This document shows, in pieces, positions 1 to 64,000 of a DNA stretch of 64,000 nucleotides. The DNA lies in contig CP050876.1 of NCBI GenBank assembly GCA_050916035.1, forward strand, positions 410,372-474,371. The letters are read 5' to 3'. The notes beneath the pieces were generated by a model. It worked only from the letters and a program-made list of their open reading frames with translations, did no database searches and was not told the origin of the DNA. This DNA is from Vampirovibrio sp. Its GTDB lineage: Bacteria > Cyanobacteriota > Vampirovibrionia > Vampirovibrionales > JAJTHC01. The first letter of the stretch is position 1, and each line of letters begins with the position of its first letter. The position numbers and the translations under genes are program-made.

Positions 1-151
1 CAAATACTAAAAGAGAAAAGTCATTTAGAAAACACTGGGATTCTAAATATTCGTTTGTATAAGCTCTATTTATATCCACTTTTTCTAATCCCACGCATTA
101 ACAAGTTGTTAAGGGGACTCATCAAACATTTATTACTTATCATGGAATAAT

Positions 152-1084
152 TCACCTGTCACTGAATTCATAACCAAATTCTTCTTTAAGACAGAGCCTT
201 ATTTTTTCTTTTTGATACACGTTTTTAATCCCTGCCTGTTCTTCCCAAACCGAATGGCCTGAATGACCTTGCCAACAATGTTGATAATAATGGTCCCTCA
301 GATCTTGAGAAGGAAGAGGATCTGTAAAGGCATAACCCAATTTCATGATTTTATCAAACCAATACGCAGCGGTATCTCCCCCATCTTCATGATTACCAAA
401 ATAGCAAGCATGCTGTTTCGCTATTTTTTTTGCAGTCTTTACATTGATCAAACAACACCATTCATTGATACGGCAAGCACGCTCATAATATTTTGGAAAC
501 GCCCCTTTATCACTGGTGGTCAAAGGCCAATACGCATGTGGACGTGTGCCTTCTACTATTTTAGTTGGATGACAGATCATTGAATCTTTACAAATCCAAC
601 ATTGACCCAAATCACCGACTATTGCATAATTTGAGTCACTTTCAATGGTGTCATAATAGAGCTTTAAAATATTTTTTGTAAATTTAATATCGTCATGAAT
701 CACAAAAAGATACTTTTTATCCGTTTCCATTATAGCCCATTGATATCTAATATCGGCCTCCTCAAATAAAGCGTTCTTAAGATAAGCATACACAAAACGG
801 CGCCAAGATTTAAAGGACTTAGGCTTAAAACGCTTGGTCATCAATTGTGTGCCCCAGCCACCTGGTTTTTTATTCACACGCAATTTTAATTGAATAGGCG
901 CCAAACACTCATGTAAGTGAGGATCTATATAATACGCCATCGTCCCATCGTTAGAGCAGTCGTCATTTATATATATCGTATCTATTAAATGTCCACAGGC
1001 TTGCTTTAACGAAAATAAAGTATAAATTAGGGACTCTGGTTTTTTATAGGATTGTATGGCCACATCTACTTTACTTGTCATCAT
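152..1084 (-). CDS. glycosyltransferase family 2 (GT-A fold)
   Basis: The N-terminus 'VDVAIQSYKKPESL...YINDDCSNDGT' matches the GT2 signature, and there is a DxD-like 'VIHDDI'. It lies in the low-GC glycan cluster with other sugar-modifying genes. Confidence 0.6.
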   Translation of the reverse strand: MMTSKVDVAIQSYKKPESLIYTLFSLKQACGHLIDTIYINDDCSNDGTMAYYIDPHLHECLAPIQLKLRVNKKPGGWGTQLMTKRFKPKSFKSWRRFVYAYLKNALFEEADIRYQWAIMETDKKYLFVIHDDIKFTKNILKLYYDTIESDSNYAIVGDLGQCWICKDSMICHPTKIVEGTRPHAYWPLTTSDKGAFPKYYERACRINEWCCLINVKTAKKIAKQHACYFGNHEDGGDTAAYWFDKIMKLGYAFTDPLPSQDLRDHYYQHCWQGHSGHSVWEEQAGIKNVYQKEKIRLCLKEEFGYEFSDR

Positions 1085-1096
1085 TTGGTCCTTCTT

Positions 1097-2602
1097 TTAC
1101 GGGATCTTAAAAAACGCTTTGCACCGTTGGCGGAATGTTTTACTGGGCAATATAGAGATTATGCAGCGTAGTAAAGCGCTTTGACGCGATGATCGAATTT
1201 GATCTTGAGGCGTTTGCATCTTGCACACAAAAATTTCTAAGGCGGTGGGTTTTCGCTTTCTTTGTATCTTAATACGCTGTAAACGATGATTCGAGGGAAA
1301 CTGTTGATGACAGGACACTAAGTGCTTTGAAAAACCCTCAGGCAAGTGGTCACGCTCTAAAATATCGTATAAAGTCTGTGACACCGTAGGCGTATTAAGC
1401 GCTAAAACTGCTTTTTCAATCAGGGCTTCTGGCGTCTCACAAAAAATACCCGCTTCCTGAAAGGTATCCAATTCATTCAACGGCGTTTTCAACGTCAGAC
1501 AAGGAATATTGTATTTAGCAATGTCTAGTAAAGCGGTAAAAGAACTCATCGGAAAGCTATCCATGGCTAAATCCGCCAAACCCAAATACAGCTCTAGTTC
1601 ATTATGGGGAATTTCTCCAAGGCAAAATATTCTCCCCGAGGAAAGCGCCACTGTATTTTGCCAATGTTCATCCGTTTCACTAGGGCCAATCGCCAGTAAC
1701 ACCGCTTCAGGCACCCTATTTAAAATAGACTGCAGGGTAGTCATAAAATCGTAAGGAGCAAACGGTTTATATTTATAGGATGACGCCATGGTGAGCACCA
1801 CTTTAGCCTTCATAGAAATACCTAATCGCTTTTTCAAGGCAGTATTATGGTCCGTATGCTTCATCAAGGGATCAGGCTGTTCAAGGGGTAAGGGCAAAAG
1901 ACATTGCTTACGAATCCCTCGATGCCATTGATTAAATTCGGTAGAAAACGTTCTTAAATTCACCACTAAGTCTGAAATACTCGCCCCAAGCCAAAAAAGA
2001 TGATCCGCATGATTAAAAAACACCACGGGTCTTAAAAAATCTGCCGTCCCAAAAGCCAGCAAAGGCACCATATCATTCATGTGAACCTGTAAAATAACGG
2101 CTTCATAAGCACTTGCCTGTTTTCTTAAGGCCAACGCTTTTTCTATAAAAGGAGAAGCAGGCGGTAAAATAGTCAGGCTCCCGCCACAGTTCGTGACCAG
2201 TTTTTCTAACAAAGGGGGTAAATTCAGAGGGTCCTTCAAATCAGTGATTAACACCGAATGCTTAGAATGAGGCGGTGCATTTTTGATCCAACGCTCCAGC
2301 ACACGCGTATGCCCCCCTGTTAGATAAGGCGTCGTTAAAACATGTAAAAAAGTATTGGGTTTATACGAATTTTCCTGCTCAATCGTATGCCTTTGAGCCA
2401 CTTGTAACAAGGCTTCTTCCAGTTCAGGAAAAACCATGCGATTACACATATTCATCGTACAAAAAGTGGCAAGTTCGGCCAAGGCTTGTAATTTTTCCAC
2501 TTCTACTTTCTTCTTTAAGGCCCGTTTCAATTGGCGCAAAATATGTTTTTCATTATTTAGAATATAAGTTTCTATGGCTTGATCAGACATCACATTAGAC
2601 AT
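1097..2602 (-). CDS. glycosyltransferase, GT4-like (GT-B fold) with N- and C-terminal extensions
   Basis: '[20 protein letters not shown]' resembles the GT4 N-terminal motif. A C-terminal '[23 protein letters not shown]...ALLD' resembles the GT4 nucleotide-sugar binding region. Context is the glycan cluster. Confidence 0.4.
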
Positions 2603-3689
2603 ACGTATTCACCGCCTCCACCACACGAGACACTTGAGCCTTGCTTAAAACGGGTGATATCGGGAGGCTCAACACCTCTCGGTGGATTTGCTCCGTCACA
2701 GGGAAAGACGCCCTATTCCATTCAGGATACGCCTGTTGCTGATGAGGAGGAATCGGATAATGCACCAAGGTTTGAATCCCCTGCGCCTTTAAATAGTCTT
2801 GTAAGGCGTATCGATGGGCCGTTCGCACCACAAACAGGTGAAACACATGGGCCTGCCAATCTTGAACGGTGGGCAACACAATAGCGGGATTCTGAATCTC
2901 ACACAAGTAACGTTTCGCCACGTAACGACGCGCGTCATTACTGGCATCTAAATCAGGGAGCTTGACCTGAAGCACCGCCGCTTGCAGTTCATCCAATCGA
3001 GAGTTCACCCCCTGATAACGATTTTCATATTTTACGGCAGAGCCATAATTTCGCAGTATCGCTATTTTTTCGGCCAAGGCGTCGTCATGGGTCGTCACCG
3101 CGCCACCATCTCCTAATGCTCCCAAATTCTTACCTGGGTAGAAACTAAAACCTGTCGCATCCCCCAGAGACCCCACCCGTTCCTTACGATAAGGATAAAA
3201 CGCACCATGGGCTTGCGCTGCATCTTCAATCACTTTTAAGTTGTATTGTTTCGCCACCTGCAGGATAGGGCCCATATCAACCGCTTGACCATATAAATGC
3301 ACCACCATAATTGCCTTGGTTTTTGGCGTAATCGCCGATTCTATTTGAGCGCTGTTGATATTATACGTGTGCAAACAGGGTTCCACCAAAACGGGGGTCA
3401 ACTGATTTTGTGAAATCGCTAAAATACTGGCAATATAGGTATTGGCGGGGACAATCACTTCACTGCCTGCTTCAAACGCATAGGCCTTAAGAATCAGACT
3501 TAACGCATCCAAACCATTGGCCACCCCAATGCAATGTTTAACGCCGCAATAATCAGAAAAAGCCTGAGCGAATCGTTCATTTTCCTGCCCAAGGAGATAC
3601 CAGCCTGAGTCTAGCACACGCTGAAAAGCCTCGTCCAACGCAGGACGATACACCGCATTCATCGCCTTTAAATCAAGAAAAGGAATCAT
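2595..3689 (-). CDS. DegT/DnrJ/EryC1/StrS-family PLP-dependent sugar aminotransferase (FdtB/WecE-like)
   Basis: Typical family N-terminus '[40 protein letters not shown]...'. It sits near FdtA-like and FdtC-like genes. Confidence 0.8.
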
Positions 3690-4597
3690 AACACCAACCT
3701 CTTCAAATCCGAAGTCAATTTAGACGCGCCTGCTTCAGTAAGATGATCAAAATCACCAAAATCTTCCCACTCGAACTGTGAATCTGAAAAATAGTTGCAT
3801 AGGGTAATATCTTGCCCCTCAATCATTGAGTACAAAGAAGCAAATAATTCAGATTCATGAGGTAAACAATCCAAATAATCTCTTCTTGCAGGAGGAATTA
3901 AAATAAACACGTCCATCCCTTCCTGCTGGGCCATGTCAATAAAACGAATCAAGTAAGAAAGAACATCATTTTTTCTCTCATTTTCCCTTAAATGTGTTTT
4001 TACTCTCTCTTTGACAGGAGCATTTTGATCAAAATAACGATTTAACCGAACATAGCCTTGTGTATTAACCCTGTCTTTTACCAAAGGAAATCGCTTTTTA
4101 CTTAAGGATTTATACACTTTATAAAGCCCCCCTAGGTTCTGGTCATCAGGCAGTTTATAGTCAATATCATATAAGCATTTAAAATAATTACACACCTCAT
4201 AATCAATTGTTTTTTGGACTTCTAAGCCTGAGGAAAAAACAGAATACACTAAAATAATTCGTTTAAGTTTAAGCGACTTTTTCAATTTATTCATTAAATG
4301 AAAAGAATAATACAGGTCTTGGCTGGTTGAACACAAATTAAAACTATTGGGTGAAAATTGAGGCGTATCAATACCATAAGCCCCATGAGAAGAACCTAAA
4401 ATCAAAGTATCGATCGACGACATATTTTGTTTCAGCATCCAAAATTTTTGGCTTATTTCATGTTCATAAAAACCATGAGACAGAGATTTACCACGAAAAA
4501 AATCAATCCATTTTTGTATCAAAGGGAGTTTCATTCTAATTCCTTTTACGAAAAGAGCAGGACGGTCAATATCAACTGCACTGAATAAAGATCTCAA
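3686..4597 (-). CDS. hypothetical protein, possible SGNH/DltD-like hydrolase (glycan O-acyl modification?)
   Basis: 303-aa ORF at about 33% GC. '[11 protein letters not shown]' resembles the GDS(L) block I and the C-terminal 'DFDHLTEAG' resembles the Asp/His block V. The real start may be the M at 4534. Similarity is only motif-level. Confidence 0.3.
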
Positions 4598-5273
4598 AAA
4601 GAGATATTAAATATGTTTGGTACGATATTAAAATCTTCTTTTTGTTTCGTCAGCCCTAATATTTCGAACACTTTTTCGTCAATAACTGCGTCTGCATAAA
4701 TATATTCCGTTCCTTCTTTTATGGTATTGGTCGCATTTCTAAACTTTTTAAGTAAATTTCTTCGTACCCAACTCATGTGATGGCAAACCACAACATCGTA
4801 CATAAATATATAAGGATGTTTAATGTGATTTAAACACCGTGTAGGATCAACTACAATAGGAGCATTGCTTTGGGTACACAATCTACGTTGAGAGGTTAAT
4901 TGTGAGATAAAAGGAATGGCGTAGTTGGCAATTTCTTTTTGTTGATATTGGGGAGTATTAACGTAATTTCTATGAAAACAAAAGGTGGTATCATAATTGT
5001 GTTTTAAGATTTTTTCTTTGGCCCACTGTATTTCTTCCGCGTGATAGAACTCATCTACATCCATCACAAGTAAATAATTACATTTTGCCTTTCGTACGGC
5101 TTGAACGCCTATATTTCTTTTGAAAAGTTCATTATCTATTGATGTTTTTAAAGCATCAGGTTCAAAGAAAATAATTTCATCAATAAGCTTTTTTTCTTTT
5201 AATGAAAGTAGCAAGTCATAAAGACAAGCCTCTGCAGGTTCTCCATGCCAAGAAGTGCTTTGGTAGACGACAT
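4594..5273 (-). pseudogene. C-terminal fragment of a glycosyltransferase-like gene split by the IS element
   Basis: The track ORF 4594..5289 has its apparent 'MSTLP' start codon inside the IS terminal repeat (ATGTCGACA). There is no native start before Met76. The fragment contains the DxD-like 'YLLVMDVDEF'. It is in frame with the 6118..6350 fragment once the IS and one TA are removed. Confidence 0.5.
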
Positions 5274-5289
5274 TAGGTAGTGTCGACAT

Positions 5290-5736
5290 TTACTTAAGCC
5301 ATAAACAAATAGAAGCAAGATGAACAAAAGACAAATAAGCCACATCTAATTTATCGTAACGGGTTGCCATTCGCCTGAAGTTTTTAAGGTCTTTAAACAA
5401 GTTTTCTACCAAGTGGCGAGCCTTGTAAAGGAAGTAATCGACTTGACGAGGAGCCACCGCATTGCTTTTATTAGGGATGACCACTTCAGCCCCCATGAGG
5501 TGAATCGCCTCAAATATTTGTTCTGAAACATAGCCCTTGTCCGCCAAAACCGCCGTGGCTTCAAGCCCTTTTAACAAAGGGATGGCTTGGGTTGAGTCGG
5601 AAACCTGCCCTGCGGTGACGATAAAGCGAACGGGGTTGCCGTGGCTGTCACAAACGGCGTGAAGCTTGCTCGTATAGCCCCCTGACGATCGTCCTAACGC
5701 TTGTTTTCCGGCACTTTTTTTGCCCCTGCTGAACAC
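5290..5736 (-). CDS. IS transposase OrfB (DDE catalytic part, presumably fused to OrfA by -1 frameshift)
   Basis: 148-aa product identical to ORF 48028..48474. It overlaps orfA by 43 nt in the -1 frame, which is the typical IS427-group organisation. Confidence 0.8.
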   Translation of the reverse strand: MFSRGKKSAGKQALGRSSGGYTSKLHAVCDSHGNPVRFIVTAGQVSDSTQAIPLLKGLEATAVLADKGYVSEQIFEAIHLMGAEVVIPNKSNAVAPRQVDYFLYKARHLVENLFKDLKNFRRMATRYDKLDVAYLSFVHLASICLWLK

Positions 5737-6050
5737 TGGTGGGCGCGAATAATCGTCGAATCAATCATAAGCCATTCGGTATCTGCCGATGTGGCAAGGG
5801 TGTTGAAAATCATTTGCCAAATGCCTTGTTTCGCCCAACGAATGAAGCGCTTGTGAACACTGCTCCACTTGCCGTAATAATAGGGAAGCGACCTCCATCT
5901 TCCCCCGTTTCGCCCCATCCATAATACCGCTTCTACAAAAAGACGGTTGTTTTCGGCAGTGCGTCCTCTATGATGCGACTGACCAGGTAGAGCCTCTTTT
6001 ATCTGATTCCATTGGGCTTTAGACAACTCGTATTGAATATAATCGTTCAT
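5694..6050 (-). CDS. IS transposase OrfA (HTH part)
   Basis: 118-aa product 'MNDYIQYELSKAQWNQIKEALPGQSHHRGRTAENNRLFVEAV...' is identical to ORF 47714..48070. It ends at an A7G slippery run (T-run 5715..5721 on the plus strand). Confidence 0.8.
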   Translation of the reverse strand: MNDYIQYELSKAQWNQIKEALPGQSHHRGRTAENNRLFVEAVLWMGRNGGRWRSLPYYYGKWSSVHKRFIRWAKQGIWQMIFNTLATSADTEWLMIDSTIIRAHQCSAGAKKVPENKR

Positions 6051-6117
6051 AATAAATCCCTCAAAACAACTAGATCTTGGATTTATTATATCATTATTTA
6101 TATGTCGACACTACCTA

Positions 6118-6350
6118 ATATAATGGGCAGAAGATCTCACCGATTGCAAAGAGGCTTCTAACAGTTCCTCTCCGTCAAATAAGCTATAGGTAATCCCTAG
6201 TTTAAAGGTCTCTATCTTTTTAGACAAGGAGAAGAGCTTGATTGACTCTCTTGCATTTCTACGTTTTTTTCTACTGAATGAAACGCAATCAAGATATTGT
6301 GATAGGGTTTTCACCCTTTTTCCCGCTTGAATCATAATCTGTTTTAACAT
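6118..6350 (-). pseudogene. N-terminal fragment of the same IS-split glycosyltransferase-like gene
   Basis: The stop codon of track ORF 6111..6350 (CTA 6111..6113 on the plus strand) lies inside the IS terminal repeat. '...ITYSLFDGEELLEASLQSV' resembles a GT2-type N-terminal motif. The reading frame continues into 5275 after 5276..6117 is removed. Confidence 0.45.
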
Positions 6351-6353
6351 GAG

Positions 6354-6806
6354 CTAATGAATACTCCTTGCGGGATTACCGATAACCGTTGTATGCGCGG
6401 GGACGTCCTTCGTAACCACGGCACCCGCTCCCACCATGGCATGTTGACCAATGGTCACCCCAGGTAAAATCGTGGCATTCGCCCCGATTGAGGCCCCTGC
6501 TTCAATGGTAATGCCTTGCAGCAGAAAGTCTCGATTCCCCGATTGAGGGTACTTGTCATTACAAAAGGTGACATTCGGACCAATAAAGACATCATCCGCA
6601 ATACGAAGCCCATCCCACAACTGCACCCCATTTTTAACCGTGACCCGATTACCCAGTACCACCTTGTTTTCAATCAAGACATGGGCGCAAATGTTACAGT
6701 CTTCCCCAATTTGAGCCTCTGGCAAAATAACACAAAACTGCCAAATACGTGTTCCTTTCCCAATATGGGGGCTTTGTACATCTGACAGAGGATGAATAAA
6801 CGTCAT
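6354..6806 (-). CDS. hexapeptide-repeat sugar N-acetyltransferase (FdtC/WxcM C-domain-like)
   Basis: Left-handed beta-helix hexapeptide repeats are visible ('[49 protein letters not shown]'). It overlaps the FdtA-like gene by 4 bp. Confidence 0.7.
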
Positions 6807-7207
6807 GAGCCAGACACCTCTTTCAAAAAGTCGTCGTAGTCGCGGATGTATTCTTCAGGGTGGTAATGAGCGCTGGCCAAGACCAACAGCACGCAGCCTT
6901 GCGAAAAATCAAACATCTCTCTCCATAACATTTTACCCACATACAAGCCTTTTTCAGGGGTATTGAGTTCAAAAACCCCGACGATTTGGCCGTCATCCAC
7001 CTTGACCTTACAAGACCCATTAACACACACCAAAACTTGTTCTAAATCTCTATGCGCGTGGGAGCCGCGGGGGACGTCTCGCTTGGTGTCGTAAATATAG
7101 TAAATGCGTTGAATGTCAAACGGAATGTTTTTTTGAGATTCTAAAGAAACCAAGCTCCCGCGAAGATCACCAAAAGCCTTAAAGTCCAATAAATGGTAGT
7201 TAGGCAT
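6803..7207 (-). CDS. FdtA/WxcM-like cupin, NDP-4-keto-6-deoxyhexose 3,4-ketoisomerase
   Basis: 134-aa product with '[35 protein letters not shown]...', matching the FdtA family size and His motif. Confidence 0.6.
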
Positions 7208-7300
7208 AGTGAAAAATCCTTTACATCCAACATGACTTTAATTATACAGGTAAGACTTCTTTTGAACAGGCTGACCTAGTTCGTGATATAAAATACTCGA

Positions 7301-8389
7301 TTACTCTATTTCTCGATGCACAGGGTAGCCTTCTGTCAGCAAGAGCTTTTCCTTCTGAGCGTCTTTCAAATCCTCGTGAATCATTTCCTTTACCAAGTCC
7401 GCCAATTGGTACTGAGGCGTCCACCCCAGTGCGTGACGCGCTTTAGACGCGTCCCCCAATAATAAATCCACCTCCGTAGGACGAAAATACGTAGGGTCCA
7501 CTTCAATCACAACCTTACCTGTGGCGGTATCCACCCCTTTTTCATCCACGCCTTGTCCTTGCCAAACCAAGTGAATACCCAGTTCGGCAAAGGCCATTTG
7601 GCAAAAATCACGAATTGTGGTGGTCACCCCTGTGGCTAAAACATAATCTTCTGGGCGCTCCTGCTGCAAAACGCGCCACATGCCTTCCACATAATCTTTG
7701 GCATGGCCCCAATCTCGTTGAGCGTCTAAATTGCCCAAGTATAGTTTTTCTTCCAAGCCTAATTTAATGCGTACCGCCGCACGGGTAACTTTACGCGTGA
7801 CGAAGGTTTCACCTCGGCGTGGGCTTTCATGATTAAATAGAATGCCATTACACGCAAACATATTATAACTTTCACGGTAGTTAATGGTAATCCAATACGC
7901 ATAGATTTTGGCACAGGCGTAAGGCGAACGCGGATAAAAAGGCGTGCTTTCTCGCTGAGGGGTTTCCTGCACCAAGCCAAACAATTCCGACGTTGAGGCT
8001 TGATAAAACTTGGTCTTGGCTTCTAAGCCTAAAATACGAAGGGCTTCCAGCAACCTTAAGGTGCCTAAGCCGTCCACATTGGCGGTGTATTCAGGGCAAT
8101 CAAAGGAGACTTTTACATGAGATTGTGCCGCCAAGTTGTAGATTTCATCAGGCTGAATGCGCTGTACCAATCGAATCAAATTGGTGCTGTCGGTTAAATC
8201 ACCATAATGTAATTTAAAGCGAAGGTCTTCGTCGTGTGGATCCTGAAAGAGGTGATCAATCCGACTGGTATTTAAAGAAGACGCTCGACGCTTAATGCCG
8301 TGGACTTCATAGCCCTTGGCGAGTAAAAGTTCTGCCAAATAACTACCATCTTGCCCGGTTATCCCTGTAATTAAAGCTACTTTTTTCAT
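7301..8389 (-). CDS. gmd: GDP-mannose 4,6-dehydratase
   Basis: '[32 protein letters not shown]...' is the canonical Gmd N-terminus. It has the full-length SDR-fold dehydratase signature '[10 protein letters not shown]'. Confidence 0.9.
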
Positions 8390-8462
8390 CGATTCAAATC
8401 CTTCATATACTTTGATACGGCTTTATAAAACGCAAGAATTCCCTTGGCTCAGCAATAAAAGA

Positions 8463-9638
8463 CTAAGCATTTAAAACCTGAACCAAGTAATCAATCTTGT
8501 CTTTAATATCAAATTGATGGTTGCCCACAAAAAATCCTTGTTGATCAATGTAGTCTGCTTGACGCAAGTCTCCTGAAATTTCATAATCAAAGTAAGACAA
8601 CACCTTGTTTTTCACAAAATTCCCCGCCACAATAGGACGACAATCAATCTGATGCGCCTCTAGTTTTTGAACCAATTCAGATCGCTTTAAAGTGGATTCA
8701 GGGCGAATCATCAACGCAAAGCCAAACCAAGAACTTTGGCCTATTTCTTGTTGAATCATCAAATCAGGGTGATCTTGAAAACGTTCTTGAAAATATCGCG
8801 CGTTTTCTCGACGAATCTTCAAAAACTCAGGGAGCTTCTGTAATTGTGTTAATCCTGTAGCGCCTGACATTTCTAAAGGGCGTACATTATAGCCCGGTAA
8901 AATAAAACGAAAGGCCTCTTCAAAGGTCTGCGCTGATTTTTGACAAAGGGTATTGTCGTCGCCAAGGTGTCGCGTCCACCCATGAGAGCGTAAGCAGACC
9001 AAGATGTCTCTCAAATGTTCATCATCCGTCACAATGACCCCACCTTCCATCGTGGAAATATGGTGGGAGAAAAATCCAGAAAACGTCCCCATTAATCCAA
9101 AGGTGCCTGCTTGCTTGCCTTTAAATGTGGCCCCCAGCGATTCACAGTTATCTTCCAGTAAAATGATATTTTTATCTTGAATCAAGGCCTGAAGACGATC
9201 AAAATCGTTGGGATTTCCTAATAAATTAACGGCCAAAATTGCTTTGGTCTTAGGCGTAATGGCGGCTTCTAAGGCGTCTAAATCAAAATTGAGCGTCTCT
9301 GTCGACACATCCACAAATTTAAGCTTTAATCCATATTGATATAAGGGATAATACGTGGTAGGCCACGACACCGCAGGGACAATGACTTCATCTCCGCGTT
9401 GAAGCTTTGGACTGTTGGTATAAAACAAGCTGGCAATCATTAATAAATTAGCGCTTGACCCTGAATTCACCATCACCGCATAACGAGACCCCACATACGC
9501 GGCAAACGCACGTTCAAATTCAAAAACCTTGGCGCCCATAGTCGTTTGATGCAAGTCTGCCAATTTTTTAATGGCGTCTACCTCTTGCGCGTCCCACGAA
9601 CTTTCAGCAAGCGGATACCGTGTTTTTGTAATAGTCAT
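8463..9638 (-). CDS. colD: GDP-4-keto-6-deoxy-D-mannose 3-dehydratase-like (ColD-type member of DegT family)
   Basis: DegT-fold protein of 391 aa. The active-site region reads 'FFSHHISTMEGG', with histidines where aminotransferases carry the PLP-binding lysine. That substitution is the known hallmark of ColD. It sits between gmd and an Fcl-like gene. Confidence 0.6.
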   Translation of the reverse strand: MTITKTRYPLAESSWDAQEVDAIKKLADLHQTTMGAKVFEFERAFAAYVGSRYAVMVNSGSSANLLMIASLFYTNSPKLQRGDEVIVPAVSWPTTYYPLYQYGLKLKFVDVSTETLNFDLDALEAAITPKTKAILAVNLLGNPNDFDRLQALIQDKNIILLEDNCESLGATFKGKQAGTFGLMGTFSGFFSHHISTMEGGVIVTDDEHLRDILVCLRSHGWTRHLGDDNTLCQKSAQTFEEAFRFILPGYNVRPLEMSGATGLTQLQKLPEFLKIRRENARYFQERFQDHPDLMIQQEIGQSSWFGFALMIRPESTLKRSELVQKLEAHQIDCRPIVAGNFVKNKVLSYFDYEISGDLRQADYIDQQGFFVGNHQFDIKDKIDYLVQVLNA

Positions 9639-10539
9639 AGGTCTGTCGAACTCCTTCTTCTAATGAAATTTCAGGGATAAAACCAAAGGCGCTTTGCTTT
9701 TGTACGTCTACCAATTTTTGAGCCATCCCCGAAGGTTTGCTTAAATCATGAACAAAAGTACCCTGAAAACCCAGTACCTTGGCAATCGTTTCATAGTAGT
9801 CATTAATCGTATAGTCGTAGCCTAAGCCCACATTCATTAAATCAGGCAAGTCTTCAAAACGAGGGATTGCCATTTCAATAAAACGCGCCAAATCTTCAGT
9901 GTACATAAATTCTCGACGTGCCAAGCCGTCCCCCCAAATCTGAACCTCAGGGAGCTCTTGGGTAATCGCCTGATCTATTTTTTTAATCACGGCAGGAATC
10001 ATATGCGAATGCGCGTCTGAAAATTTATCATAGGGACCATACAAATTACAAGGAATCAATGTCTTATAGTGAAAGTGTGGATTTTCACGGCCAATATAGG
10101 TACATAAGCGAGCCACCGCACATTTGGCCAAGGCATATCCTTCATTGGTGGGTTCTAGTTCCCCTGTCAACACTTGAGACTCCACCAAAGGATTCGTCGC
10201 GTTTTTAGGGTACATACAACTAGAGCCCAAGTTCAGCAGATGCGGAACCCCCAGTGCTTGGGCAGATTTCACCAAATGAAAACCCATCATCATATTTTCA
10301 TATAAAAAAGCGGTGGGTTGAGCGATATTGGCTTGAATCCCTCCCACCTTTCCCGCACAGTGAATAATCAAGTCAGGCGCGTGAGTTGCCAAATAAAGGT
10401 GAACGCTAGAGGCGTTCAATAAGTCTAGCGCTGCTCTTGTGGGCGTTAGCAATTCAAAATGCATGGCCAAGCGCTTGACTAGCGTTCTGCCTACCATACC
10501 CGCCGCACCTGTAATTAAAATCTTTCGAATTTTAGGCAT
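9604..10539 (-). CDS. GDP-L-fucose synthase family epimerase/reductase (Fcl / ColC-like)
   Basis: 'MPKIRKILITGAAGMVGRTLVKRL...' carries the NAD(P)-binding GxxGxxG. The start is set at the ATG at 10539; the track ORF extends to 10635 through an alternative start. It is the last gene of the gmd-colD-like trio. Confidence 0.75.
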   Translation of the reverse strand: MPKIRKILITGAAGMVGRTLVKRLAMHFELLTPTRAALDLLNASSVHLYLATHAPDLIIHCAGKVGGIQANIAQPTAFLYENMMMGFHLVKSAQALGVPHLLNLGSSCMYPKNATNPLVESQVLTGELEPTNEGYALAKCAVARLCTYIGRENPHFHYKTLIPCNLYGPYDKFSDAHSHMIPAVIKKIDQAITQELPEVQIWGDGLARREFMYTEDLARFIEMAIPRFEDLPDLMNVGLGYDYTINDYYETIAKVLGFQGTFVHDLSKPSGMAQKLVDVQKQSAFGFIPEISLEEGVRQTYDYYKNTVSAC

Positions 10540-10694
10540 ATTTTCTGCTTCCCAAGCAACTGTACTCATCCCCTTAGAATAAAATAACACACTACTCTTC
10601 ACTAAATCAAGAAACCCCCTTCCCAAAGCCGCCAAAATAAAGACTTAAAACAGCACAATTGTGCGAATCCCTAATGAATTTATACAAAACACAC

Positions 10695-10723
10695 TTGCAT
10701 TATACGCACCTTTGTCATATGGT
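10695..10723 (+). promoter_or_regulatory. sigma70-like promoter upstream of rpsR (TTGCAT-N17-TATGGT)
   Basis: Sequence match TTGCAT(10695-10700), a 17-nt spacer, then TATGGT(10718-10723). An AAGGA ribosome-binding site lies 10 nt before the ATG at 10830. Confidence 0.4.
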
Positions 10724-10829
10724 TTAACTTGTGTCGTTTGCCAATCTTTTATTTAGAGGGGTATCCGAGTCGCCTGTGACGACAATGGCACCGCGTATTC
10801 ACAGTACAAGACACAAAGGAATCTGCCTT

Positions 10830-11048
10830 ATGATGGCTGAACGTCCTAAGAAGCGTTGCTATTTTCAAGCAAACAAAATCTATTACATTGACTATAAGGA
10901 CGCTAATTTATTACGTCGCTTTTTGACGGATCGTGGGAAAATCTTGCCTCGTCGTATTACGGGAGTCAGCGCGTTTTTTCAACGTCGACTCACCAAAGCG
11001 ATTAAGCGCGCAAGAGCCGCTGCGATTTTGCCTTACGTCTACGACTAA
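10830..11048 (+). CDS. rpsR: 30S ribosomal protein S18
   Basis: '[70 protein letters not shown]' is canonical S18. The start is set at the ATG at 10830, which has a ribosome-binding site; the track ORF starts further upstream at an alternative codon. Confidence 0.85.
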
Positions 11049-11248
11049 GATGAAAACGTAAGACTGTCTTGACTGTCATGGGCTTGAATAAATGTCTTGA
11101 ATTTTTCTTTGCTTTGAATCGTTATTGTTTTGAAAATGACTGCTGGACTCTGGCGTTTGTCCGTCATTCAAAATCCAAGTCTCCTTTATACAAGCCTTCG
11201 TCGCTCAAGTGATGACCCTCTAAAATTAACAAAAATGGAGTTTATCCT

Positions 11249-12037
11249 ATGCCAGTGATTACCTTGGAAGAATTGATGGAAGCAGGCGTTCACTTTGGTC
11301 ACCAAACCAAACGTTGGAACCCTAAAATGAAGCCCTATATTTGGGGCAAGCGTAACGGTATTTATATTATTGACTTAACCAAAACCGTCCCTTTGTTTGA
11401 ACAAGCGTACGAAGCGGTCAAAGCCGTTGCGGCATCAGGCAAAAAAGTAGTTTTTGTCGGCACAAAAAAACAAGCAGCGGATATTGTGGCTGAAGAAGCG
11501 ACACGTGTTGGTGCTTTATACATCAACAAACGTTGGTTGGGGGGGACTTTAACCAATGCAACCGTCATTCGTGGTCGTATTCAACGCCTACGTGAACTTG
11601 AAGAACTCGAAGCCAGCGGTCACTTTGAACGCATGAACAAAAAAGAATTAGCCGTGATGAATCGTACCTTGGCGAAGCTACGTCGTAGCTTAGGGGGATT
11701 GAAAAACATGCGTGGCGAACCTGGTTTGGTCGTCGTCGTGGATGTAAAACATGAACTCAATGCGGTATTGGAAGCGCGTAAAGCTGGTGTGCCCATTGTC
11801 TCTCTACTTGATACCAATGCGGATCCGAGCCTCTGTGATTACAATATTCCTGGTAACGATGATGCACTAAAGTCCATTCGCTTGATTGTCGGTCGCTTGG
11901 CAGACGCCATTGCAGAAGGCAATACAGAACGTGAAAATGCTTTGGCCGTCGCCAAAGAAGCCCAAAAAGCCCCTGCCAAAGAAAAAGCGGCAGAGCCTGA
12001 ATTGGTGGCCAGCGTCACGGAAGAAGTCATTTCTTAA
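11249..12037 (+). CDS. rpsB: 30S ribosomal protein S2
   Basis: 'MPVITLEELMEAGVHFGHQTKRWNPKMKPYIWGKRNGIYIIDL...' is canonical S2. The rpsB-tsf gene order is conserved. Confidence 0.95.
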   Translation: MPVITLEELMEAGVHFGHQTKRWNPKMKPYIWGKRNGIYIIDLTKTVPLFEQAYEAVKAVAASGKKVVFVGTKKQAADIVAEEATRVGALYINKRWLGGTLTNATVIRGRIQRLRELEELEASGHFERMNKKELAVMNRTLAKLRRSLGGLKNMRGEPGLVVVVDVKHELNAVLEARKAGVPIVSLLDTNADPSLCDYNIPGNDDALKSIRLIVGRLADAIAEGNTERENALAVAKEAQKAPAKEKAAEPELVASVTEEVIS

Positions 12038-12074
12038 TCACCGTTTATATAGAAGAGGTTCTCCTGATTTTTCA

Positions 12075-12097
12075 CAAAAAAAGAGGCCTCTTCTTTT
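12075..12097 (+). terminator. hairpin plus T-run between rpsB and tsf (partial terminator/attenuator)
   Basis: AAAAAAGAGGCCTCTTCTTTT is a GC palindrome followed by a T-tract. An equivalent attenuator is known between rpsB and tsf in E. coli. Confidence 0.4.
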
Positions 12098-12139
12098 GAA
12101 TTAAAGATTCAAAGACATAAATTAAAGGAATTTAAATCA

Positions 12140-13033
12140 ATGATGATGTCAGTATCAATGCAAGCCATTAAAGAGCTCCGTGAACAAACGGGAGCAGGTA
12201 TGATGGACGTACGCCAAGCCTTGGTGGATGCCGAGGGTGATAAACAAAAGGCGGTTGAATTATTGCGTCAAAAAGGTGCTGCAAGTGCTGAGAAAAAAGC
12301 GTCTCGTACCGCTGCAGAAGGTAAAGTGGCTGCTGTTCTAGAAAACGGAATCGGTGCCTTAGTGGAAGTGAACTGTGAAACCGATTTCACAGGCAATAAC
12401 GAAAAATTCTTGAGCTTGGTTGAAGGAGCTCAAGCCGTTGTCATTGCTCAGGATTATGCCGACGTCGATGCCTTTATGCAAGTGGATTATAACGGCCGTC
12501 CTTTAAAAGAACTCTTTACGGATGTCATTACCGCGGTTCGTGAAAACATGAAAGTGGCTCGATTTGTTCGCTATACACCTAGTGAAAATGGATTTGTGCA
12601 TGCTTATATTCACGCGGGTGGTAAAATTGGTGTTTTGATTGAAACCGCCTGCGAGAATGCTTCGGCCCTGTCTAATGAAGCCTTTACCACCTTTACCAAA
12701 GACATGGCCATGCAAATTGCGGCCTTTGCCCCTGAATTTGTCTCACGTTCTGAAGTTCCTATTGCTGAAGTTGAAAACGAAACACGCATTGAACTGGGAA
12801 AAGAAGATATTCAGAAAAAACCAGAAGCCATGCGTGCTAAAATTGTCGAAGGTCGGGTTGAAAAGAATTTAGCCACACGCGTTTTGACGTCACAAACGTA
12901 TGTGAAAGACGGTAGCAAAACCATTACTCAACTCATTGAAGACTTGGGTAAAAGCTTAGGGGGAACCGTATCGATTCGTCGCTTTACACGTTATTCCCTG
13001 GGGGAACTCTCTCCTGCTGCTGAAGAAGATTAA
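12140..13033 (+). CDS. tsf: elongation factor Ts
   Basis: 'AIKELREQTGAGMMDVRQALVDAEGDKQKAVELLRQKG' is the EF-Ts N-terminal UBA-like motif. Length is 297 aa. Confidence 0.95.
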   Translation: MMMSVSMQAIKELREQTGAGMMDVRQALVDAEGDKQKAVELLRQKGAASAEKKASRTAAEGKVAAVLENGIGALVEVNCETDFTGNNEKFLSLVEGAQAVVIAQDYADVDAFMQVDYNGRPLKELFTDVITAVRENMKVARFVRYTPSENGFVHAYIHAGGKIGVLIETACENASALSNEAFTTFTKDMAMQIAAFAPEFVSRSEVPIAEVENETRIELGKEDIQKKPEAMRAKIVEGRVEKNLATRVLTSQTYVKDGSKTITQLIEDLGKSLGGTVSIRRFTRYSLGELSPAAEED

Positions 13034-13049
13034 TTTTTTACAATTGCTA

Positions 13050-13079
13050 AGACGGGGTGATGTTTAGATCACCCCGTCT
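13050..13079. terminator. bidirectional intrinsic terminator between tsf (+) and the sigma-factor gene (-)
   Basis: Perfect inverted repeat AGACGGGGTGATGTTTAGATCACCCCGTCT flanked by T/A tracts. Confidence 0.6.
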
Positions 13080-13111
13080 TTGTATTGAGATCTAGTCTGC
13101 CAAATCGCTGC

Positions 13112-13936
13112 TTATTCTTGAATATACATTTTATCTTTTAAATATTGACGCACATCTTCTAAACAAGATTGTACAATACGGGTAATCCGTGAACTCGACA
13201 ATCCCATTTCATCGGCAATGTCCTTGACTTGCATATTTTTATAGAAGCGACATTCCATAATATATTTTTCTCGAGCAGGCAAAGACTTAATGGCACGCTT
13301 AACGGCCTTCCCTAATTCAGAAATTTCAAGTTCTTCTTCAGGCGTGGCGGCATCATCCGCAATACAGTCGAAACTTGTTGTACCATCTTCACTGGTTTGT
13401 AAGCTATCAATCGATAAAATGGTCTCATACACCGCTTCACGAACGGATTCAATCCCATTATGAGTCTCCTCCGTTGAGTCATTCTCTTTTTTATGTTTCA
13501 ACGTATACCATTTTAAGCGGACTCTAATTTCATTACGAATCCCCCAACGAATGGCGGTGGCCATGTAAGACACATTCAGACGCGCCATATCTTCAGGGCT
13601 TTTATTATTGATGAGATTCTGAACCGCCAAAGCCCCAATACTAATCAGTTCTTCAATTTCTACCATATGAGGGGGAATACGTCTAAATTCGGCACGAGCC
13701 ACCCGTTCCACTAAATTGAGGTAGTCGGCCACTTGATTACTTTTGGTATTTTGCCGAGGCATCACCGCATACGTATGCTGGCCTTGTACCACAAAATTTT
13801 GCTGTAATTGTGGTATCGCGGTTTCAGCAGAAAGAATGGTTTGCGGTATATTCGTGGCCACATTAGGCGGGTTTGAGTTTTTTTTAGGCTGAGAAGGCTT
13901 TTGAGGCAACGTCATAAAAAAAGGTTCTCCGTCCAT
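13112..13936 (-). CDS. RNA polymerase sigma factor, sigma-70 family, FliA/sigma-28-like, with N-terminal extension
   Basis: Region 2 ('NLINNKSPEDMARLNVSYMATAIRWGIRNEI') and the region 4 helix-turn-helix ('KDIADEMGLSSSRITRIVQ') are recognisable. There is an unusual roughly 70-aa Pro/Gln-rich N-terminal extension. Confidence 0.6.
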   Translation of the reverse strand: MDGEPFFMTLPQKPSQPKKNSNPPNVATNIPQTILSAETAIPQLQQNFVVQGQHTYAVMPRQNTKSNQVADYLNLVERVARAEFRRIPPHMVEIEELISIGALAVQNLINNKSPEDMARLNVSYMATAIRWGIRNEIRVRLKWYTLKHKKENDSTEETHNGIESVREAVYETILSIDSLQTSEDGTTSFDCIADDAATPEEELEISELGKAVKRAIKSLPAREKYIMECRFYKNMQVKDIADEMGLSSSRITRIVQSCLEDVRQYLKDKMYIQE

Positions 13937-14007
13937 TCACAAGACCACAGAAGCTTCTGTGTAAAGAGGGGCTGTCTAGAATGTCGACGATTAAAACCCA
14001 AAGCATA

Positions 14008-14037
14008 GAGGCCTCCATCAAATAACGGAGGCCTCTA
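14008..14037 (-). terminator. intrinsic terminator downstream of fusA
   Basis: Perfect inverted repeat AGAGGCCTCC-N10-GGAGGCCTCT lies 36 nt past the fusA stop, followed on the minus strand by a weak T-tract. Confidence 0.5.
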
Positions 14038-14072
14038 CTCTTATAAAAGCTAAAAAGAAAGACGAAACGCGT

Positions 14073-16169
14073 CTAAGCTTCGACGGAATGCCCTTTAAAT
14101 TTAGACATCATCGCTTCTGCAATGCTATTAGGCATGGGTTCATAGTTCGCAAATTCCATGCTGAAGGTACCACGACCCTGCGTTTTAGAACGTAGATCCG
14201 TGGCGTAACCAAACATTTCACCCAAAGGAATGGTGGCTCTGACAATCGTACCACCCGTTCCCGTGACAGGCTCCATGCCTTCAATACGACCACGACGACT
14301 GGACAAATCACCAATCACATCACCCATAAAGTCATCTGGCACTTCGACTTCAACCTTCATGGTGGGTTCAAGTAACTGAGGCCCCGCTTTAGGAACACCC
14401 GCCTTTAGGGCCATAGATCCTGCAATTTTAAAGGCCATTTCACTAGAGTCTACATCATGGTAGCTACCGTCATACAAGGTTGCTTGAACATCGATCATTT
14501 CAAACCCTGCAATAATACCGCCTTTTAAAGCTTCTTCAACCCCTTTAGACACAGGCTGAATGTATTCTTTCGGCACCACACCGCCCACAATTTTGTTGAC
14601 GAATTTGTAACCTTCGCCGCGGCCAAGGGGTTCCAAACGCAACCAAACATGACCAAATTGACCACGTCCACCTGATTGACGAACAAACTTTCCTTCTACT
14701 TCAACCATTTTGGTAATGGTTTCTCGATACGCGACCTGAGGTTTGCCCACACTCGCGTTGACTTTAAATTCACGAAGCAGACGATCCACAATAATTTCGA
14801 GGTGAAGCTCACCCATCCCTGCAATAACCGTTTGAGCGGATTCTTCATCCACACGCACACGGAAGGTAGGATCTTCTTCAGCCAATTTAATCAAACTCAT
14901 GGACAGTTTATCTTGATCCGCTTTGGAATTCGGTTCAATGGCCACCTCAATAACAGGTTCAGGAATAAAGATGGATTCCAAAATCACTTCATTGCCTTCC
15001 GTGGTCAAGGTATCTCCCGTTGTGGTGTTTTTAAAGCCCACACAAGCAAAAATATCACCCGCGCGCACTTCATCAATTTCCACACGAGCATCCGCGTGCA
15101 TTTGCACAATACGGCTCACTCGCTCTTTTTTACCTTTGGTGGCGTTCACAATGTAGCTGCCCCCACTCATCACACCACTGTAAGCGCGACAAAACGTCAA
15201 ACGACCCACGAAAGGATCTGTCATGATTTTAAAGGCCAAGGCGGCGAAAGGTTCATCATCACTGGACTGACGAATAATTTTGGTTTCACGGTCCATGGCT
15301 AGCCCTTCAATAGGAGGCACATCATTCGGCGCGGGCAAGTAGTCGACAACCGCATCCAACAACGGTTGAACCCCCTTGTTTTTAAAGGCCGTTCCACACA
15401 AGACAGGCACAATCTTTACCGCACAAACAGCCTTGCGCAACGCTTGCTTAAGCTCAGCCGTGGCAATGACTTCCCCGCCCAAATAGCGTTCCATTAAGGC
15501 ATCATCATTTTCAACAATCGCTTCGACCAACGTTTCCCGTGCCAAAGTCGCTTCATCCAGCATATCCGCAGGAATCGCTTCAATGCGAATATCTTTACCA
15601 ATATCATCATAAAAACGAATCGCATTAAATTCAACCAAATCGATGACGCCCAAGAAGTTTTCTTCTGCACCAATGGGCAATTGAATAGGCACTGCATTGG
15701 CTTTAAGACGGTCTCTCATTTGACCGACCACACGGGTAAAGTTAGCACCTGTACGGTCCATTTTGTTGACAAACGCCATACGAGGCACTTTATAACGATC
15801 CGCTTGACGCCAAACGGTTTCAGACTGAGACTGAACCCCACCCACTGAACAGAAAACGGCACAAACGCCATCAAGCACGCGCAAGGAACGTTCCACTTCA
15901 ATGGTGAAATCCACGTGACCAGGGGTGTCAATAATATTAATTTGGTAATCTTTCCAAGACGTGGTAATCGCGGCGGACGTAATGGTAATACCCCGTTCAC
16001 GTTCTTGCTCCATCCAGTCGGTCACGGCGTTACCGTCATGCACTTCACCAATTTTATGCACTTTGCCTGAATAAAACAAAATACGTTCCGTCGTGGTGGT
16101 TTTACCCGCATCAATGTGGGCGGCAATACCGATATTACGAACTTTAGAAAGGGGGATTTTACGAGCCAC
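14073..16169 (-). CDS. fusA: translation elongation factor G
   Basis: '[45 protein letters not shown]...' is canonical EF-G. The likely start is the GTG at 16169 with an AAAGGA ribosome-binding site; the track ORF begins 18 codons upstream. Confidence 0.9.
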
Positions 16170-16564
16170 GAGATTAGATTCCTTTTGGAGTTGAAATAAA
16201 ACGAATAAGGGACATAAATTCATTTTACCCTAAAAGATATGGAAATTCAAACACGCCTGAAGATATTCAATCCTTGGAGCGCACGTTTTTTGATTTACAC
16301 CGCCAAATTCGAGGCGTCAAGCCGTAAACGACCCCTCAACACCGCGCACAAAAAGGTATTTACATGTTTTTATGTCCATGTTAGCCTTATTAAGCTATTT
16401 CAAACGCTTTAATATAATTTAAACAAATGAAAGTGTGTCCTTGCTTTAATGAATTCTCTTTTCCTAGCTTTTTTCATAACACGAATGTGATGCGATAATC
16501 CCTCCTTAATAATACCCTGCTTCCTTCTCTTCTTTATATTTTTTACGCTAGGAAAAATAGTGTT

Positions 16565-18019
16565 ATGGTCTTTGTTTCGCAGTCTAAATTGCGGATTACC
16601 CCCATTGCGTATCCGCTAGATCAAAATGAAAATGTCTCTTTGCCGTCTGTCCTGAGGGAAGATGCCCCTATTGCAACGGCGCCTCCCAAAGCCAAAAGTC
16701 GCCCTCCCCTCATTCAAAAGAAAAAAGAAGACCCGAAAAAAAAGTCACACTGGATGACCAATGCAGGCTTTCAACTCTATGCGGTCGTCGGAGCGATTAA
16801 AACCGTCTCCAGCCTAAAGCGCGGCTTTGAATTTGGAAACCCCACCTTACTTCTAGGCAATACCGCTTTATTGGCGTCCTTTCCCGCCGTTTTTTGGTCG
16901 CATGGATTTTATGCCAAAGCCTTTATGTTGGTGGCCAATCATTTGTCTGAAATGGCAGAAGCCACCATTGGCTATAATGACCGTGTCACCGCGGAAGCCC
17001 ACAAGGCACGCGAAAAGGGTTATAGCGTCCCTCCCTTAGACATTAAGGGCATGAAAGGATTTCAACATTGGTTTAATCGAGACTTATTAAAACGTACGCT
17101 TCGCTTCCGCAACACCACAAACGACAAACACCAATTTAAAGAAGCCACCGCTTTTATTGTGAATGATTTAAAATATGCGGAAAAACAATTACAAGGTACC
17201 CTTCATGCCGGGGGGCAATGGATCAAAGAAGCCTCTAAAAAAGTGGTGAATCCTCAGTATAAAATGAAATGGCCAGAACGATTCAAAGTGGATTCCTTAG
17301 CCAGTGGATCCCTTGAAAATATCAAGATCCAAAAAAACATCTACCATGCGGAAACTACAGGAGCCTTCGGCGGGATTGTCGGCGTGATGATTGAAACCGT
17401 GGCAGACAGTATCGGCGTTAATCATGTGGCCAAGATTTTTACCCGCCCCGCCTTACTCGTGGCCAACCTGTTACAAACCACCGCCGCCTTATGTGGCGCC
17501 AAGCAATTGTATTTTAGACCCGATGCACAACAGAAAAAATCCCCCAAGTTTAAAAATATGGCCTATCAGGAAGCAGGCGGGGTCGTTTTAGAAGCCGTCG
17601 GTGCCGCGAGCTGGTCCAATGACTGGCTTTTGGGGATTTATCGAATTGGTTCCGCCTTAAGAATGCCCTACCGTAAGCATAAAACCAAATTGACCACCAA
17701 TGAAGCAGGCCAAGTCGTTGAACTCAAAATACTGACCCCTGCGGTGAAAAAAGCCTTATTTACGGAAAATTTGTCTTTTGTGGCGGATGTCGTGGCCGCT
17801 GGGCTCATTTTAGGGGCGCCCTTAATCGCGTGGTGGGAAGCCAAACATCGTAAAAGTCTCAATCCCGTCGAACGTTTAAAGTCCACACCCAAGCAACAGG
17901 CAAAACCCAACGTATCATCCAAGGTTCAGTCCGTTTCTTATCCTCGTTTGTCGCAGAACAAATCCCCTGTCGACACGCAAAATCTAAAGGCCCCATTGGC
18001 TTCTCAGGCATTTGCATAA
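16565..18019 (+). CDS. hypothetical alpha-helical membrane protein (Lys/Pro-rich linker, several hydrophobic segments, C-terminal anchor)
   Basis: Long ORF with no recognisable domain. 'PPKAKSRPPLIQKKKEDPKKKSH' precedes the first hydrophobic segment. A C-terminal transmembrane segment reads 'FVADVVAAGLILGAPLIAWW'. Confidence 0.4.
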   Translation: MVFVSQSKLRITPIAYPLDQNENVSLPSVLREDAPIATAPPKAKSRPPLIQKKKEDPKKKSHWMTNAGFQLYAVVGAIKTVSSLKRGFEFGNPTLLLGNTALLASFPAVFWSHGFYAKAFMLVANHLSEMAEATIGYNDRVTAEAHKAREKGYSVPPLDIKGMKGFQHWFNRDLLKRTLRFRNTTNDKHQFKEATAFIVNDLKYAEKQLQGTLHAGGQWIKEASKKVVNPQYKMKWPERFKVDSLASGSLENIKIQKNIYHAETTGAFGGIVGVMIETVADSIGVNHVAKIFTRPALLVANLLQTTAALCGAKQLYFRPDAQQKKSPKFKNMAYQEAGGVVLEAVGAASWSNDWLLGIYRIGSALRMPYRKHKTKLTTNEAGQVVELKILTPAVKKALFTENLSFVADVVAAGLILGAPLIAWWEAKHRKSLNPVERLKSTPKQQAKPNVSSKVQSVSYPRLSQNKSPVDTQNLKAPLASQAFA

Positions 18020-18138
18020 AGCCTTTTGCAATCATGATGTTTGCTATACAATAGAATTAATCATCGTCGTCTTAGTCAAGAAACACGTTTATTATGCGCC
18101 CTCTCGCTGTGCATAAACCGTGAAGGAGCATTCGCCCA

Positions 18139-19218
18139 ATGGATTTTTTATATCAACCCATGATTGAAGCCTTAACGTTTTTAAAAGGCATTTTAGGGAA
18201 TTATGGTTTCGCTATTATTGTGTTTACCGTACTAATGCGCGTGCTCTTATGGCCTTTAAACACCAAGCAAACCGAGTCCATGAAGGCCATGCAGTCCATG
18301 CAACCCAAGTTAAAGGCCTTGCAAGACCAATATAAAGATGACCCCGCCACCATGCAAAAAGAAGTCATGGCCTTTTACGCGACCAACAAGTTTAATCCCT
18401 TGGCAGGTTGCTTGCCCATGCTTTTGCAAATCCCTATTTTTATTGCCTTATACGGTGCTTTGTCTTCCCCCGCCTTCATGCAGTTGGCTGGGCAAGAACA
18501 CTTTGGATTTATTCAACACTTACACCACACGTGGCGCTCTAATGGGGGAGACCCTTTAGACCATATCATGGCGGTGGACAGTAGTAGTCGTCAGTTTGAA
18601 GCAGGTAAAACCTTAGACGTCTATTTAAAAGGCTTGGATGCCCCTGAACAAATTGCGGTGAAAAGCCTGCGTATGAATGATGTCAAAAAACTCTATGCCG
18701 TGGAGCCTCAGCCCCCGATTGCGGGCAAACCCCTGCACTTCACCATTCACCAAAGTGACTTAGGCTTTGATGATGCCTACAGCAAAAACATTGTTAAGCT
18801 TCAGGGAAGCGTGATGAATGTAGCCTCTAAAGAATTAGAAACGCTTAGCTTCACCCCAGCACAGGGTGCCACGGCCTTTCAAAGTGAAATTCCTACGCGA
18901 AAAACAGAAACCACCTACCATTACGGGGTACTGGCTTTAATTGTGATTTACGGCTTACTGAGTTGGGCGTATCAGTGGTCTATGACTTTGATGTCTGGAA
19001 CACCCACGCCTGCAGAAGGGCCACAAGCCTTGATGAACAAGTTTATGCCGCTGCTCTTTGCCGTTTTAATGTTGATTATTCAGATTCCTGCAGGCGTCAT
19101 GCTTTATTTGGTGACCACCATGGTCATGATGCTTGTTCAGAACTTGTATCTGTATAAGAAAAACCCACCCACGTTGAGCTCGCCTGACGCCAAGCTTCAA
19201 GTGGTGGATGTAAATTAA
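18139..19218 (+). CDS. yidC: membrane protein insertase YidC/Oxa1 family (short form)
   Basis: 'GNYGFAIIVFTVLMRVLLWPLNTKQTESMKAMQSMQPKLKALQDQYKDDP' is the conserved YidC core. An AAGGAG ribosome-binding site is present. Confidence 0.85.
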   Translation: MDFLYQPMIEALTFLKGILGNYGFAIIVFTVLMRVLLWPLNTKQTESMKAMQSMQPKLKALQDQYKDDPATMQKEVMAFYATNKFNPLAGCLPMLLQIPIFIALYGALSSPAFMQLAGQEHFGFIQHLHHTWRSNGGDPLDHIMAVDSSSRQFEAGKTLDVYLKGLDAPEQIAVKSLRMNDVKKLYAVEPQPPIAGKPLHFTIHQSDLGFDDAYSKNIVKLQGSVMNVASKELETLSFTPAQGATAFQSEIPTRKTETTYHYGVLALIVIYGLLSWAYQWSMTLMSGTPTPAEGPQALMNKFMPLLFAVLMLIIQIPAGVMLYLVTTMVMMLVQNLYLYKKNPPTLSSPDAKLQVVDVN

Positions 19219-19287
19219 TGTAACAAAGGGGCCCCTTGCCCGCACCTTTAAAAGATGCGTCGTCTTGTTTACTTGAGCTAATACATT

Positions 19288-19320
19288 ATGCTCCCTCACC
19301 AAATTGAGGGAGCATTTTTT
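19288..19320 (+). terminator. Rho-independent terminator of yidC
   Basis: ATGCTCCCTCA-CCAAAT-TGAGGGAGCAT followed by TTTTTT. Confidence 0.65.
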
Positions 19321-19327
19321 AGAGTAG

Positions 19328-19550
19328 ACGTCAACGCAAAAATGCGAGGCTTCCGAGACATTTTGCGGACGTCGTGGCCGTAAATGATGCGAGGAGGTGG
19401 GGATTGAGGGGGGATTTTCAAGGGGGGACGAAGGGGAGGAGAAACGCAATGCGTCCTTCCCCGTCCCCCCTTGAACGGATTTAGAGGTGTCGGAGAACCT
19501 TTTTCCGTAAAAAGGTCTCTGACGGCACAAGCTAAAAATGCAGAGAAAAA
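19328..19550. repeat. structured intergenic repeat, copy A (related copy at 51785..52040)
   Basis: Shared blocks are GACGTCAACGCA, TTTTGCGGACG, a G-run/C-run hairpin (19417..19475) and a second hairpin GGTGTCGGAGAACCTTTTTCCGTAAAAAGGTCTCTGACGGCAC. The distal roughly 75 bp are near-identical between copies. Confidence 0.6.
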
Positions 19551-19560
19551 GGCCCTTGGA

Positions 19561-20790
19561 CTAAAGCCAAGCGTCACAAAGGTGCATTAAAAGCCCGCGC
19601 GCGATTTCATCCTTAGGCGCTTTAGCCAAAAAATGGGGGGCCTGTGTTTCATCGGTCCATAGTAGCGTCATTTCATTGTCAGGCTGATGAAAGGCAATAT
19701 CTTCGCGCCCAATGGCATTCACCGCCAAGGCATCCGCCCCCTTACGGCGTAGTTTTTCATACAGGGGGGTGTAATCTCCCGTTTCACTTTCCGCGGCAAA
19801 GCCCAAGACTTTTTGATGCGGTTGCTTCATGGCGCACGCTTCTTTTAAAATATCAGGGGTGATTTCTAAATCCAGCGTGTAATGAGCACAGGCTTCGCTT
19901 TTCTTAATTTTACCCGCTTGGGGAGATCGAGGTCTAAAATCACTGACGGCAGCCGCTTTTAAAAGCCAATCCTGCTGAGCAAACGCCTTTAAAACGGCGG
20001 TTCTCATTAAATCAACGCTGGGGCAATACTGCACCTGATACGGCCTACTTTCAAAAGCATCCAGAGGGGTGGCGCTGATCAGCGTGACGTCGGCTCCCAT
20101 GGCGTAGGCTTCATCTGCCAAGGCCCGTCCCATTTTTCCACTGGAGCGATTCGTCAGCACGCGTGCAGGGTCTAAGGCTTCTTGCGTGCCCCCTGCGGTG
20201 ACCAGTATTTTTTTCCCCACCAAGCGATGAGCCTGAGGATGCAAGGCTTTATACAAGGTCAGTAAAGTCCATGCATCAGGCGCCAAATGCCCTGACCCTG
20301 TTTCCCCACAAGCCAATAAGCCTTCAACAGGCGGCACCATAAACACATGAGGCAAGGCGCTTAACAGATCTAAATTGCGTTGTGTTAAGGGATGTTCCCA
20401 CATACGGCGATTCATGGCAGGGGCAATCACAATGGGCTTCGCATCAAAACACAGGGCCGTTGCGGTGAGTAAATCCCCCGTTAATCCTTGTGCCAGTTGA
20501 GCCAAACTATTCGCCGTAGCGGGGTAAATCAGGAGTGCATCCCCCCATTGCGCCAAACTAATATGTAGCGGTACGCCTGCTTCATCCACCGCGTGATGTT
20601 CCGCCGTCGCCTTTTTTTTACTGAGGCTCGACAAGGTTAAGGCGGTGATAAACTGAGGCGCTTCTTGGGAAAGAATGGGATGAACCGCTTCCGCTCCCAA
20701 TCGCTGAAGGGTGCGAATCAAATCCGCACTTTTATAGGCCGCAACACTTGCACAAACGCCTAAAACAATACGGTTACCGTGAAAAAACAT
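19561..20790 (-). CDS. coaBC: bifunctional phosphopantothenoylcysteine decarboxylase / phosphopantothenate-cysteine ligase
   Basis: An N-terminal flavoprotein domain ('RIVLGVCASVAAYKSADLIRTLQ') is followed by a CoaB domain. Length is 409 aa. Confidence 0.9.
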   Translation of the reverse strand: MFFHGNRIVLGVCASVAAYKSADLIRTLQRLGAEAVHPILSQEAPQFITALTLSSLSKKKATAEHHAVDEAGVPLHISLAQWGDALLIYPATANSLAQLAQGLTGDLLTATALCFDAKPIVIAPAMNRRMWEHPLTQRNLDLLSALPHVFMVPPVEGLLACGETGSGHLAPDAWTLLTLYKALHPQAHRLVGKKILVTAGGTQEALDPARVLTNRSSGKMGRALADEAYAMGADVTLISATPLDAFESRPYQVQYCPSVDLMRTAVLKAFAQQDWLLKAAAVSDFRPRSPQAGKIKKSEACAHYTLDLEITPDILKEACAMKQPHQKVLGFAAESETGDYTPLYEKLRRKGADALAVNAIGREDIAFHQPDNEMTLLWTDETQAPHFLAKAPKDEIARGLLMHLCDAWL

Positions 20791-20983
20791 GAAGAGTCCT
20801 CATCTTTTCTTTAGGCCACCCTTGAAAAGGGTACCGTGTATGATGTAATGCCATACAGACTAGCACAAAAAAGGGCGCCCATTGGTTTTATGCTCAATAT
20901 GATGTACCCGTGTTAAGAAAATCATAATTATTTCGTGTCAACAAAAAACAATCCCTGTTCGACCGTGATGAGGAGTCAAAACC

Positions 20984-21571
20984 ATGGCAGGCTATCCCTA
21001 TAGCAACCCCTATAGCATGAATCCCTATGCGTATAATCCCTACGCCCAGTATGGAATGTCCACGACTTACCCCTATGGGACCTACCCCCAAGTCAATATC
21101 CCTTCGCCTTATTCCCCTTATGGAACAGGCTATTATACTCCAGAGGCCAATCCTGGCTATTATGTGCCCCCCCAACATAACGTCCCCGTACAGCATGATC
21201 CGTGGCCCCCACAAGCCCCTGTGACGCCTCATTATACGTATCCCACGCCAAACACCCCCCCTCCTATGGCCACACCTCCCATGAGGCCTGCTCCTCAGGC
21301 GCACCGCGTCTATTATGCCCCTGCCCCACCAAAAAATGATAACAGTGGCTGGATTTTAGGCGGCCTCAGTGCCTTAGCCCTAACGGCAGGCGCGATTTAT
21401 CTCGGCAAAACAAAGAACATTAAATATCTCACCCCCTTCGCCGACAAAAGCGTCGACGTTTTACAAAAAGGGTGGAAGGGACTACGCAACGGCGCAGAAA
21501 CGGCTTGGCAATGGACGAGTGACCATGCAAAAAATGCGTGGACTTGGATACAAGACCGCTTTAAACCCTAG
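20984..21571 (+). CDS. Tyr/Pro-rich low-complexity membrane protein (hypothetical)
   Basis: GGAG ribosome-binding site 9 nt upstream. The N-terminal 110 aa consist of PY/NPY/YP repeats. One transmembrane helix follows ('WILGGLSALALTAGAIYLG'), then a Trp-rich amphipathic tail. Confidence 0.5.
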   Translation: MAGYPYSNPYSMNPYAYNPYAQYGMSTTYPYGTYPQVNIPSPYSPYGTGYYTPEANPGYYVPPQHNVPVQHDPWPPQAPVTPHYTYPTPNTPPPMATPPMRPAPQAHRVYYAPAPPKNDNSGWILGGLSALALTAGAIYLGKTKNIKYLTPFADKSVDVLQKGWKGLRNGAETAWQWTSDHAKNAWTWIQDRFKP

Positions 21572-21695
21572 CGCGGCCTACCGATGAGTCATACTATTTT
21601 TATCATGGGTAGATAAGTCAATCAGGCATTTATCCGTCGTCCCCTTTATGTTAGATTAAAGTAAATCAAACTTGTAACTCACAAAGGATCAACGG

Positions 21696-22127
21696 ATGAA
21701 TCACACCCCCTTTCATACGGATGAACCCACGCTCTTGGTCGCGATGGTCGGACCGCGCGCGGGCTATCTCCAAATCGCGCCTCGTGTGGTGACCAGCGAA
21801 CACGCGGAAGTCCCCCCCTTATTATTTCAAGCCTGCCAAACGTGGGCCAGTTTTCTGCAAACGCAAGCAAGCGTCGCCAAAGTCTACTGGCTACAATGGA
21901 GTGAAGTCGTCACGCATTTGCATTGGCATCTTTACCCTCGCTGGGTAGAAGACCCTCTCAAAGGGGTAGAGGCCTTCAACGCACGTCATGACCTCACCGC
22001 TCAAAGGCCGTGGGACTTACATTGGCAAATGGCTTTATACCAGTGGGCCGAACGCTATAGTGTCACCATTCTTGATCCTGAAGGGGTCCTTAGCGCTCCA
22101 GAGACCTTCGTGCAAGAAGCCCCCTGA
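21696..22127 (+). CDS. HIT-family (histidine triad) hydrolase-like protein
   Basis: 'VVTHLHWHLYPR' matches the HxHxHxx histidine-triad motif. Length is 143 aa. Confidence 0.5.
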   Translation: MNHTPFHTDEPTLLVAMVGPRAGYLQIAPRVVTSEHAEVPPLLFQACQTWASFLQTQASVAKVYWLQWSEVVTHLHWHLYPRWVEDPLKGVEAFNARHDLTAQRPWDLHWQMALYQWAERYSVTILDPEGVLSAPETFVQEAP

Positions 22128-22146
22128 AAAACAGAAAGCCCCACAG

Positions 22147-22599
22147 GTGACCCCTCCCTTTAGATTGAGTCAAGCCCTTCTTCATCAGTGGATGCTACAC
22201 GCCATGCAAGTAGCAGAGCGTTCCCTTCCTTTGGATGTGCCTGTGGGGGCCGTGCTTTTAGATGAAACAGGTCATTTGGTCGGTGAAGGCTGGAATACGC
22301 GTGAAGCCTTACAAAATCCTTTAGGGCATGCTGAATTAAATGTCCTTCAAAACGTTTGTCAACAAAAAGGCCAATGGCGTTTGGCGTCCCACACCTTAAT
22401 TGTCACCCTAGAACCCTGTCCCATGTGTCGCGAAGCCCTTAAACAAGCGCGGGTGGGACAAATTATTTTTGGAGCCTTTGCTAAAAAGAGAGAAGACCCA
22501 AGCCCTCAAATCGCTCGTCCGTCCAAGCCTCCACTCGGAGGGATTTTAGAATCGGAAAATCAGGCACGTTTAGAAGCCTACTTCCAAAGCAAGCGATAA
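22147..22599 (+). CDS. tadA: tRNA-specific adenosine deaminase
   Basis: Deaminase zinc motifs 'HAE' and 'PCPMC' are present ('GHAELNVLQN...LEPCPMCREAL'). The start is uncertain: GTG at 22147 or ATG at 22192. Confidence 0.75.
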   Translation: MTPPFRLSQALLHQWMLHAMQVAERSLPLDVPVGAVLLDETGHLVGEGWNTREALQNPLGHAELNVLQNVCQQKGQWRLASHTLIVTLEPCPMCREALKQARVGQIIFGAFAKKREDPSPQIARPSKPPLGGILESENQARLEAYFQSKR

Positions 22600-22631
22600 A
22601 CAGCGATAAAATTAGGGCGTGCCGACATGAT

Positions 22632-23588
22632 CTAAATGGCCGTCATGGCTTGGCAGGCTTGAGAAAGCTCCTGAAATAAAGGGGAAGACAGATAACGCTC
22701 CCCATTAGAACATTGAATGGTGACAATTAATTTACCGCGATTCTCAGGACGCTTCGCCACTTGTAAGGCCACCGCAACATTCGCCCCTGATGAAATTCCC
22801 GACAACATCCCTTCTTTTAAGGCAAGGGCTTTGGCGGTTTCAATCGCGGTTTGAGAATCCACCGTTATAATTTCATCAATCAAGGAAACGTCTAAGGCGG
22901 GGGGAATAAATCCTGTGCCAATGCCTTGAATCAAATGAGCCCCCGAAGGCTGGCCACTCAATACCGCACTTTCCGCAGGTTCTACGGCAATGATTTGAAC
23001 GGCAGGGTTTTGCGCTTTGAGATAACGCGCTACCCCTGTCAAGGTCCCCCCTGTCCCCACACTGGCAATAAAAATATCGACGTTTCCTTCCGTATCCGCC
23101 CAAATTTCTGGGCCTGTCGTCCGTTCATGAATACCTGCATTGGCGGGGTTTGAAAATTGATCCAACAAATACGCATGGGCCAACGTCTGACTTAAGCGTT
23201 TGGCTTCATCACAGGCCCCTTGCATACCAAGGTGAGCAGGGGTCAAATGAAGTTCGGCCCCATAGGCTTTTAAAATCACCCGACGCTCCAGCGAACAGGT
23301 TTCGGGCATGATAATCCGTAGACGATACCCTTTAACCGCGGACACCATAGCGAGGGCAATCCCGCTATTACCGCTACTCGGTTCGATCAACAGCGTGTGT
23401 TCGGGATGAATCAAGCCCTTCGCTTCAGCGTCTTCAATCAACGCCAAGCCCACACGGTCTTTAATACTGCCCCCTGGCAAGCGCGATTCTTGCTTCACCG
23501 CAATACGTGCGGTATCCCCTTGATTCAGGGCGTTCAGTCGCACCAAGGGGGTATGGTGAATCGTATCGGTAATACAGTCAACCAGCAT
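22632..23588 (-). CDS. cysK: cysteine synthase A (O-acetylserine sulfhydrylase)
   Basis: PLP-binding 'GGSIKDRVGLALIEDAE' and 'ASVGTGGTLTG' are canonical CysK/CysM features. Length is 318 aa. Confidence 0.9.
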   Translation of the reverse strand: MLVDCITDTIHHTPLVRLNALNQGDTARIAVKQESRLPGGSIKDRVGLALIEDAEAKGLIHPEHTLLIEPSSGNSGIALAMVSAVKGYRLRIIMPETCSLERRVILKAYGAELHLTPAHLGMQGACDEAKRLSQTLAHAYLLDQFSNPANAGIHERTTGPEIWADTEGNVDIFIASVGTGGTLTGVARYLKAQNPAVQIIAVEPAESAVLSGQPSGAHLIQGIGTGFIPPALDVSLIDEIITVDSQTAIETAKALALKEGMLSGISSGANVAVALQVAKRPENRGKLIVTIQCSNGERYLSSPLFQELSQACQAMTAI

Positions 23589-23738
23589 ATAAAAAATCCT
23601 TTAATGGCCCTTTTAATAGGGGGGAAATAATAAGGGGACGAAACCTATAAAACCATTGTAGCAAAGAAGTATCCTTGTGTTGAGAGGACCTTTTCTTTTC
23701 AATCATCAACGCTGCCGTGTCGCTTGTTCGACTCGGGT

Positions 23739-24551
23739 TCACCGTTGAATCACCGACACACCATCCCAATTCAGACGAGTCAAAATACTTCGCAAGTGGT
23801 CTTGATACTGTTGATGCCAATCCGCATCCGACTCAAAATAGGGAAGCCTGCCTAAAAATCGCCAACTGGGATTTTCAAACAACGCATTTTGCCACGACGA
23901 TTCTAAGGTATCTCGAGGAGACGCTTGGGTCATCAACACATTGAGTGAATGCCACGGGCCTAAATCCTCTAAGGCTTCCAAGAGTGAAAAATCAGCCTCT
24001 TGGTCAGGACGGCACAAATAAAGTAAACTCACCTGAAGCTTGGGCAGTAAGGGTTTGACTAAGCTGGCTTCATGGGCATTCATAACCACATAACGATAAT
24101 GCTTCGCCAAGAGTCGAGGCCATCCATAGGCTAGGGCCTTTTCAACACAAGGGTCTTCTAAAAAATCAGACGCCCGATGGGTACCCTCCCCTTGACGCCT
24201 ATCTGCTTCAGACGCTTGTTCAGAATGAGCCTGTAAACTAAGGCCATCATGCACCCCGATAATCGGGTAGGGGGTTTCCGCCAAGTGCCAGTCCAGTTCA
24301 GGACAATGGGTCCATTTATGAGTCTGTATTTCACGCAAAGCCTCCACCAAGGCCACCCCCTGAAAGGATTTTAAGGAAGCCTCCCCTTTTAGCTTACGTA
24401 AAATACCACAATCCGCCGTGGCATCCATCCACAAGGTGGGGGCTGCACATGACTGCATCATGCTAAACAACGCTTCAATAAACGTTGATTTCCCGCTGTC
24501 TGCTTCACCAGCCACCACCAAGATGCTGGTGTTTAGGGAGCTAATGAGCAT
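23739..24551 (-). CDS. P-loop NTPase-like hypothetical protein
   Basis: An N-terminal Walker-A-like 'VVAGEADSGKSTF' is present. There is no further confident family assignment. Confidence 0.35.
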   Translation of the reverse strand: MLISSLNTSILVVAGEADSGKSTFIEALFSMMQSCAAPTLWMDATADCGILRKLKGEASLKSFQGVALVEALREIQTHKWTHCPELDWHLAETPYPIIGVHDGLSLQAHSEQASEADRRQGEGTHRASDFLEDPCVEKALAYGWPRLLAKHYRYVVMNAHEASLVKPLLPKLQVSLLYLCRPDQEADFSLLEALEDLGPWHSLNVLMTQASPRDTLESSWQNALFENPSWRFLGRLPYFESDADWHQQYQDHLRSILTRLNWDGVSVIQR

Positions 24552-24676
24552 TCATCCCTATAAATTTACCGTCAACTCTCGCGTCACTCATGTGCGTGCC
24601 TTTTGCTCCATCACGATCAATACCCATCCCTGCGGATAGACCCATTCTAAAGCATAATGTTATACTAGGCAAATCC

Positions 24677-25588
24677 ATGTCAATGCCTCGCTCGAATGAA
24701 AACCCCGAAGAAAGCCGTCACCCGTCCATGTTCAATGCCTTCAGTTTTGCCTTAAGAAAATTGGCCTGCGCTTGGAAACGTCCCGTTTCTCCTGATTTAT
24801 GGGTCATGAATTTGGATGTCGCCACCCATACCCGACCCTTAAGTGCTGATTTAATCACACGGCGTCAAGACTTACTCACCCGTTATCCCTTAGATCAAAT
24901 CACCGCGCCCTCCTGGTCATGGGTACGGCTCGAATCCCTATATCAGTTGGATCAATTAGACCGTTGTCGACAAGCCTTGCCTCCCTTAGAAGGTGAACAT
25001 TGTCACTGGGTGGATGTAGGAAGCAAAAACGGCGCGCTTCTCCCCGCCTGTTGGGCGGTGGCAAAGACTTTCAGCCAATCGGTTCGGGTGACAGGCGTTG
25101 AAGTGGACCCTTATCGACATTATCTGGATGGCTACACCCGTGGCGATTATGCACAGGGGCTGGTGAAACAGATTCAAGCACAATTTCAACAGGATCTTCA
25201 CTTTGTAGAAACCGATATTTGCAACTTTGCCAAGCATGCGCCCGCCACCGCCCATGTGGTGTCTTGTTTTTTACCCTTTGTCTTAGCCCATGAACACCAC
25301 GCATGGGGGCTACCCCAAACCCTCTTTAATCCTTTAAAGGTTTTAGACGCCTTATGGGCCTTATTAAAACCACAAGGCTTCTTAATTTTAACGAATTTAA
25401 GCGAAAGTGAAGTCGCCGTTCAAGCCCATTTAATCGAAACTTTAGCGGATTCGCTGGCTCAAAAAGGACAAGGGCTCCGCATCATTTTAGAGGCGCTTCC
25501 GCACCCCAGTCAATTTATGAAACTCGAAGAAGAAAGGCGTTATCTATGGATGCTCCAAAAAATAGATCTTTTTCCCCCTTGCGTTTAG
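24677..25588 (+). CDS. SAM-dependent methyltransferase-like hypothetical protein
   Basis: 'HWVDVGSKNGALL' resembles the Rossmann motif I and 'PQGFLILTN' resembles a post-motif II region. The start is uncertain; the track ORF begins at 24590. Confidence 0.35.
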   Translation: MSMPRSNENPEESRHPSMFNAFSFALRKLACAWKRPVSPDLWVMNLDVATHTRPLSADLITRRQDLLTRYPLDQITAPSWSWVRLESLYQLDQLDRCRQALPPLEGEHCHWVDVGSKNGALLPACWAVAKTFSQSVRVTGVEVDPYRHYLDGYTRGDYAQGLVKQIQAQFQQDLHFVETDICNFAKHAPATAHVVSCFLPFVLAHEHHAWGLPQTLFNPLKVLDALWALLKPQGFLILTNLSESEVAVQAHLIETLADSLAQKGQGLRIILEALPHPSQFMKLEEERRYLWMLQKIDLFPPCV

Positions 25589-26220
25589 TGCTCGCCACAG
25601 GGAACCTCCATAAAGTGCAAGACATGCAAGAAGTCTTTACCCAAGCAGGTCTTGCCATTGTAGTACTCCTACCCCCACCTTTAGACGGATTAGAAGAAAA
25701 TGAAGCCACCTTTGCAGGCAATGCCCGTCTCAAAGCGGATTTTGTCAAAACGTTTGCTCGAAAAGAAGGGGCCCAATTCACCTTAGGGGACGATTCTGGT
25801 TTTATCGTAGACGCCTTGGCGGGGCATCAAGGCTTAGACGCCTTCCCTGGTGTACACTCCAATCGCTGGTTGGCAGGCGCGAGCAATGATATACAGCGTT
25901 GTGAGGGAATCTATCATTTAATGCGTGAACATTCTAATCGACACGCCCGCTTTGTCTGTGCGCTTGCACTCCTTCATTTAGAAACGGAGGAATGGACAGA
26001 AGTCGAAGGACAGTGCGCCTTGCTCATCCGTCAGGATGAAACCTTACGAGGAAGCCACGGTTTTGGATATGATCCCATGGTTCACCCCGTCGAAGCAGGC
26101 ACAGGGAACGTCCTTCCCATGACCATGGCAGAACTCAGCTTGGCCGAAAAAAATAAACGTAGTCATCGGGCCAAGGCGCTGCATCTCCTGATTAAAACTT
26201 TAGAGAAATATACGCCTTAA
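25546..26220 (+). CDS. rdgB: non-canonical purine NTP pyrophosphatase (RdgB/HAM1 family)
   Basis: 'LVLATGNLHKVQDMQEVF' contains the ATGNxxKxxE motif and 'GFGYDP' is present. Length is about 200 aa. Confidence 0.75.
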   Translation: MDAPKNRSFSPLRLVLATGNLHKVQDMQEVFTQAGLAIVVLLPPPLDGLEENEATFAGNARLKADFVKTFARKEGAQFTLGDDSGFIVDALAGHQGLDAFPGVHSNRWLAGASNDIQRCEGIYHLMREHSNRHARFVCALALLHLETEEWTEVEGQCALLIRQDETLRGSHGFGYDPMVHPVEAGTGNVLPMTMAELSLAEKNKRSHRAKALHLLIKTLEKYTP

Positions 26221-26253
26221 GGTGAATCTATTGACGCGATAAAATAGCTAAAC

Positions 26254-26284
26254 TAAAAGAATCTAAGATGCAACACCGATTTGA
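26254..26284 (+). promoter_or_regulatory. candidate sigma-28 (FliA)-type promoter upstream of fliS
   Basis: TAAAAGAA-N15-CGATTTGA compared with the consensus TAAAGTTT-N11-GCCGATAA; the 15-nt gap is 4 nt longer than the canonical 11-nt spacer. A FliA-like sigma factor is encoded at 13112..13936. Confidence 0.3.
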
Positions 26285-26320
26285 AGTATATACGCCAGTC
26301 ATAGGCCTAAAAGGACCACC

Positions 26321-26761
26321 ATGAATTATAAAGAACCTCCTTCGTCTTCGGCTCGCTTACATCAGCAACACGCTAAGCAATACGAAGCCCAGCAAATCAT
26401 GACCGCCAGTAAAGAACAATTACTCGTCATGCTTTATGACGGCTCCATTCGCTTTTGTAAAATTGCCAAAAAAGGTATTCATGAAAAAGACTATGAAAAA
26501 TCAAATACACACTTATTAAAAGCGCAGAATATCATTGCGGAATTTATGGCCAGCTTAGATTTAAAAATCGGAGGGGCTGTGGCAGAAAATTTAATGACCT
26601 TATACGAATATTTGCATCATGAATTGATACAAGCCAATATACAAAAAGACACGGCACGCGTTGACAATGTCCTAGGGCATTTAGTCGACCTTCGGCAAAC
26701 ATGGGTCAAAGCCATCGAATTAGCCCAAAAAGACGCCAAAGCCCAAGCAAACATACCCTAA
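26321..26761 (+). CDS. fliS: flagellar export chaperone FliS
   Basis: 'LLVMLYDGSIRFCKIAKKGI...LLKAQNIIAEFMASLDLKIGGAVAENLMTLYEYLHHELIQANIQKD' is typical of the FliS four-helix family. An AAGGA ribosome-binding site is present. Confidence 0.75.
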   Translation: MNYKEPPSSSARLHQQHAKQYEAQQIMTASKEQLLVMLYDGSIRFCKIAKKGIHEKDYEKSNTHLLKAQNIIAEFMASLDLKIGGAVAENLMTLYEYLHHELIQANIQKDTARVDNVLGHLVDLRQTWVKAIELAQKDAKAQANIP

Positions 26762-26784
26762 AAACGTAAAGGAATACGGCGGCT

Positions 26785-27183
26785 GTGACACGTTCGGTTT
26801 ATGAGATTTTTCAAGAATTAGAGTCGCTTTTAGTTGAAGTGGAACGGCTCACCATGACTTTAATCGCGGGTTTGGCGCAAGCCCCTGAGCATATAGAAGA
26901 AGGCTTGACGCCTGAATTAATACAAGCCTCCCTATTACGAGGGAGCTTATTACATCAAGCCCACGCCTTGTCGAGCAACGTCACCTTAGACCCTGAAGAT
27001 CATCAGTGTCTATTGAAAAAGCTACAACAACTCAATCACTTTGACACCCGCTTAGGGGTAGCGTTAGACGCGCATCACCGCTTATTGCGTGGTGAACTTC
27101 AAAAAACCATGACGGCCCAAGCACAGCTAAAAGTGTACCACGTCCAAGACACGCCCCCTGAGCACTACTTAGAAGAAGCCTAA
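26785..27183 (+). CDS. hypothetical alpha-helical protein downstream of fliS (possible FliT/FlgN-type chaperone)
   Basis: Has a GTG start with an AAGGA ribosome-binding site. The 132-aa product is helical and acidic. Its position after fliS matches fliT in many operons. There is no sequence-level proof. Confidence 0.25.
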   Translation: MTRSVYEIFQELESLLVEVERLTMTLIAGLAQAPEHIEEGLTPELIQASLLRGSLLHQAHALSSNVTLDPEDHQCLLKKLQQLNHFDTRLGVALDAHHRLLRGELQKTMTAQAQLKVYHVQDTPPEHYLEEA

Positions 27184-27238
27184 CCCCTTTTAAGCGATGA
27201 GAACAGGTTACTTGAAGAATGGCACGGGGCTGTCCGGC

Positions 27239-28564
27239 TTAACCACCATGGGACGACGCTCCCTCTGCGGGAGCGGGAGCTCCACCACCGCCACCAAAAT
27301 TAATCGTTGGCAAGCTAATATTGGCATGGCTGGCTTCTACCCATGTCCCAAAAACAGCCGCACATAATCCACCGATCACACCCCAACCCACGAGATGATC
27401 CAAAGGGGGTACATATTTTAAGAACTTACTTAAGGTATCCTTCTTTTTAAGGCTTAAAACGGCATGCGGATCAAAAGGAATCGGTAGATCCTCCATAGAC
27501 AAGCTCCCTTGCTTCGCACGGTTTAAAGGCTTTGTTTGACGAATCGCACGCAGGTTGGAAGATTTATCTTTAGCCCATGGCCATCTGACCCCTTGTTGCG
27601 TGTGCTGCTTAATACGAGGACGTCCCTCTGAACCTTTTCCATAGCGTCCGAGCTGACGTACCACAGGAAGCTTCCATAAATCTTCCGCAATACGAGACCC
27701 TAAATCATGTTCTAATTCTTCGGTAAAGGCTTTACGGTAATAACGCATTTCTTTGCTTGGCTTATGTTCAATGACGTCAAAGGCATAACCAGAAGGATGC
27801 CCCCGACGATCGACAATATTGTCCGCCGTAATGGTGGCTTGAGCTTGAGTCCCTAAGACACTGGCCCGATAACGCGTGGAGGGTTCATCCAAGAATTGAA
27901 CATCTAAAAAGGGACTGTTATAACGCGTATTGTTTGGATCTAGCAAACGCGCTACGGGTTCATAGGCGGTTAAAAAACCAAAAAATCCATTGCGTTTAGA
28001 CCTTAAAATACTGACACTTTCCCCCGTGGGATTTTGACCCGCTTGTTTCCAAAAATCATTTTTAGACCCCACCCCATTTTTTTGATACCGCACGCGATAA
28101 AAGTGACCGTCTTCTCCACGACCCGCTAAAATCTGGCCAGGAACCAGCTTGCCGTCTTCTTCGGCTTGTCGAATTTTGGTATAGTGAAGGAGCCCCTTAA
28201 TCATCACCGCCAAGGTAAAGCCTTCGCTAAAATGTCCGACAACATTCAAGGTACTGCCTTGTAAAAATTCGATTTTAGAATCGTCCTTTTCTTTGGTCAA
28301 CACAGAAGACAAAAGGCGATTGAGTAAGGGATCTCTTTCTATACTACCGTTTTTATTTTCTTCTTTTTTCTCTTCACCTTCTTCTTTCACGTGCTTGGCA
28401 TGGGTCGCTTGCTGAGCCAAAGTCGCCTTAGACACATTACCCAAGGTGGCAAGATCTGCTCCGCCTGCCCCATGAGCGACATGAGCCTCTTGACCTTGGC
28501 GTGCCAAGGAAGCAGAAGTCGTCAGAGTGGGCATCATTGAAAAAGGAGTCATCATAAAATGCAT
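27239..28564 (-). CDS. hypothetical protein with C-terminal transmembrane anchor and Gly-rich tail
   Basis: 441 aa with no recognisable domain. A C-terminal 'VGWGVIGGLCAAVFGTWV' is followed by 'GGGGGAPAPAEGASSHGG'. Confidence 0.4.
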   Translation of the reverse strand: MHFMMTPFSMMPTLTTSASLARQGQEAHVAHGAGGADLATLGNVSKATLAQQATHAKHVKEEGEEKKEENKNGSIERDPLLNRLLSSVLTKEKDDSKIEFLQGSTLNVVGHFSEGFTLAVMIKGLLHYTKIRQAEEDGKLVPGQILAGRGEDGHFYRVRYQKNGVGSKNDFWKQAGQNPTGESVSILRSKRNGFFGFLTAYEPVARLLDPNNTRYNSPFLDVQFLDEPSTRYRASVLGTQAQATITADNIVDRRGHPSGYAFDVIEHKPSKEMRYYRKAFTEELEHDLGSRIAEDLWKLPVVRQLGRYGKGSEGRPRIKQHTQQGVRWPWAKDKSSNLRAIRQTKPLNRAKQGSLSMEDLPIPFDPHAVLSLKKKDTLSKFLKYVPPLDHLVGWGVIGGLCAAVFGTWVEASHANISLPTINFGGGGGAPAPAEGASSHGG

Positions 28565-28751
28565 GAAGAGAAAGACCTCAGTTAAAAAGGAGAAAGAACC
28601 TTACCATTTAGGCTTCTTTCAGCCATCAACAGTAAAAAGGCGACGTGAAATCCGTACGGAGCAAAGATCCAAACGTCAGGAAACACTTTCCCTACTATAC
28701 TGGATTTCTTATTTCGATACAAGGTTTACAAACGCTTAAAACCCACTGCCA

Positions 28752-29960
28752 TTATTTTTGTGCGTTTTGGGGTTTAGATTTTTTCACTTTTTCAGCATTC
28801 ACAATCTGCCCGTTTTCATCAAAAATCGGCAAATGTTGTTCTTCAATAGGTTTCATGGTTTCTACTAGGGGCGCTTGACTAGTTTTAATCGTATTTTTGA
28901 TGGGTTTTGACGCTTTTTGTGTAATTGGGGTGGACGTGCTTGCCTCTGTTGGAGGCTCTACTGGAGCAATATCCGCCTTAAGCACAGGCGTAATATCCAC
29001 AGGGGTTTCTTTGGCCCGCTTATTTTCAATACTAAAACGATGATTTTGATCAATCAATATTTTTTCTTTACGGTGTTGTCGAATGGGGTCCGAATGGTTT
29101 TCCCCCGCACGGCTGTGAAGAATAATATCAATGCGTCTGTTTTTAGCCCGATTACTCGGCGTACTGTTGGACGTTACAGGGCGACTGTCTGCATAGCCCA
29201 CCGCCACTAAATCAGACGGTGTAAACTTATGGTGGTCTATAAAATAGCGTACCACCGTACAGGCACGAGCAGAAGATAATTCCCAATTCGATGGGTAACG
29301 TCCAAAAATAGCGGTATTGTCGGTATGTCCTTCAATATGAATCAGATGCGTTGGGACGCTTTTAAGTAAACGACTGGCGATTTCATCCACAAAGCGAAGG
29401 CTTTTGGGATTTAAATTGGCTTCTCCTGAAGGAAAAAGTAAACGACTGTCAAAACTAATTTTTAAGCCTCGTTCCTGTAATGTCACTTCTAAACCCCGTA
29501 ACGGGACTCCCTCTTTCCCGTCGACTTGTTCTTTCAAACCGAGAGCTGGACTTAAATTTTCGGCCCCCATTGCATCTTTCAATTTTTCAGCAAGACCATT
29601 CGCCACTTCGTCTAATTCTTCCATCAAGTCTTCTAGAGCCTTTTTTTCCCCTTGGGTTAAGGTTAAGCTATCGAATTGACCAATCACCCCTTCGCCTTTT
29701 CCTGTTTCTTCAAACATCGGGTTAGGTTTGTCCGTCGGCGTACTTTGCCCTGTGAGAACTGAAGAGATCCCTTTTAAAAGCGTTTCTTGTTGAAAGGATT
29801 TTTTAATTTCTTGCGCCACCCCCGTGCTGTCTGTTAATTTGGAGGTGGCAATAGCGTACAAGGCGGTAAACGTGGCAAATAACAAGGTAATAAAATCAGC
29901 ATAAGACACCAGCCAACGTTCTAGATTTTCATGTTCAGGGTGTTTTTTATGCCGTGCCAT
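28752..29960 (-). CDS. MotB-like protein (OmpA-family C-terminal domain) with long C-terminal extension
   Basis: 'WLVSYADFITLLFATFTALYA' is a MotB-type transmembrane/plug region and 'IEGHTDNTAIFGRYPSNWELSSARACTVVRYF' is an OmpA-like peptidoglycan-binding motif. There is no motA adjacent. The start is ATG at 29960 or GTG at 29996. Confidence 0.65.
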   Translation of the reverse strand: MARHKKHPEHENLERWLVSYADFITLLFATFTALYAIATSKLTDSTGVAQEIKKSFQQETLLKGISSVLTGQSTPTDKPNPMFEETGKGEGVIGQFDSLTLTQGEKKALEDLMEELDEVANGLAEKLKDAMGAENLSPALGLKEQVDGKEGVPLRGLEVTLQERGLKISFDSRLLFPSGEANLNPKSLRFVDEIASRLLKSVPTHLIHIEGHTDNTAIFGRYPSNWELSSARACTVVRYFIDHHKFTPSDLVAVGYADSRPVTSNSTPSNRAKNRRIDIILHSRAGENHSDPIRQHRKEKILIDQNHRFSIENKRAKETPVDITPVLKADIAPVEPPTEASTSTPITQKASKPIKNTIKTSQAPLVETMKPIEEQHLPIFDENGQIVNAEKVKKSKPQNAQK

Positions 29961-30063
29961 TCGGTGACTTTCTCTTCTCTTACACGCTTTACTCACGATT
30001 CATTGCTTTTTTAGTATAAGGGATGAACACAGAAGATACGGGCGAAAGTATTCAAAATTCATA

Positions 30064-30097
30064 CAAAAAGCTCCCTTTCAATCAAGAAAGAGAGCTT
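30064..30097 (-). terminator. intrinsic terminator downstream of tpx
   Basis: Near-perfect inverted repeat AAGCTCCCTTTC...GAAAGAGAGCTT, followed on the minus strand by CTTTTTG. Confidence 0.4.
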
Positions 30098-30126
30098 TAC
30101 CTTTTAAGTTAATTTAAATCAATAAA

Positions 30127-30651
30127 TTAAGCAGAAGCGCCAGCGGAAAGCGTTTGTTCTAAAGCGTTTAAGGCCGCATCATAATTAGGCTCATTGGTCA
30201 CTTCAGCAACGATTTCACTGTAGGCAATTTTACCTTGTGCGTCAATAATAATCACTGCACGCGTTAATAAACGTAAATCAGACAATAACAATCCGTAAGC
30301 TTGAGCAAACTGAGTGTTACGGTGGTCACTCAATGTGGTGGTTTCCATATTTTCTGCACCACAAAAACGAGCTTGTGCAAAAGGTAAATCGACGGAAACC
30401 GTTACAAATTCAACATTCTTTTTACCATTTAATTTTTGGTAAAATTGACGACTTTGAATTTGGCAAACAGGCGTATCCAAAGAAGGGACAACGTTTAAGA
30501 AAACGGTTTTGCCTTTGTAGTTGGCCAAGGTAACGGTTTCAAGCTTGTTATTCAACAATTCAAAGTTTGGCGCCTGTTGCCCTACTTGAATTTCTTTACC
30601 CTGTAACTGCATCACATTACCTTTGAAGGTCACTTGAGTGGTCATAGACAT
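30127..30651 (-). CDS. tpx: thiol peroxidase (Tpx, atypical 2-Cys peroxiredoxin)
   Basis: 'KTVFLNVVPSLDTPVCQIQSRQF' contains the peroxidatic Cys in the Tpx context. Length is 174 aa. Confidence 0.85.
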   Translation of the reverse strand: MSMTTQVTFKGNVMQLQGKEIQVGQQAPNFELLNNKLETVTLANYKGKTVFLNVVPSLDTPVCQIQSRQFYQKLNGKKNVEFVTVSVDLPFAQARFCGAENMETTTLSDHRNTQFAQAYGLLLSDLRLLTRAVIIIDAQGKIAYSEIVAEVTNEPNYDAALNALEQTLSAGASA

Positions 30652-30762
30652 TTCCTTTTAGATTCATTAAAAACTGTTTAAAACATAAGATGCTTCAAAC
30701 TTCTTTTACTCTAACAGACTTTAATGGAGAGGGGAACCTTAGTTAAGCTTCTCTTAAAGATT

Positions 30763-32607
30763 CTATGACAAAACTCGTCTACATAATTGACAGGACTGTT
30801 CTAACCATGCCAACGCGAGGGCATCTTTTTCAAGTAGCCGTGGGGTCAAGCGCTTAAGAATGGCTTGATGATAGTCCAGCAACCATTGTTTTTCCTGAGG
30901 ACTTAACCATTGCGGATCGATTAAATGCGACGCAAAAGGAATCCAATTCAACAGTTCAAAGGCATACCACGTGGGTTGTGGCGTACCCGCTTGAAGAGAA
31001 AGCGAGGGGGCTTCAATCACCAAAGCCAAATTTTCCAAGCGAATGCCCCCCCAGTCCGGGACATAATAGCCTGGTTCAATACTGTTAATACTGTGAAGCG
31101 GCAGAGGCTCCGTATACGCTTTTGAAATCCCGTTGGGGCCTTCATGCACATTTAAAAAGCAACCCACCCCATGGCCTGTCCCATGGCCGTAGTCATAACC
31201 TGCCTGCCAGAGCGGGTGACGACAAATCCCGTCAATCTGTGCGCCACTACTCCCTTTCGGAAATACTGAAGAGGCGCCCGCAATATGAGACTTTAAAACG
31301 TGCGTATAGGCCTTTTGATGTTCAGCACTAGGCACCACGCCTGCAAACGTGGTACAGCGGGTAATGTCCGTGGTTCCAAAGGGATACTGCGCCCCCGAAT
31401 CCAGTAAAATCCAATCCCCCGCTTGAGCAAAAACCGTTTCCGAAGGGGTACCGTAGTGAATAATCGCCGTATTGGACGCAATACCTGCAATGGTATTAAA
31501 GCTTAAATCTACACTGCCTTCCGCACGGTAAAAGGCCTCTATACACTGAGCGATATCACGTTCAGAAACGGAAAGACCCGCGTGGGCTTGAGCATCGAGC
31601 CACGCCAACGTACGAACCACCGCCACGGAAGAGCGAAGATTGGCTTCTCGCATACCCTGTCTTTCTTCAGGAGTCTTGATGGCTTTTGCAGCTTGAATTA
31701 AATTCAGTCCTACTTTAAAGCTTATGCTAGGGTCAGTCAAGTGATTTAAAATGGCTTGAGAATGCGCAGAAGGGGTCCAATAAAGGGTGTGACCCTTTGC
31801 CAAAGGTGGGAGTATGTCCCAAAAGCCTTCATACGGGTGAAGCGCTATCCCTTGGAGCGTCAATTGTTTTAATGCGTTTTGCGTCAGATCATCGGTCGCC
31901 GTAGGAGTCGCGAATAAGCACGCCTGTGTCATATCCACCCACATAAAGGCTTTAAAGACAGGGTTATACGGAATATCTTGGCCTCTGGTATTCGTGAGCC
32001 ATGCGATATCATCCAGCTTACTAATCAGTAAGCCTGTCGTATTAGCCTCTCGCAAAGAGTGACGTAAGGACGACAGCTTTTCAAGACTAGAGCGTCCATG
32101 GACCTCTGCCTCCACCGCACGCCATGCTTTAGAAAGCGACACGGCAGGCAAGCTCGCTTGAAAAGCAGGCAACGCACCAATGGGATGCGCTTCTACCGTA
32201 ATCCACTGAAACGATTTATAGTAGATCCCTTGCTGAAGACGCTCCAAATAAGCCACCGAAATGCCTTTGGGATCATACGCAATACAAGCCTCTGTCGGTA
32301 GAGCGGCCAAGTGGTCTTTTAGCGTAGGTTGACCTTCTTGTCCCAGCTTAGACACACGCACATGGCTCCGTGGCACTTCTTGCTCCGCCTGAACGTGATA
32401 ACGCCCATCGGCATAGAGCCAGACATGATCCTGAAGGATTAAGACATCCCCCGCAGAACCGGTAAAACCAATCAAAAAGTCACGATACTTTGCTTCTTCC
32501 AACAAGTATTCATTGAGATGAACATCCTGATGCAACAATAAGAAAGCATCCCACCCCTTTCGTTTCAATAGAGCTTGTACGGTTTCAATACGTTCAACAT
32601 AAGACAT
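30763..32607 (-). CDS. Xaa-Pro aminopeptidase (M24 family, creatinase/prolidase N-terminal domain)
   Basis: An N-terminal creatinase-like domain is followed by an M24 metal-binding region ('YDYGHGTGHGVGCFLNVHEGP'). Length is 614 aa. Confidence 0.8.
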   Translation of the reverse strand: MSYVERIETVQALLKRKGWDAFLLLHQDVHLNEYLLEEAKYRDFLIGFTGSAGDVLILQDHVWLYADGRYHVQAEQEVPRSHVRVSKLGQEGQPTLKDHLAALPTEACIAYDPKGISVAYLERLQQGIYYKSFQWITVEAHPIGALPAFQASLPAVSLSKAWRAVEAEVHGRSSLEKLSSLRHSLREANTTGLLISKLDDIAWLTNTRGQDIPYNPVFKAFMWVDMTQACLFATPTATDDLTQNALKQLTLQGIALHPYEGFWDILPPLAKGHTLYWTPSAHSQAILNHLTDPSISFKVGLNLIQAAKAIKTPEERQGMREANLRSSVAVVRTLAWLDAQAHAGLSVSERDIAQCIEAFYRAEGSVDLSFNTIAGIASNTAIIHYGTPSETVFAQAGDWILLDSGAQYPFGTTDITRCTTFAGVVPSAEHQKAYTHVLKSHIAGASSVFPKGSSGAQIDGICRHPLWQAGYDYGHGTGHGVGCFLNVHEGPNGISKAYTEPLPLHSINSIEPGYYVPDWGGIRLENLALVIEAPSLSLQAGTPQPTWYAFELLNWIPFASHLIDPQWLSPQEKQWLLDYHQAILKRLTPRLLEKDALALAWLEQSCQLCRRVLS

Positions 32608-32631
32608 GGGCCTAAAAATCCTTGAATATGC

Positions 32632-35127
32632 TTAGCGTAAGGTGAGCGCTAAATCGTTCACCAAATGCGTTCGAATTTGAGTCATTTGCGTGTCCACTTC
32701 TTGATCCGTCAAGGTACGGTCAGGCGCCTGCCACACGAAGCGATACGCCAAACTTCGGTAGCCTACTTCAATCCCTTTTCCTTCGTATTGATCAAAAACA
32801 TCCACACGTTGAAGACTAGGACACTCTAAATTTTCAATACTGTCCACAATACGTTGATGCGTCAACGTTTTAGGGACCAAAACTGCCAAATCACGCTCCA
32901 TTTCAGGGTAAGGAGATAAACGAATAAGGTCAGGCACCCCTTCCTGTTGTTGGGCAGAAGCCTGCTGTTCTACCGTTTTAATGAATAAATCGGCGTCCAA
33001 TTCAAACATAAAAATAGGGGCTTTTAATTTCAAACGTTTTTGAATTTTAGGGTGTAACTGTCCCAAAATGGCCAAGGGTTTTTTCACCCCTTGAAGGGAC
33101 ACAACCGTACAGCGACCCGTATGAAAAAAGTCATTTTTCGTTTCGCTTGTAAAATAGGCCCGCTGCTCCAGACTAAAGCGTTTTAAGAGCGCTTCTAAAA
33201 TCCCTTTTAGCGTATAAAAATCAAGCGAAGGTGAGGGAATCCATTGCGCCGAAGGTTCTTGTTCACAAAGGAGCACCGCCAAACTGAGCGATTCTTGCAC
33301 GCCTGTGTTTTTAAAACTGGCTTTGCCACGCTTAAAATAGCGACGACCAATTTCAAAAGTATTAAAGGTAGGGCTCCCTTGTTGAACGTTCGTCAGACAC
33401 GATTCTAAAAGGGTGGGCAGTAAACTTTGACGCATCAAGGTATGTTCTGAAGAATGAGAATTTAAAAGCTTCACCAGAGACGCTTCTTCAAAATCCACCC
33501 CAAGGCGTTCCATCAGCGTCGTTCCTAGCAAACTCGTGGTCAACGATTCATTCAATCCCAAACCCGTTAAGGTGTGACGCAAATCGGCCAAAATACGCCG
33601 ACGCACACTCTGCTGCACGGGTTTTTGACTTACAGGAAAGGTCTCCCTAATCCCGTCATAACCCGCGATACGAACCACTTCTTCAATTAAATCAATAGGT
33701 TTTTGAACATCCCGCTGTCTAAAACTAGGCACCTGCACCTGAAGAGCATCCTCCTGAGCCTCATCCACCGCAAAACCCAAACGCGTTAGTCCGTTGACCA
33801 CCACATCCCTTGAATAGTTTTGCCCAATGACTTTTGTCACCTGTGACAAAGGCAAGGTAATCAAAACAGGCGTTTGGACCATCGCTCCCGCTTGAACGTG
33901 GCCTTCAATTTGGGCCCCTGCCAGTTCTTGAAGCAAATACAGGGCACGCCACAAGGCCCGCTCTACCCCACCGGCATCCACCCCGCGTTCAAAACGAGCG
34001 GAACTTTCACTACGAATCCCCGTGGCTCTAGCAGAACGACGCGTACTGGCACTGGGGAAGTAGGCCGCTTCTAAAAAAACGCTGTGAGTGGCGTCATCAA
34101 TCCCTGTAGAGGCACCGCCCATCAGACCTGCCAAAGCCACAGCTTGGTCTTGACACGTCACCACGACTTGCGTTTCATCTAAGTCGTAGGTGGCTTCATC
34201 CAAAGCGAGTAAGCGCTCCCCAGATTTAGCACGACGCACATTAATTTCACCCGACAAACCAAGCTTAAGCGCATCAAAGGCATGAAGCGGTTGCCCCATT
34301 TCAAGCATGACCAAGTTGGTCACATCCACCACATTATTGATACTCCGAATCCCAGAGGCTTCTAAACGACGCTGAATCCAATCAGGAGAAGGCTGAACCT
34401 TCACTTGAGTCAGGAGCACACCGTTATACTGTTCACACACACTTGAATCACTCAAGACCACACGGAAAGCATCCGCAGAAAGTGTCGGCAGAGATGAATT
34501 AGATAAGCTCTGTATAGGTTTTAAAGGCCGTTCAAATAAAGCTGATATTTCTCGAGCCACCCCTAAATAGCTCATCCAATCGCCACGATTTGCCGTAGGG
34601 GCCGTTTCTAAAATCGCCTCGGCTTCCAACGCCAACGCCTCTTCAAGCCGTTGACCCACTTGGGCAGGCGTCACCACATCATTCAAGACCCAAATACCGT
34701 CAGCAGAAGGATAACGACCACTTAAGGCCAATTCTTCTAAAGAGCAAATCATCCCTTCACTCGCTACCCCGCGAATCACGGCGGGACTTAAGGTAAACCA
34801 CTGGTTTTGTTTTGTACTAAAAACGTGGGCCCCATTAAGCGCAAAGGCAATGAGTTGGCCTGCCGCCACATTAGGCGCCCCACACACGACTTGCGTTTGA
34901 CCAAGCGCGGCGCCACAATCGACCGTGACCAAACGCAATTTATCGGCATTGGGGTGAGGATCCAGACGCAAGACTTGGGCGACAATGACTTGCTTAAACT
35001 GCGCCCCTCGATATTCAATGCCCCCTTCCACTTCTAAGCCCGCATTCGTTAATGCATCAGACAACCGTTGTGGACTTAGATCACACACGTCAACATAATC
35101 ATTCAGCCACGTTGTGGAAAGTTTCAT
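32632..35127 (-). CDS. pheT: phenylalanine--tRNA ligase beta subunit
   Basis: An N-terminal tRNA-binding domain ('DPHPNADKLRLVTVDCGA') is followed by B3/4, B5 and FDX-ACB domains. Length is 831 aa. pheS is not adjacent. Confidence 0.9.
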   Translation of the reverse strand: MKLSTTWLNDYVDVCDLSPQRLSDALTNAGLEVEGGIEYRGAQFKQVIVAQVLRLDPHPNADKLRLVTVDCGAALGQTQVVCGAPNVAAGQLIAFALNGAHVFSTKQNQWFTLSPAVIRGVASEGMICSLEELALSGRYPSADGIWVLNDVVTPAQVGQRLEEALALEAEAILETAPTANRGDWMSYLGVAREISALFERPLKPIQSLSNSSLPTLSADAFRVVLSDSSVCEQYNGVLLTQVKVQPSPDWIQRRLEASGIRSINNVVDVTNLVMLEMGQPLHAFDALKLGLSGEINVRRAKSGERLLALDEATYDLDETQVVVTCQDQAVALAGLMGGASTGIDDATHSVFLEAAYFPSASTRRSARATGIRSESSARFERGVDAGGVERALWRALYLLQELAGAQIEGHVQAGAMVQTPVLITLPLSQVTKVIGQNYSRDVVVNGLTRLGFAVDEAQEDALQVQVPSFRQRDVQKPIDLIEEVVRIAGYDGIRETFPVSQKPVQQSVRRRILADLRHTLTGLGLNESLTTSLLGTTLMERLGVDFEEASLVKLLNSHSSEHTLMRQSLLPTLLESCLTNVQQGSPTFNTFEIGRRYFKRGKASFKNTGVQESLSLAVLLCEQEPSAQWIPSPSLDFYTLKGILEALLKRFSLEQRAYFTSETKNDFFHTGRCTVVSLQGVKKPLAILGQLHPKIQKRLKLKAPIFMFELDADLFIKTVEQQASAQQQEGVPDLIRLSPYPEMERDLAVLVPKTLTHQRIVDSIENLECPSLQRVDVFDQYEGKGIEVGYRSLAYRFVWQAPDRTLTDQEVDTQMTQIRTHLVNDLALTLR

Positions 35128-35249
35128 AGACGCCTCCTTGTATATAAAGAATCGAGAGAAGGGGGTTTTCCAGTTTAAAAGACAACACCACTTACACGAC
35201 CCATACGATATGCTTCTATTTAAACATATCCAGCCAAAAAAGGGAGGAC

Positions 35250-35966
35250 TTAAGGCGTCGCAGGTTTACCTTCGGGCCATAAACGATAGCCACCGCCATA
35301 AATGGTTTCAATATATTTAAAGGCAGGCGCGGTTTTTTCAAGTTTTACACGCAAATGGCGAATATGTACCCGTAAGGTTTCTACATCGTCATCCGGATTA
35401 TAGCCCCAAACATCCTGCAATAATTTACCCAAGGCAATCGTTTGCCCATGATTTTGCACCAAGGCATTTAAAATCTCATATTCCGTGGGCGTTAATTTTA
35501 CAATGGTGTCTTGCACTTTCACTTCGAGGCTATCGGCAATCAAGGTAAAATGCCCTACGGACAAAATTTCATTCGTCGCCGTAGACGGTAAGCTCGCCTT
35601 GGTACGACGCAATAAAGCCCTTACCCGCACCAAGAGTTCAGGAATTTCAAAAGGCTTGACCAGGTAATCATCCGCCCCCGAATCAAACCCCTTGATTTTA
35701 TCGTCCATATCCCCTAATGCGGTAAGCATTAACACAGGGGTTTCGGCCAAATCAGGGTGCTTACGAAGTCGTTGACAAACCGTGTAACCGTCCACATTAG
35801 GCATCATTAAATCCAAGACAATTAAATGGGGCAATTCCTGCTGAGCAATCGCAAAGCCTTGTAAGCCATCAGGGGCAGTGAGCACATCGTGCGTTTGCAT
35901 TTCTAGATTAATTTTCACCAATTCCACAATGGCAGGATTATCATCCACTACTAAAATCTTGGCCAT
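35250..35966 (-). CDS. OmpR-family two-component response regulator (RpaB-like), orphan
   Basis: Receiver domain with D11/D12/D54-equivalents ('KILVVDDNPAIV...LIVLDLMMPNVDGYTVCQRL'). A winged-helix C-terminus is present ('GYRLW'). There is no adjacent histidine kinase. Confidence 0.85.
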   Translation of the reverse strand: MAKILVVDDNPAIVELVKINLEMQTHDVLTAPDGLQGFAIAQQELPHLIVLDLMMPNVDGYTVCQRLRKHPDLAETPVLMLTALGDMDDKIKGFDSGADDYLVKPFEIPELLVRVRALLRRTKASLPSTATNEILSVGHFTLIADSLEVKVQDTIVKLTPTEYEILNALVQNHGQTIALGKLLQDVWGYNPDDDVETLRVHIRHLRVKLEKTAPAFKYIETIYGGGYRLWPEGKPATP

Positions 35967-36014
35967 GAGCGTCGGCTTCCTTTATTGATTAACACAAAAA
36001 ATCACAACGAGTGC

Positions 36015-37316
36015 TTAGTCTTTTCCTTCGACTGATTTTTCAGTTTCTGCAGGCGTTGGCGCGAGATGTCCTTCGGATGCAGGAGCTTGTACAGACGGAG
36101 AAGAAGAGGCACTTTTCGCAAAATTCACATGAAAGTCGTCATGAACCACCTCTAAGGCCTTAAGCAATTGAACATCTCGCTTGGCCAGGATATCTTCTTT
36201 TTTGACAGGCACCTTGTAGTCAGGCGTAATGCCTTTTTTATGAATGTCCGTGTCATTGGGGGTTAAATAACGCTGAGTGGTCACATTAAAGCCTGCACCA
36301 TCACTCAAAGGATTAATTTCTTGTACCAACCCTTTGCCAAAACTTTTTTCACCCACTAAAATCGCTCGTTGATGATCCTTCAAAGCGCCTGCTAAAATTT
36401 CGCTCGCACTGGCTGAACCTTCATCAATTAACACCACAAGTGGCTGAGCACTCATTTGCTTATTGGTGGCGTGGGTAATCACCTTATAACCATGACGATC
36501 CACCGTAGAGACAATCGCGCCCCCTTTCAAGAAGAAATCAGCGATGAAGACCGCATTGGTCAACAAGCCCCCTGGGTTTGAACGTAAATCTAAAATCAGG
36601 GCCTGTTTATCTTTATATTGAATCAAAATCTCTTTCAATTCGGAAGCCGCCGTCTTACTTAAGAAAGTGGATAATTTCACATAGCCCACTTCTGCAGGCA
36701 AATCTGTCGGTAAGGGAGGGACCACACTCACGGACTTCAGCGTAATTTCATCTCGGACAATGTTAAAGGTCAGGTCTTGATTGTCTCGTAACACACCCAC
36801 TTTTACATAGGTACCTTTGTCTCCACGAATGAATTTAGAGGCATCTTTAATCGACAAGCCTTTGGTGGGCTTGCCGTCAATACTGGTAATTTCATCGCCG
36901 GCCTTGAGCCCCGCTTTTTCAGCGGGCGTGCCTTCCATAGGAGCAATCACCATAATTTTATCGTCTTTTACACCGATCTGCACCCCAATGCCAAAAAGTT
37001 TGGCCTGAATACCACGGGTTTCTTCACTAAATTCTTCAGGGTCTAAAAATCGGGTGTAACGATCTCCCAAGCTAGAGACCATCGTCTCAATGGCCACATA
37101 GGCATCTTCTGGTGTTTTCAGGCTGGTATCATAGCGGTGACGCCATATACGCCAATCTTGATGATTTTTATATTCGTCCACATAACGATTATCCACAATT
37201 TTCCAAACTTCGTCGTATAATCCCTGAGGACTAACCGCCAAGGCAGATGACATGACCACGCAGGGCAAGATCATTACAGACACCATGAAAAAAAGCACAC
37301 GTTGGATAGTTTGCAT
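36015..37316 (-). CDS. ctpA: carboxyl-terminal processing protease (S41 family)
   Basis: Contains a PDZ domain and the S41 catalytic region ('GLLTNAVFIADFF...SASASEILAGALKDHQRAILVGEKSFGKG'). An N-terminal signal peptide is present. Confidence 0.85.
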   Translation of the reverse strand: MQTIQRVLFFMVSVMILPCVVMSSALAVSPQGLYDEVWKIVDNRYVDEYKNHQDWRIWRHRYDTSLKTPEDAYVAIETMVSSLGDRYTRFLDPEEFSEETRGIQAKLFGIGVQIGVKDDKIMVIAPMEGTPAEKAGLKAGDEITSIDGKPTKGLSIKDASKFIRGDKGTYVKVGVLRDNQDLTFNIVRDEITLKSVSVVPPLPTDLPAEVGYVKLSTFLSKTAASELKEILIQYKDKQALILDLRSNPGGLLTNAVFIADFFLKGGAIVSTVDRHGYKVITHATNKQMSAQPLVVLIDEGSASASEILAGALKDHQRAILVGEKSFGKGLVQEINPLSDGAGFNVTTQRYLTPNDTDIHKKGITPDYKVPVKKEDILAKRDVQLLKALEVVHDDFHVNFAKSASSSPSVQAPASEGHLAPTPAETEKSVEGKD

Positions 37317-37552
37317 ATCGTAAATTCTCTTCTCTCATTTCATCACACCATTTAAAAGATATCTATAGTATAACAAAGGATGCTCGTTTTTGCCTACTCT
37401 TTTATTTAGGCTTCCTCTATTTAAGCCAAATCCTAGTAAAGACAAAGCGTTTACGACTCAAAAAGAGATCTCTTTTCCCCTATAAATCTCTCTCAAAAAA
37501 TAAAAAGCCCCTAAATCGTTAAGGGCTTTTTAGATTAAAAAACGAAGGCCTA

Positions 37553-38557
37553 CTAAACCACGAATTCTTCCCAAGCGGAAGATAAATCCGTCGTAGGGCG
37601 CATGTCCTCGTCATGAAAGGGAATGTCCATCGGCGCATAGTCTTTCAATAAGGGGATGTTCGTGGCCAAACGGTCACTATAGGTAGGTAAATCAACCTTC
37701 CAATAGGTTCCCAGCACCACGCGATCCGTCAACTTATACGCTTCCGCAATGGCGGCGATCTTCTTTGCTTGCAAGGCCGCAAGGTCACTGGCATCTTCTA
37801 CGACACCGTTATACCCTGTTTCTTCCAAGTATTGAAGGCGAGGCAGTTCACTTTGACCTTCATTGACTTTTTCCGTGTAGTATTCCTTCGGATGCAAGTC
37901 ATTGTAAGTCGGACAAGGTTGATGTACATCCACCAAGCTTACCCCACGGTGATTAATCGCATCCATGATGGTTTGCTTCAAGTGCTTCGCATCAAAGGAA
38001 TAAGAACGTGCCACAAAGGTATAGCCTGACGCAATCGCCAAGGCAAGGGGATTAATGGCTTGCGAAATATGAGGCAACGGTAGACTCTTAGGCTGCATAC
38101 CGACTTCTAAGGTCGGAGACGCCTGCCCTTTGGTCAAACCGTAGACTTCATTGTTAAAGACAATGTAGGTAATATCTACATTACGACGACCCGCATGCAA
38201 GAAGTGACCTGCACCAATGCCGTAGCCATCTCCGTCTCCCCCCGTGGCAATTACCACGTTATTGGGATTCGCAATTTTGGCCCCTAAGGCATAAGGCAAG
38301 ACACGACCATGAAGGGTGTGAATCCCATACGCTTGCAAGTACTGTGCGGACTTTCCTGAACAACCAATCCCTGCAAAGAATTCAACCTTCCACGGTTCTA
38401 GCTGTAATTCAGAAACGGCTTGTTGAATCGCATTCACGATGCCGAAGTCTCCACAACCGGGACACCAGTCTGGATTTTTATCTGAACGCAATTGAAAGGG
38501 TTTCAATTTAACGTCGAGAGTGGGGAGGGTTTGTTCACCCTGTTGTTTAGTGGCCAT
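37553..38557 (-). CDS. korB: 2-oxoglutarate/2-oxoacid:ferredoxin oxidoreductase beta subunit (TPP-binding)
   Basis: 'CPGCGDFGIVNAIQQA...GIGCSG' and the TPP motif 'GGDGDGYGIGAGH' are present. It overlaps korA by 11 bp. Confidence 0.85.
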   Translation of the reverse strand: MATKQQGEQTLPTLDVKLKPFQLRSDKNPDWCPGCGDFGIVNAIQQAVSELQLEPWKVEFFAGIGCSGKSAQYLQAYGIHTLHGRVLPYALGAKIANPNNVVIATGGDGDGYGIGAGHFLHAGRRNVDITYIVFNNEVYGLTKGQASPTLEVGMQPKSLPLPHISQAINPLALAIASGYTFVARSYSFDAKHLKQTIMDAINHRGVSLVDVHQPCPTYNDLHPKEYYTEKVNEGQSELPRLQYLEETGYNGVVEDASDLAALQAKKIAAIAEAYKLTDRVVLGTYWKVDLPTYSDRLATNIPLLKDYAPMDIPFHDEDMRPTTDLSSAWEEFVV

Positions 38558-40391
38558 TGATCAGCACCACCTTTCTTGATTGCTTTGTCTGCACTTCTTC
38601 CACCGCTTGAATAATTTCACACTGTGAAAAAGGTCGCCCTGTATACTTCACCGCTTTATGTTCAATATCAATGCCTGTTTCTTGACGAATCAACTTCGCC
38701 AACTGATTCGTAAAATTACTTTCGATAATTAAACGTTTTTTGGCCTGATTCAAAATGCGTGTAATGGCATCTACAGGAAACGGAGACATTAAACGAATAT
38801 GAAGATAATTAACGGATTTTCCTTGTTCCGCAAAGCGCTCTAAAGCATCGAGTACCGCGCCTTTGGTGGAACCCCAGCCCACAATGGTGAGTTCCGCTTC
38901 TTCAGGCCCATAGAGCTTAAACTGTAAGTGTTCAGGGATTTCCCGTAAAGCCACTTCCAATTTTCTCGCGCGCTTTTCCATCATCTGCATACGAATCGCG
39001 GGTTCTTCGGTAATGAAACCGTATTCCGTGTGCTCATCCCCCGTTAAGAAGTGAATTCCACCAGGCGTACCAGGGATGGGGCGTGGAGAAATGCCGTCTT
39101 CCGTGATTTGGAAGCGAGGAAACTTAGGAAGCCCTGTCGAAGGGTCCGCAGGATCATAAGACTCCACGTGAGTGACACGCTTACCGCGGTCAATACGCAA
39201 ATGAGATTCCGCAAACTTATTCAAGGTTTGTGTGGAATTGGCCAAGGCTTTGTCCACCAAAACAATCACAGGGGTTTGATAGCGCTCGGCGTAGTTGAAG
39301 CAATTGAAACCATCTTCAAAGCATTCTTCCATATCACCAGGAGACATCACAATTTTAGGGAAGTCTCCGTGACCGATATTCACCGCAAAGAGTAAATCTC
39401 CTTGCTCACTACGCGTGGGAAGCCCTGTGGAAGGTCCTCCACGTTGGTAGTTGAAAATAACGGTAGGTACTTCGTTCATCCCTGCCCAGCCGATGCCTTC
39501 TGCCTTTAAGCAGAAACCAGGACCAGACGTCGCCGTGGCTACTCGTGCGCCTGTCACCGCAGCCCCATTGGCCATGTTGATCGACGCAATTTCATCTTCC
39601 GCCTGATACACAACCAAGCCGTATTCGCTGTGCTGTTCCAAATAAATACATTCATCCACCGCAGGAGTAATAGAATAGTAGGTTTGAAAACGCATTCCTG
39701 CCTTTAATTTACCAATTCCACAGGCCGCCGCACCGTTCATCAATAAACGACTGTCCGCTTCAGGCTTATTGGGCTGAGGCGCCATTTGGTACTTAAAACC
39801 CGCCAAAGCAGGATTGGTCTGAATCGCTTCATACGCCTTCACACCCGCTTTAAGGTTAATGTCCACCAACTTGGCTTTTTTACCACGAAACAAGCCTTTT
39901 AAGGCTTCTTCCAAAACATCCACACCCACACCGTATAAGGCCAAGGCGGCCGCAACGGAAATGGTATTTTTCACAATGGCCAACTTGGCCGCGGGCTTGC
40001 CTTCTTCTTCGGCGAGTTCACGAATAATGCCTTCGTAATCCAAAGGAAATAATTGAACGCTCGCGTCCATTTCCAAGGTTTCAGGCTTGGTTAAACCAGG
40101 ATCATAAATCAACGCCCCTTCAGGTAAAATTTCGTGGGCATGAATGACTGCGGTGGTGTCTTCAAAGGTGGCCAAAACGTGGATGGGGTCCAAGTGAGAG
40201 CGCACCACATCGTGACTGGCACGAATTTGAAAGTAACTGTGCTTCCCTTTAATATTGGAATGATATTCACGTTTACCATATACCCAAAATCCGGCGACCG
40301 CCATGGCACGGGCAAACAATGTGGCAGACGAATCTACCCCACTGCCCTGCGGGCCACCGATCATCCAGCTGGTTTCTGTTATTCGGCTCAT
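38547..40391 (-). CDS. korA: 2-oxoglutarate/2-oxoacid:ferredoxin oxidoreductase alpha subunit (fused gamma+alpha type)
   Basis: The N-terminal gamma-like domain ('IGGPQGSGVDSSATLFARAMAVAGFWVY') is fused to the alpha domain. Length is 614 aa, which matches the two-subunit KorAB architecture. Confidence 0.85.
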   Translation of the reverse strand: MSRITETSWMIGGPQGSGVDSSATLFARAMAVAGFWVYGKREYHSNIKGKHSYFQIRASHDVVRSHLDPIHVLATFEDTTAVIHAHEILPEGALIYDPGLTKPETLEMDASVQLFPLDYEGIIRELAEEEGKPAAKLAIVKNTISVAAALALYGVGVDVLEEALKGLFRGKKAKLVDINLKAGVKAYEAIQTNPALAGFKYQMAPQPNKPEADSRLLMNGAAACGIGKLKAGMRFQTYYSITPAVDECIYLEQHSEYGLVVYQAEDEIASINMANGAAVTGARVATATSGPGFCLKAEGIGWAGMNEVPTVIFNYQRGGPSTGLPTRSEQGDLLFAVNIGHGDFPKIVMSPGDMEECFEDGFNCFNYAERYQTPVIVLVDKALANSTQTLNKFAESHLRIDRGKRVTHVESYDPADPSTGLPKFPRFQITEDGISPRPIPGTPGGIHFLTGDEHTEYGFITEEPAIRMQMMEKRARKLEVALREIPEHLQFKLYGPEEAELTIVGWGSTKGAVLDALERFAEQGKSVNYLHIRLMSPFPVDAITRILNQAKKRLIIESNFTNQLAKLIRQETGIDIEHKAVKYTGRPFSQCEIIQAVEEVQTKQSRKVVLINGH

Positions 40392-40609
40392 AAAACAAGC
40401 ATCCTTGGGCTAAAGCCAATAGGTCTTATTTCGACTGTAAAAATAAGACTTCATTGTAACGGTGAGCAAGGAACTTTCTTCCACCCCAAAGGAGGCAGAT
40501 GATGATATACACCCTCGCTTGAACACCCCCCAGTGTAACACAGCCCATTTAGAGAGGAAACCTTTTTCTTCTTTTCTCCCCCCACCAGCCGACTAGGCAG
40601 AAAAAGCAC

Positions 40610-40643
40610 CGACTATTTCATCCGCTTGAAAATAAAATAGTCG
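40610..40643 (-). terminator. intrinsic terminator downstream of hypothetical gene 40693..41253
   Basis: Perfect 9-bp inverted repeat CGACTATTT-N16-AAATAGTCG, followed on the minus strand by GTGCTTTTT. Confidence 0.5.
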
Positions 40644-40692
40644 CTGTCAATCCTGCTTTTTAGGCGGTCACACCAAGATTAATAAGGCTTTA

Positions 40693-41253
40693 CTACTTAA
40701 AATAAGGTACCTGGTCCATAATTGTTGCTAACTTGTGTAAGCTTTTTTCCTGAAGAGGCTTAACCTTCTTCTCAATAGTCCCTAAAGCCCCACCACCCAT
40801 AAAAAGAATCCCTGCCGTTACCAAATTAGAGCAATGCATTTGTATCGATCCTAGCGCTCCCGTAAGCGTAAGTAAACTGAAAAACCCCTGTAAAAATTGT
40901 CGTTGGGTTTTTTGTACGATCCGAGCAGAAGAGTAAAGACCAGTCCTCTTTGTTATACCCATGCGGTTTACTACGTTCGCAAGGTTTGCTCTTGCCATTG
41001 GTCCTTCTGGAATGTCATCTACATTAGACAACAAAAATGCTGCTGCTTTAATTGGAAAAACCTCTTTTTTTGCACCAATTTTTTCAAGATTTTCCTCTAT
41101 TTGACGTAGTTGCCTAGGGAGAGAGTTATGGCGGGAAGCAGAAAAAATATTAGGTAGCATAAGAAAGACCTTTTCAATAAAAAAACACCAGACGAGAGGC
41201 AATACGAGACGGGGACTATGTTGTGAGTTTAAATCAAACGGAGTCGCTGTCAA
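40693..41253 (-). CDS. hypothetical protein (lower-GC, lineage-specific)
   Basis: 186-aa ORF at about 40% GC with its own terminator and no recognisable motifs. The real start may be an internal Met. Confidence 0.3.
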   Translation of the reverse strand: MTATPFDLNSQHSPRLVLPLVWCFFIEKVFLMLPNIFSASRHNSLPRQLRQIEENLEKIGAKKEVFPIKAAAFLLSNVDDIPEGPMARANLANVVNRMGITKRTGLYSSARIVQKTQRQFLQGFFSLLTLTGALGSIQMHCSNLVTAGILFMGGGALGTIEKKVKPLQEKSLHKLATIMDQVPYFK

Positions 41254-41339
41254 GAGTATATTCAGTGATTAATAAGGTACTGGCCAGTACCCTGAAAGAA
41301 TTCACTAGGAAACGTTCAATCAGCGTCCCATCTGACGCC

Positions 41340-42527
41340 TTAAACGGTGATGGTTTGCTTGCTTCCCTCAGCCAAGGCCACGGCTTGAGCCGCGTGAATC
41401 CCCGCCCCCAGCCCCACGGGATGCCCCAAGGCGTGTAGAGCATGTTCCAAACAGGCCAAAACCATGTAGACGTCTCGTTCGCCGACAAAGCCCAAATGCC
41501 CAATGCGAAAAATCTTTCCCTTCAGGCGGGCTTGCCCATCGGCCACGGTAATGCTAAAGCGGTCCTTTAAAATTTTCCGAATTAAAGGAGCCTCCACCCC
41601 TTCAGGGGGCAAGACGGCGGTCACCGCAGGGCTGGCGTCTGCATCGTCTTCCACCAAGGGACGTAAACCCATTGCCCGAACGCCCGCGCGCACCATGTCT
41701 CTCAAGCGTCCATGGCGCTGATTCATCGCCTCTAGCCCTTCTTCCAACATCATTTGAAGACTGACATCCAAGGCCATAATCAAATGGGTGGCAGGCGTGT
41801 AGGCCGTGGTGTATTCCGCTTGGGCGTTTAAATTACGCGTAAAATTAAAGTAAAATCCGGGGTGCTGTACCACTTGTTGGTGCCGTGCTAACGCGCGTTC
41901 CCCTACCGCCAAAAAGGACAGGCCAGGGGGCATCATAAAGCCTTTTTGACTCCCGCTCATGGCCAAATCAATGCCCCATTCATCCATTTTAAAGGCATCG
42001 GCCGAAAGCCCTGTGACGGTATCCACCATGCTTAAGGCGCCATGTTCACGAATCACCCGCACCAGCGCCTTCACATCATTCAAGGCCCCAGTCGACGTTT
42101 CACTATGAACGAAAATCACCGCTTTAATGGTATGTGCGGTATCCGCGAGCAAACGCGTTTGCAAAGCCTCCACCGTATTGATTTGCCCGTCTTCCACATT
42201 CAAAGTTTCCACCACCAAGCCTAAGCTCTTGGCCATATCGCCCCAACGACGAGAAAAGACCCCACAACTCAAGACGAGAATGGTTTCTCCCGCGTTTAAA
42301 GTATTGGTTAAAGCGGCTTCGATGGCGCCTGTGGCACTTGCCGTATACACAATGACAGGATGCTGGGTTTGAAAGACCGCTTGCAGATTCGGCAAAACGC
42401 GCTTCATGATTTCCTTAAATTCAGGCGAGCGATGCCCCACCGCAGGGCGCCCCATGACTTCTCTGACGGCGTCGGGCAAAGGGGTTGGGCCAGGGATCAT
42501 TAAAAAGGGGTAATGGGGAACCGTCAT
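41340..42527 (-). CDS. class V aminotransferase (serine--glyoxylate / alanine--glyoxylate / phosphoserine aminotransferase-like)
   Basis: PLP fold class V. 'LSCGVFSRRWGDMAKSLG', 'FVHSETSTGALNDVKAL' and the lysine region 'SGSQKGFMMPPGLSF' are present. Confidence 0.8.
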   Translation of the reverse strand: MTVPHYPFLMIPGPTPLPDAVREVMGRPAVGHRSPEFKEIMKRVLPNLQAVFQTQHPVIVYTASATGAIEAALTNTLNAGETILVLSCGVFSRRWGDMAKSLGLVVETLNVEDGQINTVEALQTRLLADTAHTIKAVIFVHSETSTGALNDVKALVRVIREHGALSMVDTVTGLSADAFKMDEWGIDLAMSGSQKGFMMPPGLSFLAVGERALARHQQVVQHPGFYFNFTRNLNAQAEYTTAYTPATHLIMALDVSLQMMLEEGLEAMNQRHGRLRDMVRAGVRAMGLRPLVEDDADASPAVTAVLPPEGVEAPLIRKILKDRFSITVADGQARLKGKIFRIGHLGFVGERDVYMVLACLEHALHALGHPVGLGAGIHAAQAVALAEGSKQTITV

Positions 42528-42587
42528 GATATAGAGTCCTTTACACAGCGTTTTTGGGTTTATGCGTCTTGATTTATGCGTCTTGGT

Positions 42588-43172
42588 TTATGCCAAATCT
42601 TTAAGCGTAATGTTCAGGTCCCCCACTAAGGGGCGTAAAACAAAAATATTAATTTCAGGGTGAAAATGTCCGTTATTGCCGAGTTTGTCGGGGACAAAAT
42701 AAAAGCCCAAACGTTCAAACAAACTTTTTGAAAATAAACGAGGGGTCACTTCATAATATAGGAAATCATAGCCAAAAGCTTTGGCATCACACAGGGCTTG
42801 CTGAAGTAATTGCCCCCCTAAGCCCTGATCTCGAAAGGCGGGAGTCACATAAAATTTAATGAGTTCTGCGACTTTTCTATCGCCTTCATAACCTTTTAGA
42901 GGCTCCACCCCTCCGCAACCGACCAGCTGGCCCGTGGCATGATCTTCAATCACGTAATAAGAAGCCTTGTCTTTCGTCGCCATATAGGCAGACATCTGTG
43001 CGACTTCAGGGTCATTGGCAGGGCAATCTTCGGTATAAGAAAATTCCGCCAAGGTATCAATAATAATCCGCCGAATCGCCTCATCATCCGCAGGAAGCGC
43101 CAAACGCAAGGTGGCTTTGTCTAAAATAACACGAGGCAAGGCTTGTGCTTCTAAAACATGAGTCATCAACAT
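42588..43172 (-). CDS. GNAT-family N-acetyltransferase
   Basis: 'ELIKFYVTPAFRDQGLGGQLLQQAL' matches the acetyl-CoA binding motif A (Q/RxxGxG/A). Confidence 0.65.
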   Translation of the reverse strand: MLMTHVLEAQALPRVILDKATLRLALPADDEAIRRIIIDTLAEFSYTEDCPANDPEVAQMSAYMATKDKASYYVIEDHATGQLVGCGGVEPLKGYEGDRKVAELIKFYVTPAFRDQGLGGQLLQQALCDAKAFGYDFLYYEVTPRLFSKSLFERLGFYFVPDKLGNNGHFHPEINIFVLRPLVGDLNITLKDLA

Positions 43173-43295
43173 AAACAGAAAACTCCCTTAAGCATTAGGC
43201 GGGACACGAAATAATATAAGCTACTTTTATTATCCATACTAAAAGGATTTTGAATAGGGGGCAGACCCACCCGTTTATTCTTAAGACTTTTATTC

Positions 43296-43970
43296 TTAAG
43301 ACAAGGGCTTAAACCACAAATTCAAGCGTAACGGGGCTTGCGACGCGTCAATAAGCATACGAAGCAGGTCGTCTTGCTCTTGTCGACTCAAATACGTTTC
43401 CTGAATCCCCACCGACCACAAAAGCTTGCTCGCCAAGCGTTGAAAGCGTTCTGCATCGTATTCTGAAATGCCGTTCAAGCCCAGAATTTTCATTTCTTTG
43501 GGACGGTCATTCAAATACGCCGTCATATCCGCACTTAAACGATACAAGCGATTCGGGTAACTGGTATTACGCTGTACATTATTTACACTCAAGACCAAGC
43601 ACGCGTCATTTAAAATGTCTTGCGCCTGACGCAACGCTTGCGGATTTTGTCGAACTTCAGGGAAGCCTGCTTCTTCCAAATAACGAATACACAAGGGAGA
43701 TTTGAGCAAAGGCGCCAAGCCTTGGTCCAAAAACAAGGCCACTCGACTATTCTTCGCACGCGTGGCAGGCATAAACAAATAGGTATAAAAATAACCTTGG
43801 CGACGGGCTTGAATCGTGTCGTGTAGACTTGGAGCGGGGGAAGCATGACGCGTTTGATTCGCAGGCGCCCATCGAGGGGAAGGATACAACGTCGCCCCCC
43901 ATGAGAGAGAGGACAAAGAAGGTACTTGGCGTTGACTCAAAGAAAAACCCACCAAGAGGCTCCTTTCCAA
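43296..43970 (-). CDS. hypothetical protein
   Basis: 224-aa ORF with no recognisable domain and a Ser/Pro-rich N-terminus. Confidence 0.3.
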   Translation of the reverse strand: MERSLLVGFSLSQRQVPSLSSLSWGATLYPSPRWAPANQTRHASPAPSLHDTIQARRQGYFYTYLFMPATRAKNSRVALFLDQGLAPLLKSPLCIRYLEEAGFPEVRQNPQALRQAQDILNDACLVLSVNNVQRNTSYPNRLYRLSADMTAYLNDRPKEMKILGLNGISEYDAERFQRLASKLLWSVGIQETYLSRQEQDDLLRMLIDASQAPLRLNLWFKPLS

Positions 43971-44090
43971 TCCCTTTGTCTACCCCATGAAGAGATAACA
44001 CGAGGAGGAGCATACATAAAACTAAACGAAGTATAGCACTATACTAAGCAGATTGTCCACTGCCAAAAAACGAGAGGATCCCCTGCGTGT

Positions 44091-44783
44091 TTAGACCGAT
44101 TCTTCCGTAAAATAGGTCTGCCAGATATTCGCTGCACTTTCACTCACCATGGCCTTTTCCTGAATCAAGGCGACCGCTTCTTGCGTTAAGATTTCAATCG
44201 GAAGCAAGGCATCCAGTCGGTGGATGCGCGTGGGTTCTTGTCGTGCTAACGTTAAAAATCCTTGACGCACGCTTTCTTGAAAGGCCATTCCTTCTTGCTC
44301 TAAGCGGTCCTGTCCCCCACGGGTTTGAATCCGCCGTGCTAAAAGGCTAACGTCTGCGTCAAACCACAAGGTTAAATGGGGGTGTAAATCTCCACAGGCA
44401 AAACGGTTTAATTGTAAAATCAGGCTAGGATCAATCCCACGCGCCGCCCCTTGATAGGCAATGGAAGAATCGACAAAACGATCACACAAAACGATAGCCC
44501 CTCTTTCCAAGGCAGGCGCGAGCAATTCCGCCACATGTTGAGCGCGATCCGCCATGTACAAAAGCAACTCCGCCATCGGGGCCATGGAGGCTTCCCCCGC
44601 CTGAAGCGGATTCAATAAAAGCTGACGAATGGCCTGCCCCAAAACAGTCCCGCCAGGGTTACGCGTTTGGACAATTTCTTGATCAGGATAAATATGACGA
44701 AGCGCCTCCGACACGGCGTGCCACTGCGTACTTTTTCCGCAACCATCTACGCCTTCAAAGGTCACTAAAAATCCTGTTTCCAT
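44091..44783 (-). CDS. tmk: thymidylate kinase
   Basis: P-loop 'FEGVDGCGKSTQ' and the 'DRF' motif ('LCDRFVDSSIAYQG') are present. Confidence 0.9.
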   Translation of the reverse strand: METGFLVTFEGVDGCGKSTQWHAVSEALRHIYPDQEIVQTRNPGGTVLGQAIRQLLLNPLQAGEASMAPMAELLLYMADRAQHVAELLAPALERGAIVLCDRFVDSSIAYQGAARGIDPSLILQLNRFACGDLHPHLTLWFDADVSLLARRIQTRGGQDRLEQEGMAFQESVRQGFLTLARQEPTRIHRLDALLPIEILTQEAVALIQEKAMVSESAANIWQTYFTEESV

Positions 44784-45031
44784 GGGCCTACATCCTTACA
44801 GCATTGTACATGAATAGTGTTGCTCACTCTAAGATAAAATTAACATAAAAAAGGAGCAGGCCAAGCTGAATATTTAGACTATTTAATGAAGGTATTGCAA
44901 CAAAACGTACGGCTTTATGACAAGCCCCTAGATAACACGTTCAACGATGAAACCTTGAAGCTCCCGTATGCTTGTGGGACACTATCAAAATAACACTTCA
45001 CCCCCTTTAAGCATTAAGGATCCTAACGACT

Positions 45032-46624
45032 ATGCCCAAAATTTTAGTGACCGATCAAATCCATGAAAATGCTGTCGCCATTTTGAGTCCCCTTTGTGAC
45101 GTAAAATATGTGGCCAATGTTCCTGCGGATGAGTTGGTGGCCACCTTAAAAGACTGTGATGGCGTCATGATTCGTAGTGCGTCCACCATCACGGCGGAGG
45201 TTTTACGCCAAGTCCCCCACTTGCAAATTATTGGCCGTGCAGGGGTCGGGGTAGACAATGTAGACTTAGCAGCGGCCAACCAACAAGGGGTCGTGGTGGT
45301 GAATTCTCCAGAAGGCAACACTGTTGCCGCGGCAGAACATACCATTGGTCTGATGTTTGCCTTGGCGCGTCACATTCCCCAAGGGGATGCCAGCCTCAAA
45401 GCAGGACGTTGGGACCGTAAATCACTCACCGGCATAGAACTGTTCAATAAAACCTTAGGCTTAATCGGCTTGGGGAAAATTGGATCCCGCGTCGCGAAAG
45501 TGGCCAAATCCGTCGGTATGAAAATCGTGGTGTACGATCCTTTCATCAGCAAAGACGTCGTAGAAGCATTGGGCGCTAGACATACCACGCAACTCACTGA
45601 TATTTGGAAGCATTCCGATTTCATCACCGTGCATGTGCCTAAAACAAAGGACACACTCAATTTACTCAACACGGAAACCCTAAAGCAATGTAAGGCGGGG
45701 GTTCGTATCATCAATTGTGCCCGCGGCGGCATCATCAACGAATCCGATCTCGCCGACGCGCTTCGCACGGGTCACGTGGCAGGCGCCGCTTTAGATGTAT
45801 ACCATGAAGAACCTTTAAATGTGGCAAGCCCTTTATTGGCCGAAGACTTAGCGGGAAAAGTGGTCCTTACTCCCCATTTAGGGGCTTCTACGGAAGAAGC
45901 CCAAGTCAATGTCGCTTTAGATGTGGCCGAACAATTACGAGACTTTTTTGCGACAGGGGCCTTACGCTCCGTGGTAAATTCCCCTCTCCTTCGATCAGAA
46001 GTCATGGATCCCATTCGTCCCTATTTACCCTTAGGCGAAGCCATGGGTCGCTTGGGGCGTCAATTGGCAACAGGGGGCATCACCCAAGTAGAACTCATCG
46101 CCAAAGGGAGCTTGGCAGAAGAAAACATTGCCCCTTTAAGTCTGGCGGTACTGAAGGGACTATTAAGTGTCAATCGTGAAGGGGTTAATTACATTAATGC
46201 CACGTCGCTTGCCAAAAGCATTGGCATCACCGTACAGGAAAGTAAATCCACCGCCAAAGGTAGCCTCCCTAATTTACTGACCATTATCCTCACCAATGAT
46301 CAAGGAATTAGGCTGAGTCTTTCTGGTACGGTAATGGCACCCGATGTGATTCGCATCGTGGATATTGAAGGGTTTAAAACCTCCTTAAAACCCACCGACT
46401 ACATGTTAATGGTGCCCCATGAAGACAAGCCTGGCATGATTGCACAAATTGGAACGATTCTAGGAAATGCAAACATTAATATTTCAGCTTTACAAGTGGG
46501 CAAAAGTGGAGACGGGGATAAAAGCATCATGCTATTTAACTTGGACAGCCCTGTTGAGCAGGAGGTGCTGAGCCAACTGGGGCAAGTAAAAGGCTGTTAT
46601 ACGGCCAAAGCGCTCAGCCTCTAA
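45032..46624 (+). CDS. serA: D-3-phosphoglycerate dehydrogenase (with C-terminal ASB/ACT domains)
   Basis: NAD-binding 'GLIGLGKIGSRVA' and the catalytic 'CARGGIINE...HLGASTEEAQ' are present. The 530-aa length indicates the long-form SerA. Confidence 0.9.
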   Translation: MPKILVTDQIHENAVAILSPLCDVKYVANVPADELVATLKDCDGVMIRSASTITAEVLRQVPHLQIIGRAGVGVDNVDLAAANQQGVVVVNSPEGNTVAAAEHTIGLMFALARHIPQGDASLKAGRWDRKSLTGIELFNKTLGLIGLGKIGSRVAKVAKSVGMKIVVYDPFISKDVVEALGARHTTQLTDIWKHSDFITVHVPKTKDTLNLLNTETLKQCKAGVRIINCARGGIINESDLADALRTGHVAGAALDVYHEEPLNVASPLLAEDLAGKVVLTPHLGASTEEAQVNVALDVAEQLRDFFATGALRSVVNSPLLRSEVMDPIRPYLPLGEAMGRLGRQLATGGITQVELIAKGSLAEENIAPLSLAVLKGLLSVNREGVNYINATSLAKSIGITVQESKSTAKGSLPNLLTIILTNDQGIRLSLSGTVMAPDVIRIVDIEGFKTSLKPTDYMLMVPHEDKPGMIAQIGTILGNANINISALQVGKSGDGDKSIMLFNLDSPVEQEVLSQLGQVKGCYTAKALSL

Positions 46625-46757
46625 AATTGTTAAAAAAATATTATATTGCCTTTTTAAGGCTTGACTCTTTGTTCGCAAAATGATTTAGTGGTTCATGTGG
46701 ATTTCATCATGAGCTCCACCAATTTTATATGTAATGTAGATAAGGATCTTAATTTTT

Positions 46758-47300
46758 ATGTTGAAAAAGTTTTTGCCACTTTTGGCCATTGTTGCTCTAG
46801 CTACTGTGTCTTTGCCTGCTTTTGCGAATGACAGCGTACATCATGCTTCCTCTTCTCACTATACTTCATCTGAGTCTGGTATGGTGCATTCTGATATCGT
46901 AGGAACTGCTTTAAACAATCCTAATTTTTCTACCTTAGTGACTGCTTTAAAAGCAGCTGGATTGGTTGAAGCCTTACAGGGCCCTGGTCCTTTCACGGTA
47001 TTTGCTCCCACCAATGCTGCCTTTAACAAATTGCCCGCAGGTACTCTTGAAAGCCTTTTAAAGCCTGAAAACAAAGGTAAGCTTCAAGATATTTTAAAGT
47101 ACCATGTTATTCAAGGTAATGTAATGTCTACGGATATTAAATCAGGTACGGTCGCTGTAGGAAGCTTAGAAGGCAAATCTTTGGCTGTTCAAAGAACCAA
47201 GGGTAATGCCGTTAAAATCAATGAATCCTTGGTCACTATGCCTGATGTAAAAACATCCAACGGTACCATTCACGCGATTGACACGGTTTTACTCCCTTAG
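46758..47300 (+). CDS. secreted fasciclin (FAS1) domain protein
   Basis: A signal peptide is present ('MLKKFLPLLAIVALATVSLPAFA'). FAS1 motifs 'TVFAPTNAAFNKLPAGTLESLL' and 'ILKYHVIQGNV' are present. Confidence 0.8.
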   Translation: MLKKFLPLLAIVALATVSLPAFANDSVHHASSSHYTSSESGMVHSDIVGTALNNPNFSTLVTALKAAGLVEALQGPGPFTVFAPTNAAFNKLPAGTLESLLKPENKGKLQDILKYHVIQGNVMSTDIKSGTVAVGSLEGKSLAVQRTKGNAVKINESLVTMPDVKTSNGTIHAIDTVLLP

Positions 47301-47323
47301 TCAAATCACGTCATACGTTTTAA

Positions 47324-47355
47324 AAGACTCCTTGAACAGTCAGGGAGTCTTTTGC
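47324..47355 (+). terminator. terminator of the fasciclin gene
   Basis: AAGACTCC-N12-GGAGTCTT followed by TTGC. Confidence 0.5.
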
Positions 47356-47523
47356 TAAACAGGTCGGCCTATTTGATCATTTGTAACGATTTGTAAAAAT
47401 ATGCGTCCATGGTAAAAAATAGACTTGTTTTATTGACAACTTGTTGTATTCTTTAGATACTCTGATGCAATGTTTTTTCTATTATTGTAAAGCAAATGCT
47501 TTTATAATATTAAAGAATTACAC

Positions 47524-47551
47524 CCCCTTCTCCTCGAGAAGGGGTTTTTTT
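47524..47551 (+). terminator. strong Rho-independent terminator in the fasciclin-IS intergenic region (ends a roughly 80-nt candidate sRNA)
   Basis: Perfect 9-bp stem CCCCTTCTC-CTC-GAGAAGGGG followed by seven T residues. A TTGACA-N17-GATACT promoter-like site lies about 75 nt upstream (47445..47473). Confidence 0.55.
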
Positions 47552-47713
47552 ATACGTCTGGTGTTTTAAATACGACCCCCCTTTATCCTTCCGTTGTGGG
47601 ATTCCGAATTAATATATCTGCAGGACGCCACATTTTCTCGATATACTAGGTAGTGTCGACATATAAATAATGATATAATAAATCCAAGATCTAGTTGTTT
47701 TGAGGGATTTATT

Positions 47714-48070
47714 ATGAACGATTATATTCAATACGAGTTGTCTAAAGCCCAATGGAATCAGATAAAAGAGGCTCTACCTGGTCAGTCGCATCATAGAGGA
47801 CGCACTGCCGAAAACAACCGTCTTTTTGTAGAAGCAGTATTATGGATGGGGCGAAACGGGGGAAGATGGAGGTCGCTTCCCTATTATTACGGCAAGTGGA
47901 GCAGTGTTCACAAGCGCTTCATTCGTTGGGCGAAACAAGGCATTTGGCAAATGATTTTCAACACCCTTGCCACATCGGCAGATACCGAATGGCTTATGAT
48001 TGATTCGACGATTATTCGCGCCCACCAGTGTTCAGCAGGGGCAAAAAAAGTGCCGGAAAACAAGCGTTAG
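47714..48070 (+). CDS. IS transposase OrfA
   Basis: Identical to the 5694..6050 product. Confidence 0.8.
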   Translation: MNDYIQYELSKAQWNQIKEALPGQSHHRGRTAENNRLFVEAVLWMGRNGGRWRSLPYYYGKWSSVHKRFIRWAKQGIWQMIFNTLATSADTEWLMIDSTIIRAHQCSAGAKKVPENKR

Positions 48071-48474
48071 GACGATCGTCAGGGGGCTATACGAGCAAGC
48101 TTCACGCCGTTTGTGACAGCCACGGCAACCCCGTTCGCTTTATCGTCACCGCAGGGCAGGTTTCCGACTCAACCCAAGCCATCCCTTTGTTAAAAGGGCT
48201 TGAAGCCACGGCGGTTTTGGCGGACAAGGGCTATGTTTCAGAACAAATATTTGAGGCGATTCACCTCATGGGGGCTGAAGTGGTCATCCCTAATAAAAGC
48301 AATGCGGTGGCTCCTCGTCAAGTCGATTACTTCCTTTACAAGGCTCGCCACTTGGTAGAAAACTTGTTTAAAGACCTTAAAAACTTCAGGCGAATGGCAA
48401 CCCGTTACGATAAATTAGATGTGGCTTATTTGTCTTTTGTTCATCTTGCTTCTATTTGTTTATGGCTTAAGTAA
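48028..48474 (+). CDS. IS transposase OrfB (DDE), -1 frame relative to OrfA
   Basis: Identical to the 5290..5736 product. It overlaps the A7G slippery site. Confidence 0.8.
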   Translation: MFSRGKKSAGKQALGRSSGGYTSKLHAVCDSHGNPVRFIVTAGQVSDSTQAIPLLKGLEATAVLADKGYVSEQIFEAIHLMGAEVVIPNKSNAVAPRQVDYFLYKARHLVENLFKDLKNFRRMATRYDKLDVAYLSFVHLASICLWLK

Positions 48475-48598
48475 ATGTCGACACTACCTAAGTTTAACGT
48501 TAAAACATGTAACAATCTATTCAAGCATTTTAAAAAAGTAACCGACCCATTTAAAGACCTTCATTTCCATCACAAACCCTTTCCAGAGGAGCTTCATC

Positions 48599-49027
48599 AT
48601 GTTGAATCGACACAAGCAAGACGCCTTTACCCTCATCGAACTTGGGGTGATTATTGCTATTATTGGCGTAATGTCCGCCGTCGCCGTCACACAAATGATG
48701 GATTTGACAGGCAATGCCGAAGCAGCCGTTTTAGAAGATTATCTACAAAAATTAAATTCGGGATCTGCTCAGTTTTTGGCTTATAGGGGCCGTCGTCCAA
48801 CGGGCTTTGGTGAATTTATGGCCGCCACCAACGCCGATTTAGACCCCGACACGGGCCTTGTGGTGCCCTTACTGTATAGCAAAAGTGGAGATGAAATGTG
48901 CGGAACCACGGCCCCTGGGGATGATGCCGAAACCCTCACCTGTGATGGTGAAGGCTTGGCCAACCGTAAAGCCGTGTATACCCTTGACAACGGCATGGTC
49001 ACCATGGTGTTAACCAACGTCGATTAA
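48599..49027 (+). CDS. prepilin-type N-terminal cleavage/methylation domain protein (type IV pilin / pseudopilin-like), orphan
   Basis: 'MLNRHKQDAFTLIELGVIIAIIGVMSAVAV' is a class III leader plus the FTLIE N-methylation motif and a hydrophobic helix. It has Ala rather than Gly at position -1. Two Cys in the C-terminal half could form a disulfide loop. Confidence 0.65.
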   Translation: MLNRHKQDAFTLIELGVIIAIIGVMSAVAVTQMMDLTGNAEAAVLEDYLQKLNSGSAQFLAYRGRRPTGFGEFMAATNADLDPDTGLVVPLLYSKSGDEMCGTTAPGDDAETLTCDGEGLANRKAVYTLDNGMVTMVLTNVD

Positions 49028-49060
49028 GCCCCTCAAAGCACTTCGCGGCTCAATTTAAAT

Positions 49061-49095
49061 CAAAGAGGCGACAAATCCATTTTGCCGCCTCTTTG
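49061..49095. terminator. hairpin between convergent pilin-like gene (+) and small ORF (-)
   Basis: Perfect 10-bp inverted repeat CAAAGAGGCG-N15-CGCCTCTTTG. Flanking T/A tracts are weak. Confidence 0.4.
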
Positions 49096-49127
49096 ATCGC
49101 TAATGATTGATTTGAAGAGTGACTTCT

Positions 49128-49418
49128 CTAACCGCAAACGTTCAGTCGGCCCCCAGCACTGCAAGCATTTTGGCTGGCTTTCATCTGGAAAGGCGAACCT
49201 AATTGAGGGGTCAAAGAACTGACACCCAATTGAGCAAACTGACTAGGATCAAAACCGCTAAAACTAGAGTTTCTTGGTCCTATATTCCCTGAACCAATAG
49301 CATTGACTGGCGGAAAAGGAGGACCTTGCAAAGGCAAAGTAGGCCCTACAAATTGAGGAATCTGCAAAGAGCTTGGACGATAAGAAGTATTAGAAACAGG
49401 ATTAATAGCACCACCCAT
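49128..49418 (-). CDS. small Gly/Pro/Ser-rich hypothetical protein (96 aa)
   Basis: A good ribosome-binding site is present (GAAAGGA, 8 nt, ATG). The product is low-complexity and ends 'CSAGGRLNVCG'. Coding status is uncertain. Confidence 0.3.
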   Translation of the reverse strand: MGGAINPVSNTSYRPSSLQIPQFVGPTLPLQGPPFPPVNAIGSGNIGPRNSSFSGFDPSQFAQLGVSSLTPQLGSPFQMKASQNACSAGGRLNVCG

Positions 49419-49583
49419 AAATGTGATCCTTTCGAGAATTAAGCTACCTAAGTATATAAAACCCGAAAGAAAAAAGCAATTGCCTTTTGTAACAAATTAT
49501 GTCGCCATCTTCATTTTTTTTTAAGATGACCGAAGCGATAAGGTAGCCATTGACTTACGTTTCGTTTTATTAAAGGAGCTCGC

Positions 49584-49976
49584 ATGGATTCTTATCGTCA
49601 AGATTTAAGAGAATTACTGAGAGATGGCTCCTTAAGCCAACGTCAACAATTGACGATTCGTCTCATGTATCAACATTACGGTAAAAAACATAGTATCTAC
49701 CTCATTCTCGTGACCACCTTAGGCTGGCTGGGCATTCACCGATACTATGTCGACAGTGACGTCATGAACGGCCTGATGAGTCCCCTCTGTTTGAGCTTTC
49801 CTTTGGTGGCGCCTTTACTTTATTTAAGCCAACATAAAGAGGCTTGGTTCTTTGGTCTAGGGTGGCTTGCCCTGCTTTATATCATTGCGTTATGTGAAGT
49901 GCCGTTTCACTGGCTTAAAATCAAGCGTAACAACACGGATTTAAAACAATTTTTGCAAGAACACGTCAAGAATTAG
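49584..49976 (+). CDS. TM2-domain membrane protein
   Basis: 'LILVTTLGWLGIHRYYVDSD' matches the TM2 signature (GxxGxHRFYxG-like). A second hydrophobic helix is present. Confidence 0.55.
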   Translation: MDSYRQDLRELLRDGSLSQRQQLTIRLMYQHYGKKHSIYLILVTTLGWLGIHRYYVDSDVMNGLMSPLCLSFPLVAPLLYLSQHKEAWFFGLGWLALLYIIALCEVPFHWLKIKRNNTDLKQFLQEHVKN

Positions 49977-50020
49977 GTCAACACCACAAGGCCATCACTT
50001 GCTTTTCACTTGACAACTTT

Positions 50021-50050
50021 TGAAATCCTATGCTAGCCTTAACTTATCAT
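50021..50050 (+). promoter_or_regulatory. candidate sigma70 promoter for the metY leader (TTGAAA-N18-TATCAT)
   Basis: Sequence match only. It is positioned about 30 nt upstream of the leader-peptide ribosome-binding site. Confidence 0.3.
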
Positions 50051-50078
50051 TTAACTTTAGATTGCATAGGATGTTTAC

Positions 50079-50204
50079 ATGCGTTTTACTTCCCCCTCTA
50101 GATATTGTATGTGTGTGGACTTATTCCTCATGCCATGCATGCCCATGATGCCCTGCATGGGTCGAGGTGAGCTTTCTTTGAAACACTTCTCTTCTTTCAC
50201 GTAA
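50079..50204 (+). CDS. candidate attenuator leader peptide, Met/Cys-rich (MRFTSPSRYCMCVDLFLMPCMPMMPCMGRGELSLKHFSSFT)
   Basis: AGGA lies 7 nt upstream of the ATG at 50079. The 41 codons include 7 Met and 4 Cys, concentrated in 'MPCMPMMPCM'. It lies in the 5' leader of metY and overlaps the antiterminator arm. Confidence 0.45.
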   Translation: MRFTSPSRYCMCVDLFLMPCMPMMPCMGRGELSLKHFSSFT

Positions 50205-50274
50205 CGTAAAGAAATAAAGTGTCTTTTCCAAGTTTCAAGCATCCCCTCGACCCACCAGTCTCGGGGATTTTTTG
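50159..50274 (+). promoter_or_regulatory. alternative antiterminator/terminator structures in the metY leader
   Basis: The terminator is ATCCCC-TC-GAC-CCACCA-GTC-TC-GGGGAT (50241..50268) followed by TTTTTT (50268..50273). GGGTCGAGG (50159..50167) is exactly complementary to CCTCGACCC (50245..50253), which is the 5' arm of the terminator. Confidence 0.5.
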
Positions 50275-50338
50275 AATATCGGATTCTGCCTCAAGGGTGA
50301 ATCCCCCGACCATTGATTAAACCAATAAGGAAGAACTT

Positions 50339-51646
50339 ATGTCTCAGTCCCCTGAAAATACTCATTTTGAAACCACCGCCTTACACGCGGGCTACACGCC
50401 AGATGAAACACATTCACGCGCCGTTCCCCTACACCAAACCACAAGCTACGTCTTTGACAATGCCGAACATGCCGCCAATTTATTTGGTCTAAAAGCCTTT
50501 GGCAACATTTATACTCGGCTCATGAACCCCACCAATGATGTCTTTGAAAAACGCATTGCTGAATTAGAAGGCGGTGTGGCGGCTCTGGCGTTGTCATCTG
50601 GGCATTCTGCGGTCGTTGCCACTATTTTAACCCTTGCCCAAGCAGGAGACCACTTGGTGGCCGCAACAGATTTATACGGCGGGACTTTGAGTTTATTCAC
50701 CCATTCATTAAAGCGTTTAGGCATTAGCGTGACTTTTGTGTCTGCCAATAATATCAGTGAATGGGAAGAAGCCATTCAACCCAATACCAAGCTCTTTTTC
50801 GCGGAAAGCTTGCCGAATCCACGGCTTGAAATTGTGGATCTCGAACCTATTGCAGCCCTTGGTAAAACATACGGGATTCCCTTGGTCGTGGACAATACCA
50901 TTCCCACCCCGTATTTGTTAAAACCCATTGAATTTGGCGCCGCGATTGTTATTCATTCCGCGACGAAATTTATTGGGGGGCAAGGGCTTTCTGTCGGAGG
51001 GGTCATCGTCGACAGTGGGCAATTTGATTGGGCCGGTAGCGGACGCTTCCCCCTATTAACAGAGCCTGAAGCGGCGTACCACGGCCTAAAATTCACCGAA
51101 GCCTTTGGGGCATTGGCCTTTATTTTACGAGCCAGAACCGTCACCTTGCGTGATTTTGGTTTTGCCTTAAGCCCCTTTAATGGCTGGACCTTTATTCAAG
51201 GGCTAGAAACCTTGTCGCTTCGGATTGAACGCCACAGTCAAAATGCACTAAAAGTCGCGCAATGGTTGGAAGTTCACCCTGAAGTCGAATGGGTCAACTA
51301 CCCTGGTTTGGCGTCGAGTCGAACCGCTCACTTAAACGCCAAATATCTACCCAAAGGGCAAGGGGCCGTCTTGGGCTTTGGCGTCAAAAAAGGGGCAAAC
51401 GTGGCAAAAGCATTGGTGGAAAACACGACGCTTGCCAGTCATTTGGCCAATATTGGAGACACCAAAACCCTGATTATTCACCCTGCCAGCACCACCCATA
51501 GTCAACAAACCGAAGCCGAACAACACGCGGCGGGTCTCGCGCCCAATTATGTGCGACTCAGTGTGGGGATTGAACACGTCGACGACATCATCGCCGACTT
51601 GGACCGTGCCTTTCAAAAAGCCACTCAGTCCACCGCAACGGTTTAA
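50339..51646 (+). CDS. metY: O-acetylhomoserine (thiol)-lyase / O-acetylhomoserine sulfhydrylase (Cys/Met-metabolism PLP family)
   Basis: 'TTALHAGYTPDETHSRAVPLHQTTSYVFDNAEHAANLFGLKAFGNIYTRLMNPT' and the PLP-lysine region 'HSATKFIGGQG' are present. Length is 435 aa. Confidence 0.9.
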   Translation: MSQSPENTHFETTALHAGYTPDETHSRAVPLHQTTSYVFDNAEHAANLFGLKAFGNIYTRLMNPTNDVFEKRIAELEGGVAALALSSGHSAVVATILTLAQAGDHLVAATDLYGGTLSLFTHSLKRLGISVTFVSANNISEWEEAIQPNTKLFFAESLPNPRLEIVDLEPIAALGKTYGIPLVVDNTIPTPYLLKPIEFGAAIVIHSATKFIGGQGLSVGGVIVDSGQFDWAGSGRFPLLTEPEAAYHGLKFTEAFGALAFILRARTVTLRDFGFALSPFNGWTFIQGLETLSLRIERHSQNALKVAQWLEVHPEVEWVNYPGLASSRTAHLNAKYLPKGQGAVLGFGVKKGANVAKALVENTTLASHLANIGDTKTLIIHPASTTHSQQTEAEQHAAGLAPNYVRLSVGIEHVDDIIADLDRAFQKATQSTATV

Positions 51647-51668
51647 AAAAGCCGCGCCTTAATTCAAT

Positions 51669-51698
51669 AAAGGGAGGGCGTTTATACACCCTCCTTTT
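51669..51698 (+). terminator. terminator of metY
   Basis: GGAGGG-N10-CCCTCC followed by TTTTT. Confidence 0.5.
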
Positions 51699-51784
51699 TG
51701 CTTTAAAATCCTTTTCAACAAGAACACCAAAATATCGATGAGGTTTTTTCTGTATTATTTTTTAGATACAAGCTACACCAACCG

Positions 51785-52040
51785 ACGTCAACGCACTAAA
51801 TCCGAGCGGGTGAGCGAATGGCGAATCCCCTGCGGATTTTGCGGACGGCCGACGTGAGGGGGTGGAGCAAGCGAAAAGGATGAGAAGGGGGGGAGGATTT
51901 TCAAGGAGGGGGGCAAGAGAAGGAGAGCCGCAACAATTTCCTTTTCTTTCCCCCCCCTCCTTGAACGGATTTAGAGGTGTCAGAGACCTTTTTCCGTGAA
52001 AAGGTCTCTGACGTCACCAGCTCAAAATGAAGCGAGGAAT
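51785..52040. repeat. structured intergenic repeat, copy B (related to 19328..19550)
   Basis: Same block order as copy A. Hairpin 1 is TTCAAGGAGGGGGG...CCCCCCCTCCTTGAA (51900..51965). Hairpin 2 is GGTGTCAGAGACCTTTTTCCGTGAAAAGGTCTCTGACGTCACC (51976..52018). Confidence 0.6.
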
Positions 52041-52258
52041 CCAAAAATAACACCAAGTGACGATTTTAGCTAAAAGACAAAACACTACACGTTTGCTTCT
52101 ACAAGTAACCTAAATTGTTACAATTCATCACCCCTCAACGGCCTCAACGCGTAGGGTCTTCTTGAACTCTTGAGATTTGACCCAATACGCCTTCTTTTTA
52201 TGCTAAGCTAGCAAGCGTCACACCCCTAATCCCTACTAATCTGAGTCTTATTTTTCTT

Positions 52259-53437
52259 ATGCGACCGCTTCAACCCACCCTCCTTCACGCCCCGTTGTTT
52301 CAAAACATGCCGTTAAAAGCGGATGGGTTCGTTCTGACCTATTTTTCTGATTTTTATACGGTGAAGCATCGTGATGGCAGACGCTTAACCTGTAAGCGAA
52401 AAGCCTTACTGAAAAAGCAGGGAATGAGCGTCCGCGTGGGGGACTGGGTGACCCTTGACGTGCATGACAACGACTTGGCTTGGATTACAGGAGTCCTTCC
52501 CCCGCAACAGATTCTAAATAAGCCGTCTATTCACAACATTAGTCATGTGCTGGTGGTTTGTCCGTGGCAGGAACCGTCTTTAGATTTACGTCAAGTGGAC
52601 CGACTCTTAAGCAAGGTACAGCTGGCACAGTTAAACCCTGTTTTGGTCATCACCAAAGCCGACATTCACCCTGAAAAAACAGAAGGGCCCTATCGTCTGG
52701 ATCAATGGCAGGCTTACTATCAACAGGTGGTCGGCGTCCCAACACTCACGACCAGTATTTACAACCCCAGCAGTATTGAAGCGCTCCAACAGACCCTATT
52801 GGCCAAAGGGGCCACATGGGTCGTGGCAGGTGTGAGTGGCGCGGGTAAATCCTCCCTACTGAATATATTAGACCCTCAATTAAAGCTTAAAGTCGACGCC
52901 GTTTCCGCCAAAGGGGGACGAGGCACCCATACCACACGACACACCGAATTACTGGAAACCGCGCAAGGCCTCTTCATCGCCGACACCCCCGGCTTTAGTC
53001 AACTTGATTTTTCGCAAGAGTCTCCGCTCCATTTGGCCGCGACCTTTCCCGAATTCGACGCCTTCACCACGGATTCCCCCTGTGCGTATGAAGACTGTCT
53101 GCATCTACAGGAAGCCGACTGTCGACTGCTTCACGCGCTTGAAACAGGGCATCTACAAAGTAGTCGCTACCAACATTACCGAGAAATGGTCAGTGAAGCC
53201 AAAGCGGGGGAAGAAAATCGATTCCTACAGTCTCAGAAACAAGAAAGCACCACCAAGCTAGGCAAATCCAAAAAAGGAGGGAAACCTATCCACGTGGTCA
53301 AATTAGACGCGGAACAACGCCAAGAAAATCGTAAAGCTTCCCGACAACACTTAAAGCAAATCGAACAACAGATTCAACAACAACAGCGCCACCATACCTT
53401 AGACGAATTAGACGAACGAGAAGGAGACGATTTCTAA
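52259..53437 (+). CDS. rsgA: ribosome small-subunit-dependent GTPase A with charged/Gln-rich C-terminal extension
   Basis: Circularly permuted GTPase motifs: 'VITKADI' (G4) precedes 'AGVSGAGKSSLLN' (G1) and 'DTPGF' (G3). The C-terminal Cys cluster 'CAYEDCLHLQEADC' is a zinc finger. The roughly 80-aa tail is unusual. Confidence 0.8.
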   Translation: MRPLQPTLLHAPLFQNMPLKADGFVLTYFSDFYTVKHRDGRRLTCKRKALLKKQGMSVRVGDWVTLDVHDNDLAWITGVLPPQQILNKPSIHNISHVLVVCPWQEPSLDLRQVDRLLSKVQLAQLNPVLVITKADIHPEKTEGPYRLDQWQAYYQQVVGVPTLTTSIYNPSSIEALQQTLLAKGATWVVAGVSGAGKSSLLNILDPQLKLKVDAVSAKGGRGTHTTRHTELLETAQGLFIADTPGFSQLDFSQESPLHLAATFPEFDAFTTDSPCAYEDCLHLQEADCRLLHALETGHLQSSRYQHYREMVSEAKAGEENRFLQSQKQESTTKLGKSKKGGKPIHVVKLDAEQRQENRKASRQHLKQIEQQIQQQQRHHTLDELDEREGDDF

Positions 53438-53438
53438 A

Positions 53439-54455
53439 ATGGCCTCGTCACTCAGCCACCTATTAACACCTTTGGACTCCAGTCCGACTCCCCCTCACCA
53501 GCACCCTGAATGGTTGGCATGGCGATACGGCACAGCTCAGGCCCAGATCAACACGTGGCTAGAACAAGCGATTGAATCTTCTTGGCAGGCTCAACGTCCT
53601 TTATTAACACAAAACACGGGCCTTGCCCTTCATTTGCCTCGGCTCTGGCAAGCCACCCGCCACGCCACAGTATTAGGAGGCAAACGCATTCGCCCGTTAT
53701 TGTCTCTACTGATTTGGCAAGCGCTCGGGCAAAGCGATGAATCCCCTTTAAAAGGCATTTGTCTCAGTAGTGAATTCATGCACGCCCAAAGTCTGGTTTT
53801 TGATGACTTGCCCTGTATGGACAATGACGATTTCCGCCGAGGGAACCCCACCACCCACAAGGCCTTTGACGAAGCGACCGCTGTTTTAGTTGGGGATGCT
53901 TTGGCGTGCTTTGCCTTTGAATGCCTGATTCAATACAGCCCACAACAGACGAGTGCCCAGCTAGAAGCCTTGGTGGCCCTTACCCAATTTTTGGGAGGCG
54001 TGGGCAGTTTTAAGGGCTTGGTCAACGGTCAATATGCGGATATGTGGAGCGCTCAGTCCCCGAACACCATGGAAGCCCTTCGCTACATTCACGCCCATAA
54101 GACAGGGGCCTTGCTTCGTTATGCGGTAGTCGCGCCTGCTCTACTGGCAGGGGTAACCCCACCCGTGAAAGAAGGCCTTTCCGCTTGGGCGGAATTACTG
54201 GGGCAACTCTTTCAAGCCACGGATGATTTGCTGGATGCCACCGCCTGTTCTGAAACTTTGGGAAAAACCGCGGGCAAAGACGCGGAGCAGAACAAGCTCA
54301 CCTATGTCAGCCTCTTAGGTCTTGAAGGCACGCAGGCAGAGCTACTTCGCTTACATGAAGCAGGCTTACAAGTTTTGGCGGATTTAAAGCCGCGCGGGCT
54401 TCACGTTGAAGCCTTGAGGGAAATACAGGCCTTTATTCTGCAGCGTGGGCATTAG
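53439..54455 (+). CDS. polyprenyl diphosphate synthase (FPP/GGPP synthase family)
   Basis: First aspartate-rich motif 'LVFDDLPCMDNDDFRRG' and second 'FQATDDLLD' are present. There is an N-terminal roughly 40-aa extension. Confidence 0.85.
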   Translation: MASSLSHLLTPLDSSPTPPHQHPEWLAWRYGTAQAQINTWLEQAIESSWQAQRPLLTQNTGLALHLPRLWQATRHATVLGGKRIRPLLSLLIWQALGQSDESPLKGICLSSEFMHAQSLVFDDLPCMDNDDFRRGNPTTHKAFDEATAVLVGDALACFAFECLIQYSPQQTSAQLEALVALTQFLGGVGSFKGLVNGQYADMWSAQSPNTMEALRYIHAHKTGALLRYAVVAPALLAGVTPPVKEGLSAWAELLGQLFQATDDLLDATACSETLGKTAGKDAEQNKLTYVSLLGLEGTQAELLRLHEAGLQVLADLKPRGLHVEALREIQAFILQRGH

Positions 54456-54515
54456 CACATTTGGTGTAAAATATCTAGAGGATAAACCTCAATTTCAACG
54501 GCAAGGACGTTTTTT

Positions 54516-55217
54516 GTGAATAATGCTCAAAAAAATATAGCAGTGAATGAACATTATAAGCCTCTACAAGCAAATATTGAGTTTCATAAACACAGATTAC
54601 AAATGGCATTAGATTGTCAATCCGTTTCAATTGGGTGGTTTTTTAAAATCATCACAGGTTACTTTGCTTTTTTATATGGGATTTTATCTATATCTGATAA
54701 ACTGAACGCCGTTTTTGGACCGTATGGTCAATTGATTGTATTAAGCCTTTGCTTCTTTTCTTCTTTGATTATTTTTTTTCTAGGTATTATGGCCGTTCCT
54801 AATTTGAAAAGTTTAGATGCCCTTATTTGTAACGCTCAAGACGAATTAGATAAAACACTATTTGAACAAATAGAAAAGCAGTCAGATGTTAAAGAATATA
54901 CAGAAGCCTTAAAAGCTAAATATGATAAAGATTTCTTATATAATTCTCATTTTCACATTATTGCTTTAATAGTTGGTATAGTAATACTCGCTTTATCAGT
55001 TTGTATCCTAACATTCTCTAAATTAGGAGATCTCAATATCCCAGATTTAAAAGGGTTCATTTTTTGGGGATGTCTAATTGTTTTTATTGTCGGTTTCGGA
55101 TTGACAGCTTGGTTTATTCGCTCACATACAGATGCTTGTAAATGGTGGGAAAAGAACTTCAACGAAAAAAATAAAACATGGCATGAGTATTTGGAAAAAA
55201 CTAATGGAAAAACATGA
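54516..55217 (+). CDS. hypothetical 4-TM membrane protein encoded in a low-GC island
   Basis: This gene runs at about 33% GC against about 50% in its neighbours. There are four predicted hydrophobic helices. The 3' end overlaps the prfB start by 14 bp. There are no recognisable motifs. Confidence 0.4.
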
Positions 55218-56310
55218 ACTCGACACGATATTAAAAGGACTCGCGGAACGGGTGGGCAAAGCCAGCCTCGTGCTGAAAAGCACGGACACGCTCGAAAGAC
55301 TCCACACGCTGGACGCCCAAAGCCAAGCCCCTGACTTGTGGAATGACCCTGCCCACGCCCAAAGCGTCATGCAAGCCCTAACCCACGTCAAAAACACCTT
55401 GGCACAAGCCGACCTATGGCAAGCTCAAATTGAAGACGCCACGGTGATGCTTGAACTGCTGGAAGAAGACCCCAGCCTTGAAGCGGAATTCTTGGCCTTG
55501 GCCAGCGCCTTGACTCACGCCCTGGAAACGTGGGAATTGGAACAAATGCTCGGCGGGGAATATGATGATCACAACGCGCTACTCACCATTAATGCAGGGG
55601 CCGGCGGAACGGACGCGCAAGACTGGGCAGAAATGCTGTTACGGCTCTTTACACGCTGGGGGCAACGCAAAGGCTACAGCGTGGACATCGTCGATCGTCA
55701 TGATGGGGAAGAAGCAGGCATTAAATCCGCCACCTTAAAACTCAAAGGGCGTTATGCCTATGGTTATAGCCGTGCGGAGCATGGGGTGCATCGTTTGGTG
55801 CGGATTTCGCCATTTAACGCCAATGGGAAACGTCAAACCAGTTTTGCCAGTATTGAAGTGGCTCCCTTGGTGGAAGGCGTCGAAGCAGATAGCATCGAAT
55901 TTCGCCCTGAAGAGTTGGAATTTAGTACGGCTCGATCAAGTGGGGCAGGGGGGCAAAACGTCAATAAGGTGGAAACAGCCGTCCGCTTAGTTCATGTGCC
56001 GACAGGCCTTGTGGTTCGTTGTCAACAGGAACGAAGCCAGTTACAAAATAAAGCCATCGCCTTAGACATGCTCCGTTCTAAATTACTGGCCTTAAAAATT
56101 GCAGAACATGACGCCAAAATGGCTGCCGTGAAAGGGGAAGCCTTGTCCGCCAATTTTGGAAGTCAAATTCGAAGCTATGTCTTTGACCCCTATTCTTTGG
56201 TGAAAGACCACCGCACGGGGCATGAAAACAGCAACCTGAACGTGGTCATGGATGGCGATTTGGATCCTTTTATTGAAGCCTATTTAAGGGGCCAACGCTT
56301 AATCAAGTAA
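55204..56310 (+). CDS. prfB: peptide chain release factor 2 (single continuous frame, no programmed +1 frameshift)
   Basis: The 'SPF' stop-codon-recognition tripeptide ('[17 protein letters not shown]') and the 'GGQ' peptidyl-hydrolase motif ('[16 protein letters not shown]') are present. The N-terminus aligns to RF2 without a CUU-UGA-C shift site. The start is set at the ATG at 55204. Confidence 0.85.
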
Positions 56311-56336
56311 ACAAATAACGGGTATGTAACGGATTT

Positions 56337-56365
56337 TTGACAAATGCTTCAAACTAAGGTATAGT
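56337..56365 (+). promoter_or_regulatory. strong sigma70-like promoter (TTGACA-N17-TATAGT) with a roughly 240-nt leader before 56606
   Basis: Perfect -35, 17-nt spacer, near-consensus -10. Confidence 0.5.
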
Positions 56366-56605
56366 CGTTCTTTAGTGTTTGCAAAATGATTGCGTAGACA
56401 ATGCGTTTTTCTCATTTTTTATTTACCAGTAGGTGGCGTGGTCTTCTTCATTCTAAATGTAATCACCATAAGGCACAATTGAGCGTCGTTGCTGGTTTTA
56501 TTCTAGTGTGGCTTATGTGTTTTATCTAAAAGCAATGTTATAGGAGCTACAAGCATCGTTTGGTTGGATGAAGTCCTTTTACAGTCATAGGGTAAACCGT
56601 TTCGC

Positions 56606-58231
56606 ATGATGTCCATACAACAGCACCCCCTAAGCTATCACACCCTGTCGACGCTCAAAGCCGAACAGGATGAATTGAAACACCCTGTTTTGTCGCCCCC
56701 TGTGACCCACATCCAAACACCAATAGATGACCACTCAGCCCCAGAAGACTCTTTTCAAAAAGCACCCCCCCTCGTTTCAACAGAGACCGCCCCTCAAAAA
56801 TTCAGCCTTTTGCATCCGTTTCAACGACCCAAAAAGAAAAAAGACCCCCCTCAAAAATTCGAAATATCGCCTGAATTAGTGGCGTTGGCCGTAGCTGGTT
56901 ATGCCTCTACACTCAATCCCGCTGCCGCCGCAGGCTTAACAGCTAAAATCGACTCACAATTTTTTTGGAACTTTACCATTCTAGACTTTGTAGGCATGGC
57001 ATTCCCTCGCATCTCTCGCTCTCTACAACGAGGCGCCCTACCTTATGATCCCACTCAAGACCCTGAGTCTCAAAAACGCCACGGTTTAGACCGGTGGCGC
57101 TACATTAAACATCAACAAGTCCAAAATGCCAACTGGCTCAACTTACGAGAAGAAATGCTGAGAGAACTCCAAGCCGCCCCAGGTTCATTGTTGGTCCCCA
57201 CCATTGTCTTTAGTCTCGTCCCCTTGTTGAGCCGTCAAAAAGCTTTGAATTGGATGGGACGACGAAGCTTACAAATGTCTCATCACTTGGCAGAACAAGA
57301 AAGTTTAAGTCAACAACATTTTCTAAAAACAAAATCCCCTCGATTGCCCCAGCATGAAAAAGATATTCACGCCTTAGAAGCCTTAGGGCGTGATTATGTC
57401 CGTACGATTTTTAAATCAGTGCCTGAATCACACCTTCACGAAAAGATCGACCTTCACTTTACCGCCAAGACGATTATGGACCCTTACTTTCACATGAGTA
57501 CAGGGCATTTAAAGGCCTTAAAAGCAGGACTCAAAAAAGGGGAGTTGTTTGGACTTCAAGAACAACTGGCCCAAGCCACGACCCTCAATACTAAAACCCC
57601 TTTAACCCTTCAGAACGTCAGCTTGGCTAAAATCATTGAAGAAATTGCGGATACTCAAGGCAAGCTACTCGCCTTTGATGTCAAACATGGGGCGGGATCT
57701 ATTTTCTTTAACCGCAAACGTCGCGGGGAACATGCCTTACTCACCGCGAAAATGCAAGCTCTGTATACCTTAGCCGAACAAAGTACCTTAACACTCAATG
57801 CCCAACACCTTCCCCAGCAACGCATGCATAAAGGGATGACCCTTCTCACCCTTCTGGCAGGACATCAAGCCGAACAAGTGCCTATTTTAGAGCGTTTACG
57901 CCAGCTCGACAAAGGCCGAGATTTATGGACGGCAAGTCTTCGCGAATACTTAAAGCCGAATCAATCCAAGCCATTTGAACAGATTATGGCACAGGCGCTT
58001 GAAAAAATGAAAGCCACCAAGGCGGTCTTAACCTTGGCCGCCTTGACGTGGATGTTAGGTTGGATGTGGTATTTGTCCCATGCCATTCAACGTGGAGAGG
58101 AATACCCCGCGAACCGTTTAGTGTCATTGAGTCTCAAGAAAAAGTCTGAAGAAAAAAATCCCCCTGAAGAAACAGCTCCCCCCTCGCCTAATCTGTATCA
58201 TCAAATCAAAGAAGGAGACTTGGCTTCATGA
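56606..58231 (+). CDS. hypothetical large alpha-helical membrane-anchored protein (first gene of a two-gene operon)
   Basis: 541 aa with no known domain. 'RPKKKKDPPQKFEISP' precedes a hydrophobic segment. A C-terminal transmembrane segment reads 'AVLTLAALTWMLGWMWYL'. It overlaps the next ORF by 4 bp (ATGA). Confidence 0.45.
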   Translation: MMSIQQHPLSYHTLSTLKAEQDELKHPVLSPPVTHIQTPIDDHSAPEDSFQKAPPLVSTETAPQKFSLLHPFQRPKKKKDPPQKFEISPELVALAVAGYASTLNPAAAAGLTAKIDSQFFWNFTILDFVGMAFPRISRSLQRGALPYDPTQDPESQKRHGLDRWRYIKHQQVQNANWLNLREEMLRELQAAPGSLLVPTIVFSLVPLLSRQKALNWMGRRSLQMSHHLAEQESLSQQHFLKTKSPRLPQHEKDIHALEALGRDYVRTIFKSVPESHLHEKIDLHFTAKTIMDPYFHMSTGHLKALKAGLKKGELFGLQEQLAQATTLNTKTPLTLQNVSLAKIIEEIADTQGKLLAFDVKHGAGSIFFNRKRRGEHALLTAKMQALYTLAEQSTLTLNAQHLPQQRMHKGMTLLTLLAGHQAEQVPILERLRQLDKGRDLWTASLREYLKPNQSKPFEQIMAQALEKMKATKAVLTLAALTWMLGWMWYLSHAIQRGEEYPANRLVSLSLKKKSEEKNPPEETAPPSPNLYHQIKEGDLAS

Positions 58232-60078
58232 AAATGCCTGCTCCTCCTCCCTATCAGAAACACCCCCTATTAGAAGGCATTAATCACTTCTACTATAACC
58301 GGATTAATCATCTTCCCACACAAGGGCGACATTTTAGCGATACTTGGCACGCTTCCGCTCGACAGACAGAGAACCCCTTGAGCAAAGCCAGTCAACATTT
58401 TGTCGCACAGTTTATGTCCTTGCTCAGCAAGAGTGTTGAATTTTCAAATTTTGAAAAAACCCCTGAACTCTTTGGCGTTACCATCCCAAAGCTCCCCTTA
58501 ACCTTCTGTATTCTGATGTTTTTTGGATCGATGGTGCCTGCTCGTATACATTCCGAATACTTAAGAGCCTCCGATAAAGATGCTAATAATGACGGTATTC
58601 CCGAAGGTAAAGACTACCGTGCGATTCGAGACGTCATTATTCGAGATGTGGCCTCTATTTCGCTCTTTTTATTCGCCTTAGACCCCGTTAATCATGCCTT
58701 ACTTCAAAAGCGTCAACGAGATGGAGCTTTATTTAGTTTGGGTAAAAATAAGCAACCTAGCTTAATGATGATGATGAATCCCACCCTTAATCCTCGACAT
58801 GGACATCACAGTATTGATTACCCCAGCTTGGATCAACTCTACGCCTTAAGTGCCAAAGCCCCTGAAACATTGGCGAAACTTTCCGCCATGGATGAAGCCA
58901 ATGATCAAATGCACCAAGCCCTAGAGCGCTACATAAAAAGTTACCCCTTTCTTAAAAAAGGGTCTCAAACGTATTCACAGATTTTAAAAAATCCTCACGC
59001 CAGTCCGCGTCAAAAGAAAGAAGCTGCCTTCAAGCTGAAGTTTCACGACACCTTGTCGCAGCACAGTGAAGGCCTGCTCGCCCATGTACAAGCCTTAGAT
59101 GCGCGTAAAGCGTTACTCAAAATAAAATTACAGGAAGCCCTGCCTGCTTCACAACGAGGCACCTTAAATGCCAATCCTCAAGCCCTGATTCGACAACTCT
59201 TTGAGTTAGAAGGTCTAGAACGGCAAGCCGATGTAGACGCCTTAACGCTGTCTAAAGTTCAGGGCATTCTTGAAAAACGCATGGGCACCCCTGCTCAAGC
59301 AGAGAAAACAGCCACAGGCCTATGGCATACCCTTCAAACGCAAGCCTTAGTAGGAGACTTACCCCCTGAAAAAGCTTTTTTAGCCCCTGCGCGAGAAACC
59401 GTGGAGTACCAGTTATTTTCAAAAGACATGGAAAAAGCCATACAGCATGGAGACCTGAAACACTTTAATTTAATGGGGGACAAAGCCCATAACTATCAAG
59501 ATTTTATAGATGTGGCCACCCAAGCCGTTATGGCCAAGCATCCCATCCTCAATGGCAAAGCCCTTCGTTATGCGGAGGTCTTTCATACCCTGAAGGAAGA
59601 ACATTTTGGTCGTTTAGAAGAAACTATTGCGGAGTATCGCGCCAGTCAAAACCTTCTAGATACGCTAAAAGATCCCCAACACGGGACTGCCATTTTAGAG
59701 CACTTAAAAGCCCTCTACCAACATTCAGGTCAAGCCATGGCTGAAGTGGATACGCTAGATGCCCACGTCAAAGCATTACAAGCAGAGGGTAAAGACTTTT
59801 TGAAGGCGTCTGTCCACTTAGGGGGTAAAACGATTGACTTACCATGGGTAGAAGGCATTGCGGAAAAACTACAGCTCAAAACCCTCAAACGCTTAGATGT
59901 CCGTAAGCTTCTTTCTGAATCTGCACGCAATATGCGCTCTCCCGTTGATTTTATGGGCTACGTTTTTGTTGCCAGTGTCATTGGCTACTTCCCTGTTTGG
60001 TTAAATCAAGTGGTCACCGACACCGAATTTCGACTCACCAAAGCCGCCGAAGCGTCAAAGCCCAAGCAAGCCCCCTAG
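58228..60078 (+). CDS. hypothetical large alpha-helical membrane-anchored protein (second gene of operon)
   Basis: 616 aa, rich in Ala/Leu/Gln/Glu helices. Transmembrane segments 'LPLTFCILMFFGSMVPA' and C-terminal 'FMGYVFVASVIGYFPVWL' are present. It is translationally coupled to the upstream gene. Confidence 0.45.
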   Translation: MKMPAPPPYQKHPLLEGINHFYYNRINHLPTQGRHFSDTWHASARQTENPLSKASQHFVAQFMSLLSKSVEFSNFEKTPELFGVTIPKLPLTFCILMFFGSMVPARIHSEYLRASDKDANNDGIPEGKDYRAIRDVIIRDVASISLFLFALDPVNHALLQKRQRDGALFSLGKNKQPSLMMMMNPTLNPRHGHHSIDYPSLDQLYALSAKAPETLAKLSAMDEANDQMHQALERYIKSYPFLKKGSQTYSQILKNPHASPRQKKEAAFKLKFHDTLSQHSEGLLAHVQALDARKALLKIKLQEALPASQRGTLNANPQALIRQLFELEGLERQADVDALTLSKVQGILEKRMGTPAQAEKTATGLWHTLQTQALVGDLPPEKAFLAPARETVEYQLFSKDMEKAIQHGDLKHFNLMGDKAHNYQDFIDVATQAVMAKHPILNGKALRYAEVFHTLKEEHFGRLEETIAEYRASQNLLDTLKDPQHGTAILEHLKALYQHSGQAMAEVDTLDAHVKALQAEGKDFLKASVHLGGKTIDLPWVEGIAEKLQLKTLKRLDVRKLLSESARNMRSPVDFMGYVFVASVIGYFPVWLNQVVTDTEFRLTKAAEASKPKQAP

Positions 60079-60133
60079 CTCGTGTTGAGCTTGGGTTAAG
60101 ACGATACATTTTAATTAAACGTTCATGTGTTCT

Positions 60134-60161
60134 TTTGAATTTTAGTCTTTCTCACGTATAA
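60134..60161 (+). promoter_or_regulatory. sigma70-like promoter of the purS-purQ operon (TTGAAT-N16-TATAAT)
   Basis: The -10 hexamer is consensus. The roughly 35-nt 5' untranslated region is too short for a purine riboswitch. Confidence 0.5.
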
Positions 60162-60203
60162 TGAATCACAGTTAATTAAGGTCCAAGCAAAGGGAAAATT
60201 CGT

Positions 60204-60473
60204 ATGCCCACCTATCACGCCGAACTACTGATTGCCACACGAGCCAATGTACTGCACCCTGAAAGTAGAGCGGTAGAAGAAGCCTTACACCAATTGGGAC
60301 ATACAGAAGTCAGTACCCTTCAGGTGAGTAAGCATATTTCTTTTCGCTTAGAGGCGCCGCACGAAGCCGACGCTCAAAAGAAAATTGAAATCATGACCCA
60401 TGAATTGTTAGCCAACCCCGTGATTGAAGATATGCATCTCTTGAATTTAACTGTAGGGGAGGCCTCTTCATGA
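60204..60473 (+). CDS. purS: phosphoribosylformylglycinamidine synthase subunit PurS
   Basis: Size is about 85 aa and the fold matches the PurS ferredoxin-like family ('HAELLIATRANVLHPESRAVEEALHQLGH'). It overlaps purQ by 4 bp. Confidence 0.8.
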   Translation: MPTYHAELLIATRANVLHPESRAVEEALHQLGHTEVSTLQVSKHISFRLEAPHEADAQKKIEIMTHELLANPVIEDMHLLNLTVGEASS

Positions 60474-61183
60474 AGGAGTCGTCTCTCACCATTGGGGTGG
60501 TTGTTTTTCCAGGAACCAATTGTGACCAAGATATTGTCGAAGCCCTAGAAGTCAACGTCCCGCAGGCTAAAGTGCTTCGTTTGTGGCATGACCACCTTCC
60601 CTTAGAGCCCTTAAGCCTACACCTACAAGGTCTCATTTTACCAGGGGGCTTTAGCTATGGAGACTACCTCCGCTGTGGGGCGATTGCCAAACAGTCTAAA
60701 TTAATGCATGCCATTCAGGACTTTTCACAAGACGGCGGGGTCATCATTGGCATTTGTAATGGATTTCAAATCCTCACAGAAGCAGGTTTATTAGAAGGCG
60801 CCTTGATTCAGAATAAAAACCGCCGTTTTATCTGCCAGCAACGGACTCGTTTAAGTGTGGTGTCCACTCAATCCCCTTTAATGCAAGGATACACGGCAGG
60901 ACAGGTCATTGAAATGCCCATTGCCCACGGAGAAGGTTGCTACCTGGCGGATGCCTCCACTTTAGAGCGTCTAGAAGCAAACGGGCAAGTGGCGTTCCGT
61001 TATGAAGAAGACGTCAATGGCTCCTTGAACGGTATTGCAGGGATTACCAATGAAAAAGGCAATGTCTTAGGTTTAATGCCGCATCCAGAACGAAATTTAC
61101 TGCCACAGCTGCTAGGGGGCTTTACGGGAGAAGGACGTCCCTTTTTTCAAGCCTTGGCAAAAGAATTAAAACCCCTGGCTTGA
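60470..61183 (+). CDS. purQ: phosphoribosylformylglycinamidine synthase glutaminase subunit PurQ
   Basis: Class I glutamine amidotransferase with catalytic 'GICNGFQIL' and 'MPHPER'. Confidence 0.9.
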   Translation: MKESSLTIGVVVFPGTNCDQDIVEALEVNVPQAKVLRLWHDHLPLEPLSLHLQGLILPGGFSYGDYLRCGAIAKQSKLMHAIQDFSQDGGVIIGICNGFQILTEAGLLEGALIQNKNRRFICQQRTRLSVVSTQSPLMQGYTAGQVIEMPIAHGEGCYLADASTLERLEANGQVAFRYEEDVNGSLNGIAGITNEKGNVLGLMPHPERNLLPQLLGGFTGEGRPFFQALAKELKPLA

Positions 61184-61278
61184 TAAGCGAATTTTGTCTT
61201 TGTTTCTCATATAATTAAAGTCACTACTTTTTTAATCCCGCGTCGTAGACATAAAGTCATAACCCCATAGGTACGAAC

Positions 61279-62430
61279 ATGAATGCCGTTTCTTCTGAAC
61301 AAAATGCTGCTTGGCTAGTCCTTGAAAATGGATCCATCTACCCAGGGGCTTCCGTCGGAAAACGAGGCGAAGCCTTTGGTGAGCTCGTCTTTAATACGGC
61401 TTGCACGGGATATCAAGAAATGTTAACCGACCCGAGCTACAAAGGGCAAATGATTTTAATGACTTCTCCTGAAATTGGCAATACAGGGGTCAATACGGAA
61501 GATGTGGAATCTCAAGGCATGCACGCGTCAGGCTTAGTGGTGCGTCGTTTAAGTAAGGTGACTTCCAACTGGCGCGCCGCAGGTAGCCTAGACACCGCAC
61601 TGAAGTACGCGGGAGTCGTCGGTATTGAAGGGGTCGATACACGGGCCATTACGCGGGCCATTCGTAGTGAAGGATCCTTAAAATGTGGGATCACGAGCAA
61701 GGGAGACACGCTCGCTTCCTTTTTAGAGGCCGTCAAAGCCCAACCCAGCTTAGATGAACAAGATTTGGTCTTTCAAGTCTCGACGGCTCGTCCTTATGTG
61801 CTACCCCCTTTATCAAAGGAAGCCCCTGACACCTATGCATTAGAGCGCCTAGTGGTGGTGGATTATGGAGTCAAGCAAAACATTTTACGCCAATTACAGC
61901 GATTGGTTCGAAGCATTACCGTAGTGCCCGCCAATACCTCCTATGACGCGGTGATGAGCTACGCCCCACAAGCGGTTTTTCTGTCCAATGGACCGGGAGA
62001 TCCTCGCCGTCTTCAGGGCGCCGTGGCCCTCGCCAAACGCTGTATGGACAACCGCCTCCCGATTTTTGGCATTTGTTTAGGTCATCAAATCCTGAGTTTA
62101 GCGGTGGGTTTACAGGCTAAGAAAATGGCCTTTGGTCACCATGGTAGCAACCACCCTGTTCAAGATCTCGTCACGAAGATGATTTACATCACGAGTCAAA
62201 ACCATAGCTATGAGGTATGCCCCCCGGAAGATGCCCATGTCGCCGAAGACATCCTCATCACCCATATTAACCTCAATGATGGAAGCGTAGAAGGCATGCG
62301 CCATAAACATTTACCTGTCATGAGTGTTCAGTTTCATCCTGAAGCCTGCCCTGGTCCAGAAGAAGCCAGTATCATCTTTCATCAATTCATTCATGCTTGT
62401 GCCACGTGGGTCTTACAGGTCAACGCCTAA
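61279..62430 (+). CDS. carA: carbamoyl-phosphate synthase small (glutaminase) subunit
   Basis: N-terminal CPSase small-chain domain ('GEAFGELVFNTACTGYQEMLTDPSYKGQ') and a GATase domain with 'GICLGHQIL' are present. Confidence 0.9.
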   Translation: MNAVSSEQNAAWLVLENGSIYPGASVGKRGEAFGELVFNTACTGYQEMLTDPSYKGQMILMTSPEIGNTGVNTEDVESQGMHASGLVVRRLSKVTSNWRAAGSLDTALKYAGVVGIEGVDTRAITRAIRSEGSLKCGITSKGDTLASFLEAVKAQPSLDEQDLVFQVSTARPYVLPPLSKEAPDTYALERLVVVDYGVKQNILRQLQRLVRSITVVPANTSYDAVMSYAPQAVFLSNGPGDPRRLQGAVALAKRCMDNRLPIFGICLGHQILSLAVGLQAKKMAFGHHGSNHPVQDLVTKMIYITSQNHSYEVCPPEDAHVAEDILITHINLNDGSVEGMRHKHLPVMSVQFHPEACPGPEEASIIFHQFIHACATWVLQVNA

Positions 62431-62852
62431 TGACGAACCACCTGCTTCGCATCGGCTATACCCTATTAGTGGTGGATTCCGTTGCAGAGAGTCTTCCGCT
62501 TTGGGAAAAGGGCCTTGGATTTATTCTTGAAGAAGACTCAAAAGAAAATGGATACCAACCCTTGGTGTCTACAACGGGTCAAAAATGGGCACTCGTGGAA
62601 GCCCCCGTACTTGAACGCTATTCGGGCATCCCTCTCACCCTACCCAAGCCCCTAGAACACACCTGGCAGAATCCTCTGTTTGTGAGTCTTGAAGTCACCC
62701 TTTTAGAAGAAACCCTCCAACGCTTAAAGTCTTTTGGGATTCATATACTAAAAGCCCCCACCCGTATGCCATGGGGAGCCAACGTCGCCTTTGTTCAGGA
62801 TCTTCGTAGTGGGTTATGTTTTGAACTCATGGAAATCAAAGCCTCTTCGTAA
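62430..62852 (+). CDS. VOC/glyoxalase-family protein (hypothetical)
   Basis: About 140 aa with a paired beta-alpha-beta-beta-beta fold-like pattern. The start ATG at 62430 overlaps the carA stop (TAATG). Assignment is weak. Confidence 0.4.
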   Translation: MTNHLLRIGYTLLVVDSVAESLPLWEKGLGFILEEDSKENGYQPLVSTTGQKWALVEAPVLERYSGIPLTLPKPLEHTWQNPLFVSLEVTLLEETLQRLKSFGIHILKAPTRMPWGANVAFVQDLRSGLCFELMEIKASS

Positions 62853-62892
62853 GCCTTAGCCTATGGACGATTAACAAAAAGGGGGTAGCCCC

Positions 62893-64000
62893 TTATAACG
62901 CTTGCGATTGGGTATAATACTTCAAAATAGCTTGCACAATGTGTTGAGACGCGTGAGGCGTGGCATGTGCTAAAGCCCGCTGAGCCAAGCGTTCGCGACG
63001 CGAAGGATGCTGCAACCATTGACGAATAATGTCCTGAAGTTGCGCCACAGAAGACACACGATGCCCCATGCCCTTCGCCTCTAGCCAGTCCGCCGTCCCT
63101 GCTTCCTGAGGCATCAACCGTTTTTGAGTGTCAATCAACAAGGGAACCCCATAATGCAACGATTCAAACACCGTAGACGCCCCTGGCTTGGTAATCATCG
63201 CATCAGACAAAGGATATAGCGTGGTCATGTCATCCGCCGTAGACGTCAGTAAAATATGTCGATACTCTTGGGCGTTGATGAAGGCTTGCCAACGTTTTTT
63301 CAGTTTGGTATGACTCCCCGTTTGAAAAATAATATTCACCTGTAAATGTAAGCCAGACGCCAGAAAATCCTTCAATAAGGCCTCAATAGACCCACCCCCT
63401 GCCCAGCCCGCATTAAAAAATAAGGTCAAGCGATCCGCTCTGTCTCCCCAGACGGCTTTCCGCAAGGCTTGGCGTTCTGATGTATTGAAAGGCAGCGTAT
63501 ACGACGCCATCGGCAAACCAATTTCACTCATCGCCTGCGGAGGCACCCCATAATCAGTCAATTGCTGACTCGCCCCAGGGGTTGCGGTAAAATAATGCGA
63601 CACCGTTGAATACGCCCAACCCTTCCAAAACCCATAGCAAGGGTCACTCACCACCGTATATAAAGGTAAAGGAGAAACCGCCAGCGGATGTTGCTTGGCA
63701 TGCGCTCTTTGTAGCATCCCGCCAAAATATTGCAGCATCGGGTGAACTGAAATAACAAGATCAGGTTGATGCACCTTAATCAAGGCTTCTGCATAAGCAC
63801 GCATCGGTTCTAAAATCAAAGCTTGATGCGACAAATTCAAGAGGTTAATCAAATGATAATAAACAAACATCCATGCTTGAGCGTGTCGTAAAATCCAGTT
63901 ATAAATCGCTGACAACGCCTTGTTTAAAAGTGTGGACGATTCCAACACATTTTCAATGTGAACGGTCTTAGGGGATGAATGACGCCCCTGCTCCTCAATG
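62893..64000 (-). CDS. MGDG-synthase-like glycosyltransferase (GT28 family), 5' end beyond window
   Basis: The C-terminal 'GASTVFESLHYGVPLLIDTQKRLMPQEAGTADWLEAKGMGHRV' is the GT28 MurG/MGDG-synthase donor-binding motif. The reading frame stays open to the window edge upstream of 63948. Confidence 0.65.
   Translation of the reverse strand, partial: IEEQGRHSSPKTVHIENVLESSTLLNKALSAIYNWILRHAQAWMFVYYHLINLLNLSHQALILEPMRAYAEALIKVHQPDLVISVHPMLQYFGGMLQRAHAKQHPLAVSPLPLYTVVSDPCYGFWKGWAYSTVSHYFTATPGASQQLTDYGVPPQAMSEIGLPMASYTLPFNTSERQALRKAVWGDRADRLTLFFNAGWAGGGSIEALLKDFLASGLHLQVNIIFQTGSHTKLKKRWQAFINAQEYRHILLTSTADDMTTLYPLSDAMITKPGASTVFESLHYGVPLLIDTQKRLMPQEAGTADWLEAKGMGHRVSSVAQLQDIIRQWLQHPSRRERLAQRALAHATPHASQHIVQAILKYYTQSQAL

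Follow-up and report, generated by a model that had tools for sequence, protein, structure and literature searches.

Insertion sequence copies in the window

The DNA analysed here, a 64,000-nt stretch of a Vampirovibrio sp. genome (hereafter the window), contains two copies of one insertion sequence (IS). Their 840-bp cores lie at 5276..6115, with the transposase on the minus strand, and at 47649..48488, with the transposase on the plus strand, so that copies 1 and 2 form an 850-nt inverted repeat with arms 41.5 kb apart. The initial annotation had described this inverted arrangement, the terminal repeat of 14 bp on each copy and a TA on each flank, and all three were recovered: the repeat GGTAGTGTCGACAT is perfect (14/14 bp) at the ends of both copies, or 16/17 if extended, the window holds exactly four occurrences of it where 0.19 would be expected by chance, and TA is present at both ends of copy 1 and of copy 2. 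That the copies are indistinguishable, as had also been stated, was not borne out. They are identical at 839 of 840 positions. The one SNP, at IS position 188, reads G in copy 1 (window 5928) and A in copy 2 (window 47836) on the transposase strand and is synonymous, in an Ala codon of orfA. The features of the two copies are as follows.

5276..6115, minus strand: IS copy 1, IS5 family, 840 bp, within a glycosyltransferase gene and in the same direction as the gene, 839/840 identical to copy 2
5274..5275: duplicated target TA of copy 1, next to the C-terminal gene half; a single TA is present here in the relative L001
6116..6117: duplicated target TA of copy 1, next to the N-terminal gene half, from the comparison with L001
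6102..6115, minus strand: left terminal inverted repeat of copy 1 (GGTAGTGTCGACAT), the source of the premature stop of the N-terminal fragment
5276..5289, plus strand: right terminal inverted repeat of copy 1, whose outward ATG (5289..5287) begins the 231-aa ORF of the C-terminal fragment
5694..6050, minus strand: orfA of copy 1, 118 aa, DUF4096, with the first catalytic Asp (LMIDST)
5290..5736, minus strand: orfB frame of copy 1, with the second Asp (LADKGY) and the YREK motif Y-KA-R-HLV-E-NLFKDL-K
5715..5721, minus strand: slippery A7 run in copy 1, read as T7 on the plus strand and the candidate -1 shift site for fusion of orfA and orfB
47649..48488, plus strand: IS copy 2, 840 bp, intergenic
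47647..47648: duplicated target TA at the left end of copy 2; a single TA is present here in the relative L013
48489..48490: duplicated target TA at the right end of copy 2, from the comparison with L013
47714..48070, plus strand: orfA of copy 2
48028..48474, plus strand: orfB frame of copy 2
48043..48050, plus strand: A7G slippery site of copy 2

The stop codon of orfB abuts the outward ATG of the right repeat in the same frame (TAAATG; 5287-5292 and 48472-48477), and every insertion therefore makes a potential restart ORF that runs into the flanking DNA. At copy 1 this ORF is the 231-aa glycosyltransferase fragment, and the corresponding ORF of copy 2 has 103 aa (48475..48786) and overlaps the 5' end of the pilin-like gene described below. 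In the terminal repeats (47649-47662, 48475-48488 and the repeats of copy 1) the palindrome GTCGAC gives an outward-facing, -35-like TCGACA, and a promoter scan flagged 47659..47632 on the minus strand (TCGACA, 16-nt spacer, GAAAAT); hybrid promoters directed outward from the terminal repeats are possible.

Transposase and placement in the IS5 family

The orfA gene (118 aa) overlaps orfB, which is in the -1 frame, at the A7G slippery site that had been noted before (48043..48050 in copy 2; 5715..5721, as T7, in copy 1). Fusion of OrfA and OrfB by a -1 shift on A7G would give a 253-aa IS5-family DDE transposase. This fused product matched NCBIfam NF033580 (transpos_IS5_3) end to end, with a score of 280.3 bits (cut-off 110) that spans positions 2-258 of the 258-position profile, and the Pfam families DDE_Tnp_1 (82 bits) and DUF4096 (79.5 bits), which upholds the earlier assignment to the IS5 family. 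The catalytic residues D, D and E were found in the translation (LMIDST, LADKGY and Y-KA-R-HLV-E-NLFKDL-K), the last of them in the Y-(2)-R-(3)-E-(6)-K signature as defined in the IS4/IS5 literature. The first Asp is located in orfA, the second Asp and the YREK signature in orfB; a full active site would therefore exist only on the fused product, and the overlap points to frameshifting as the way in which it is made. No significant stimulatory RNA structure was detected 3' of the A7G site (z = 0.49). Plasmid-borne IS5-family transposases about 50% identical to the product likewise aligned in two pieces, and the best plasmid matches were of mixed origin, with Komagataeibacter and Acetobacter elements among them at about 50% identity.

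Assignment to groups within IS5 is normally made by ISfinder clustering, and the ISfinder definition of the IS427 group gives a target duplication of 2-4 bp and ends starting with GG or GA. From its sequence traits, the element appears to resemble the IS427 group and IS1301: traits of the IS427 group are its length of 840 bp (range 800-1000), the two ORFs with a frameshift and the 2-bp duplication (2-4). ISCaa13, a member of the IS427 group, is alike in its length of 860 bp, its 253-aa transposase and its two ORFs with a frameshift (PMC3196728 table), but it is listed with a +1 shift instead of the -1 shift of the Vampirovibrionia element (PMC3196728). The IS1031 group, a near neighbour, differs in that its members usually have a single ORF and a 3-bp TNA duplication (PMC2516522, PMC3196728).

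The surface-glycan cluster and the split glycosyltransferase gene

Copy 1 is located in a cluster of co-directional genes, where it divides one gene into two parts.

152..10635, minus strand: co-directional surface-glycan (O-antigen-like) cluster
6118..6350, minus strand: N-terminal part of the split GT-A glycosyltransferase gene, codons 1-78
4594..5275, minus strand: C-terminal part of the same gene, codons 79-304 and the stop, with DVD at residues 150-152

Besides the split gene, the cluster encodes an epimerase, two DegT aminotransferases, Gmd, FdtA and a hexapeptide acetyltransferase, together with three proteins that have no family assignment above threshold. Start and stop codons overlap between the cluster genes. 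The pathway is an O-antigen-like or S-layer-glycan-like one, and copy 1 possibly exerts a polar effect on the four downstream genes. The G+C content of the cluster (window 1-10600) is 0.38-0.445, compared with typically 0.44-0.51 in most of the remaining window; such a lower value is commonly seen in surface-polysaccharide loci that vary or are exchanged horizontally.

Removal of 5276..6117 (842 bp, the IS and one TA) restored a reading frame of 304 aa that reads ...SSAHYI/NVVYQSTSW... across the junction (slash) and includes VMDVDEF, in agreement with the initial annotation; the frame is broken if both TAs are kept after removal of the IS. The earlier reading that the IS supplies the ATG ('MSTLP') of ORF 4594..5289 and the stop of ORF 6111..6350 was also correct, as both codons lie inside the IS repeats. 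Through a database search with the rebuilt protein, we found an intact 304-aa protein with 96% identity over 100% of the length and 44 further, more distant full-length homologues. All 45 are uninterrupted and aligned end to end, and the homology check that had been proposed for the rebuilt protein thus identifies the two halves as one gene. The insertion junction AHYI/NVVYQ falls within the conserved motif (V/A)DYINVVYQ, in which Y77 does not vary among 15 aligned sequences and V80 is conserved to 90% or more in each of the two alignments.

The product had been called glycosyltransferase-like, and this description was supported by structure prediction. An AlphaFold2 model built from a 46-sequence alignment reached a pLDDT of 87.7 and a pTM of 0.86, and a Foldseek search with it returned SunS, SpsA, TarP and TarS at probability 1.0 with E-values from 2.6e-7; the top structural matches (SunS, SpsA, ThuS, TarP, TarS and WrtF) are all GT-A glycosyltransferases. 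The DxD motif D150-V-D152 directly follows the core strand 145-149, and D150 is invariant and D152 nearly invariant. SunS, SpsA, TarP and TarS share the predicted fold and a DxD after a core beta-strand with the protein of the split gene, although sequence identity to them is only 9-18% and TM-scores are 0.3-0.5. With Pfam PF00535 (GT2) the rebuilt protein scored below the gathering threshold (19.1 versus 23.3 bits, residues 136-213 only), a precomputed Pfam domain was present in 0 of the 45 family members, and a PDB profile search with the family returned only GmaR at a non-significant E of 0.77. In GmaR (GT2), the segment NEEEML...VDEIIIV resembles FDGEELLE...DYINVV in the N-terminal part of the split-gene protein. 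Taken from the modelled fold and the DxD motif, the rebuilt protein is predicted to be a GT-A-fold glycosyltransferase of putative activity.

The family of the split gene (P0001-P0045) has no Pfam or NCBIfam model and carries the motifs FDGEELLE, DYINVVYQ, MDVDEFY, VDPTR and HHMSxVR. One homologue adjoins a GT11 fucosyltransferase gene and a radical SAM gene.

The insertion point, at codon 78/79, falls in the predicted strand 77-82, which is beta-2 of the nucleotide-binding core. Because the 231-aa remnant is without the first beta-alpha-beta unit, copy 1 has, on the model, most likely produced a null allele for the transfer step.

Copy 2 and the pilin-like gene

Copy 2 was inserted in an intergenic region between the following two features.

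47524..47544, plus strand: terminator-like hairpin, 3' of a fasciclin-domain gene (46758..47300) and 5' of the insertion point of copy 2
48599..49027, plus strand: pilin-like (PulG-like pseudopilin) gene, in the same direction as the transposase

The distance from the end of copy 2 to the pilin-like gene is 110 bp, just as first annotated for a prepilin gene, and copy 2 may alter the transcription of this gene. In relatives, the homologue is annotated as a PulG-like pseudopilin. The protein itself has KQDA/FTLIEL, with Ala replacing the usual Gly before the conserved Phe, and its score against N_methyl (19.7 bits) is just under the threshold of 21.2. Homologues are common, with 49-98% identity, and all organism names attached to them are Vampirovibrionales or Vampirovibrio sp. 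The contig with the 98%-identical pilin (L011) includes only 37 bp upstream of the gene and ends short of the insertion point, and a homologue at 66% identity is located in a different neighbourhood.

Empty sites in relatives

Both insertion sites were found empty in related genomes. The contig that encodes the 96%-identical intact protein (L001) has the same upstream acetyltransferase gene and is 96.6% identical at the DNA level; at the site of copy 1 it reads CCCATTATAT-TA-ATGTCGTC, an unoccupied site whose flanks are joined through one TA. The occupied junction of copy 1 was defined as CCCATTATATTA followed directly by GGTAGTGTCGACAT, and the corresponding empty form as CCCATTATAT-TA-ATGTCGTCTACC. 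For copy 2, contig L013 is 96.1% identical over window 45438..47648 and then passes straight into the right flank as TTATAC-TA-AGCTTAACGTTAAAACATG. This contig spans serA through the fasciclin gene and continues as TTATAC-TA-AGCTTAACGTTAAAACATGTAACAATCT, that is, left flank, single TA and right flank. The terminal repeats and the TA duplication were thereby confirmed against the empty sites of relatives for both copies. The single TA at the empty sites indicates that both insertions are recent, independent and simple transpositions.

Between the rebuilt gene and the intact gene of L001, dN/dS was 0.14 and dS was 0.117, and zero stops or frameshifts were found in either gene half, from which the gene was under purifying selection until recently. 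The claims of a recent insertion and of no decay in either half therefore stand, the former on the empty single-TA site in the 96.6% relative together with the dN/dS value. Since the empty sites come from relatives about 4% diverged, they represent the ancestral state and not revertants. The exact proteins of the strain (Gmd, the 231-aa C-terminal fragment and the pilin) gave no match in the collections searched, and neither a 21-mer of the glycosyltransferase flank, common to the occupied and empty alleles, nor a 30-mer of the right IS end had any match (0 each) in JGI metagenome contigs.

Gene order between the two copies

The 41.5-kb interval between the copies contains rpsB, tsf, fusA, yidC, coaBC, pheT, tmk, serA and a korAB-like pair (2-oxoacid:ferredoxin oxidoreductase), and so includes all the genes that the initial annotation had placed there (rpsB, tsf, fusA, serA and the korAB-like pair). 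GC skew is negative throughout both IS boundaries, without a break. Relatives without the IS have the inner and outer flank of each site joined and in the same orientation, which makes the 41.5 kb native here and its order ancestral.

Bracketing of a segment by two copies of one IS is also the structure of a composite transposon, in which both copies and the DNA between them would have been inserted as one unit. The segment holds core housekeeping genes (rpsB through serA in the list above), and its inner and outer flanks are contiguous in relatives without the IS, so that this origin is contradicted by the empty-site contigs L001 and L013 and can practically be dismissed.

A fixed inversion of the 41.5 kb was likewise rejected, from the same two contigs and the GC skew. 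Inverted repeats of 840 bp with 99.9% identity suffice in principle for RecA-dependent inversion, and homologous recombination between the two copies, which have this length, identity and orientation, could flip the 41.5 kb between two orientations in the population. The inverted arrangement would then read ...CCCATTATATTA-IS-TAGTATATCGAGAAAATGTG, joining the N-terminal half of the glycosyltransferase gene to the reverse complement of the fasciclin side. However, the two glycosyltransferase halves flank copy 1 correctly, the fasciclin and pilin flanks are contiguous in L013, and the skew is unbroken at both boundaries; we consider such flipping quite improbable in this population.

Other copies of the element, target preference and host

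Among 185,579 representative genomes, the left-end 37-mer of the IS was found in one, a Vampirovibrionales MAG from Lake Mendota (JBIJBR01). This MAG has at least five copies on five contigs, of which one is full (98.7% identity, 11 substitutions) and four are at contig ends. Four of its five IS-bearing contigs end inside the IS, which marks the element as one of the main causes of assembly breaks in this lineage. Its contigs L003 and L005 (set L002-L006) have more divergent IS ends with 93-96% identity, and this divergence suggests an older sub-family. In L007, the 16 nt to the left of a full copy (positions 1-16) are IS-internal sequence, reversed and ending at TA; they would reflect either an IS inserted into another copy or a chimera of the assembly graph. 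A tblastx comparison of the IS flanks in the Vampirovibrionales MAG with the window showed nothing beyond the IS. Three other metagenome assemblies also contain the exact OrfA and OrfB products, on contigs of about 950 bp in which the repeat is collapsed. The copies in the window and on these three metagenome contigs differ by 0-3 substitutions, with 1-3 between the metagenome copies and those of the window.

Because the IS breaks short-read assemblies elsewhere, as seen in the contigs ending within it and in the collapsed contigs of about 950 bp, copy 1 might be suspected to be a repeat misplaced by the assembler. Against this, the junctions are base-exact, the TA is duplicated and the frame is restored exactly, none of which a misjoin would reproduce, and one SNP separates copy 1 from copy 2. 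An artefact is accordingly very unlikely.

TA was found at nine of ten independent junctions between IS and flank; the exception, with CA instead of TA, is the more divergent partial copy on L003. The TA is preceded by a pyrimidine in 8/8 cases and followed by a purine in 4/5, which gives a YTAR-like target.

For ribosomal protein S2 of the window, the named best matches (64-73% identity) are all from MAGs of Vampirovibrio, Vampirovibrionales, Melainabacteria or 'Cyanobacteria bacterium', and the best match overall has 92% identity. Judged by this protein, the host belongs to the Vampirovibrionia and lacks a closely related sequenced reference.

Origin of the two insertions

We consider it very probable that the two copies result from two recent, independent and simple transpositions of one active 840-bp IS5-family element in a Vampirovibrionia genome. 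A -1 shift on A7G would join OrfA, with the DNA-binding part and the first Asp, to OrfB, with the second Asp and the YREK/Glu, and the resulting transposase would insert the element at YTAR-like sites with duplication of the central TA. One such insertion would have entered codon 78/79 of the 304-aa GT-A-fold gene in the middle of the tightly packed surface-glycan operon, cutting the protein to 78 native residues and leaving the 231-aa remnant ORF; the other would have entered the intergenic region between the terminator and the pilin-like gene. This is an ordinary kind of event, and its mechanism is not new.

An active IS5-family element is hereby described in Vampirovibrionia, which have been little studied and are known chiefly through MAGs, with ancestral empty sites for both copies, a defined YTAR/TA target and one step of the surface-glycan pathway putatively knocked out in one strain. 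Since the element fragments short-read assemblies of the lineage, it should be registered and masked, and the split gene should be annotated as a single interrupted gene rather than as two ORFs.

Comparison with known systems and the possibility of phase variation

The closest analogue of the element, compared by its traits, appears to be IS1301 of Neisseria meningitidis, an IS5-family element of 844 bp with 19-bp repeats, the target AYTAG and a TA duplication (PMC2686086, PMC2193550). Movement of IS1301 into and out of siaA causes phase variation of the capsule (PMC2686086, PMC2193550), and an intergenic insertion of IS1301 raises capsule expression (PMC2686086). The two elements are alike in size (844 versus 840 bp), in belonging to the IS5 family, in their short inverted repeats and in a Y-TA-R-like target with TA duplication. 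They are also found in parallel positions: IS1301 in a surface-polysaccharide gene and in an intergenic region, the Vampirovibrionia element in the glycosyltransferase gene (copy 1) and before the pilin-like gene (copy 2). They differ in the terminal repeats, which have 19 bp in IS1301 and 14 perfect bp (16/17) here, and in the host (Proteobacteria versus Vampirovibrionia), and reversible excision is documented for IS1301.

A second precedent is ISAba13 in itrA of Acinetobacter baumannii, where scarless excision restores a capsule glycosyltransferase at very low frequency (PMC9038732). There too, an IS lies inside a glycosyltransferase gene of a surface-glycan locus and identical target repeats permit scarless excision, but the duplication is 9 bp rather than 2 bp, and reversion was shown experimentally and is very rare (PMC9038732).

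At copy 1, likewise, the IS interrupts a gene for glycan biosynthesis and is so arranged that scarless excision would be possible, and the insertion could be read as a reversible switch, in which precise excision of the IS and one TA would let two surface-glycan states alternate. Removal of 842 bp does give the exact ancestral sequence and frame, the gene halves are undecayed, and IS1301 in siaA (PMC2686086, PMC2193550) and ISAba13 in itrA (PMC9038732) provide precedents. Yet intact halves indicate a young insertion, not a reversible one; no revertant or mixed allele was encountered, every empty site came from a relative about 4% diverged and shows the ancestral state, and the exact strain is absent from the collections searched. 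In addition, the direct repeat has just 2 bp, and scarless excision, where it was measured elsewhere, is very rare (PMC9038732). A switch at copy 1 is therefore unlikely, and the simple, recent insertion is preferred.

A broader proposal, to which we give slightly less credence than to the switch at copy 1, is an IS1301-like contingency device in Vampirovibrionia, which would turn the glycosyltransferase off by insertion and on again by scarless TA-to-TA excision, with copy 2 modulating the pilin-like gene. If true, this would mean phase-variable surface structures in Vampirovibrionia, a group without described cases. By analogy, glycan switching and IS-mediated inversion would be possible in principle, both of them as already-known mechanisms.

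Other features of the window

No tRNA genes and no Rfam families at gathering threshold were detected in the whole 64-kb window (1-64000). An intergenic repeat of about 130 nt was present in two copies (19420-19580 and 51910-52070) that are 83% identical and include the hairpin ACCTTTTTCCGT(A/G)AAAAGGT. This repeat had no Rfam match and was absent from the retrieved loci; candidates for its nature are a small repeat element, a terminator module and an sRNA.

Follow-up and report, generated by a model that had tools for sequence, protein, structure and literature searches.

A Vampirovibrio surface-polysaccharide gene cluster that probably combines a GDP-L-colitose module with a conventional 3-acetamido-sugar module

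In a gene string of an uncultured Vampirovibrio sp., a GDP-mannose 4,6-dehydratase gene lies next to genes of 3-acetamido-sugar synthesis, which raises the question of whether the latter act on a GDP-linked intermediate, as a first-pass annotation had proposed, or whether two separate pathways sit side by side. The DNA analyzed (the window) is a 64-kb stretch of a 2.04-Mb MAG, whose own annotation gives ColD and ColC generic or wrong names. With a probability of about 0.8, we favor two independent, conventional nucleotide-sugar modules accompanied by glycosyltransferase-like genes, one for GDP-L-colitose and one for a dTDP-3-acetamido sugar. Two known pathways are combined here in an unremarkable way, and new GDP-linked chemistry is without support.

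All ORFs noted in the first-pass annotation were found at their coordinates on the minus strand. Positions 152..10539 (minus strand) form a single co-directional gene string, which starts beside the divergent rpsR-rpsB-tsf genes, and the remainder of the window holds housekeeping genes. The part from 10539 down to 6354 encodes ColC, ColD, Gmd, a 3,4-ketoisomerase of the FdtA/QdtA type and an FdtC-type N-acetyltransferase. The string makes up the right-hand portion of a gene cluster for a surface polysaccharide, most likely an O-antigen; as the 64-kb window lacks wzx, wzy, ABC transporter and ligase genes, the O-antigen role is inferred. In locus L170, a convergent GT2 gene comes after the homologue of 152..1084, indicating that the cluster continues beyond the left end of the window. 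In transcription order, the features were as follows:

9604..10539, minus strand: colC, GDP-4-keto-3,6-dideoxy-D-mannose epimerase/reductase (GDP-L-colitose synthase type), 311 aa; SDR motifs GAAGMVG and YALAK
8463..9638, minus strand: colD, GDP-4-keto-6-deoxy-D-mannose 3-dehydratase, 391 aa; 529 bits against E. coli ColD 2gms
7301..8389, minus strand: gmd, GDP-mannose 4,6-dehydratase, 362 aa; TIGR01472 at 608 bits (cutoff 415)
6803..7207, minus strand: fdtA/qdtA-type NDP-4-keto-6-deoxyhexose 3,4-ketoisomerase, 134 aa; PF05523 at 171 bits
6354..6806, minus strand: fdtC-type left-handed beta-helix N-acetyltransferase, 150 aa; 67% identity to 7s3u, 210 bits
6116..6350, minus strand: first 78 codons of a GT2-like gene that an insertion sequence (IS) interrupts, by comparison with the intact sister ORF
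5276..6115, minus strand: 840-bp IS of the IS4/IS5 type, with 14-bp perfect terminal inverted repeats (GGTAGTGTCGACAT) and a TA target duplication
4594..5275, minus strand: C-terminal part of the interrupted GT2-like gene; weak Glycos_transf_2 match
3686..4597, minus strand: conserved protein; no Pfam match
2595..3689, minus strand: fdtB/qdtB-type NDP-3-keto-6-deoxyhexose 3-aminotransferase, 364 aa; 473 bits against 7n63, Lys187 retained
1097..2602, minus strand: 501-aa protein, possibly a glycosyltransferase; its one match, at 26 bits with a GT4-type NCBIfam model, is weak
152..1084, minus strand: 310-aa protein; no Pfam match, homologues named 'GT2 family glycosyltransferase' by JGI

The two transposase ORFs of the IS, 5694..6050 and 5290..5736, overlap, meet at an A-run and match DUF4096 and DDE_Tnp_1. 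The element is absent from the sister-strain locus L001, which is otherwise 95–96% identical. The gene that it splits is an uninterrupted 293-aa ORF in L001, in L169 and in one contig of JGI sample 3300059473, and the intact product has a weak Glycos_transf_2 match that falls under Pfam's cutoff. Since a glycosyltransferase-like gene is disrupted, the glycan may have a changed or truncated structure as compared with that of the sister strains. The situation resembles wbbL::IS5 of E. coli K-12, where an IS4/IS5-type element likewise lies inside a polysaccharide glycosyltransferase gene and strain comparison shows the intact allele, but the Vampirovibrio element is smaller (840 bp) and has two frameshifted transposase ORFs.

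It is possible, though less likely than not, that the cluster is partly non-functional here: the IS would inactivate the GT2-like gene and might block transcription of the genes downstream, the aminotransferase gene included, as it sits between fdtC and the latter in the co-directional string. A second copy in the window (47649..48488), 99.9% identical, shows recent IS activity. Yet all the other genes are intact ORFs whose products share 94–99% identity with those of L001, outward IS promoters or internal promoters may exist, and the ORF listed at 4594..5289 takes its ATG from the IS terminal repeat, so that the C-terminal 226 codons remain in frame. Partial loss would in any case be compatible with a two-module reading of the ancestral locus.

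Among the remaining genes, the 1097..2602 protein is kept in sister strains and the 3686..4597 protein is 95% identical in L001 and also found in L169. The true start of the 3686..4597 gene is probably an internal ATG, since the L001 and L169 homologues predict 282 aa. No glycosyltransferase in the window was assignable to colitose. In particular, no GT11-type enzyme, GT11 being the family of a known colitosyltransferase, was recognized in the window, and GT11 genes are present in L166, a diverged relative.

The two modules themselves belong to well-known systems. For 3-acetamido sugars, these are the dTDP-Fuc3NAc and dTDP-Qui3NAc systems, with FdtA/FdtB/FdtC in Aneurinibacillus thermoaerophilus, QdtA/QdtB/QdtC in Thermoanaerobacterium and WlaRA/WlaRB/WlaRG in Campylobacter jejuni. 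The Vampirovibrio genes likewise encode a cupin 3,4-ketoisomerase with both histidines, a Lys 3-aminotransferase and a beta-helix N-acetyltransferase, and the closest crystallized relatives of the three belong to the FdtA/QdtA, QdtB/WlaRG and FdtC/FdtD families; the earlier assignment of these genes to a 3-acetamido-3,6-dideoxyhexose module was thus borne out by their structural relatives. FdtA shares 56% identity with FdtA 2pa7, and likewise with 7n67, and retains the catalytic residues His50 and His52. Its top structural matches were deposited as dTDP- or TDP-sugar isomerases, the closest being a dTDP-sugar isomerase. The aminotransferase, a DegT protein, has Lys187 within an FYPGKNLG motif and scored 473 bits with 7n63, 444 with 5u1z and 399 with QdtB 3frk, as compared with 202 for GDP-perosamine synthase. 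Most related loci pair FdtA with a homologue of this aminotransferase (44–65% identity), often immediately after it. The acetyltransferase matched QdtC at just 82 bits but the corresponding half of the 4mzu protein at 193 bits. In the 4mzu protein the ketoisomerase and the acetyltransferase are fused in one chain; here fdtA and fdtC are translationally coupled, the fdtC start overlapping the fdtA stop by 4 nt. The structures 7n67, 7n63 and 7s3u are of Helicobacter enzymes. Unlike in the dTDP systems, rmlA and rmlB are not near these genes, and the aminotransferase gene does not adjoin fdtA but lies 2.7 kb downstream of fdtC, with other genes and the IS between.

By analogy with these families, the cupin enzyme would shift the C4 keto group of dTDP-4-keto-6-deoxyglucose to C3, the Lys187 enzyme would aminate C3 and the beta-helix enzyme would N-acetylate the C3 amine. 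The expected product is a dTDP-3-acetamido-3,6-dideoxy-D-hexose, either Qui3NAc or Fuc3NAc. The residues at positions 16 and 96 of the window protein, which govern product stereochemistry, are mixed, with Arg16 as in FdtA and Arg96 as in QdtA, and so do not separate gluco from galacto.

Could these enzymes instead draw on the Gmd product, with Gmd feeding two branches, one of them leading to a GDP-linked 3-acetamido-3,6-dideoxyhexose of the N-acetyl-mycosamine type? The idea owes its appeal to gene order: gmd lies 93 bp upstream of fdtA-fdtC in one gene string with no dTDP-glucose dehydratase nearby, and the order colC-colD-gmd-fdtA-fdtC recurs in just one of 79 other ColD loci, that of the sister strain (L001). 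In the diverged relative L166, both modules also share a cluster and rmlA/rmlB are absent over 18.7 kb. The niche is moreover vacant, a review noting that no 3,4-ketoisomerase has been identified for GDP-4-keto-6-deoxymannose (PMC8944477). A GDP-linked 3-amino-3,6-dideoxyhexose is known from one route only, the GDP-mycosamine branch, which starts from the Gmd product (PMC8944477). That branch of polyene macrolide synthesis uses the same Gmd product as here, made by AmphDIII/NysDIII, and an aminotransferase, AmphDII/NysDII, but has no FdtA-like enzyme or known ketoisomerase, in contrast to the Vampirovibrio cluster. Among crystallized aminotransferases, the 2595..3689 enzyme grouped with the QdtB, WlaRG and 7n63 structures. 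As judged from sequence, nothing ties the 3-amino-sugar enzymes of the window to GDP sugars.

The lack of rmlA and rmlB, correctly reported before, was the other reason for suspecting a GDP-linked intermediate: tblastn of the whole 64 kb with E. coli K-12 RmlA, RmlB, RmlC, ManB and ManC as queries gave 0 matches. Because the window lacks manB and manC too, the absence of rmlA and rmlB carries little weight. ManB/ManC and RmlA/RmlB would feed the two modules from genes that must then lie outside the window. FdtA relatives (45–70% identity) were surveyed in 45 metagenome loci of at least 5 kb: rmlA was present in 17, rmlB in 10 and gmd in only 2, both of which have rmlA as well. As 28 of the 45 also lack rmlA, its absence nearby is normal for the family. 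The nearest non-self relative, 70% identical, lies beside rmlA, rmlB, rmlC and rmlD. In rml-linked or crystallized FdtAs, 36 positions show at least 90% conservation; the Vampirovibrio protein departs from them only by the conservative D119E, leaving 35 unchanged. Together with the closeness of all three enzymes to crystallized members of known 3-amino-sugar pathways (56–67% identity or up to 473 bits), this makes the GDP-linked proposal very improbable, and we infer a dTDP carrier instead.

The colitose module stood as first proposed. The GDP-L-colitose pathway is known from E. coli O55/O111, Salmonella, Yersinia pseudotuberculosis and Vibrio cholerae O139, and comprises Gmd, ColD (WbdK) and ColC (WbdJ); 2gms, 2gmu, 2r0t, 3b8x and 3gr9 are structures of ColD. 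The Vampirovibrio cluster has the same three enzymes, with ColD 61–65% identical, ColC 55% and Gmd above the equivalog cutoff, the last being 65% identical to K-12 Gmd. The His-variant DegT protein, with its 'SHHISTMEGG' stretch (Ser191-His192-His193), proved to be a ColD orthologue: it aligned end to end with 2gms, 3b8x, 2r0t and 3gr9 (524–529 bits), was 61% identical to ColD of an E. coli colitose cluster, and placed Ser191/His192 on E. coli Ser187/His188, His188 being the catalytic residue mutated in 3b8x, at the position of the PLP lysine. ColC, described earlier as Fcl-like, is best matched as a ColC-type reductase, since it is 55% identical to the reductase adjoining colD in an E. coli colitose cluster with the O111 gene order, and 40% to K-12 Fcl. 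The ATG at 10539 is its correct start: in the longer ORF that opens with TTG, residue 37 is the first to align with Fcl. In the proposed pathway, Gmd would oxidize and dehydrate GDP-mannose to GDP-4-keto-6-deoxy-D-mannose, PMP-dependent ColD would remove the C3 hydroxyl with His192 as acid/base in place of the Schiff-base lysine, and ColC would epimerize C5 and reduce C4 to give GDP-L-colitose. The locus differs from known colitose loci in its host, a non-photosynthetic cyanobacterial relative, in its order (colC-colD-gmd rather than the usual gmd-colC-colD) and in being without the manB, manC and gmm genes of the E. coli cluster.

A different product, such as a GDP-3,6-dideoxyheptose of the kind made by Campylobacter capsule loci, another C4/C5 stereoisomer or, if ColC were Fcl, GDP-L-fucose, seems most unlikely. 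Campylobacter and Helicobacter loci do carry ColD homologues (62–64% identity), beside a reductase only 28–34% identical to ColC and together with RmlC-like genes, indicating that ColD-like enzymes serve other pathways too; NCBI also calls ColC 'GDP-L-fucose synthase'. Here, by contrast, a bona fide gmd adjoins, the window yielded no RmlC-like gene, and ColC scored 298 bits with the NCBIfam Fcl model, under its cutoff of 500. Moreover, colC and colD share 35 nt, an overlap found in the majority of colitose-type loci, and colC directly precedes colD as in E. coli, where the genes overlap too; a ColC homologue (48–61% identity) stands directly upstream of colD in most of 80 ColD loci.

That ColD might be a Lys aminotransferase or an E1/RfbH enzyme was ruled out by its scores, 529 bits with E. 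coli ColD against 206 with E1, 127 with perosamine synthase and at most 128 with ordinary aminotransferases.

Finally, the first-pass annotation had described a low-GC, mobile island. The 152..5289 part is indeed lower in GC, averaging 39.9%, but unevenly so, with three genes at 33–37%, orf1097 at 42% and the aminotransferase gene at 48%. The clearly AT-rich genes are thus the glycosyltransferase and unknown genes only, which makes the island reading weak. The claimed GC of about 50% elsewhere did not hold either, GC being 44.5% in the flagged interval 6354..10539 and 46.5% in the rest of the window.

Window 152..10635 on the minus strand holds a series of ORFs all reading one way. The ORFs that the first-pass annotation had listed were found at the coordinates it had given, and the motif it had read in the DegT-fold protein, SHHISTMEGG, was also correct (it starts with Ser191-His192-His193). 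The enzyme families were also as it had described, and its observation as a whole was confirmed, with the exception of a speculation on a GDP-linked 3-amino sugar.

ORFs of the cluster, by window coordinates
9604..10539, minus strand, Fcl-like SDR (colC), first in transcription order
8463..9638, minus strand, DegT-fold protein of 391 aa (colD)
7301..8389, minus strand, gmd
6803..7207, minus strand, FdtA-domain protein
6354..6806, minus strand, hexapeptide-repeat acetyltransferase (fdtC-type)
5290..6050, minus strand, two overlapping transposase ORFs
4594..5289, minus strand, GT2-like ORF, its start ATG lying inside the end of the insertion sequence (IS)
3686..4597, minus strand, protein without assigned function
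2595..3689, minus strand, DegT aminotransferase
1097..2602 and 152..1084, minus strand, two proteins without assigned function

The proteins encoded here have identical entries at NCBI (XVJ50915-XVJ50924, with locus tags near HEQ32_02020), under a Vampirovibrio sp. MAG made of a single 2,037,776-bp contig. The sister-strain contigs L001, L169 and L170 reach just past the window limits, and L001, a Lake Mendota Vampirovibrionales MAG contig, shares 94-96% DNA identity with the window along the cluster.

The 391-aa protein had been predicted to be a ColD, to be checked by comparison with ColD, Per and RfbH. In this comparison, it aligned over its full length (residues 7-389) with the E. coli ColD of four crystal structures, the scores being 524-529 bits, and reached 206 bits with E1 and 127 bits with perosamine synthase. 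It also scored 261 bits against PF01041, the DegT/aspartate-aminotransferase fold. Ser191-His192 aligned on the Ser-His pair (Ser187/His188) of the E. coli ColD structure 2gms, the histidine being the residue mutated in 3b8x. An E. coli ColD double mutant with Asn and Lys in place of this pair reportedly gained aminotransferase activity. The PLP lysine of aminotransferases corresponds to the position of ColD His188 (PMC8987622). Aminotransferases scored at most 128 bits, and a histidine stands at the PLP-lysine position in the window protein; from the ranking of scores and the alignment of Ser191-His192, it therefore does not group with lysine-containing aminotransferases, the grouping that would have spoken against ColD. 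An E1/RfbH-type CDP-sugar dehydratase was rejected, E1 scoring 206 bits versus 529 for ColD and the RfbH model remaining under its cutoff (290 versus 423 bits). ColD enzymes lack the [2Fe-2S] cysteine cluster of the E1/SpnQ type; the window protein has four cysteines in all (165, 215, 232 and 333). Perosamine synthase was also rejected, given its low score and the absence of the lysine. The protein is 75% identical to one from a 'Cyanobacteria bacterium' MAG and 61-67% identical to those of other Vampirovibrionia orders, while proteins of Helicobacter, flavobacteria and Bdellovibrio are just as near (61-65%).

ColC is an extended SDR, with GxxGxxG present as GAAGMVG and YxxxK as YALAK. It showed 55% identity to the reductase adjoining colD in an E. 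coli colitose O-antigen cluster, which has the gene order of O111, and 40% to K-12 Fcl; against the Fcl equivalog it scored 298 bits, under the cutoff of 500. Gmd scored 608 bits against TIGR01472, over the equivalog cutoff of 415. The genes follow each other in the order colC-colD-gmd, with an overlap of 35 nt between colC and colD and a gap of 73 nt between colD and gmd. Among 80 related ColD loci drawn from GTDB species representatives, most contained the trio of colD, gmd and a ColC-type reductase gene, and in the majority a ColC homologue (48-61% identical) lay directly 5' of colD. The reactions of the colitose pathway, from Gmd through ColD to ColC, were reportedly described by Alam, Beyer and Liu in 2004 (cited in PMC8987622). 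By homology, Gmd would form GDP-4-keto-6-deoxymannose, from which ColD would take off the 3-OH via a PMP-sugar Schiff base, with the histidine as acid/base and glutamate for regeneration of PMP, and ColC would then carry out C5 epimerisation and C4 reduction to yield GDP-L-colitose.

The second set of genes had been described as FdtA-, FdtB- and FdtC-type. The FdtA-domain protein scored 171 bits against PF05523 (WxcM/FdtA cupin), and its His50 and His52 aligned on the catalytic His49/His51 of FdtA, which are replaced in the mutant structures 2pae and 2pak. The aminotransferase has the DegT fold and keeps the PLP lysine (Lys187, in FYPGKNLG); it scored 473 bits with 7n63, 444 with 5u1z and 399 with QdtB, and just 202 with GDP-perosamine synthase. 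The acetyltransferase, a left-handed beta-helix (Hexapep, 88 bits), is 67% identical to 7s3u and scored 193 bits against the 4mzu protein, which we take to be a bifunctional ketoisomerase/N-acetyltransferase. For the Helicobacter enzymes 7n63, 7n67 and 7s3u, the presumed substrates are based on the PDB molecule names. The catalytic histidine pair, the retained lysine with its scores to crystallised 3-amino-sugar enzymes and the identity of the acetyltransferase thus bear out the FdtA/FdtB/FdtC-type identification. Product stereochemistry is presumably read from Arg15/His95 in FdtA (galacto) versus Tyr17/Arg97 in QdtA (gluco). At these positions the window protein has Arg16, which is FdtA-like, and Arg96, which is QdtA-like, and 7n67 likewise has Arg/Arg; the predicted sugar is Qui3NAc or Fuc3NAc. 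Homology, catalytic residues and synteny give good support to both assignments, the 3-acetamido sugar and the colitose proposed from the outset for ColD, Gmd and ColC.

L166 (1..18711), a lake metagenome contig (LEMO22-1 scaffold_453) with ~69% DNA identity to the window and 30% GC, carries a diverged counterpart of the cluster. It has the same gene order, colC-colD-gmd, and also FdtA and the aminotransferase, the identities to the window proteins being 69% for ColC, 75% for ColD, 81% for Gmd, 69% for FdtA and 65% for the aminotransferase. Its hexapeptide acyltransferase, of 227 aa, is a different one, and it carries two GT11-family genes, one with a fused GT6 domain, that have no recognisable counterpart in the window. 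These GT11 genes are candidate colitosyltransferases. An ABC transporter lies at the contig edge.

ColD homologues 62-63% identical to the window protein were also seen in Campylobacter/Helicobacter loci (L015, L020, L023, L026, L060 and L063). These loci differ from the window in that the partner reductase is just 28-32% identical to ColC and RmlC-like genes are present. They look like another 3,6-dideoxy-sugar pathway with a ColD-type dehydratase, the product of which is possibly a heptose.

A possibility put forward by the first-pass annotation was that the 3-acetamido-sugar enzymes act on a GDP-linked intermediate, which would be the Gmd product. The FdtA-like cupin encoded just 3' of gmd would then be the missing GDP-4-keto-6-deoxy-D-mannose 3,4-ketoisomerase and, with the aminotransferase and the acetyltransferase, would give GDP-linked 3-acetamido-3,6-dideoxy-D-mannose, so that the routes to colitose and to a sugar of the N-acetyl-mycosamine type would both branch from one Gmd intermediate. 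We consider this very improbable, even if several observations speak for it. No ketoisomerase has been identified for GDP-4-keto-6-deoxymannose (PMC8944477). The order colC-colD-gmd-fdtA-fdtC is unusual, fdtA being found near colD in only one of 79 other ColD loci, that of a sister strain, and the L166 relative again joins both modules in one cluster, with rml genes absent within its 18.7 kb. Yet, among crystallised proteins, those most similar to each of the three enzymes come from families of known dTDP-type 3-amino-sugar pathways, and the closest non-self FdtA (70% identical) adjoins rmlA, rmlB, rmlC and rmlD. In a sample of 45 metagenome loci of at least 5 kb with FdtA relatives at 45-70% identity, rmlA was present in 17 and rmlB in 10, but gmd in just two, which are near-duplicates and both carry rmlA too. 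Since rmlA was out of range in 28 of the 45, an FdtA cluster lacking rml genes is common. Besides rmlA and rmlB, manB and manC, which are certainly needed for the Gmd substrate, are missing, none being found in the 64-kb window, and this indicates that genes for first-step activation are simply not carried by the cluster. Finally, the window protein agrees with rml-linked or crystallised FdtAs at 35 of the 36 positions showing at least 90% conservation among them, and the sole change, D119E, is conservative. Nearest structures, rml linkage of the relatives, residue conservation and the missing manB/manC speak, indirectly, against a GDP-linked 3-amino sugar. This ketoisomerase, if real, would alone be of wider biochemical interest. 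We retain a predicted colitose module and a separate, probably dTDP-type 3-acetamido-sugar module.

The cluster had also been described as a low-GC mobile island. This held for the GT-like and function-unassigned genes, the only clearly AT-rich ones (33-42% GC), but not for the aminotransferase (48%) and fdtC (49%), nor for the interval 6354..10539, which is rejected as a low-GC island with 44.5% GC versus 46.5% in the remainder of the window. Uneven GC of this kind is usual in O-antigen clusters. The GC pattern is no mark of recent import for the sugar-nucleotide genes.

Relative to L001, the window contains an 840-bp insertion of the IS4/IS5 type at 5276..6115. It is bounded by 14-bp perfect terminal inverted repeats (GGTAGTGTCGACAT) with a TA target duplication, and a second copy, 99.9% identical and in opposite orientation, lies at 47649..48488. 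The two transposase ORFs match DUF4096 and DDE_Tnp_1; their overlap falls at an A-run, an arrangement suggestive of a programmed frameshift. Inserted after codon 78, the element disrupts a GT2-like gene of 293 aa that is uninterrupted in L001, L169 and a contig of JGI sample 3300059473; L001 and L169 both lack the IS at this position. In this genome the split gene has probably lost its function, and the IS may also affect the expression of genes 3' of it, including that of the aminotransferase. An IS polymorphism in a GT-like gene suggests surface-glycan variation among co-occurring strains, which could bear on phage or prey interactions.

Three conserved cluster proteins, encoded at 3686..4597, 1097..2602 and 152..1084 on the minus strand, belong to no Pfam family. 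Their only matches are weak, to TIGR02171 and to an NCBIfam model of the GT4 type; at JGI the product of 152..1084 is called 'GT2 family'. The colitosyl- and Qui3NAc/Fuc3NAc-transferases may be among these three products.

The chief value of this analysis is improved annotation, and the result is useful yet not surprising: both pathways are well known, the host lineage is under-studied and the IS polymorphism is strain-level. NCBI names ColD (XVJ50924.1) 'DegT/DnrJ/EryC1/StrS family aminotransferase', ColC (XVJ52316.1) 'GDP-L-fucose synthase' and FdtA 'WxcM-like domain-containing protein', and a ColD homologue is named 'CDP-6-deoxy-D-xylo-4-hexulose-3-dehydrase' at JGI. Such generic or misleading public names for ColD and ColC therefore hide the predicted colitose capacity of the genome. 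Vampirovibrio are predatory, non-photosynthetic relatives of cyanobacteria, and colitose and Qui3NAc/Fuc3NAc are best known from enteric pathogens. In our literature search, no listed paper linked colitose with Vampirovibrio or Melainabacteria. From its genes, this freshwater Vampirovibrio lineage is predicted to have a surface that bears colitose together with Qui3NAc or Fuc3NAc.

On the 5' side of colC lie rpsR, rpsB and tsf, divergent from the cluster, and the colC promoter must be located in the divergent gap of ~190 bp. A promoter/terminator scan of 1..11300 gave counts no higher than the shuffle background, and an Rfam scan of the whole window gave no match. The GTG-initiated ORF at 10731..11048 on the plus strand (105 aa) encodes ribosomal protein S18, but its N-terminus is called too long, the L169 homologue having 72 aa. 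Outside the cluster the window carries housekeeping genes, such as those for EF-G, YidC, CoaBC, PheT, PFOR, thymidylate kinase, SerA, RF-2 and CarA. Four further large ORFs outside the cluster (16565..18019, 27239..28564, 56606..58231 and 58228..60078; 441-616 aa) had no Pfam match, the threshold being E <= 0.01 for 27239..28564 and E <= 0.001 for the other three; 56606..58231 and 58228..60078 are neighbours and overlap by 4 nt.

Follow-up and report, generated by a model that had tools for sequence, protein, structure and literature searches.

The 64,000 nt stretch of DNA analyzed here (the window) carries two copies of a repeat which, judged by sequence searches, represents a previously undescribed family found only in the Vampirovibrionales, non-photosynthetic relatives of the cyanobacteria. 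Selection acts on the folded plus strand of these repeats, and the selected form is most likely RNA, the alternative being a folded plus strand of DNA. We consider it reasonably probable that they are lineage-restricted, non-coding, modular and non-autonomous mobile elements of 200–440 nt, the selected plus-strand fold of which is transcribed and offers a handle to a trans-acting factor. The Vampirovibrionales, a sister lineage of the cyanobacteria, have hardly been studied, and most of what is known of them comes from metagenome-assembled genomes (MAGs). It is rare for a dispersed bacterial repeat to have the fold of one strand, including a pseudoknot, clearly under selection and for its copies also to show signs of insertion, and this combination points to mobilization or function through a single-stranded, probably RNA, form.

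Two Copies of the Repeat in the Window

Copies A (approximately 19288–19550) and B (approximately 51775–52042) are built of the same blocks in the same order, as the first-pass annotation of this DNA had described. The sequence GACGTCAACGCA (19327–19338 in copy A and 51784–51795 in copy B) is followed in both by TTTTGCGGACG and GGATTTTCAAGGRGGGG, and the copies have a core of roughly 75 nt in common. Their mean column identity is 77% over the pairwise alignment. The 19-mer GAACGGATTTAGAGGTGTC has exactly two matches in the window, where 0.02 are expected by chance, and none of 100 shuffled sequences gave two. A covariance model of the core scored the window copies at 98.9 and 92.7 bits and, with the reverse-strand echo of the palindromic hairpin set aside, the next unrelated match in the window at 13.7 bits (E = 0.24). 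Only two matches thus score above 13.7 bits, and these two, which lie on the plus strand, are the sole copies in the window. The extent originally assigned to the element was too short, as a 5' leader lying upstream (19288–19321 in copy A) is probably also carried by it. The positions of all modules are given in Table 1.

According to Pfam, copy A is flanked by YidC (60KD_IMP) upstream and a convergent CoaBC downstream, and copy B by a Cys/Met PLP-dependent enzyme upstream and RsgA downstream. Both copies had been placed just after the terminator of a neighboring gene; the flanking genes were correctly named, but the terminator at copy A is doubtful, its hairpin having the look of a part of the element. 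The earlier view that there is no convincing ORF holds, in that the two minus-strand ORFs overlapping copy A have no Pfam match and the calls at 19066–19577 are spurious. Recognition of the family improves annotation in this respect, given that the repeat both breaks assemblies and yields spurious ORF calls of this kind.

Table 1. Modules of the two window copies, with positions in the window and the basis of each assignment.
Feature	Position	Strand	Basis or remark
Copy A, 5' leader: 11-bp hairpin and T-run	19288..19321	+	terminator-like site; holds CTCACCAA at 19295-19302
Copy A, 5' hairpin P1 (GACGTC-AA-CGCA ... TGCG-GACGTC)	19327..19373	+	alignment of 21 copies
Copy A, purine-rich connector, several G runs	19374..19416	+	site of the 115-nt extra module in long members (alignment)
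Copy A, hairpin 1, long, purine arm / pyrimidine arm	19417..19475	+	covariation
Copy A, pseudoknot 5' strand CGGA	19476..19479	+	pairs with loop UCCG at 19504-19507
Copy A, linker TTTAGAGGTGT, mostly single-stranded	19480..19490	+	identical in 35/35 aligned copies
Copy A, hairpin 2 (GUCGGAGAACCUUUUU / AAAAAGGUCUCUGAC)	19489..19523	+	loop 19504-19507 is the pseudoknot 3' strand
Copy A, 3' tail (GGCACAAGCTAAAAATGCAGAGA...)	19524..19550	+	weaker match to consensus ACCAGCUnAAAAnGAAGCGAGnAAUCYA
Copy B, 5' leader motif ACACCAACC	51775..51783	+	common to L008, L012, L017 and L018; true 5' end may lie up to ~50 nt further upstream
Copy B, 5' hairpin P1, variant with 18-nt loop insertion	51784..51849	+	alignment, fold
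Copy B, purine-rich connector	51850..51899	+	alignment
Copy B, hairpin 1, variant rich in G·U on the plus strand	51900..51965	+	fold, covariation
Copy B, pseudoknot 5' strand CGGA (51966-51969), then linker TTTAGAGGTGT (51970-51980)	51966..51980	+	
Copy B, hairpin 2 (GUCAGAGACCUUUU / AAAAGGUCUCUGAC)	51979..52012	+	loop 51993-51996 (UCCG) is the pseudoknot 3' strand
Copy B, 3' tail GTCACCAGCTCAAAATGAAGCGAGGAATCC, then A-rich run	52013..52042	+	alignment

Modular Organization of the Family

Alignments of 21 full copies (A3) and of 35 3' cores (A2) reveal elements without an ORF, with variable 5' modules and a constant 3' domain. In 5'-to-3' order, they consist of the leader, the hairpin P1, a purine-rich connector, hairpin 1, four to five bases, the linker, hairpin 2 and the tail. 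The leader motif YTCACCAA lies at most 70 nt upstream in 9 of the 21 full copies and occurs in 2.6% of random 70-nt windows. Its form CTCACCAA recurs upstream of unrelated copies, and because the hairpin and T-run on the yidC side of copy A carry this recurrent motif, they probably belong to the element. In the related contig L033, the same leader hairpin precedes the element despite an extra ORF between the hairpin and yidC.

P1 occurs in two main variants, one of them with an 18-nt insertion in the loop (as in copy B), and the connector carries the additional 115-nt module in seven loci. Hairpin 1 is about 60 nt long and has at least four sequence variants, while the bases that precede the linker are CGGA, CGCA or CCGCC. 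The linker itself, UUUAGAGGUGU, is near-invariant, the only exception being a diverged copy (L029:458-532) with UUUGGGGGUUU. The tail is 30–40 nt in length, with the consensus ACCAGCTnAAAAnGAAGCGAGnAATCYA. In four copies (L002, L003, L014 and L015) the 30–60 nt after the tail contain a further module, GGCTTAGGCTTTCTGTATGATACTGAGGA, which includes an extended -10-like TGTATGAT and GAGGA, and which may be either a small repeat in its own right or an additional, optional part of the 3' end.

Partial and composite copies also occur. The 5' half is absent or substituted by other sequence in L007, L009, L015 and L025a, a second partial 3' module lies in tandem in L013, L016, L017 and L019, and fragments without a 5' part or in the form of tandem 3' modules are found in L007, L009, L013, L016, L017 and L019. 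Several of those without a 5' part have the common 3' tail as their end. Orientation relative to the neighboring genes is mixed, and both tandem and inverted fragments occur. The tandem 3' modules of L016 and L017 have a period of 86 nt and were considered as a CRISPR-like array, a possibility that was rejected on reading the sequence, as the 'spacer' is the conserved tail.

Conserved Fold and the Strand Under Selection

Each copy had been said to contain a long hairpin, which corresponds to hairpin 1 (19417–19475 in copy A and 51900–51965 in copy B), and a near-perfect second hairpin of 17 bp. Both are real, but the second (19489–19523 and 51979–52012) has 14–15 bp, including two wobble pairs; RNAalifold gives GUYGGAGA(A)CCUUUU/AAAAGGUCUCUGAC. 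When 40 named pairs were examined in 35 copies, 94.8% of the cells could pair, and this fell to 50–68% if the partner was slid by one to three columns. Changes on both sides were seen in 12 of the 40 pairs, with a covariation score reached by 0 of 500 shuffles; as the copies are interrelated and may exchange sequence, this covariation amounts to about four to five distinct variant classes and not to 35 independent events. The earlier proposal of selection on structure is supported by clear compensatory changes in the hairpins and the pseudoknot, and the selection can be assigned to the plus strand.

In hairpin 1 (14+8 pairs), about 90–95% of the cells are paired and nine pairs have changed on both sides. 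At its base, C-G is replaced by U-A in seven copies; other compensatory changes among the 40 pairs are G-C to A-U in 10 copies, and A-U to G-C and C-G to G-C in 13–14 copies. Hairpin 2 has 99.6% of its cells paired, and a U-A pair is replaced by G-C in 12 copies. The core pairs of P1 form in nearly all of the 21 full copies, and one of them is A-U in 15 copies and C-G in five. With this one compensatory switch as its evidence, P1 has weaker support than the 3' domain. The diverged copy L029:458-532, found only by the covariance model (43 bits), has kept hairpin 1, hairpin 2 and the pseudoknot, and it adds three to four more pairs changed on both sides. Hairpin 2 was also compared with domain V of group II introns, an identity that was dismissed: it has the 34 nt but neither the AGC triad nor the bulge, and there was no match to the Rfam intron model.

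Base pairs also form between the hairpin 2 loop and the 4–5 nt that precede the linker. Four states of this pairing are present and all are complementary (CGGA/UCCG, CGCA/UGCG, CCGCC/GGCGG and CCGC/GCGG), with the register shifted by one base in the CCGCC type. In a fixed register 87.9% of the cells pair, a value that drops to 70% or less on sliding, and none of 500 shuffles reached the score. The pairing is that of an H-type pseudoknot, in place of which a mutually exclusive hairpin may form.

Non-Watson-Crick cells were used to discriminate between the strands. There are 125 cells with G·U on the plus strand and 28 with A·C (that is, G·U on the other strand), and for hairpin 2 alone the counts are 56 and 2. 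At one position of hairpin 2, copy B has A-U, and the 34 other copies of the 35 all have G·U. The neighboring position has U·G, C-G or U-A, all of which pair on the plus strand, whereas on the opposite strand 22 copies have a mismatch there. This bias of the wobble pairs identifies the plus strand as the selected molecule. The predicted folding energy is also better for the plus strand in 21 of 21 copies, by 7–33 kcal/mol, but shuffled controls show this advantage to be largely one of composition; with both strands at a z of about -6, folding energy does not pick the strand, and the wobble-pair counts were relied upon.

From the connector into the 5' arm of hairpin 1 (19385–19445 and 51858–51918), the plus strand has three or four G runs, each four to seven nt long, a pattern that could allow a G-quadruplex to compete with hairpin 1.

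Distribution of the Family

The exact 19-mer TTGAACGGATTTAGAGGTG was used to scan one genome per GTDB species, and 21 loci were retrieved, all of them in three Vampirovibrionales MAGs (16 in JBIJBR01, three in JAJTHC01 and two in JBKDRU01), to which the window genome does not belong. Several of these loci are cut by a contig end, as expected of a repeat that breaks assemblies. Because an exact 19-mer was required, genomes with variant linkers, such as those present in metagenomes, would have been missed, and the true distribution may be wider than the scan shows. A scan of lake metagenomes that required only the 3' hairpin gave 11 more contigs with 12 copies, and further copies were reached through YidC homologs in contigs L033, L034 and L035. 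A search for the core had been proposed as a means of counting copies; these scans show that the two in the window do not stand alone, and, with the metagenome copies, dozens are now recognized across at least five related genomes. The family is nonetheless patchy, since three related genomes, of which 88 kb were searched with the covariance model, gave no copy. Viral contigs were considered as hosts and discounted, as their twelve 17-mer matches are chance occurrences and the covariance model finds no copy there.

A sensitive distant-mode blastn search of plasmids and phages gave no match. The window has no match at the gathering threshold in Rfam 15, the families of which include ribozymes, omega-RNA-like motifs, 6S RNA and group II intron domains; a permissive Rfam search of both copies retrieved only sub-threshold microRNA hairpin models, and the same search of six other loci gave nothing but one tRNA and one 16S rRNA end. 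Literature searches likewise returned no description of this repeat family. The Rfam scan recommended by the first-pass annotation, and the accompanying search for known elements, thus leave the repeat without a counterpart in Rfam, plasmids or phages.

Insertion Sites and Flanking Repeats

Two contigs, L019 (JAJTHC01) and L021 (JBKDRU01), are orthologous on both sides of a repeat locus (94% and 83% identity). A segment consisting of a full element and a 3' fragment (L019:6795-7228) has no counterpart at the orthologous L021 site, and the 14-mer AGCATAATACAAAA, present once in L021, is found on both sides of the insert in L019. The copy in L006 has a perfect flanking repeat of 23 nt, which none of 60 shuffled flanks could match. 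In both L006 and L019 the downstream repeat starts 36–39 nt after hairpin 2, which fixes the 3' end of the element, and the upstream repeat lies 37–53 nt before P1, which makes the leader part of the element. The ends defined in this way carry no inverted repeat beyond 3 nt. Flanking repeats of the other copies are not significant, including a 12-of-15 match at copy B, so that clear examples come from 2 of about 20 full copies, together with one clean pair of filled and empty sites. At the site filled in L021, the relatives L056, L059 and L060 have unrelated sequence and the exact boundaries are not readable.

Copy B is present at the same site in L008 (JBIJBR01), which has 91–94% DNA identity to the window. 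The L008 ortholog has a strongly diverged tail and has moved closer to the JBIJBR01 genome consensus, a change suggestive of concerted evolution between the copies. No empty site was found for copy A, given that a 97%-identical relative (L033) is also filled and more distant relatives are without synteny, nor for the L006 copy, for which contig L054 is also filled. We infer that both window copies are old, fixed insertions. An all-against-all BLASTP comparison of 134 flanking ORFs detected no recurrent family, and as no protein family recurs beside the copies, the element is regarded as non-autonomous.

The motif TTGTTACA was seen in L006 (67–89 and 483–505), in the flanks of L005, L010 and L014, and in the window at 52113–52125. 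In L006 it lies inside the 23-nt duplication, overlapping the promoter-like -35 region of the downstream gene, and it may be either a sequence favored for insertion or a common promoter element.

Comparison with Known Repeats and Mobile Elements

The first-pass annotation had offered 'MITE-like' as one description of the repeat, and the evidence of insertion agrees with this, as do the small size, the non-coding sequence, the multiple copies and the insertion polymorphism. Like bacterial MITEs such as Correia/NEMIS, ERIC, RUP and the cyanobacterial Nezha, the elements are short, have no ORF, are dispersed between genes and break assemblies. MITEs, however, are recognized by inverted repeats at their termini, matching those of a parent IS, and by target duplications that are short and constant in length, whereas the ends of the L006 and L019 elements have no inverted repeat longer than 3 nt in common and their duplications are long and differ in size (14 and 23 nt), with none at most copies. 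Lacking terminal inverted repeats and a recurrent neighboring gene, the family does not represent a classical MITE. REP/BIME sequences and the palindrome elements related to IS200/IS605 also lack inverted termini and contain hairpins of significance on a single strand, but they are either palindromes of 20–40 nt, usually arranged for REP/BIME in inverted clusters and associated with a gene for RAYT (REP-associated tyrosine transposase), or have similar hairpins at both ends, and they make no target duplication. The Vampirovibrionales repeat differs in its unit of 200–440 nt with ordered, distinct modules, its unrelated ends (P1 and hairpin 2), its pseudoknot and the duplications at two copies. 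An integron attC site, an imperfect palindrome of 57–141 nt at a cassette boundary beside an integron integrase or cassette array, was rejected from context and architecture, the neighbors being housekeeping genes (yidC/coaBC and metY/rsgA) and not cassettes, and the element being longer and multi-domain. With no match to a plasmid or phage either, and with termini unlike those of the IS5-family element in the window, the repeat does not look like the fragment of a known IS or attC site that the annotation had mentioned as a possible outcome.

In its organization the family most resembles modular repeats such as BOX of Streptococcus pneumoniae, and it would fall among the dispersed structured repeats of bacteria. 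BOX is likewise intergenic, multi-copy, non-coding and modular, with a stable predicted transcript structure and no internal transposase, but it has no sequence relationship to the present family and occurs in another host lineage. To what is known of BOX, the Vampirovibrionales repeat adds a covariation-supported pseudoknot, a near-invariant linker, a filled and empty site, and long flanking repeats.

Eukaryotic SINEs and the structured 3' UTRs of R2-type elements offer a resemblance only, which extends to a structured 3' domain on the sense strand, a variable or truncated 5' part, chimeric tandem copies and long, unequal duplications (here the two flanking repeats), and several copies have an A-rich run after the 3' end. 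They differ in that the present family has no known reverse transcriptase partner and no regular poly(A) tail. The omega RNAs of TnpB/IscB and the bridge RNAs of IS110 are similar in being structured non-coding RNAs at the end of a mobile element, and omega RNAs also have pseudoknots, but there is no tnpB, iscB or IS110 gene beside any copy and no Rfam match; these systems are not known to create duplications of 14–23 nt.

Possible Modes of Propagation and Function

If the family consists of mobile elements, as we think probable, the plus strand would be transcribed, and the folded 3' domain would be the handle for a factor encoded elsewhere in the genome. This factor would copy or move the element into AT-rich intergenic DNA via a single-stranded, probably RNA, form, and propagation would leave behind long and unequal target duplications, copies without the usual 5' part and chimeric tandem copies. 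Neither a sigma-70-like promoter nor an intrinsic terminator on the plus strand was found bracketing the fold, and the strong conservation of the 3' domain across genomes would equally fit an RNA useful to the host. Such an RNA could belong to a multigene family of trans-acting or protein-sequestering sRNAs, with the linker UUUAGAGGUGU as a functional single-stranded site and with copies produced by duplication or recombination and not by transposition. We regard this as unlikely, even though several observations would agree with it: covariation of the RNA type, the wobble bias to the plus strand, a linker that is invariant in 35 copies from several genomes and contains a Shine-Dalgarno-like GAGGUG, a 3' domain that has hardly changed between genomes with just 80% identity in YidC, and the presence of copy B at the same site in two genomes. 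Apart from the missing promoter and terminator, it is opposed by 5' parts that are heterogeneous, truncated or replaced, by tandem or inverted fragments, by the mixed orientation relative to neighbor genes, by the filled and empty pair and the long flanking repeats, and by the absence of the family from the 88 kb of three related genomes. Should it indeed act for the host, the RNA would be a new one, structured and multicopy, and its conserved loop would resemble a ribosome-binding site.

Retention in cis was considered as well, in the form of a domesticated and no longer mobile element, acting as an RNA-stabilizing 3'-UTR structure, transcription barrier or insulator in the manner proposed for ERIC, BOX or Correia. 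Many copies are downstream of a co-oriented gene or between convergent genes, and the leader of copy A is a good hairpin with a T-run directly after yidC, but several other copies are divergent from, or upstream of, their neighbors, hairpins 1 and 2 are not followed by a T-run, and a conserved pseudoknot with an invariant linker exceeds the needs of stabilization or termination. We therefore rate this explanation as very improbable. Two routes of movement are more specific. A non-autonomous ssDNA transposon or REP-like derivative, moved by an HUH enzyme (IS200/IS605 TnpA or RAYT) and with the plus DNA strand as the selected fold, would be in keeping with the lack of terminal inverted repeats, with strand-specific hairpins tolerant of G·T, and with tandem and truncated copies, which are also known in rolling-circle-type elements. 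Elements of the HUH type insert beside a fixed tetra- or pentanucleotide without target duplication, whereas repeats of 14 and 23 nt flank two copies here; moreover, the hairpins at the 5' and 3' ends have no sequence relationship, the surroundings of the copies contain no recurrent tnpA, tnpB or RAYT-like gene, there is no match to the IS605-associated RNA families of Rfam, and a 60-nt hairpin with a loop-linker pseudoknot is not known to be part of end recognition by HUH enzymes. This route is accordingly given a low probability.

The other route, retroposition by a SINE-like bacterial element, is also rather improbable in our estimation. A reverse transcriptase from another locus of the genome would recognize the 3' domain with its hairpins and pseudoknot and would copy the plus-strand transcript into DNA at a nick in an AT-rich target. 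This would account for selection on RNA structure that is confined to the 3' domain, for heterogeneous or truncated 5' ends, for a full copy and a 3' fragment inside one pair of repeats (L019), and for unequal duplications of 14 and 23 nt. The combination of features resembles retroposition more closely than known mechanisms of DNA transposition, on the basis of very few events. No SINE-like class of retroposon is known to be established in bacteria, and an RNA-copying route, if true, would make the family a kind of mobile element not established there.

Additional Features Near the Copies

Several of the contigs carry other small features near the repeat. In L033, where YidC is 97% identical, an ORF of 97 aa without a Pfam match (1296–1589) lies between yidC and the counterpart of copy A, and the roughly 330-nt segment that contains it is missing from the window. 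Downstream of yidC in L034 (YidC 80% identical), at 4160–4320, there are about eight tandem repeats of 21–22 nt (TTTCYGACACACGAAA...) that look like iterons, i.e., tandem protein-binding repeats. L019 has an extra hairpin of about 40 nt (TTTACCCCTTCTCCTAAAGGAAGAAGGGGTAA) at 6706–6780, adjoining the insertion site and absent from L021, which suggests a second, smaller palindromic insert in these genomes. Two members of the repeat family are arranged head-to-head in L025 (69–902 and 1097–1158), close to a 16S rRNA gene and some 200 nt away from its 3' end, either downstream of the gene or in its spacer.

The window also contains an 850-nt insertion sequence of the IS5 family, at 5273–6122 and 47642–48491, the two copies being inverted and 100% identical. 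It has inverted termini of 26 nt, and its two ORFs, one with DUF4096 and the other with a DDE transposase domain, overlap and are probably joined by a frameshift. An origin of the repeat as a derivative of this element was rejected, as the IS5 termini (ATTAGGTAGTGTCGAC...) are unrelated to the repeat and absent from it. The IS5 copy at 47642–48491 is absent from the orthologous site in L008 and is, therefore, a recent insertion.

Follow-up and report, generated by a model that had tools for sequence, protein, structure and literature searches.

A 64-kb stretch of Vampirovibrio sp. DNA, which we analysed whole and call the window, carries on its + strand a gene for a 195-residue Pro/Tyr-rich protein (the P/Y protein). 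The gene appears to be a true orphan, taxonomically restricted to one species-level lineage of the Vampirovibrionales, and also appears to be very young. We picture its product as a small single-pass inner-membrane protein made of a disordered arm, a transmembrane (TM) helix and a Trp-bearing helix, with the N terminus outside, encoded by a gene that was inserted at its present site and is kept there by selection. Judged from the sequence, this composite picture has about an even chance of being right. A preliminary description of the same DNA had already proposed the basic architecture of a low-complexity arm, one TM segment and a basic Trp tail, and composition, hydrophobicity and an AlphaFold (AF2) model all agree with it. 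What that description missed is that the gene looks like a recent orphan insertion in a conserved operon and that its tail is tape-measure-like. The features discussed below are as follows.

20838..20983, + strand: conserved DNA ahead of the gene, taken as putative 5' leader and promoter (a single substitution over 146 nt relative to contig L001; sister alignment)
20970..20975, + strand: Shine-Dalgarno sequence GAGGAG (read directly from the sequence)
20984..21571, + strand: coding sequence of the orphan, predicted bitopic membrane protein, 195 aa (open reading frame, selection, in-frame indel)
20894..21304, - strand: antisense open reading frame of 136 aa, rich in Arg/Gly/Ile, which arises as a by-product because the sense strand is CCN/TAY-rich
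20984..21163, + strand: Tyr-rich, uncharged, disordered tip, residues 1-60 (composition; AF2 pLDDT below 50)
21164..21349, + strand: Pro-rich disordered stalk, residues 61-122 (composition; AF2 assigns no secondary structure)
21350..21406, + strand: predicted single transmembrane helix WILGGLSALALTAGAIYLG, residues 123-141 (Kyte-Doolittle; AF2)
21407..21568, + strand: predicted cationic amphipathic helix, residues 142-195 (hydrophobic moment; AF2 helix 147-193)
21473..21562, + strand: three 11-residue Trp units, WKGLRNGAETA / WQWTSDHAKNA / WTWIQDRF, residues 164-193 (spacing; tape-measure matches)

The open reading frame (ORF) at 20984..21571 starts with ATG and encodes 195 residues followed by a stop codon. 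The Shine-Dalgarno (SD) sequence at 20970-20975 lies 8 nt 5' of this ATG, which bears out the earlier account of a well-initiated gene with a GGAG ribosome-binding site (RBS). The protein is identical to HEQ32_02115, which NCBI annotates as hypothetical and which lies on a contig of 2.04 Mb from a metagenome-assembled genome (MAG) of Vampirovibrio sp.

We compared the gene with its counterpart in a Vampirovibrionales population from Lake Mendota (contigs L001 and L016-L019), so that effectively two lineages are contrasted. This population is ~95% identical in DNA to the window across the P/Y-gene region and encodes an ortholog of 196 aa. Relative to L001, the coding sequence differs by 15 substitutions (10 synonymous, 5 non-synonymous) and one in-frame 3-nt indel, which gives a pN/pS of 0.15, an estimate from just 15 substitutions. 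This value falls inside the range of neighboring genes (0.09-0.28 for coaBC, the HIT-like gene, tadA, the cysK-like gene and a 270-aa gene), and the 124-nt spacer 3' of the gene has accumulated 17 substitutions. The six amino-acid differences, the 1-codon indel included, all fall at residues 52-112: codons 1-51 are identical in both DNA and protein, and the TM helix and tail show zero non-synonymous changes. A metagenome variant, L016, carries N169T and T173P in the tail. In the overlap with the antisense ORF, 7 of the 11 substitutions sit on the antisense first codon position, and the same bases give a pN/pS of 0.59-0.66 when read in the antisense frame versus 0.17 in the sense frame. These antisense values mark 20894..21304 as a by-product and not a gene, in line with its earlier dismissal. 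Overall, the pattern shows purifying selection on the P/Y gene in the + frame, not the antisense frame. The same alignment contains a stretch of ~300 nt (20838-21136, the upstream region plus the first 51 codons) with a single substitution relative to L001, against a regional average of ~5%, and its synonymous sites are frozen as well. This stretch may be held by an overlapping constraint at the regulatory or RNA level, or it may be a patch of recent recombination.

Beyond this MAG and the ~95%-identical Lake Mendota population, our searches brought up no second source of the gene. Word-indexed searches of 5.8 billion proteins, run with the whole protein and with its N-terminal 122 aa, returned only its own 4-member 90% cluster, and the C-terminal 90 aa, searched exhaustively by HMMER against 1.84 billion cluster representatives, recovered only the protein itself and one marginal match. 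JGI metagenome contigs and IMG/VR viral contigs, scanned with the protein, held no relative. Exact look-ups led to four Lake Mendota contigs of the same population as L001. No family scored above threshold in Pfam, NCBIfam, PHROG, PADLOC or the PDB, and no PADLOC-DB model matched at E<=1. The preliminary description had allowed for the Pro/Tyr region being a known cell-division or sporulation low-complexity domain; none matches in Pfam, NCBIfam, PHROG or PADLOC. Two candidates were set aside. Matches to complement C4 in the PDB (E 0.019) are compositional noise, and a 558-aa Q/P-rich protein upstream of coaBC in the Gastranaerophilales genome L010, considered as a distant counterpart, has no TM helix and a C-terminal half that looks TPR-like by eye. 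An Rfam scan of the window identified no RNA families.

The surroundings of the gene suggest how it arose. Its neighbors are yidC, coaBC, the HIT-like gene, tadA and the cysK-like gene, with no phage genes nearby. The L001 contig, whose coaBC is 97% identical to that of the window, has the P/Y gene. Five sister genomes with CoaBC identities of ~70% (L002, L003, L006, L007 and L008) lack the P/Y gene. There, only ~120 bp separate coaBC from the divergently oriented HIT-like gene, which is conserved at 146-151 aa and is followed by tadA. The corresponding interval between coaBC and the HIT-like gene in the window spans 905 bp and contains the P/Y gene. From this synteny, the simplest reading is that a recent ancestor acquired an insertion of ~785 bp, which separated the ancestral promoter from the HIT-like gene, the first of the HIT-like/tadA pair. 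The insertion flanks hold no meaningful direct or inverted repeats. Codons 147-151 (KYLTPF) share 13 nt with the beginning of the downstream gene (NHTPF); examined as a trace of duplication, this match is probably due to chance. The GC3 of the gene (0.526) is at the upper edge of that of local genes (0.456 +/- 0.047), and its codon choice is not clearly foreign.

The intergenic regions of four of these sisters (L002, L003, L006 and L008) align to the region upstream of the P/Y gene. The aligned sister sequence includes a AGTCTAGCACAAAAA block and, as an extended -10 box, TGATATAAT. The window counterpart of the sister -10 box (TGnTATAAT, ahead of the HIT-like gene) is TATGAT at 20898-20903, and a consensus scan of the + strand detected no strong sigma-70 site. 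We infer the promoter assignment for 20838..20983 from this alignment and the conservation of the region. No terminator-like site separates the P/Y gene from the next gene, and it is probably co-transcribed with the HIT-like gene and tadA. At such an insertion site, the orphan would inherit the ancestral expression signals.

Several other properties of the region deserve mention. An 11-nt inverted repeat, GAGTCCTCATC / GATGAGGAGTC, occurs at 20794-20804 and 20967-20977, placing a near-identical GATGAGGA(G/C)TC RBS context before both coaBC and the P/Y gene; the sister genomes do not have the 20794-20804 repeat before coaBC. The HIT-like gene (21696-22127, + strand, 143 aa) is conserved beside tadA at every Vampirovibrionales locus examined and carries an HLHWHLYPR motif resembling a HIT triad, with no Pfam or NCBIfam match above threshold. 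The longest tadA ORF (21988-22599, + strand, 203 aa) overlaps this gene by 140 nt. TadA is 154-155 aa in the sisters and 141 aa in IMG, so the real tadA start in the window is probably further downstream. The 126-kb contig L008 (JBEISK010000001.1) is labelled 'Gammaproteobacteria bacterium', and its 70% CoaBC identity and L002-like synteny suggest that it is probably a mis-binned or mislabelled MAG. Finally, an 850-nt perfect inverted repeat occupies 5273-6122 and 47642-48491, each copy with two overlapping ORFs (118 aa and 148 aa) that look like a two-ORF insertion sequence, putatively of the IS5 family. The copies bracket 41.5 kb that include the P/Y gene, and the bracketed segment could be subject to inversion or behave as a composite element.

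The N-terminal arm owes its appearance to composition. Residues 1-122 are 25.4% Pro and 16.4% Tyr with a net charge of 0 and only three K/R, compared to 5.0% Pro and 2.9% Tyr in the window background (9269 residues from 19 other long ORFs). Across all six frames of the window there is no second comparably P/Y-rich stretch and no paralog. The arm is bipartite, with 16 of its 20 Tyr in residues 1-60. This tip contains 16 Y (27% Tyr) and 11 P, no K/R/D, three copies of NPY and one SPYSPY, and the stalk (residues 61-122) contains 20 P in 62 residues, 4 Y, a PPP and 7 PxxP. In a single-sequence AlphaFold model, residues 1-120 are unstructured, with pLDDT mostly below 50. The preliminary description spoke of PY, NPY and YP repeats over about 110 residues. 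The enrichment holds, over 122 residues, but the repeats do not: adjacent PY/YP pairs number 11 against a shuffle mean of 10.2, a count reached by 4475 of 10000 shuffles. We looked for the head-to-tail units of a true tandem-repeat protein in the DNA with Tandem Repeats Finder and found none beyond a 9-bp x 2.1 unit that encodes SPYSPY. The 'PY repeats' are a compositional bias and not a repeat array in the strict sense.

A single hydrophobic segment follows the arm. Residues 123-141 have a 19-residue Kyte-Doolittle mean of 1.57, and the AF2 helix of this segment extends over residues 121-143. Summed over 15 residues, the charge is +1 just before this segment and +3 just after it, and K/R residues make up 3 of the 122 residues N-terminal of the segment versus 10 of the 54 C-terminal of it. 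By the positive-inside rule, this distribution would place the cationic Trp helix on the cytoplasmic face. The corresponding N-out/C-in orientation, with the arm periplasmic and the tail cytoplasmic, is the one that we consider rather probable. An uncharged, unfolded N-tail that is poor in K/R can cross the membrane without a signal peptide, as in E. coli ProW. The P/Y protein has no signal peptide, and export of an N-tail as long as its 122 residues is uncommon.

The tail is equally distinctive. Its 54 residues include 5 Trp and 10 K/R for a net charge of +5, and AF2 models one long helix over residues 147-193 with pLDDT of 71-90. Across these 47 residues, the hydrophobic moment by the Wimley-White scale is 0.31-0.35 for an angle of 98-100 degrees per residue, a value reached by only 6-13 of 5000 shuffles. 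Trp residues are paired 11 residues apart (W164/W175/W186 and W177/W188). At least three Trp pairs at this spacing arise in 67 of 100000 shuffles, although the spacing was chosen post hoc and the effective significance is lower. The 'basic tail with spaced Trp' of the preliminary description can thus be made precise: the net charge is +5 and the spacing is exactly 11. Two of the units, AETAWQWTSDH and AKNAWTWIQDR, are evidently related to each other by sequence.

Such resemblances as this tail shows in databases are weak, and all are to phage tape-measure proteins. In the HMMER search, the single non-self match of the C-terminal 90 aa was a 1491-aa PhageMin_Tail protein (P0002), which carries the PhageMin_Tail domain of tail tape-measure proteins (PF10145, E 7e-27). 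The tail matches P0002 at four successive repeats, for example VWDGIKGAVSSAWSWITDTISSAWKAVVGIF, with an E of 1.4e-4 that is summed over four non-independent repeat matches and hence inflated. A tblastn search with the tail against 50,697 phage genomes gave 24 weak matches (E 3-10). Of these, 22 are annotated, and every one of the 22 lies in a gene for a tape-measure or minor tail protein. The genomes concerned are those of E. coli siphophages, one of which was checked and belongs to the Drexlerviridae, and of one phage each from Streptococcus and Propionibacterium. When two composition-matched shuffles of the tail were run in the same way, their matches were to a tail fibre and a recombinase, with none in a tape-measure gene. 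The tape-measure matches therefore depend on residue order. A tape-measure chain in the PDB (9l9p_B) matches the tail at E 2.4, and a PHROGs tape-measure match is also weak. At the level of motifs, SDAWGWVGDH of phage BEK12A pairs with ETAWQWTSDH of the tail and SDAWNWIKDRI of phage G4 with KNAWTWIQDRF; against the repeat unit of Javan240, the tail is 42% identical over 31 residues.

In Pfam, the 11-residue Trp/Phe repeats of siphophage tape-measure proteins correspond to the 'TMP repeat' (PF05017). Tape-measure proteins are known for 11-residue Trp/Phe markers adjacent to putative membrane-spanning regions (PMC3271669, PMC5099701), and 11-residue repeats in these proteins were described by Mahony et al. 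2016 (PMC5099701). Pattern 1 of Belcaid et al. 2011 needs seven consecutive [FW]-x(10)-[FW] markers (PMC3271669). In the tail, the run comprises only W164, W175 and W186, plus the pair W177/W188, and F152 lies 12 residues before W164. What the protein does have is an 11-residue Trp periodicity in helix 147-193, adjoining the TM helix at 121-143. No PhageMin_Tail or other tape-measure domain was found in it at E<=1-10. We conclude that the tail appears to resemble tape-measure Trp repeats, a resemblance only and not membership. The half of the protein comprising the TM helix and the Trp repeat may descend from a phage tape-measure module, or it may have converged on a similar arrangement of interfacial Trp helices.

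How might such a protein act? With no catalytic domain in its sequence, it presumably must act through binding or physical effects. The TM helix would anchor it in the inner membrane. A Trp every 11 residues, or three helical turns, would put the Trp on one face of the tail helix, and this cationic helix would rest on the cytoplasmic side, its aromatic face set in the interface of the inner leaflet. The charge-poor, unfolded arm would cross into the periplasm as an N-tail, with its sticky Tyr-rich tip kept off the membrane by the Pro-rich stalk. Within the envelope, the arm would then serve to tether or to space, or as an adhesive element.

Other readings of the gene start from the arm. Annotations of the ortholog locus (L016-L019 and L001) conflict: NCBI PGAP calls a protein of 195/196 aa, and IMG calls a 94-aa antisense protein together with a 96-aa protein from Met100. 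On the second model, the N-terminal PY region is untranslated and the true product is the 96 aa from M100, with or without the antisense protein. The IMG gene caller annotates exactly this split on four metagenome contigs, and spurious calls are common among low-complexity ORFs. However, the + frame has a pN/pS of 0.17 over codons 1-107 versus 0.59 in the antisense frame, the indel between the lineages keeps the frame, and a strong SD precedes M1, whereas M100 (21281) is preceded by CCTCCC and no SD. We regard the shorter product as very unlikely. Met100 lacks an RBS, and together with the selection pattern this favors the 195-aa model; the full-length + strand gene appears to be genuine. Granted a translated arm, one could ask whether it is a WW-domain ligand of eukaryotic type that this predatory lineage presents to algae, as its prey or hosts. 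The preliminary description had pointed to WW ligands and host interaction; the latter, like the phase-separating assemblies that it also raised, is speculative. The organism does belong to the Vampirovibrionales, whose cultured member preys on Chlorella (PMC4451040), and the protein has several PxxP motifs and one NPxY. Yet a regex scan of the protein counted zero PPxY, LPxY, PPLP and PPR motifs, and 'PY' pairs are expected by chance at 25% P and 16% Y, so the WW reading is unsupported. There is also no signal peptide or secretion signal, the anchor is a TM helix of inner-membrane type, and the gene is missing from all other sampled Vampirovibrionales. An array of this kind is extremely improbable.

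The remaining readings keep the full-length protein and change its orientation or its origin. In the reverse topology (N-in/C-out), the P/Y arm would be a cytoplasmic, membrane-tethered low-complexity scaffold and the Trp helix would sit on the periplasmic leaflet; Tyr 'stickers' in an uncharged, Pro-spaced chain could then self-associate or condense. A long N-terminal domain is cytoplasmic in most bacterial bitopic proteins without a signal peptide, so this arrangement would be the usual one. Residues 62-132 also match PBP_N (PF17093), the cytoplasmic tail and TM anchor of penicillin-binding proteins, but at 15.1 bits and E 0.025 the match is below the 30-bit gathering cut-off. A Tyr-rich composition free of K/R/D is typical of self-associating low-complexity domains, and residues 1-60 are of just this kind. 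On the other side, the positive-inside rule points the opposite way (10 K/R in the tail versus 3 in the arm), and carrying a +5 tail across the membrane would be unfavorable. We rate this orientation as less probable than the first, but as a serious alternative. The tail raises a different alternative, in which the protein is a domesticated tape-measure fragment (the TM helix plus one Trp-repeat unit) fused to the arm, similar to morons or superinfection-exclusion proteins. From the inner membrane, it would hinder genome injection or the tape-measure proteins of arriving phages. Tape-measure proteins of unrelated siphophages are all that the tail resembles, in four libraries; these resemblances are lost in shuffles, and in those phage proteins, too, the Trp repeats follow hydrophobic helices. 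A recent insertion of one gene whose GC3 is at the top of the local range would fit such an origin, and small inner-membrane proteins such as HK97 gp15 block genome injection, in a manner dependent on the phage tail region (PMC3594210). Against it, the neighbors are housekeeping genes with no phage genes nearby, there is no PADLOC or significant PHROG match, codon usage is not clearly foreign, and the similarity is too weak to establish homology. We consider both the fragment origin and the interference improbable. Bolder still, by analogy, is the idea that a captured TM and Trp module fused to a Pro/Tyr arm spanning the periplasm serves as a chromosomal decoy, which would bind arriving tape-measure proteins or the membrane channel that they form and so block phage injection; we treat this as a long shot. 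The inner-membrane orphan with a periplasmic arm remains our preferred reading.

The P/Y gene is already a well-documented case of a very young orphan gene: its point of insertion can be identified, its promoter is probably borrowed and the purifying selection on it is measurable. It lends itself to research on how genes are born and on small membrane proteins in an under-studied, non-photosynthetic sister group of Cyanobacteria. As a bacterial array of WW ligands, the protein has nothing to offer. Should the tape-measure resemblance reflect descent, it would mean that fragments of phage structural proteins are recycled into host membrane proteins, and the decoy, if true, would be a new type of injection block, based on mimicry by an orphan gene born inside a housekeeping operon.

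Among known systems, siphophage tape-measure proteins are the nearest analogy for the tail. They share with the tail a Trp every 11 residues, the motif W-x-G-[ILV]-[KR]-x-G-x-x-[ST]-A-W-x-W-[IT]-x-D, a second motif, A-W-x-W-I-x-D-R-[IF], and the position of the repeat after a Gly/Ala-rich hydrophobic helix (Streptococcus phage Javan240, Propionibacterium phage G4). However, the P/Y protein has three markers, not seven or more, and 195 aa, not 600-1500. It lacks a PhageMin_Tail or other tape-measure domain and a tail-gene neighborhood, it bears an unrelated P/Y-rich arm, and its similarity does not reach what proof of homology would call for. Superinfection-exclusion and moron proteins (HK97 gp15 of the YebO family; P22 SieA) are likewise small products of lineage-specific single-gene insertions that sit in the inner membrane, with a possible link to tape-measure-mediated DNA entry. 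They have no sequence similarity to the P/Y protein, which is not in a prophage, and the analogy is functional only.

The arm invites other comparisons. Eukaryotic PY-motif membrane adaptors such as NDFIP1/2, LITAF and the phospholipid scramblases also have a Pro/Tyr-rich N-terminus before a membrane anchor, but their defining WW-binding PPxY/LPxY motifs are missing here and there is no homology. Aromatic-rich low-complexity domains, including those of FUS-like proteins and the N-termini of galectin-3 and annexin A11, are similarly uncharged disordered chains with frequent Tyr between P/G/S/N/T spacers, whereas the P/Y protein is bacterial, membrane-tethered and far higher in Pro. TonB differs in its charged EP/KP repeats and folded C-terminal domain, the P/Y arm being uncharged with no folded end domain. 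[quoted passage not shown] What the P/Y protein has in common with both the TonB-type periplasmic region and ChiZ is the basic plan of a Pro-rich-spacer anchor, in which a TM anchor adjoins an extended, proline-rich, unstructured segment.
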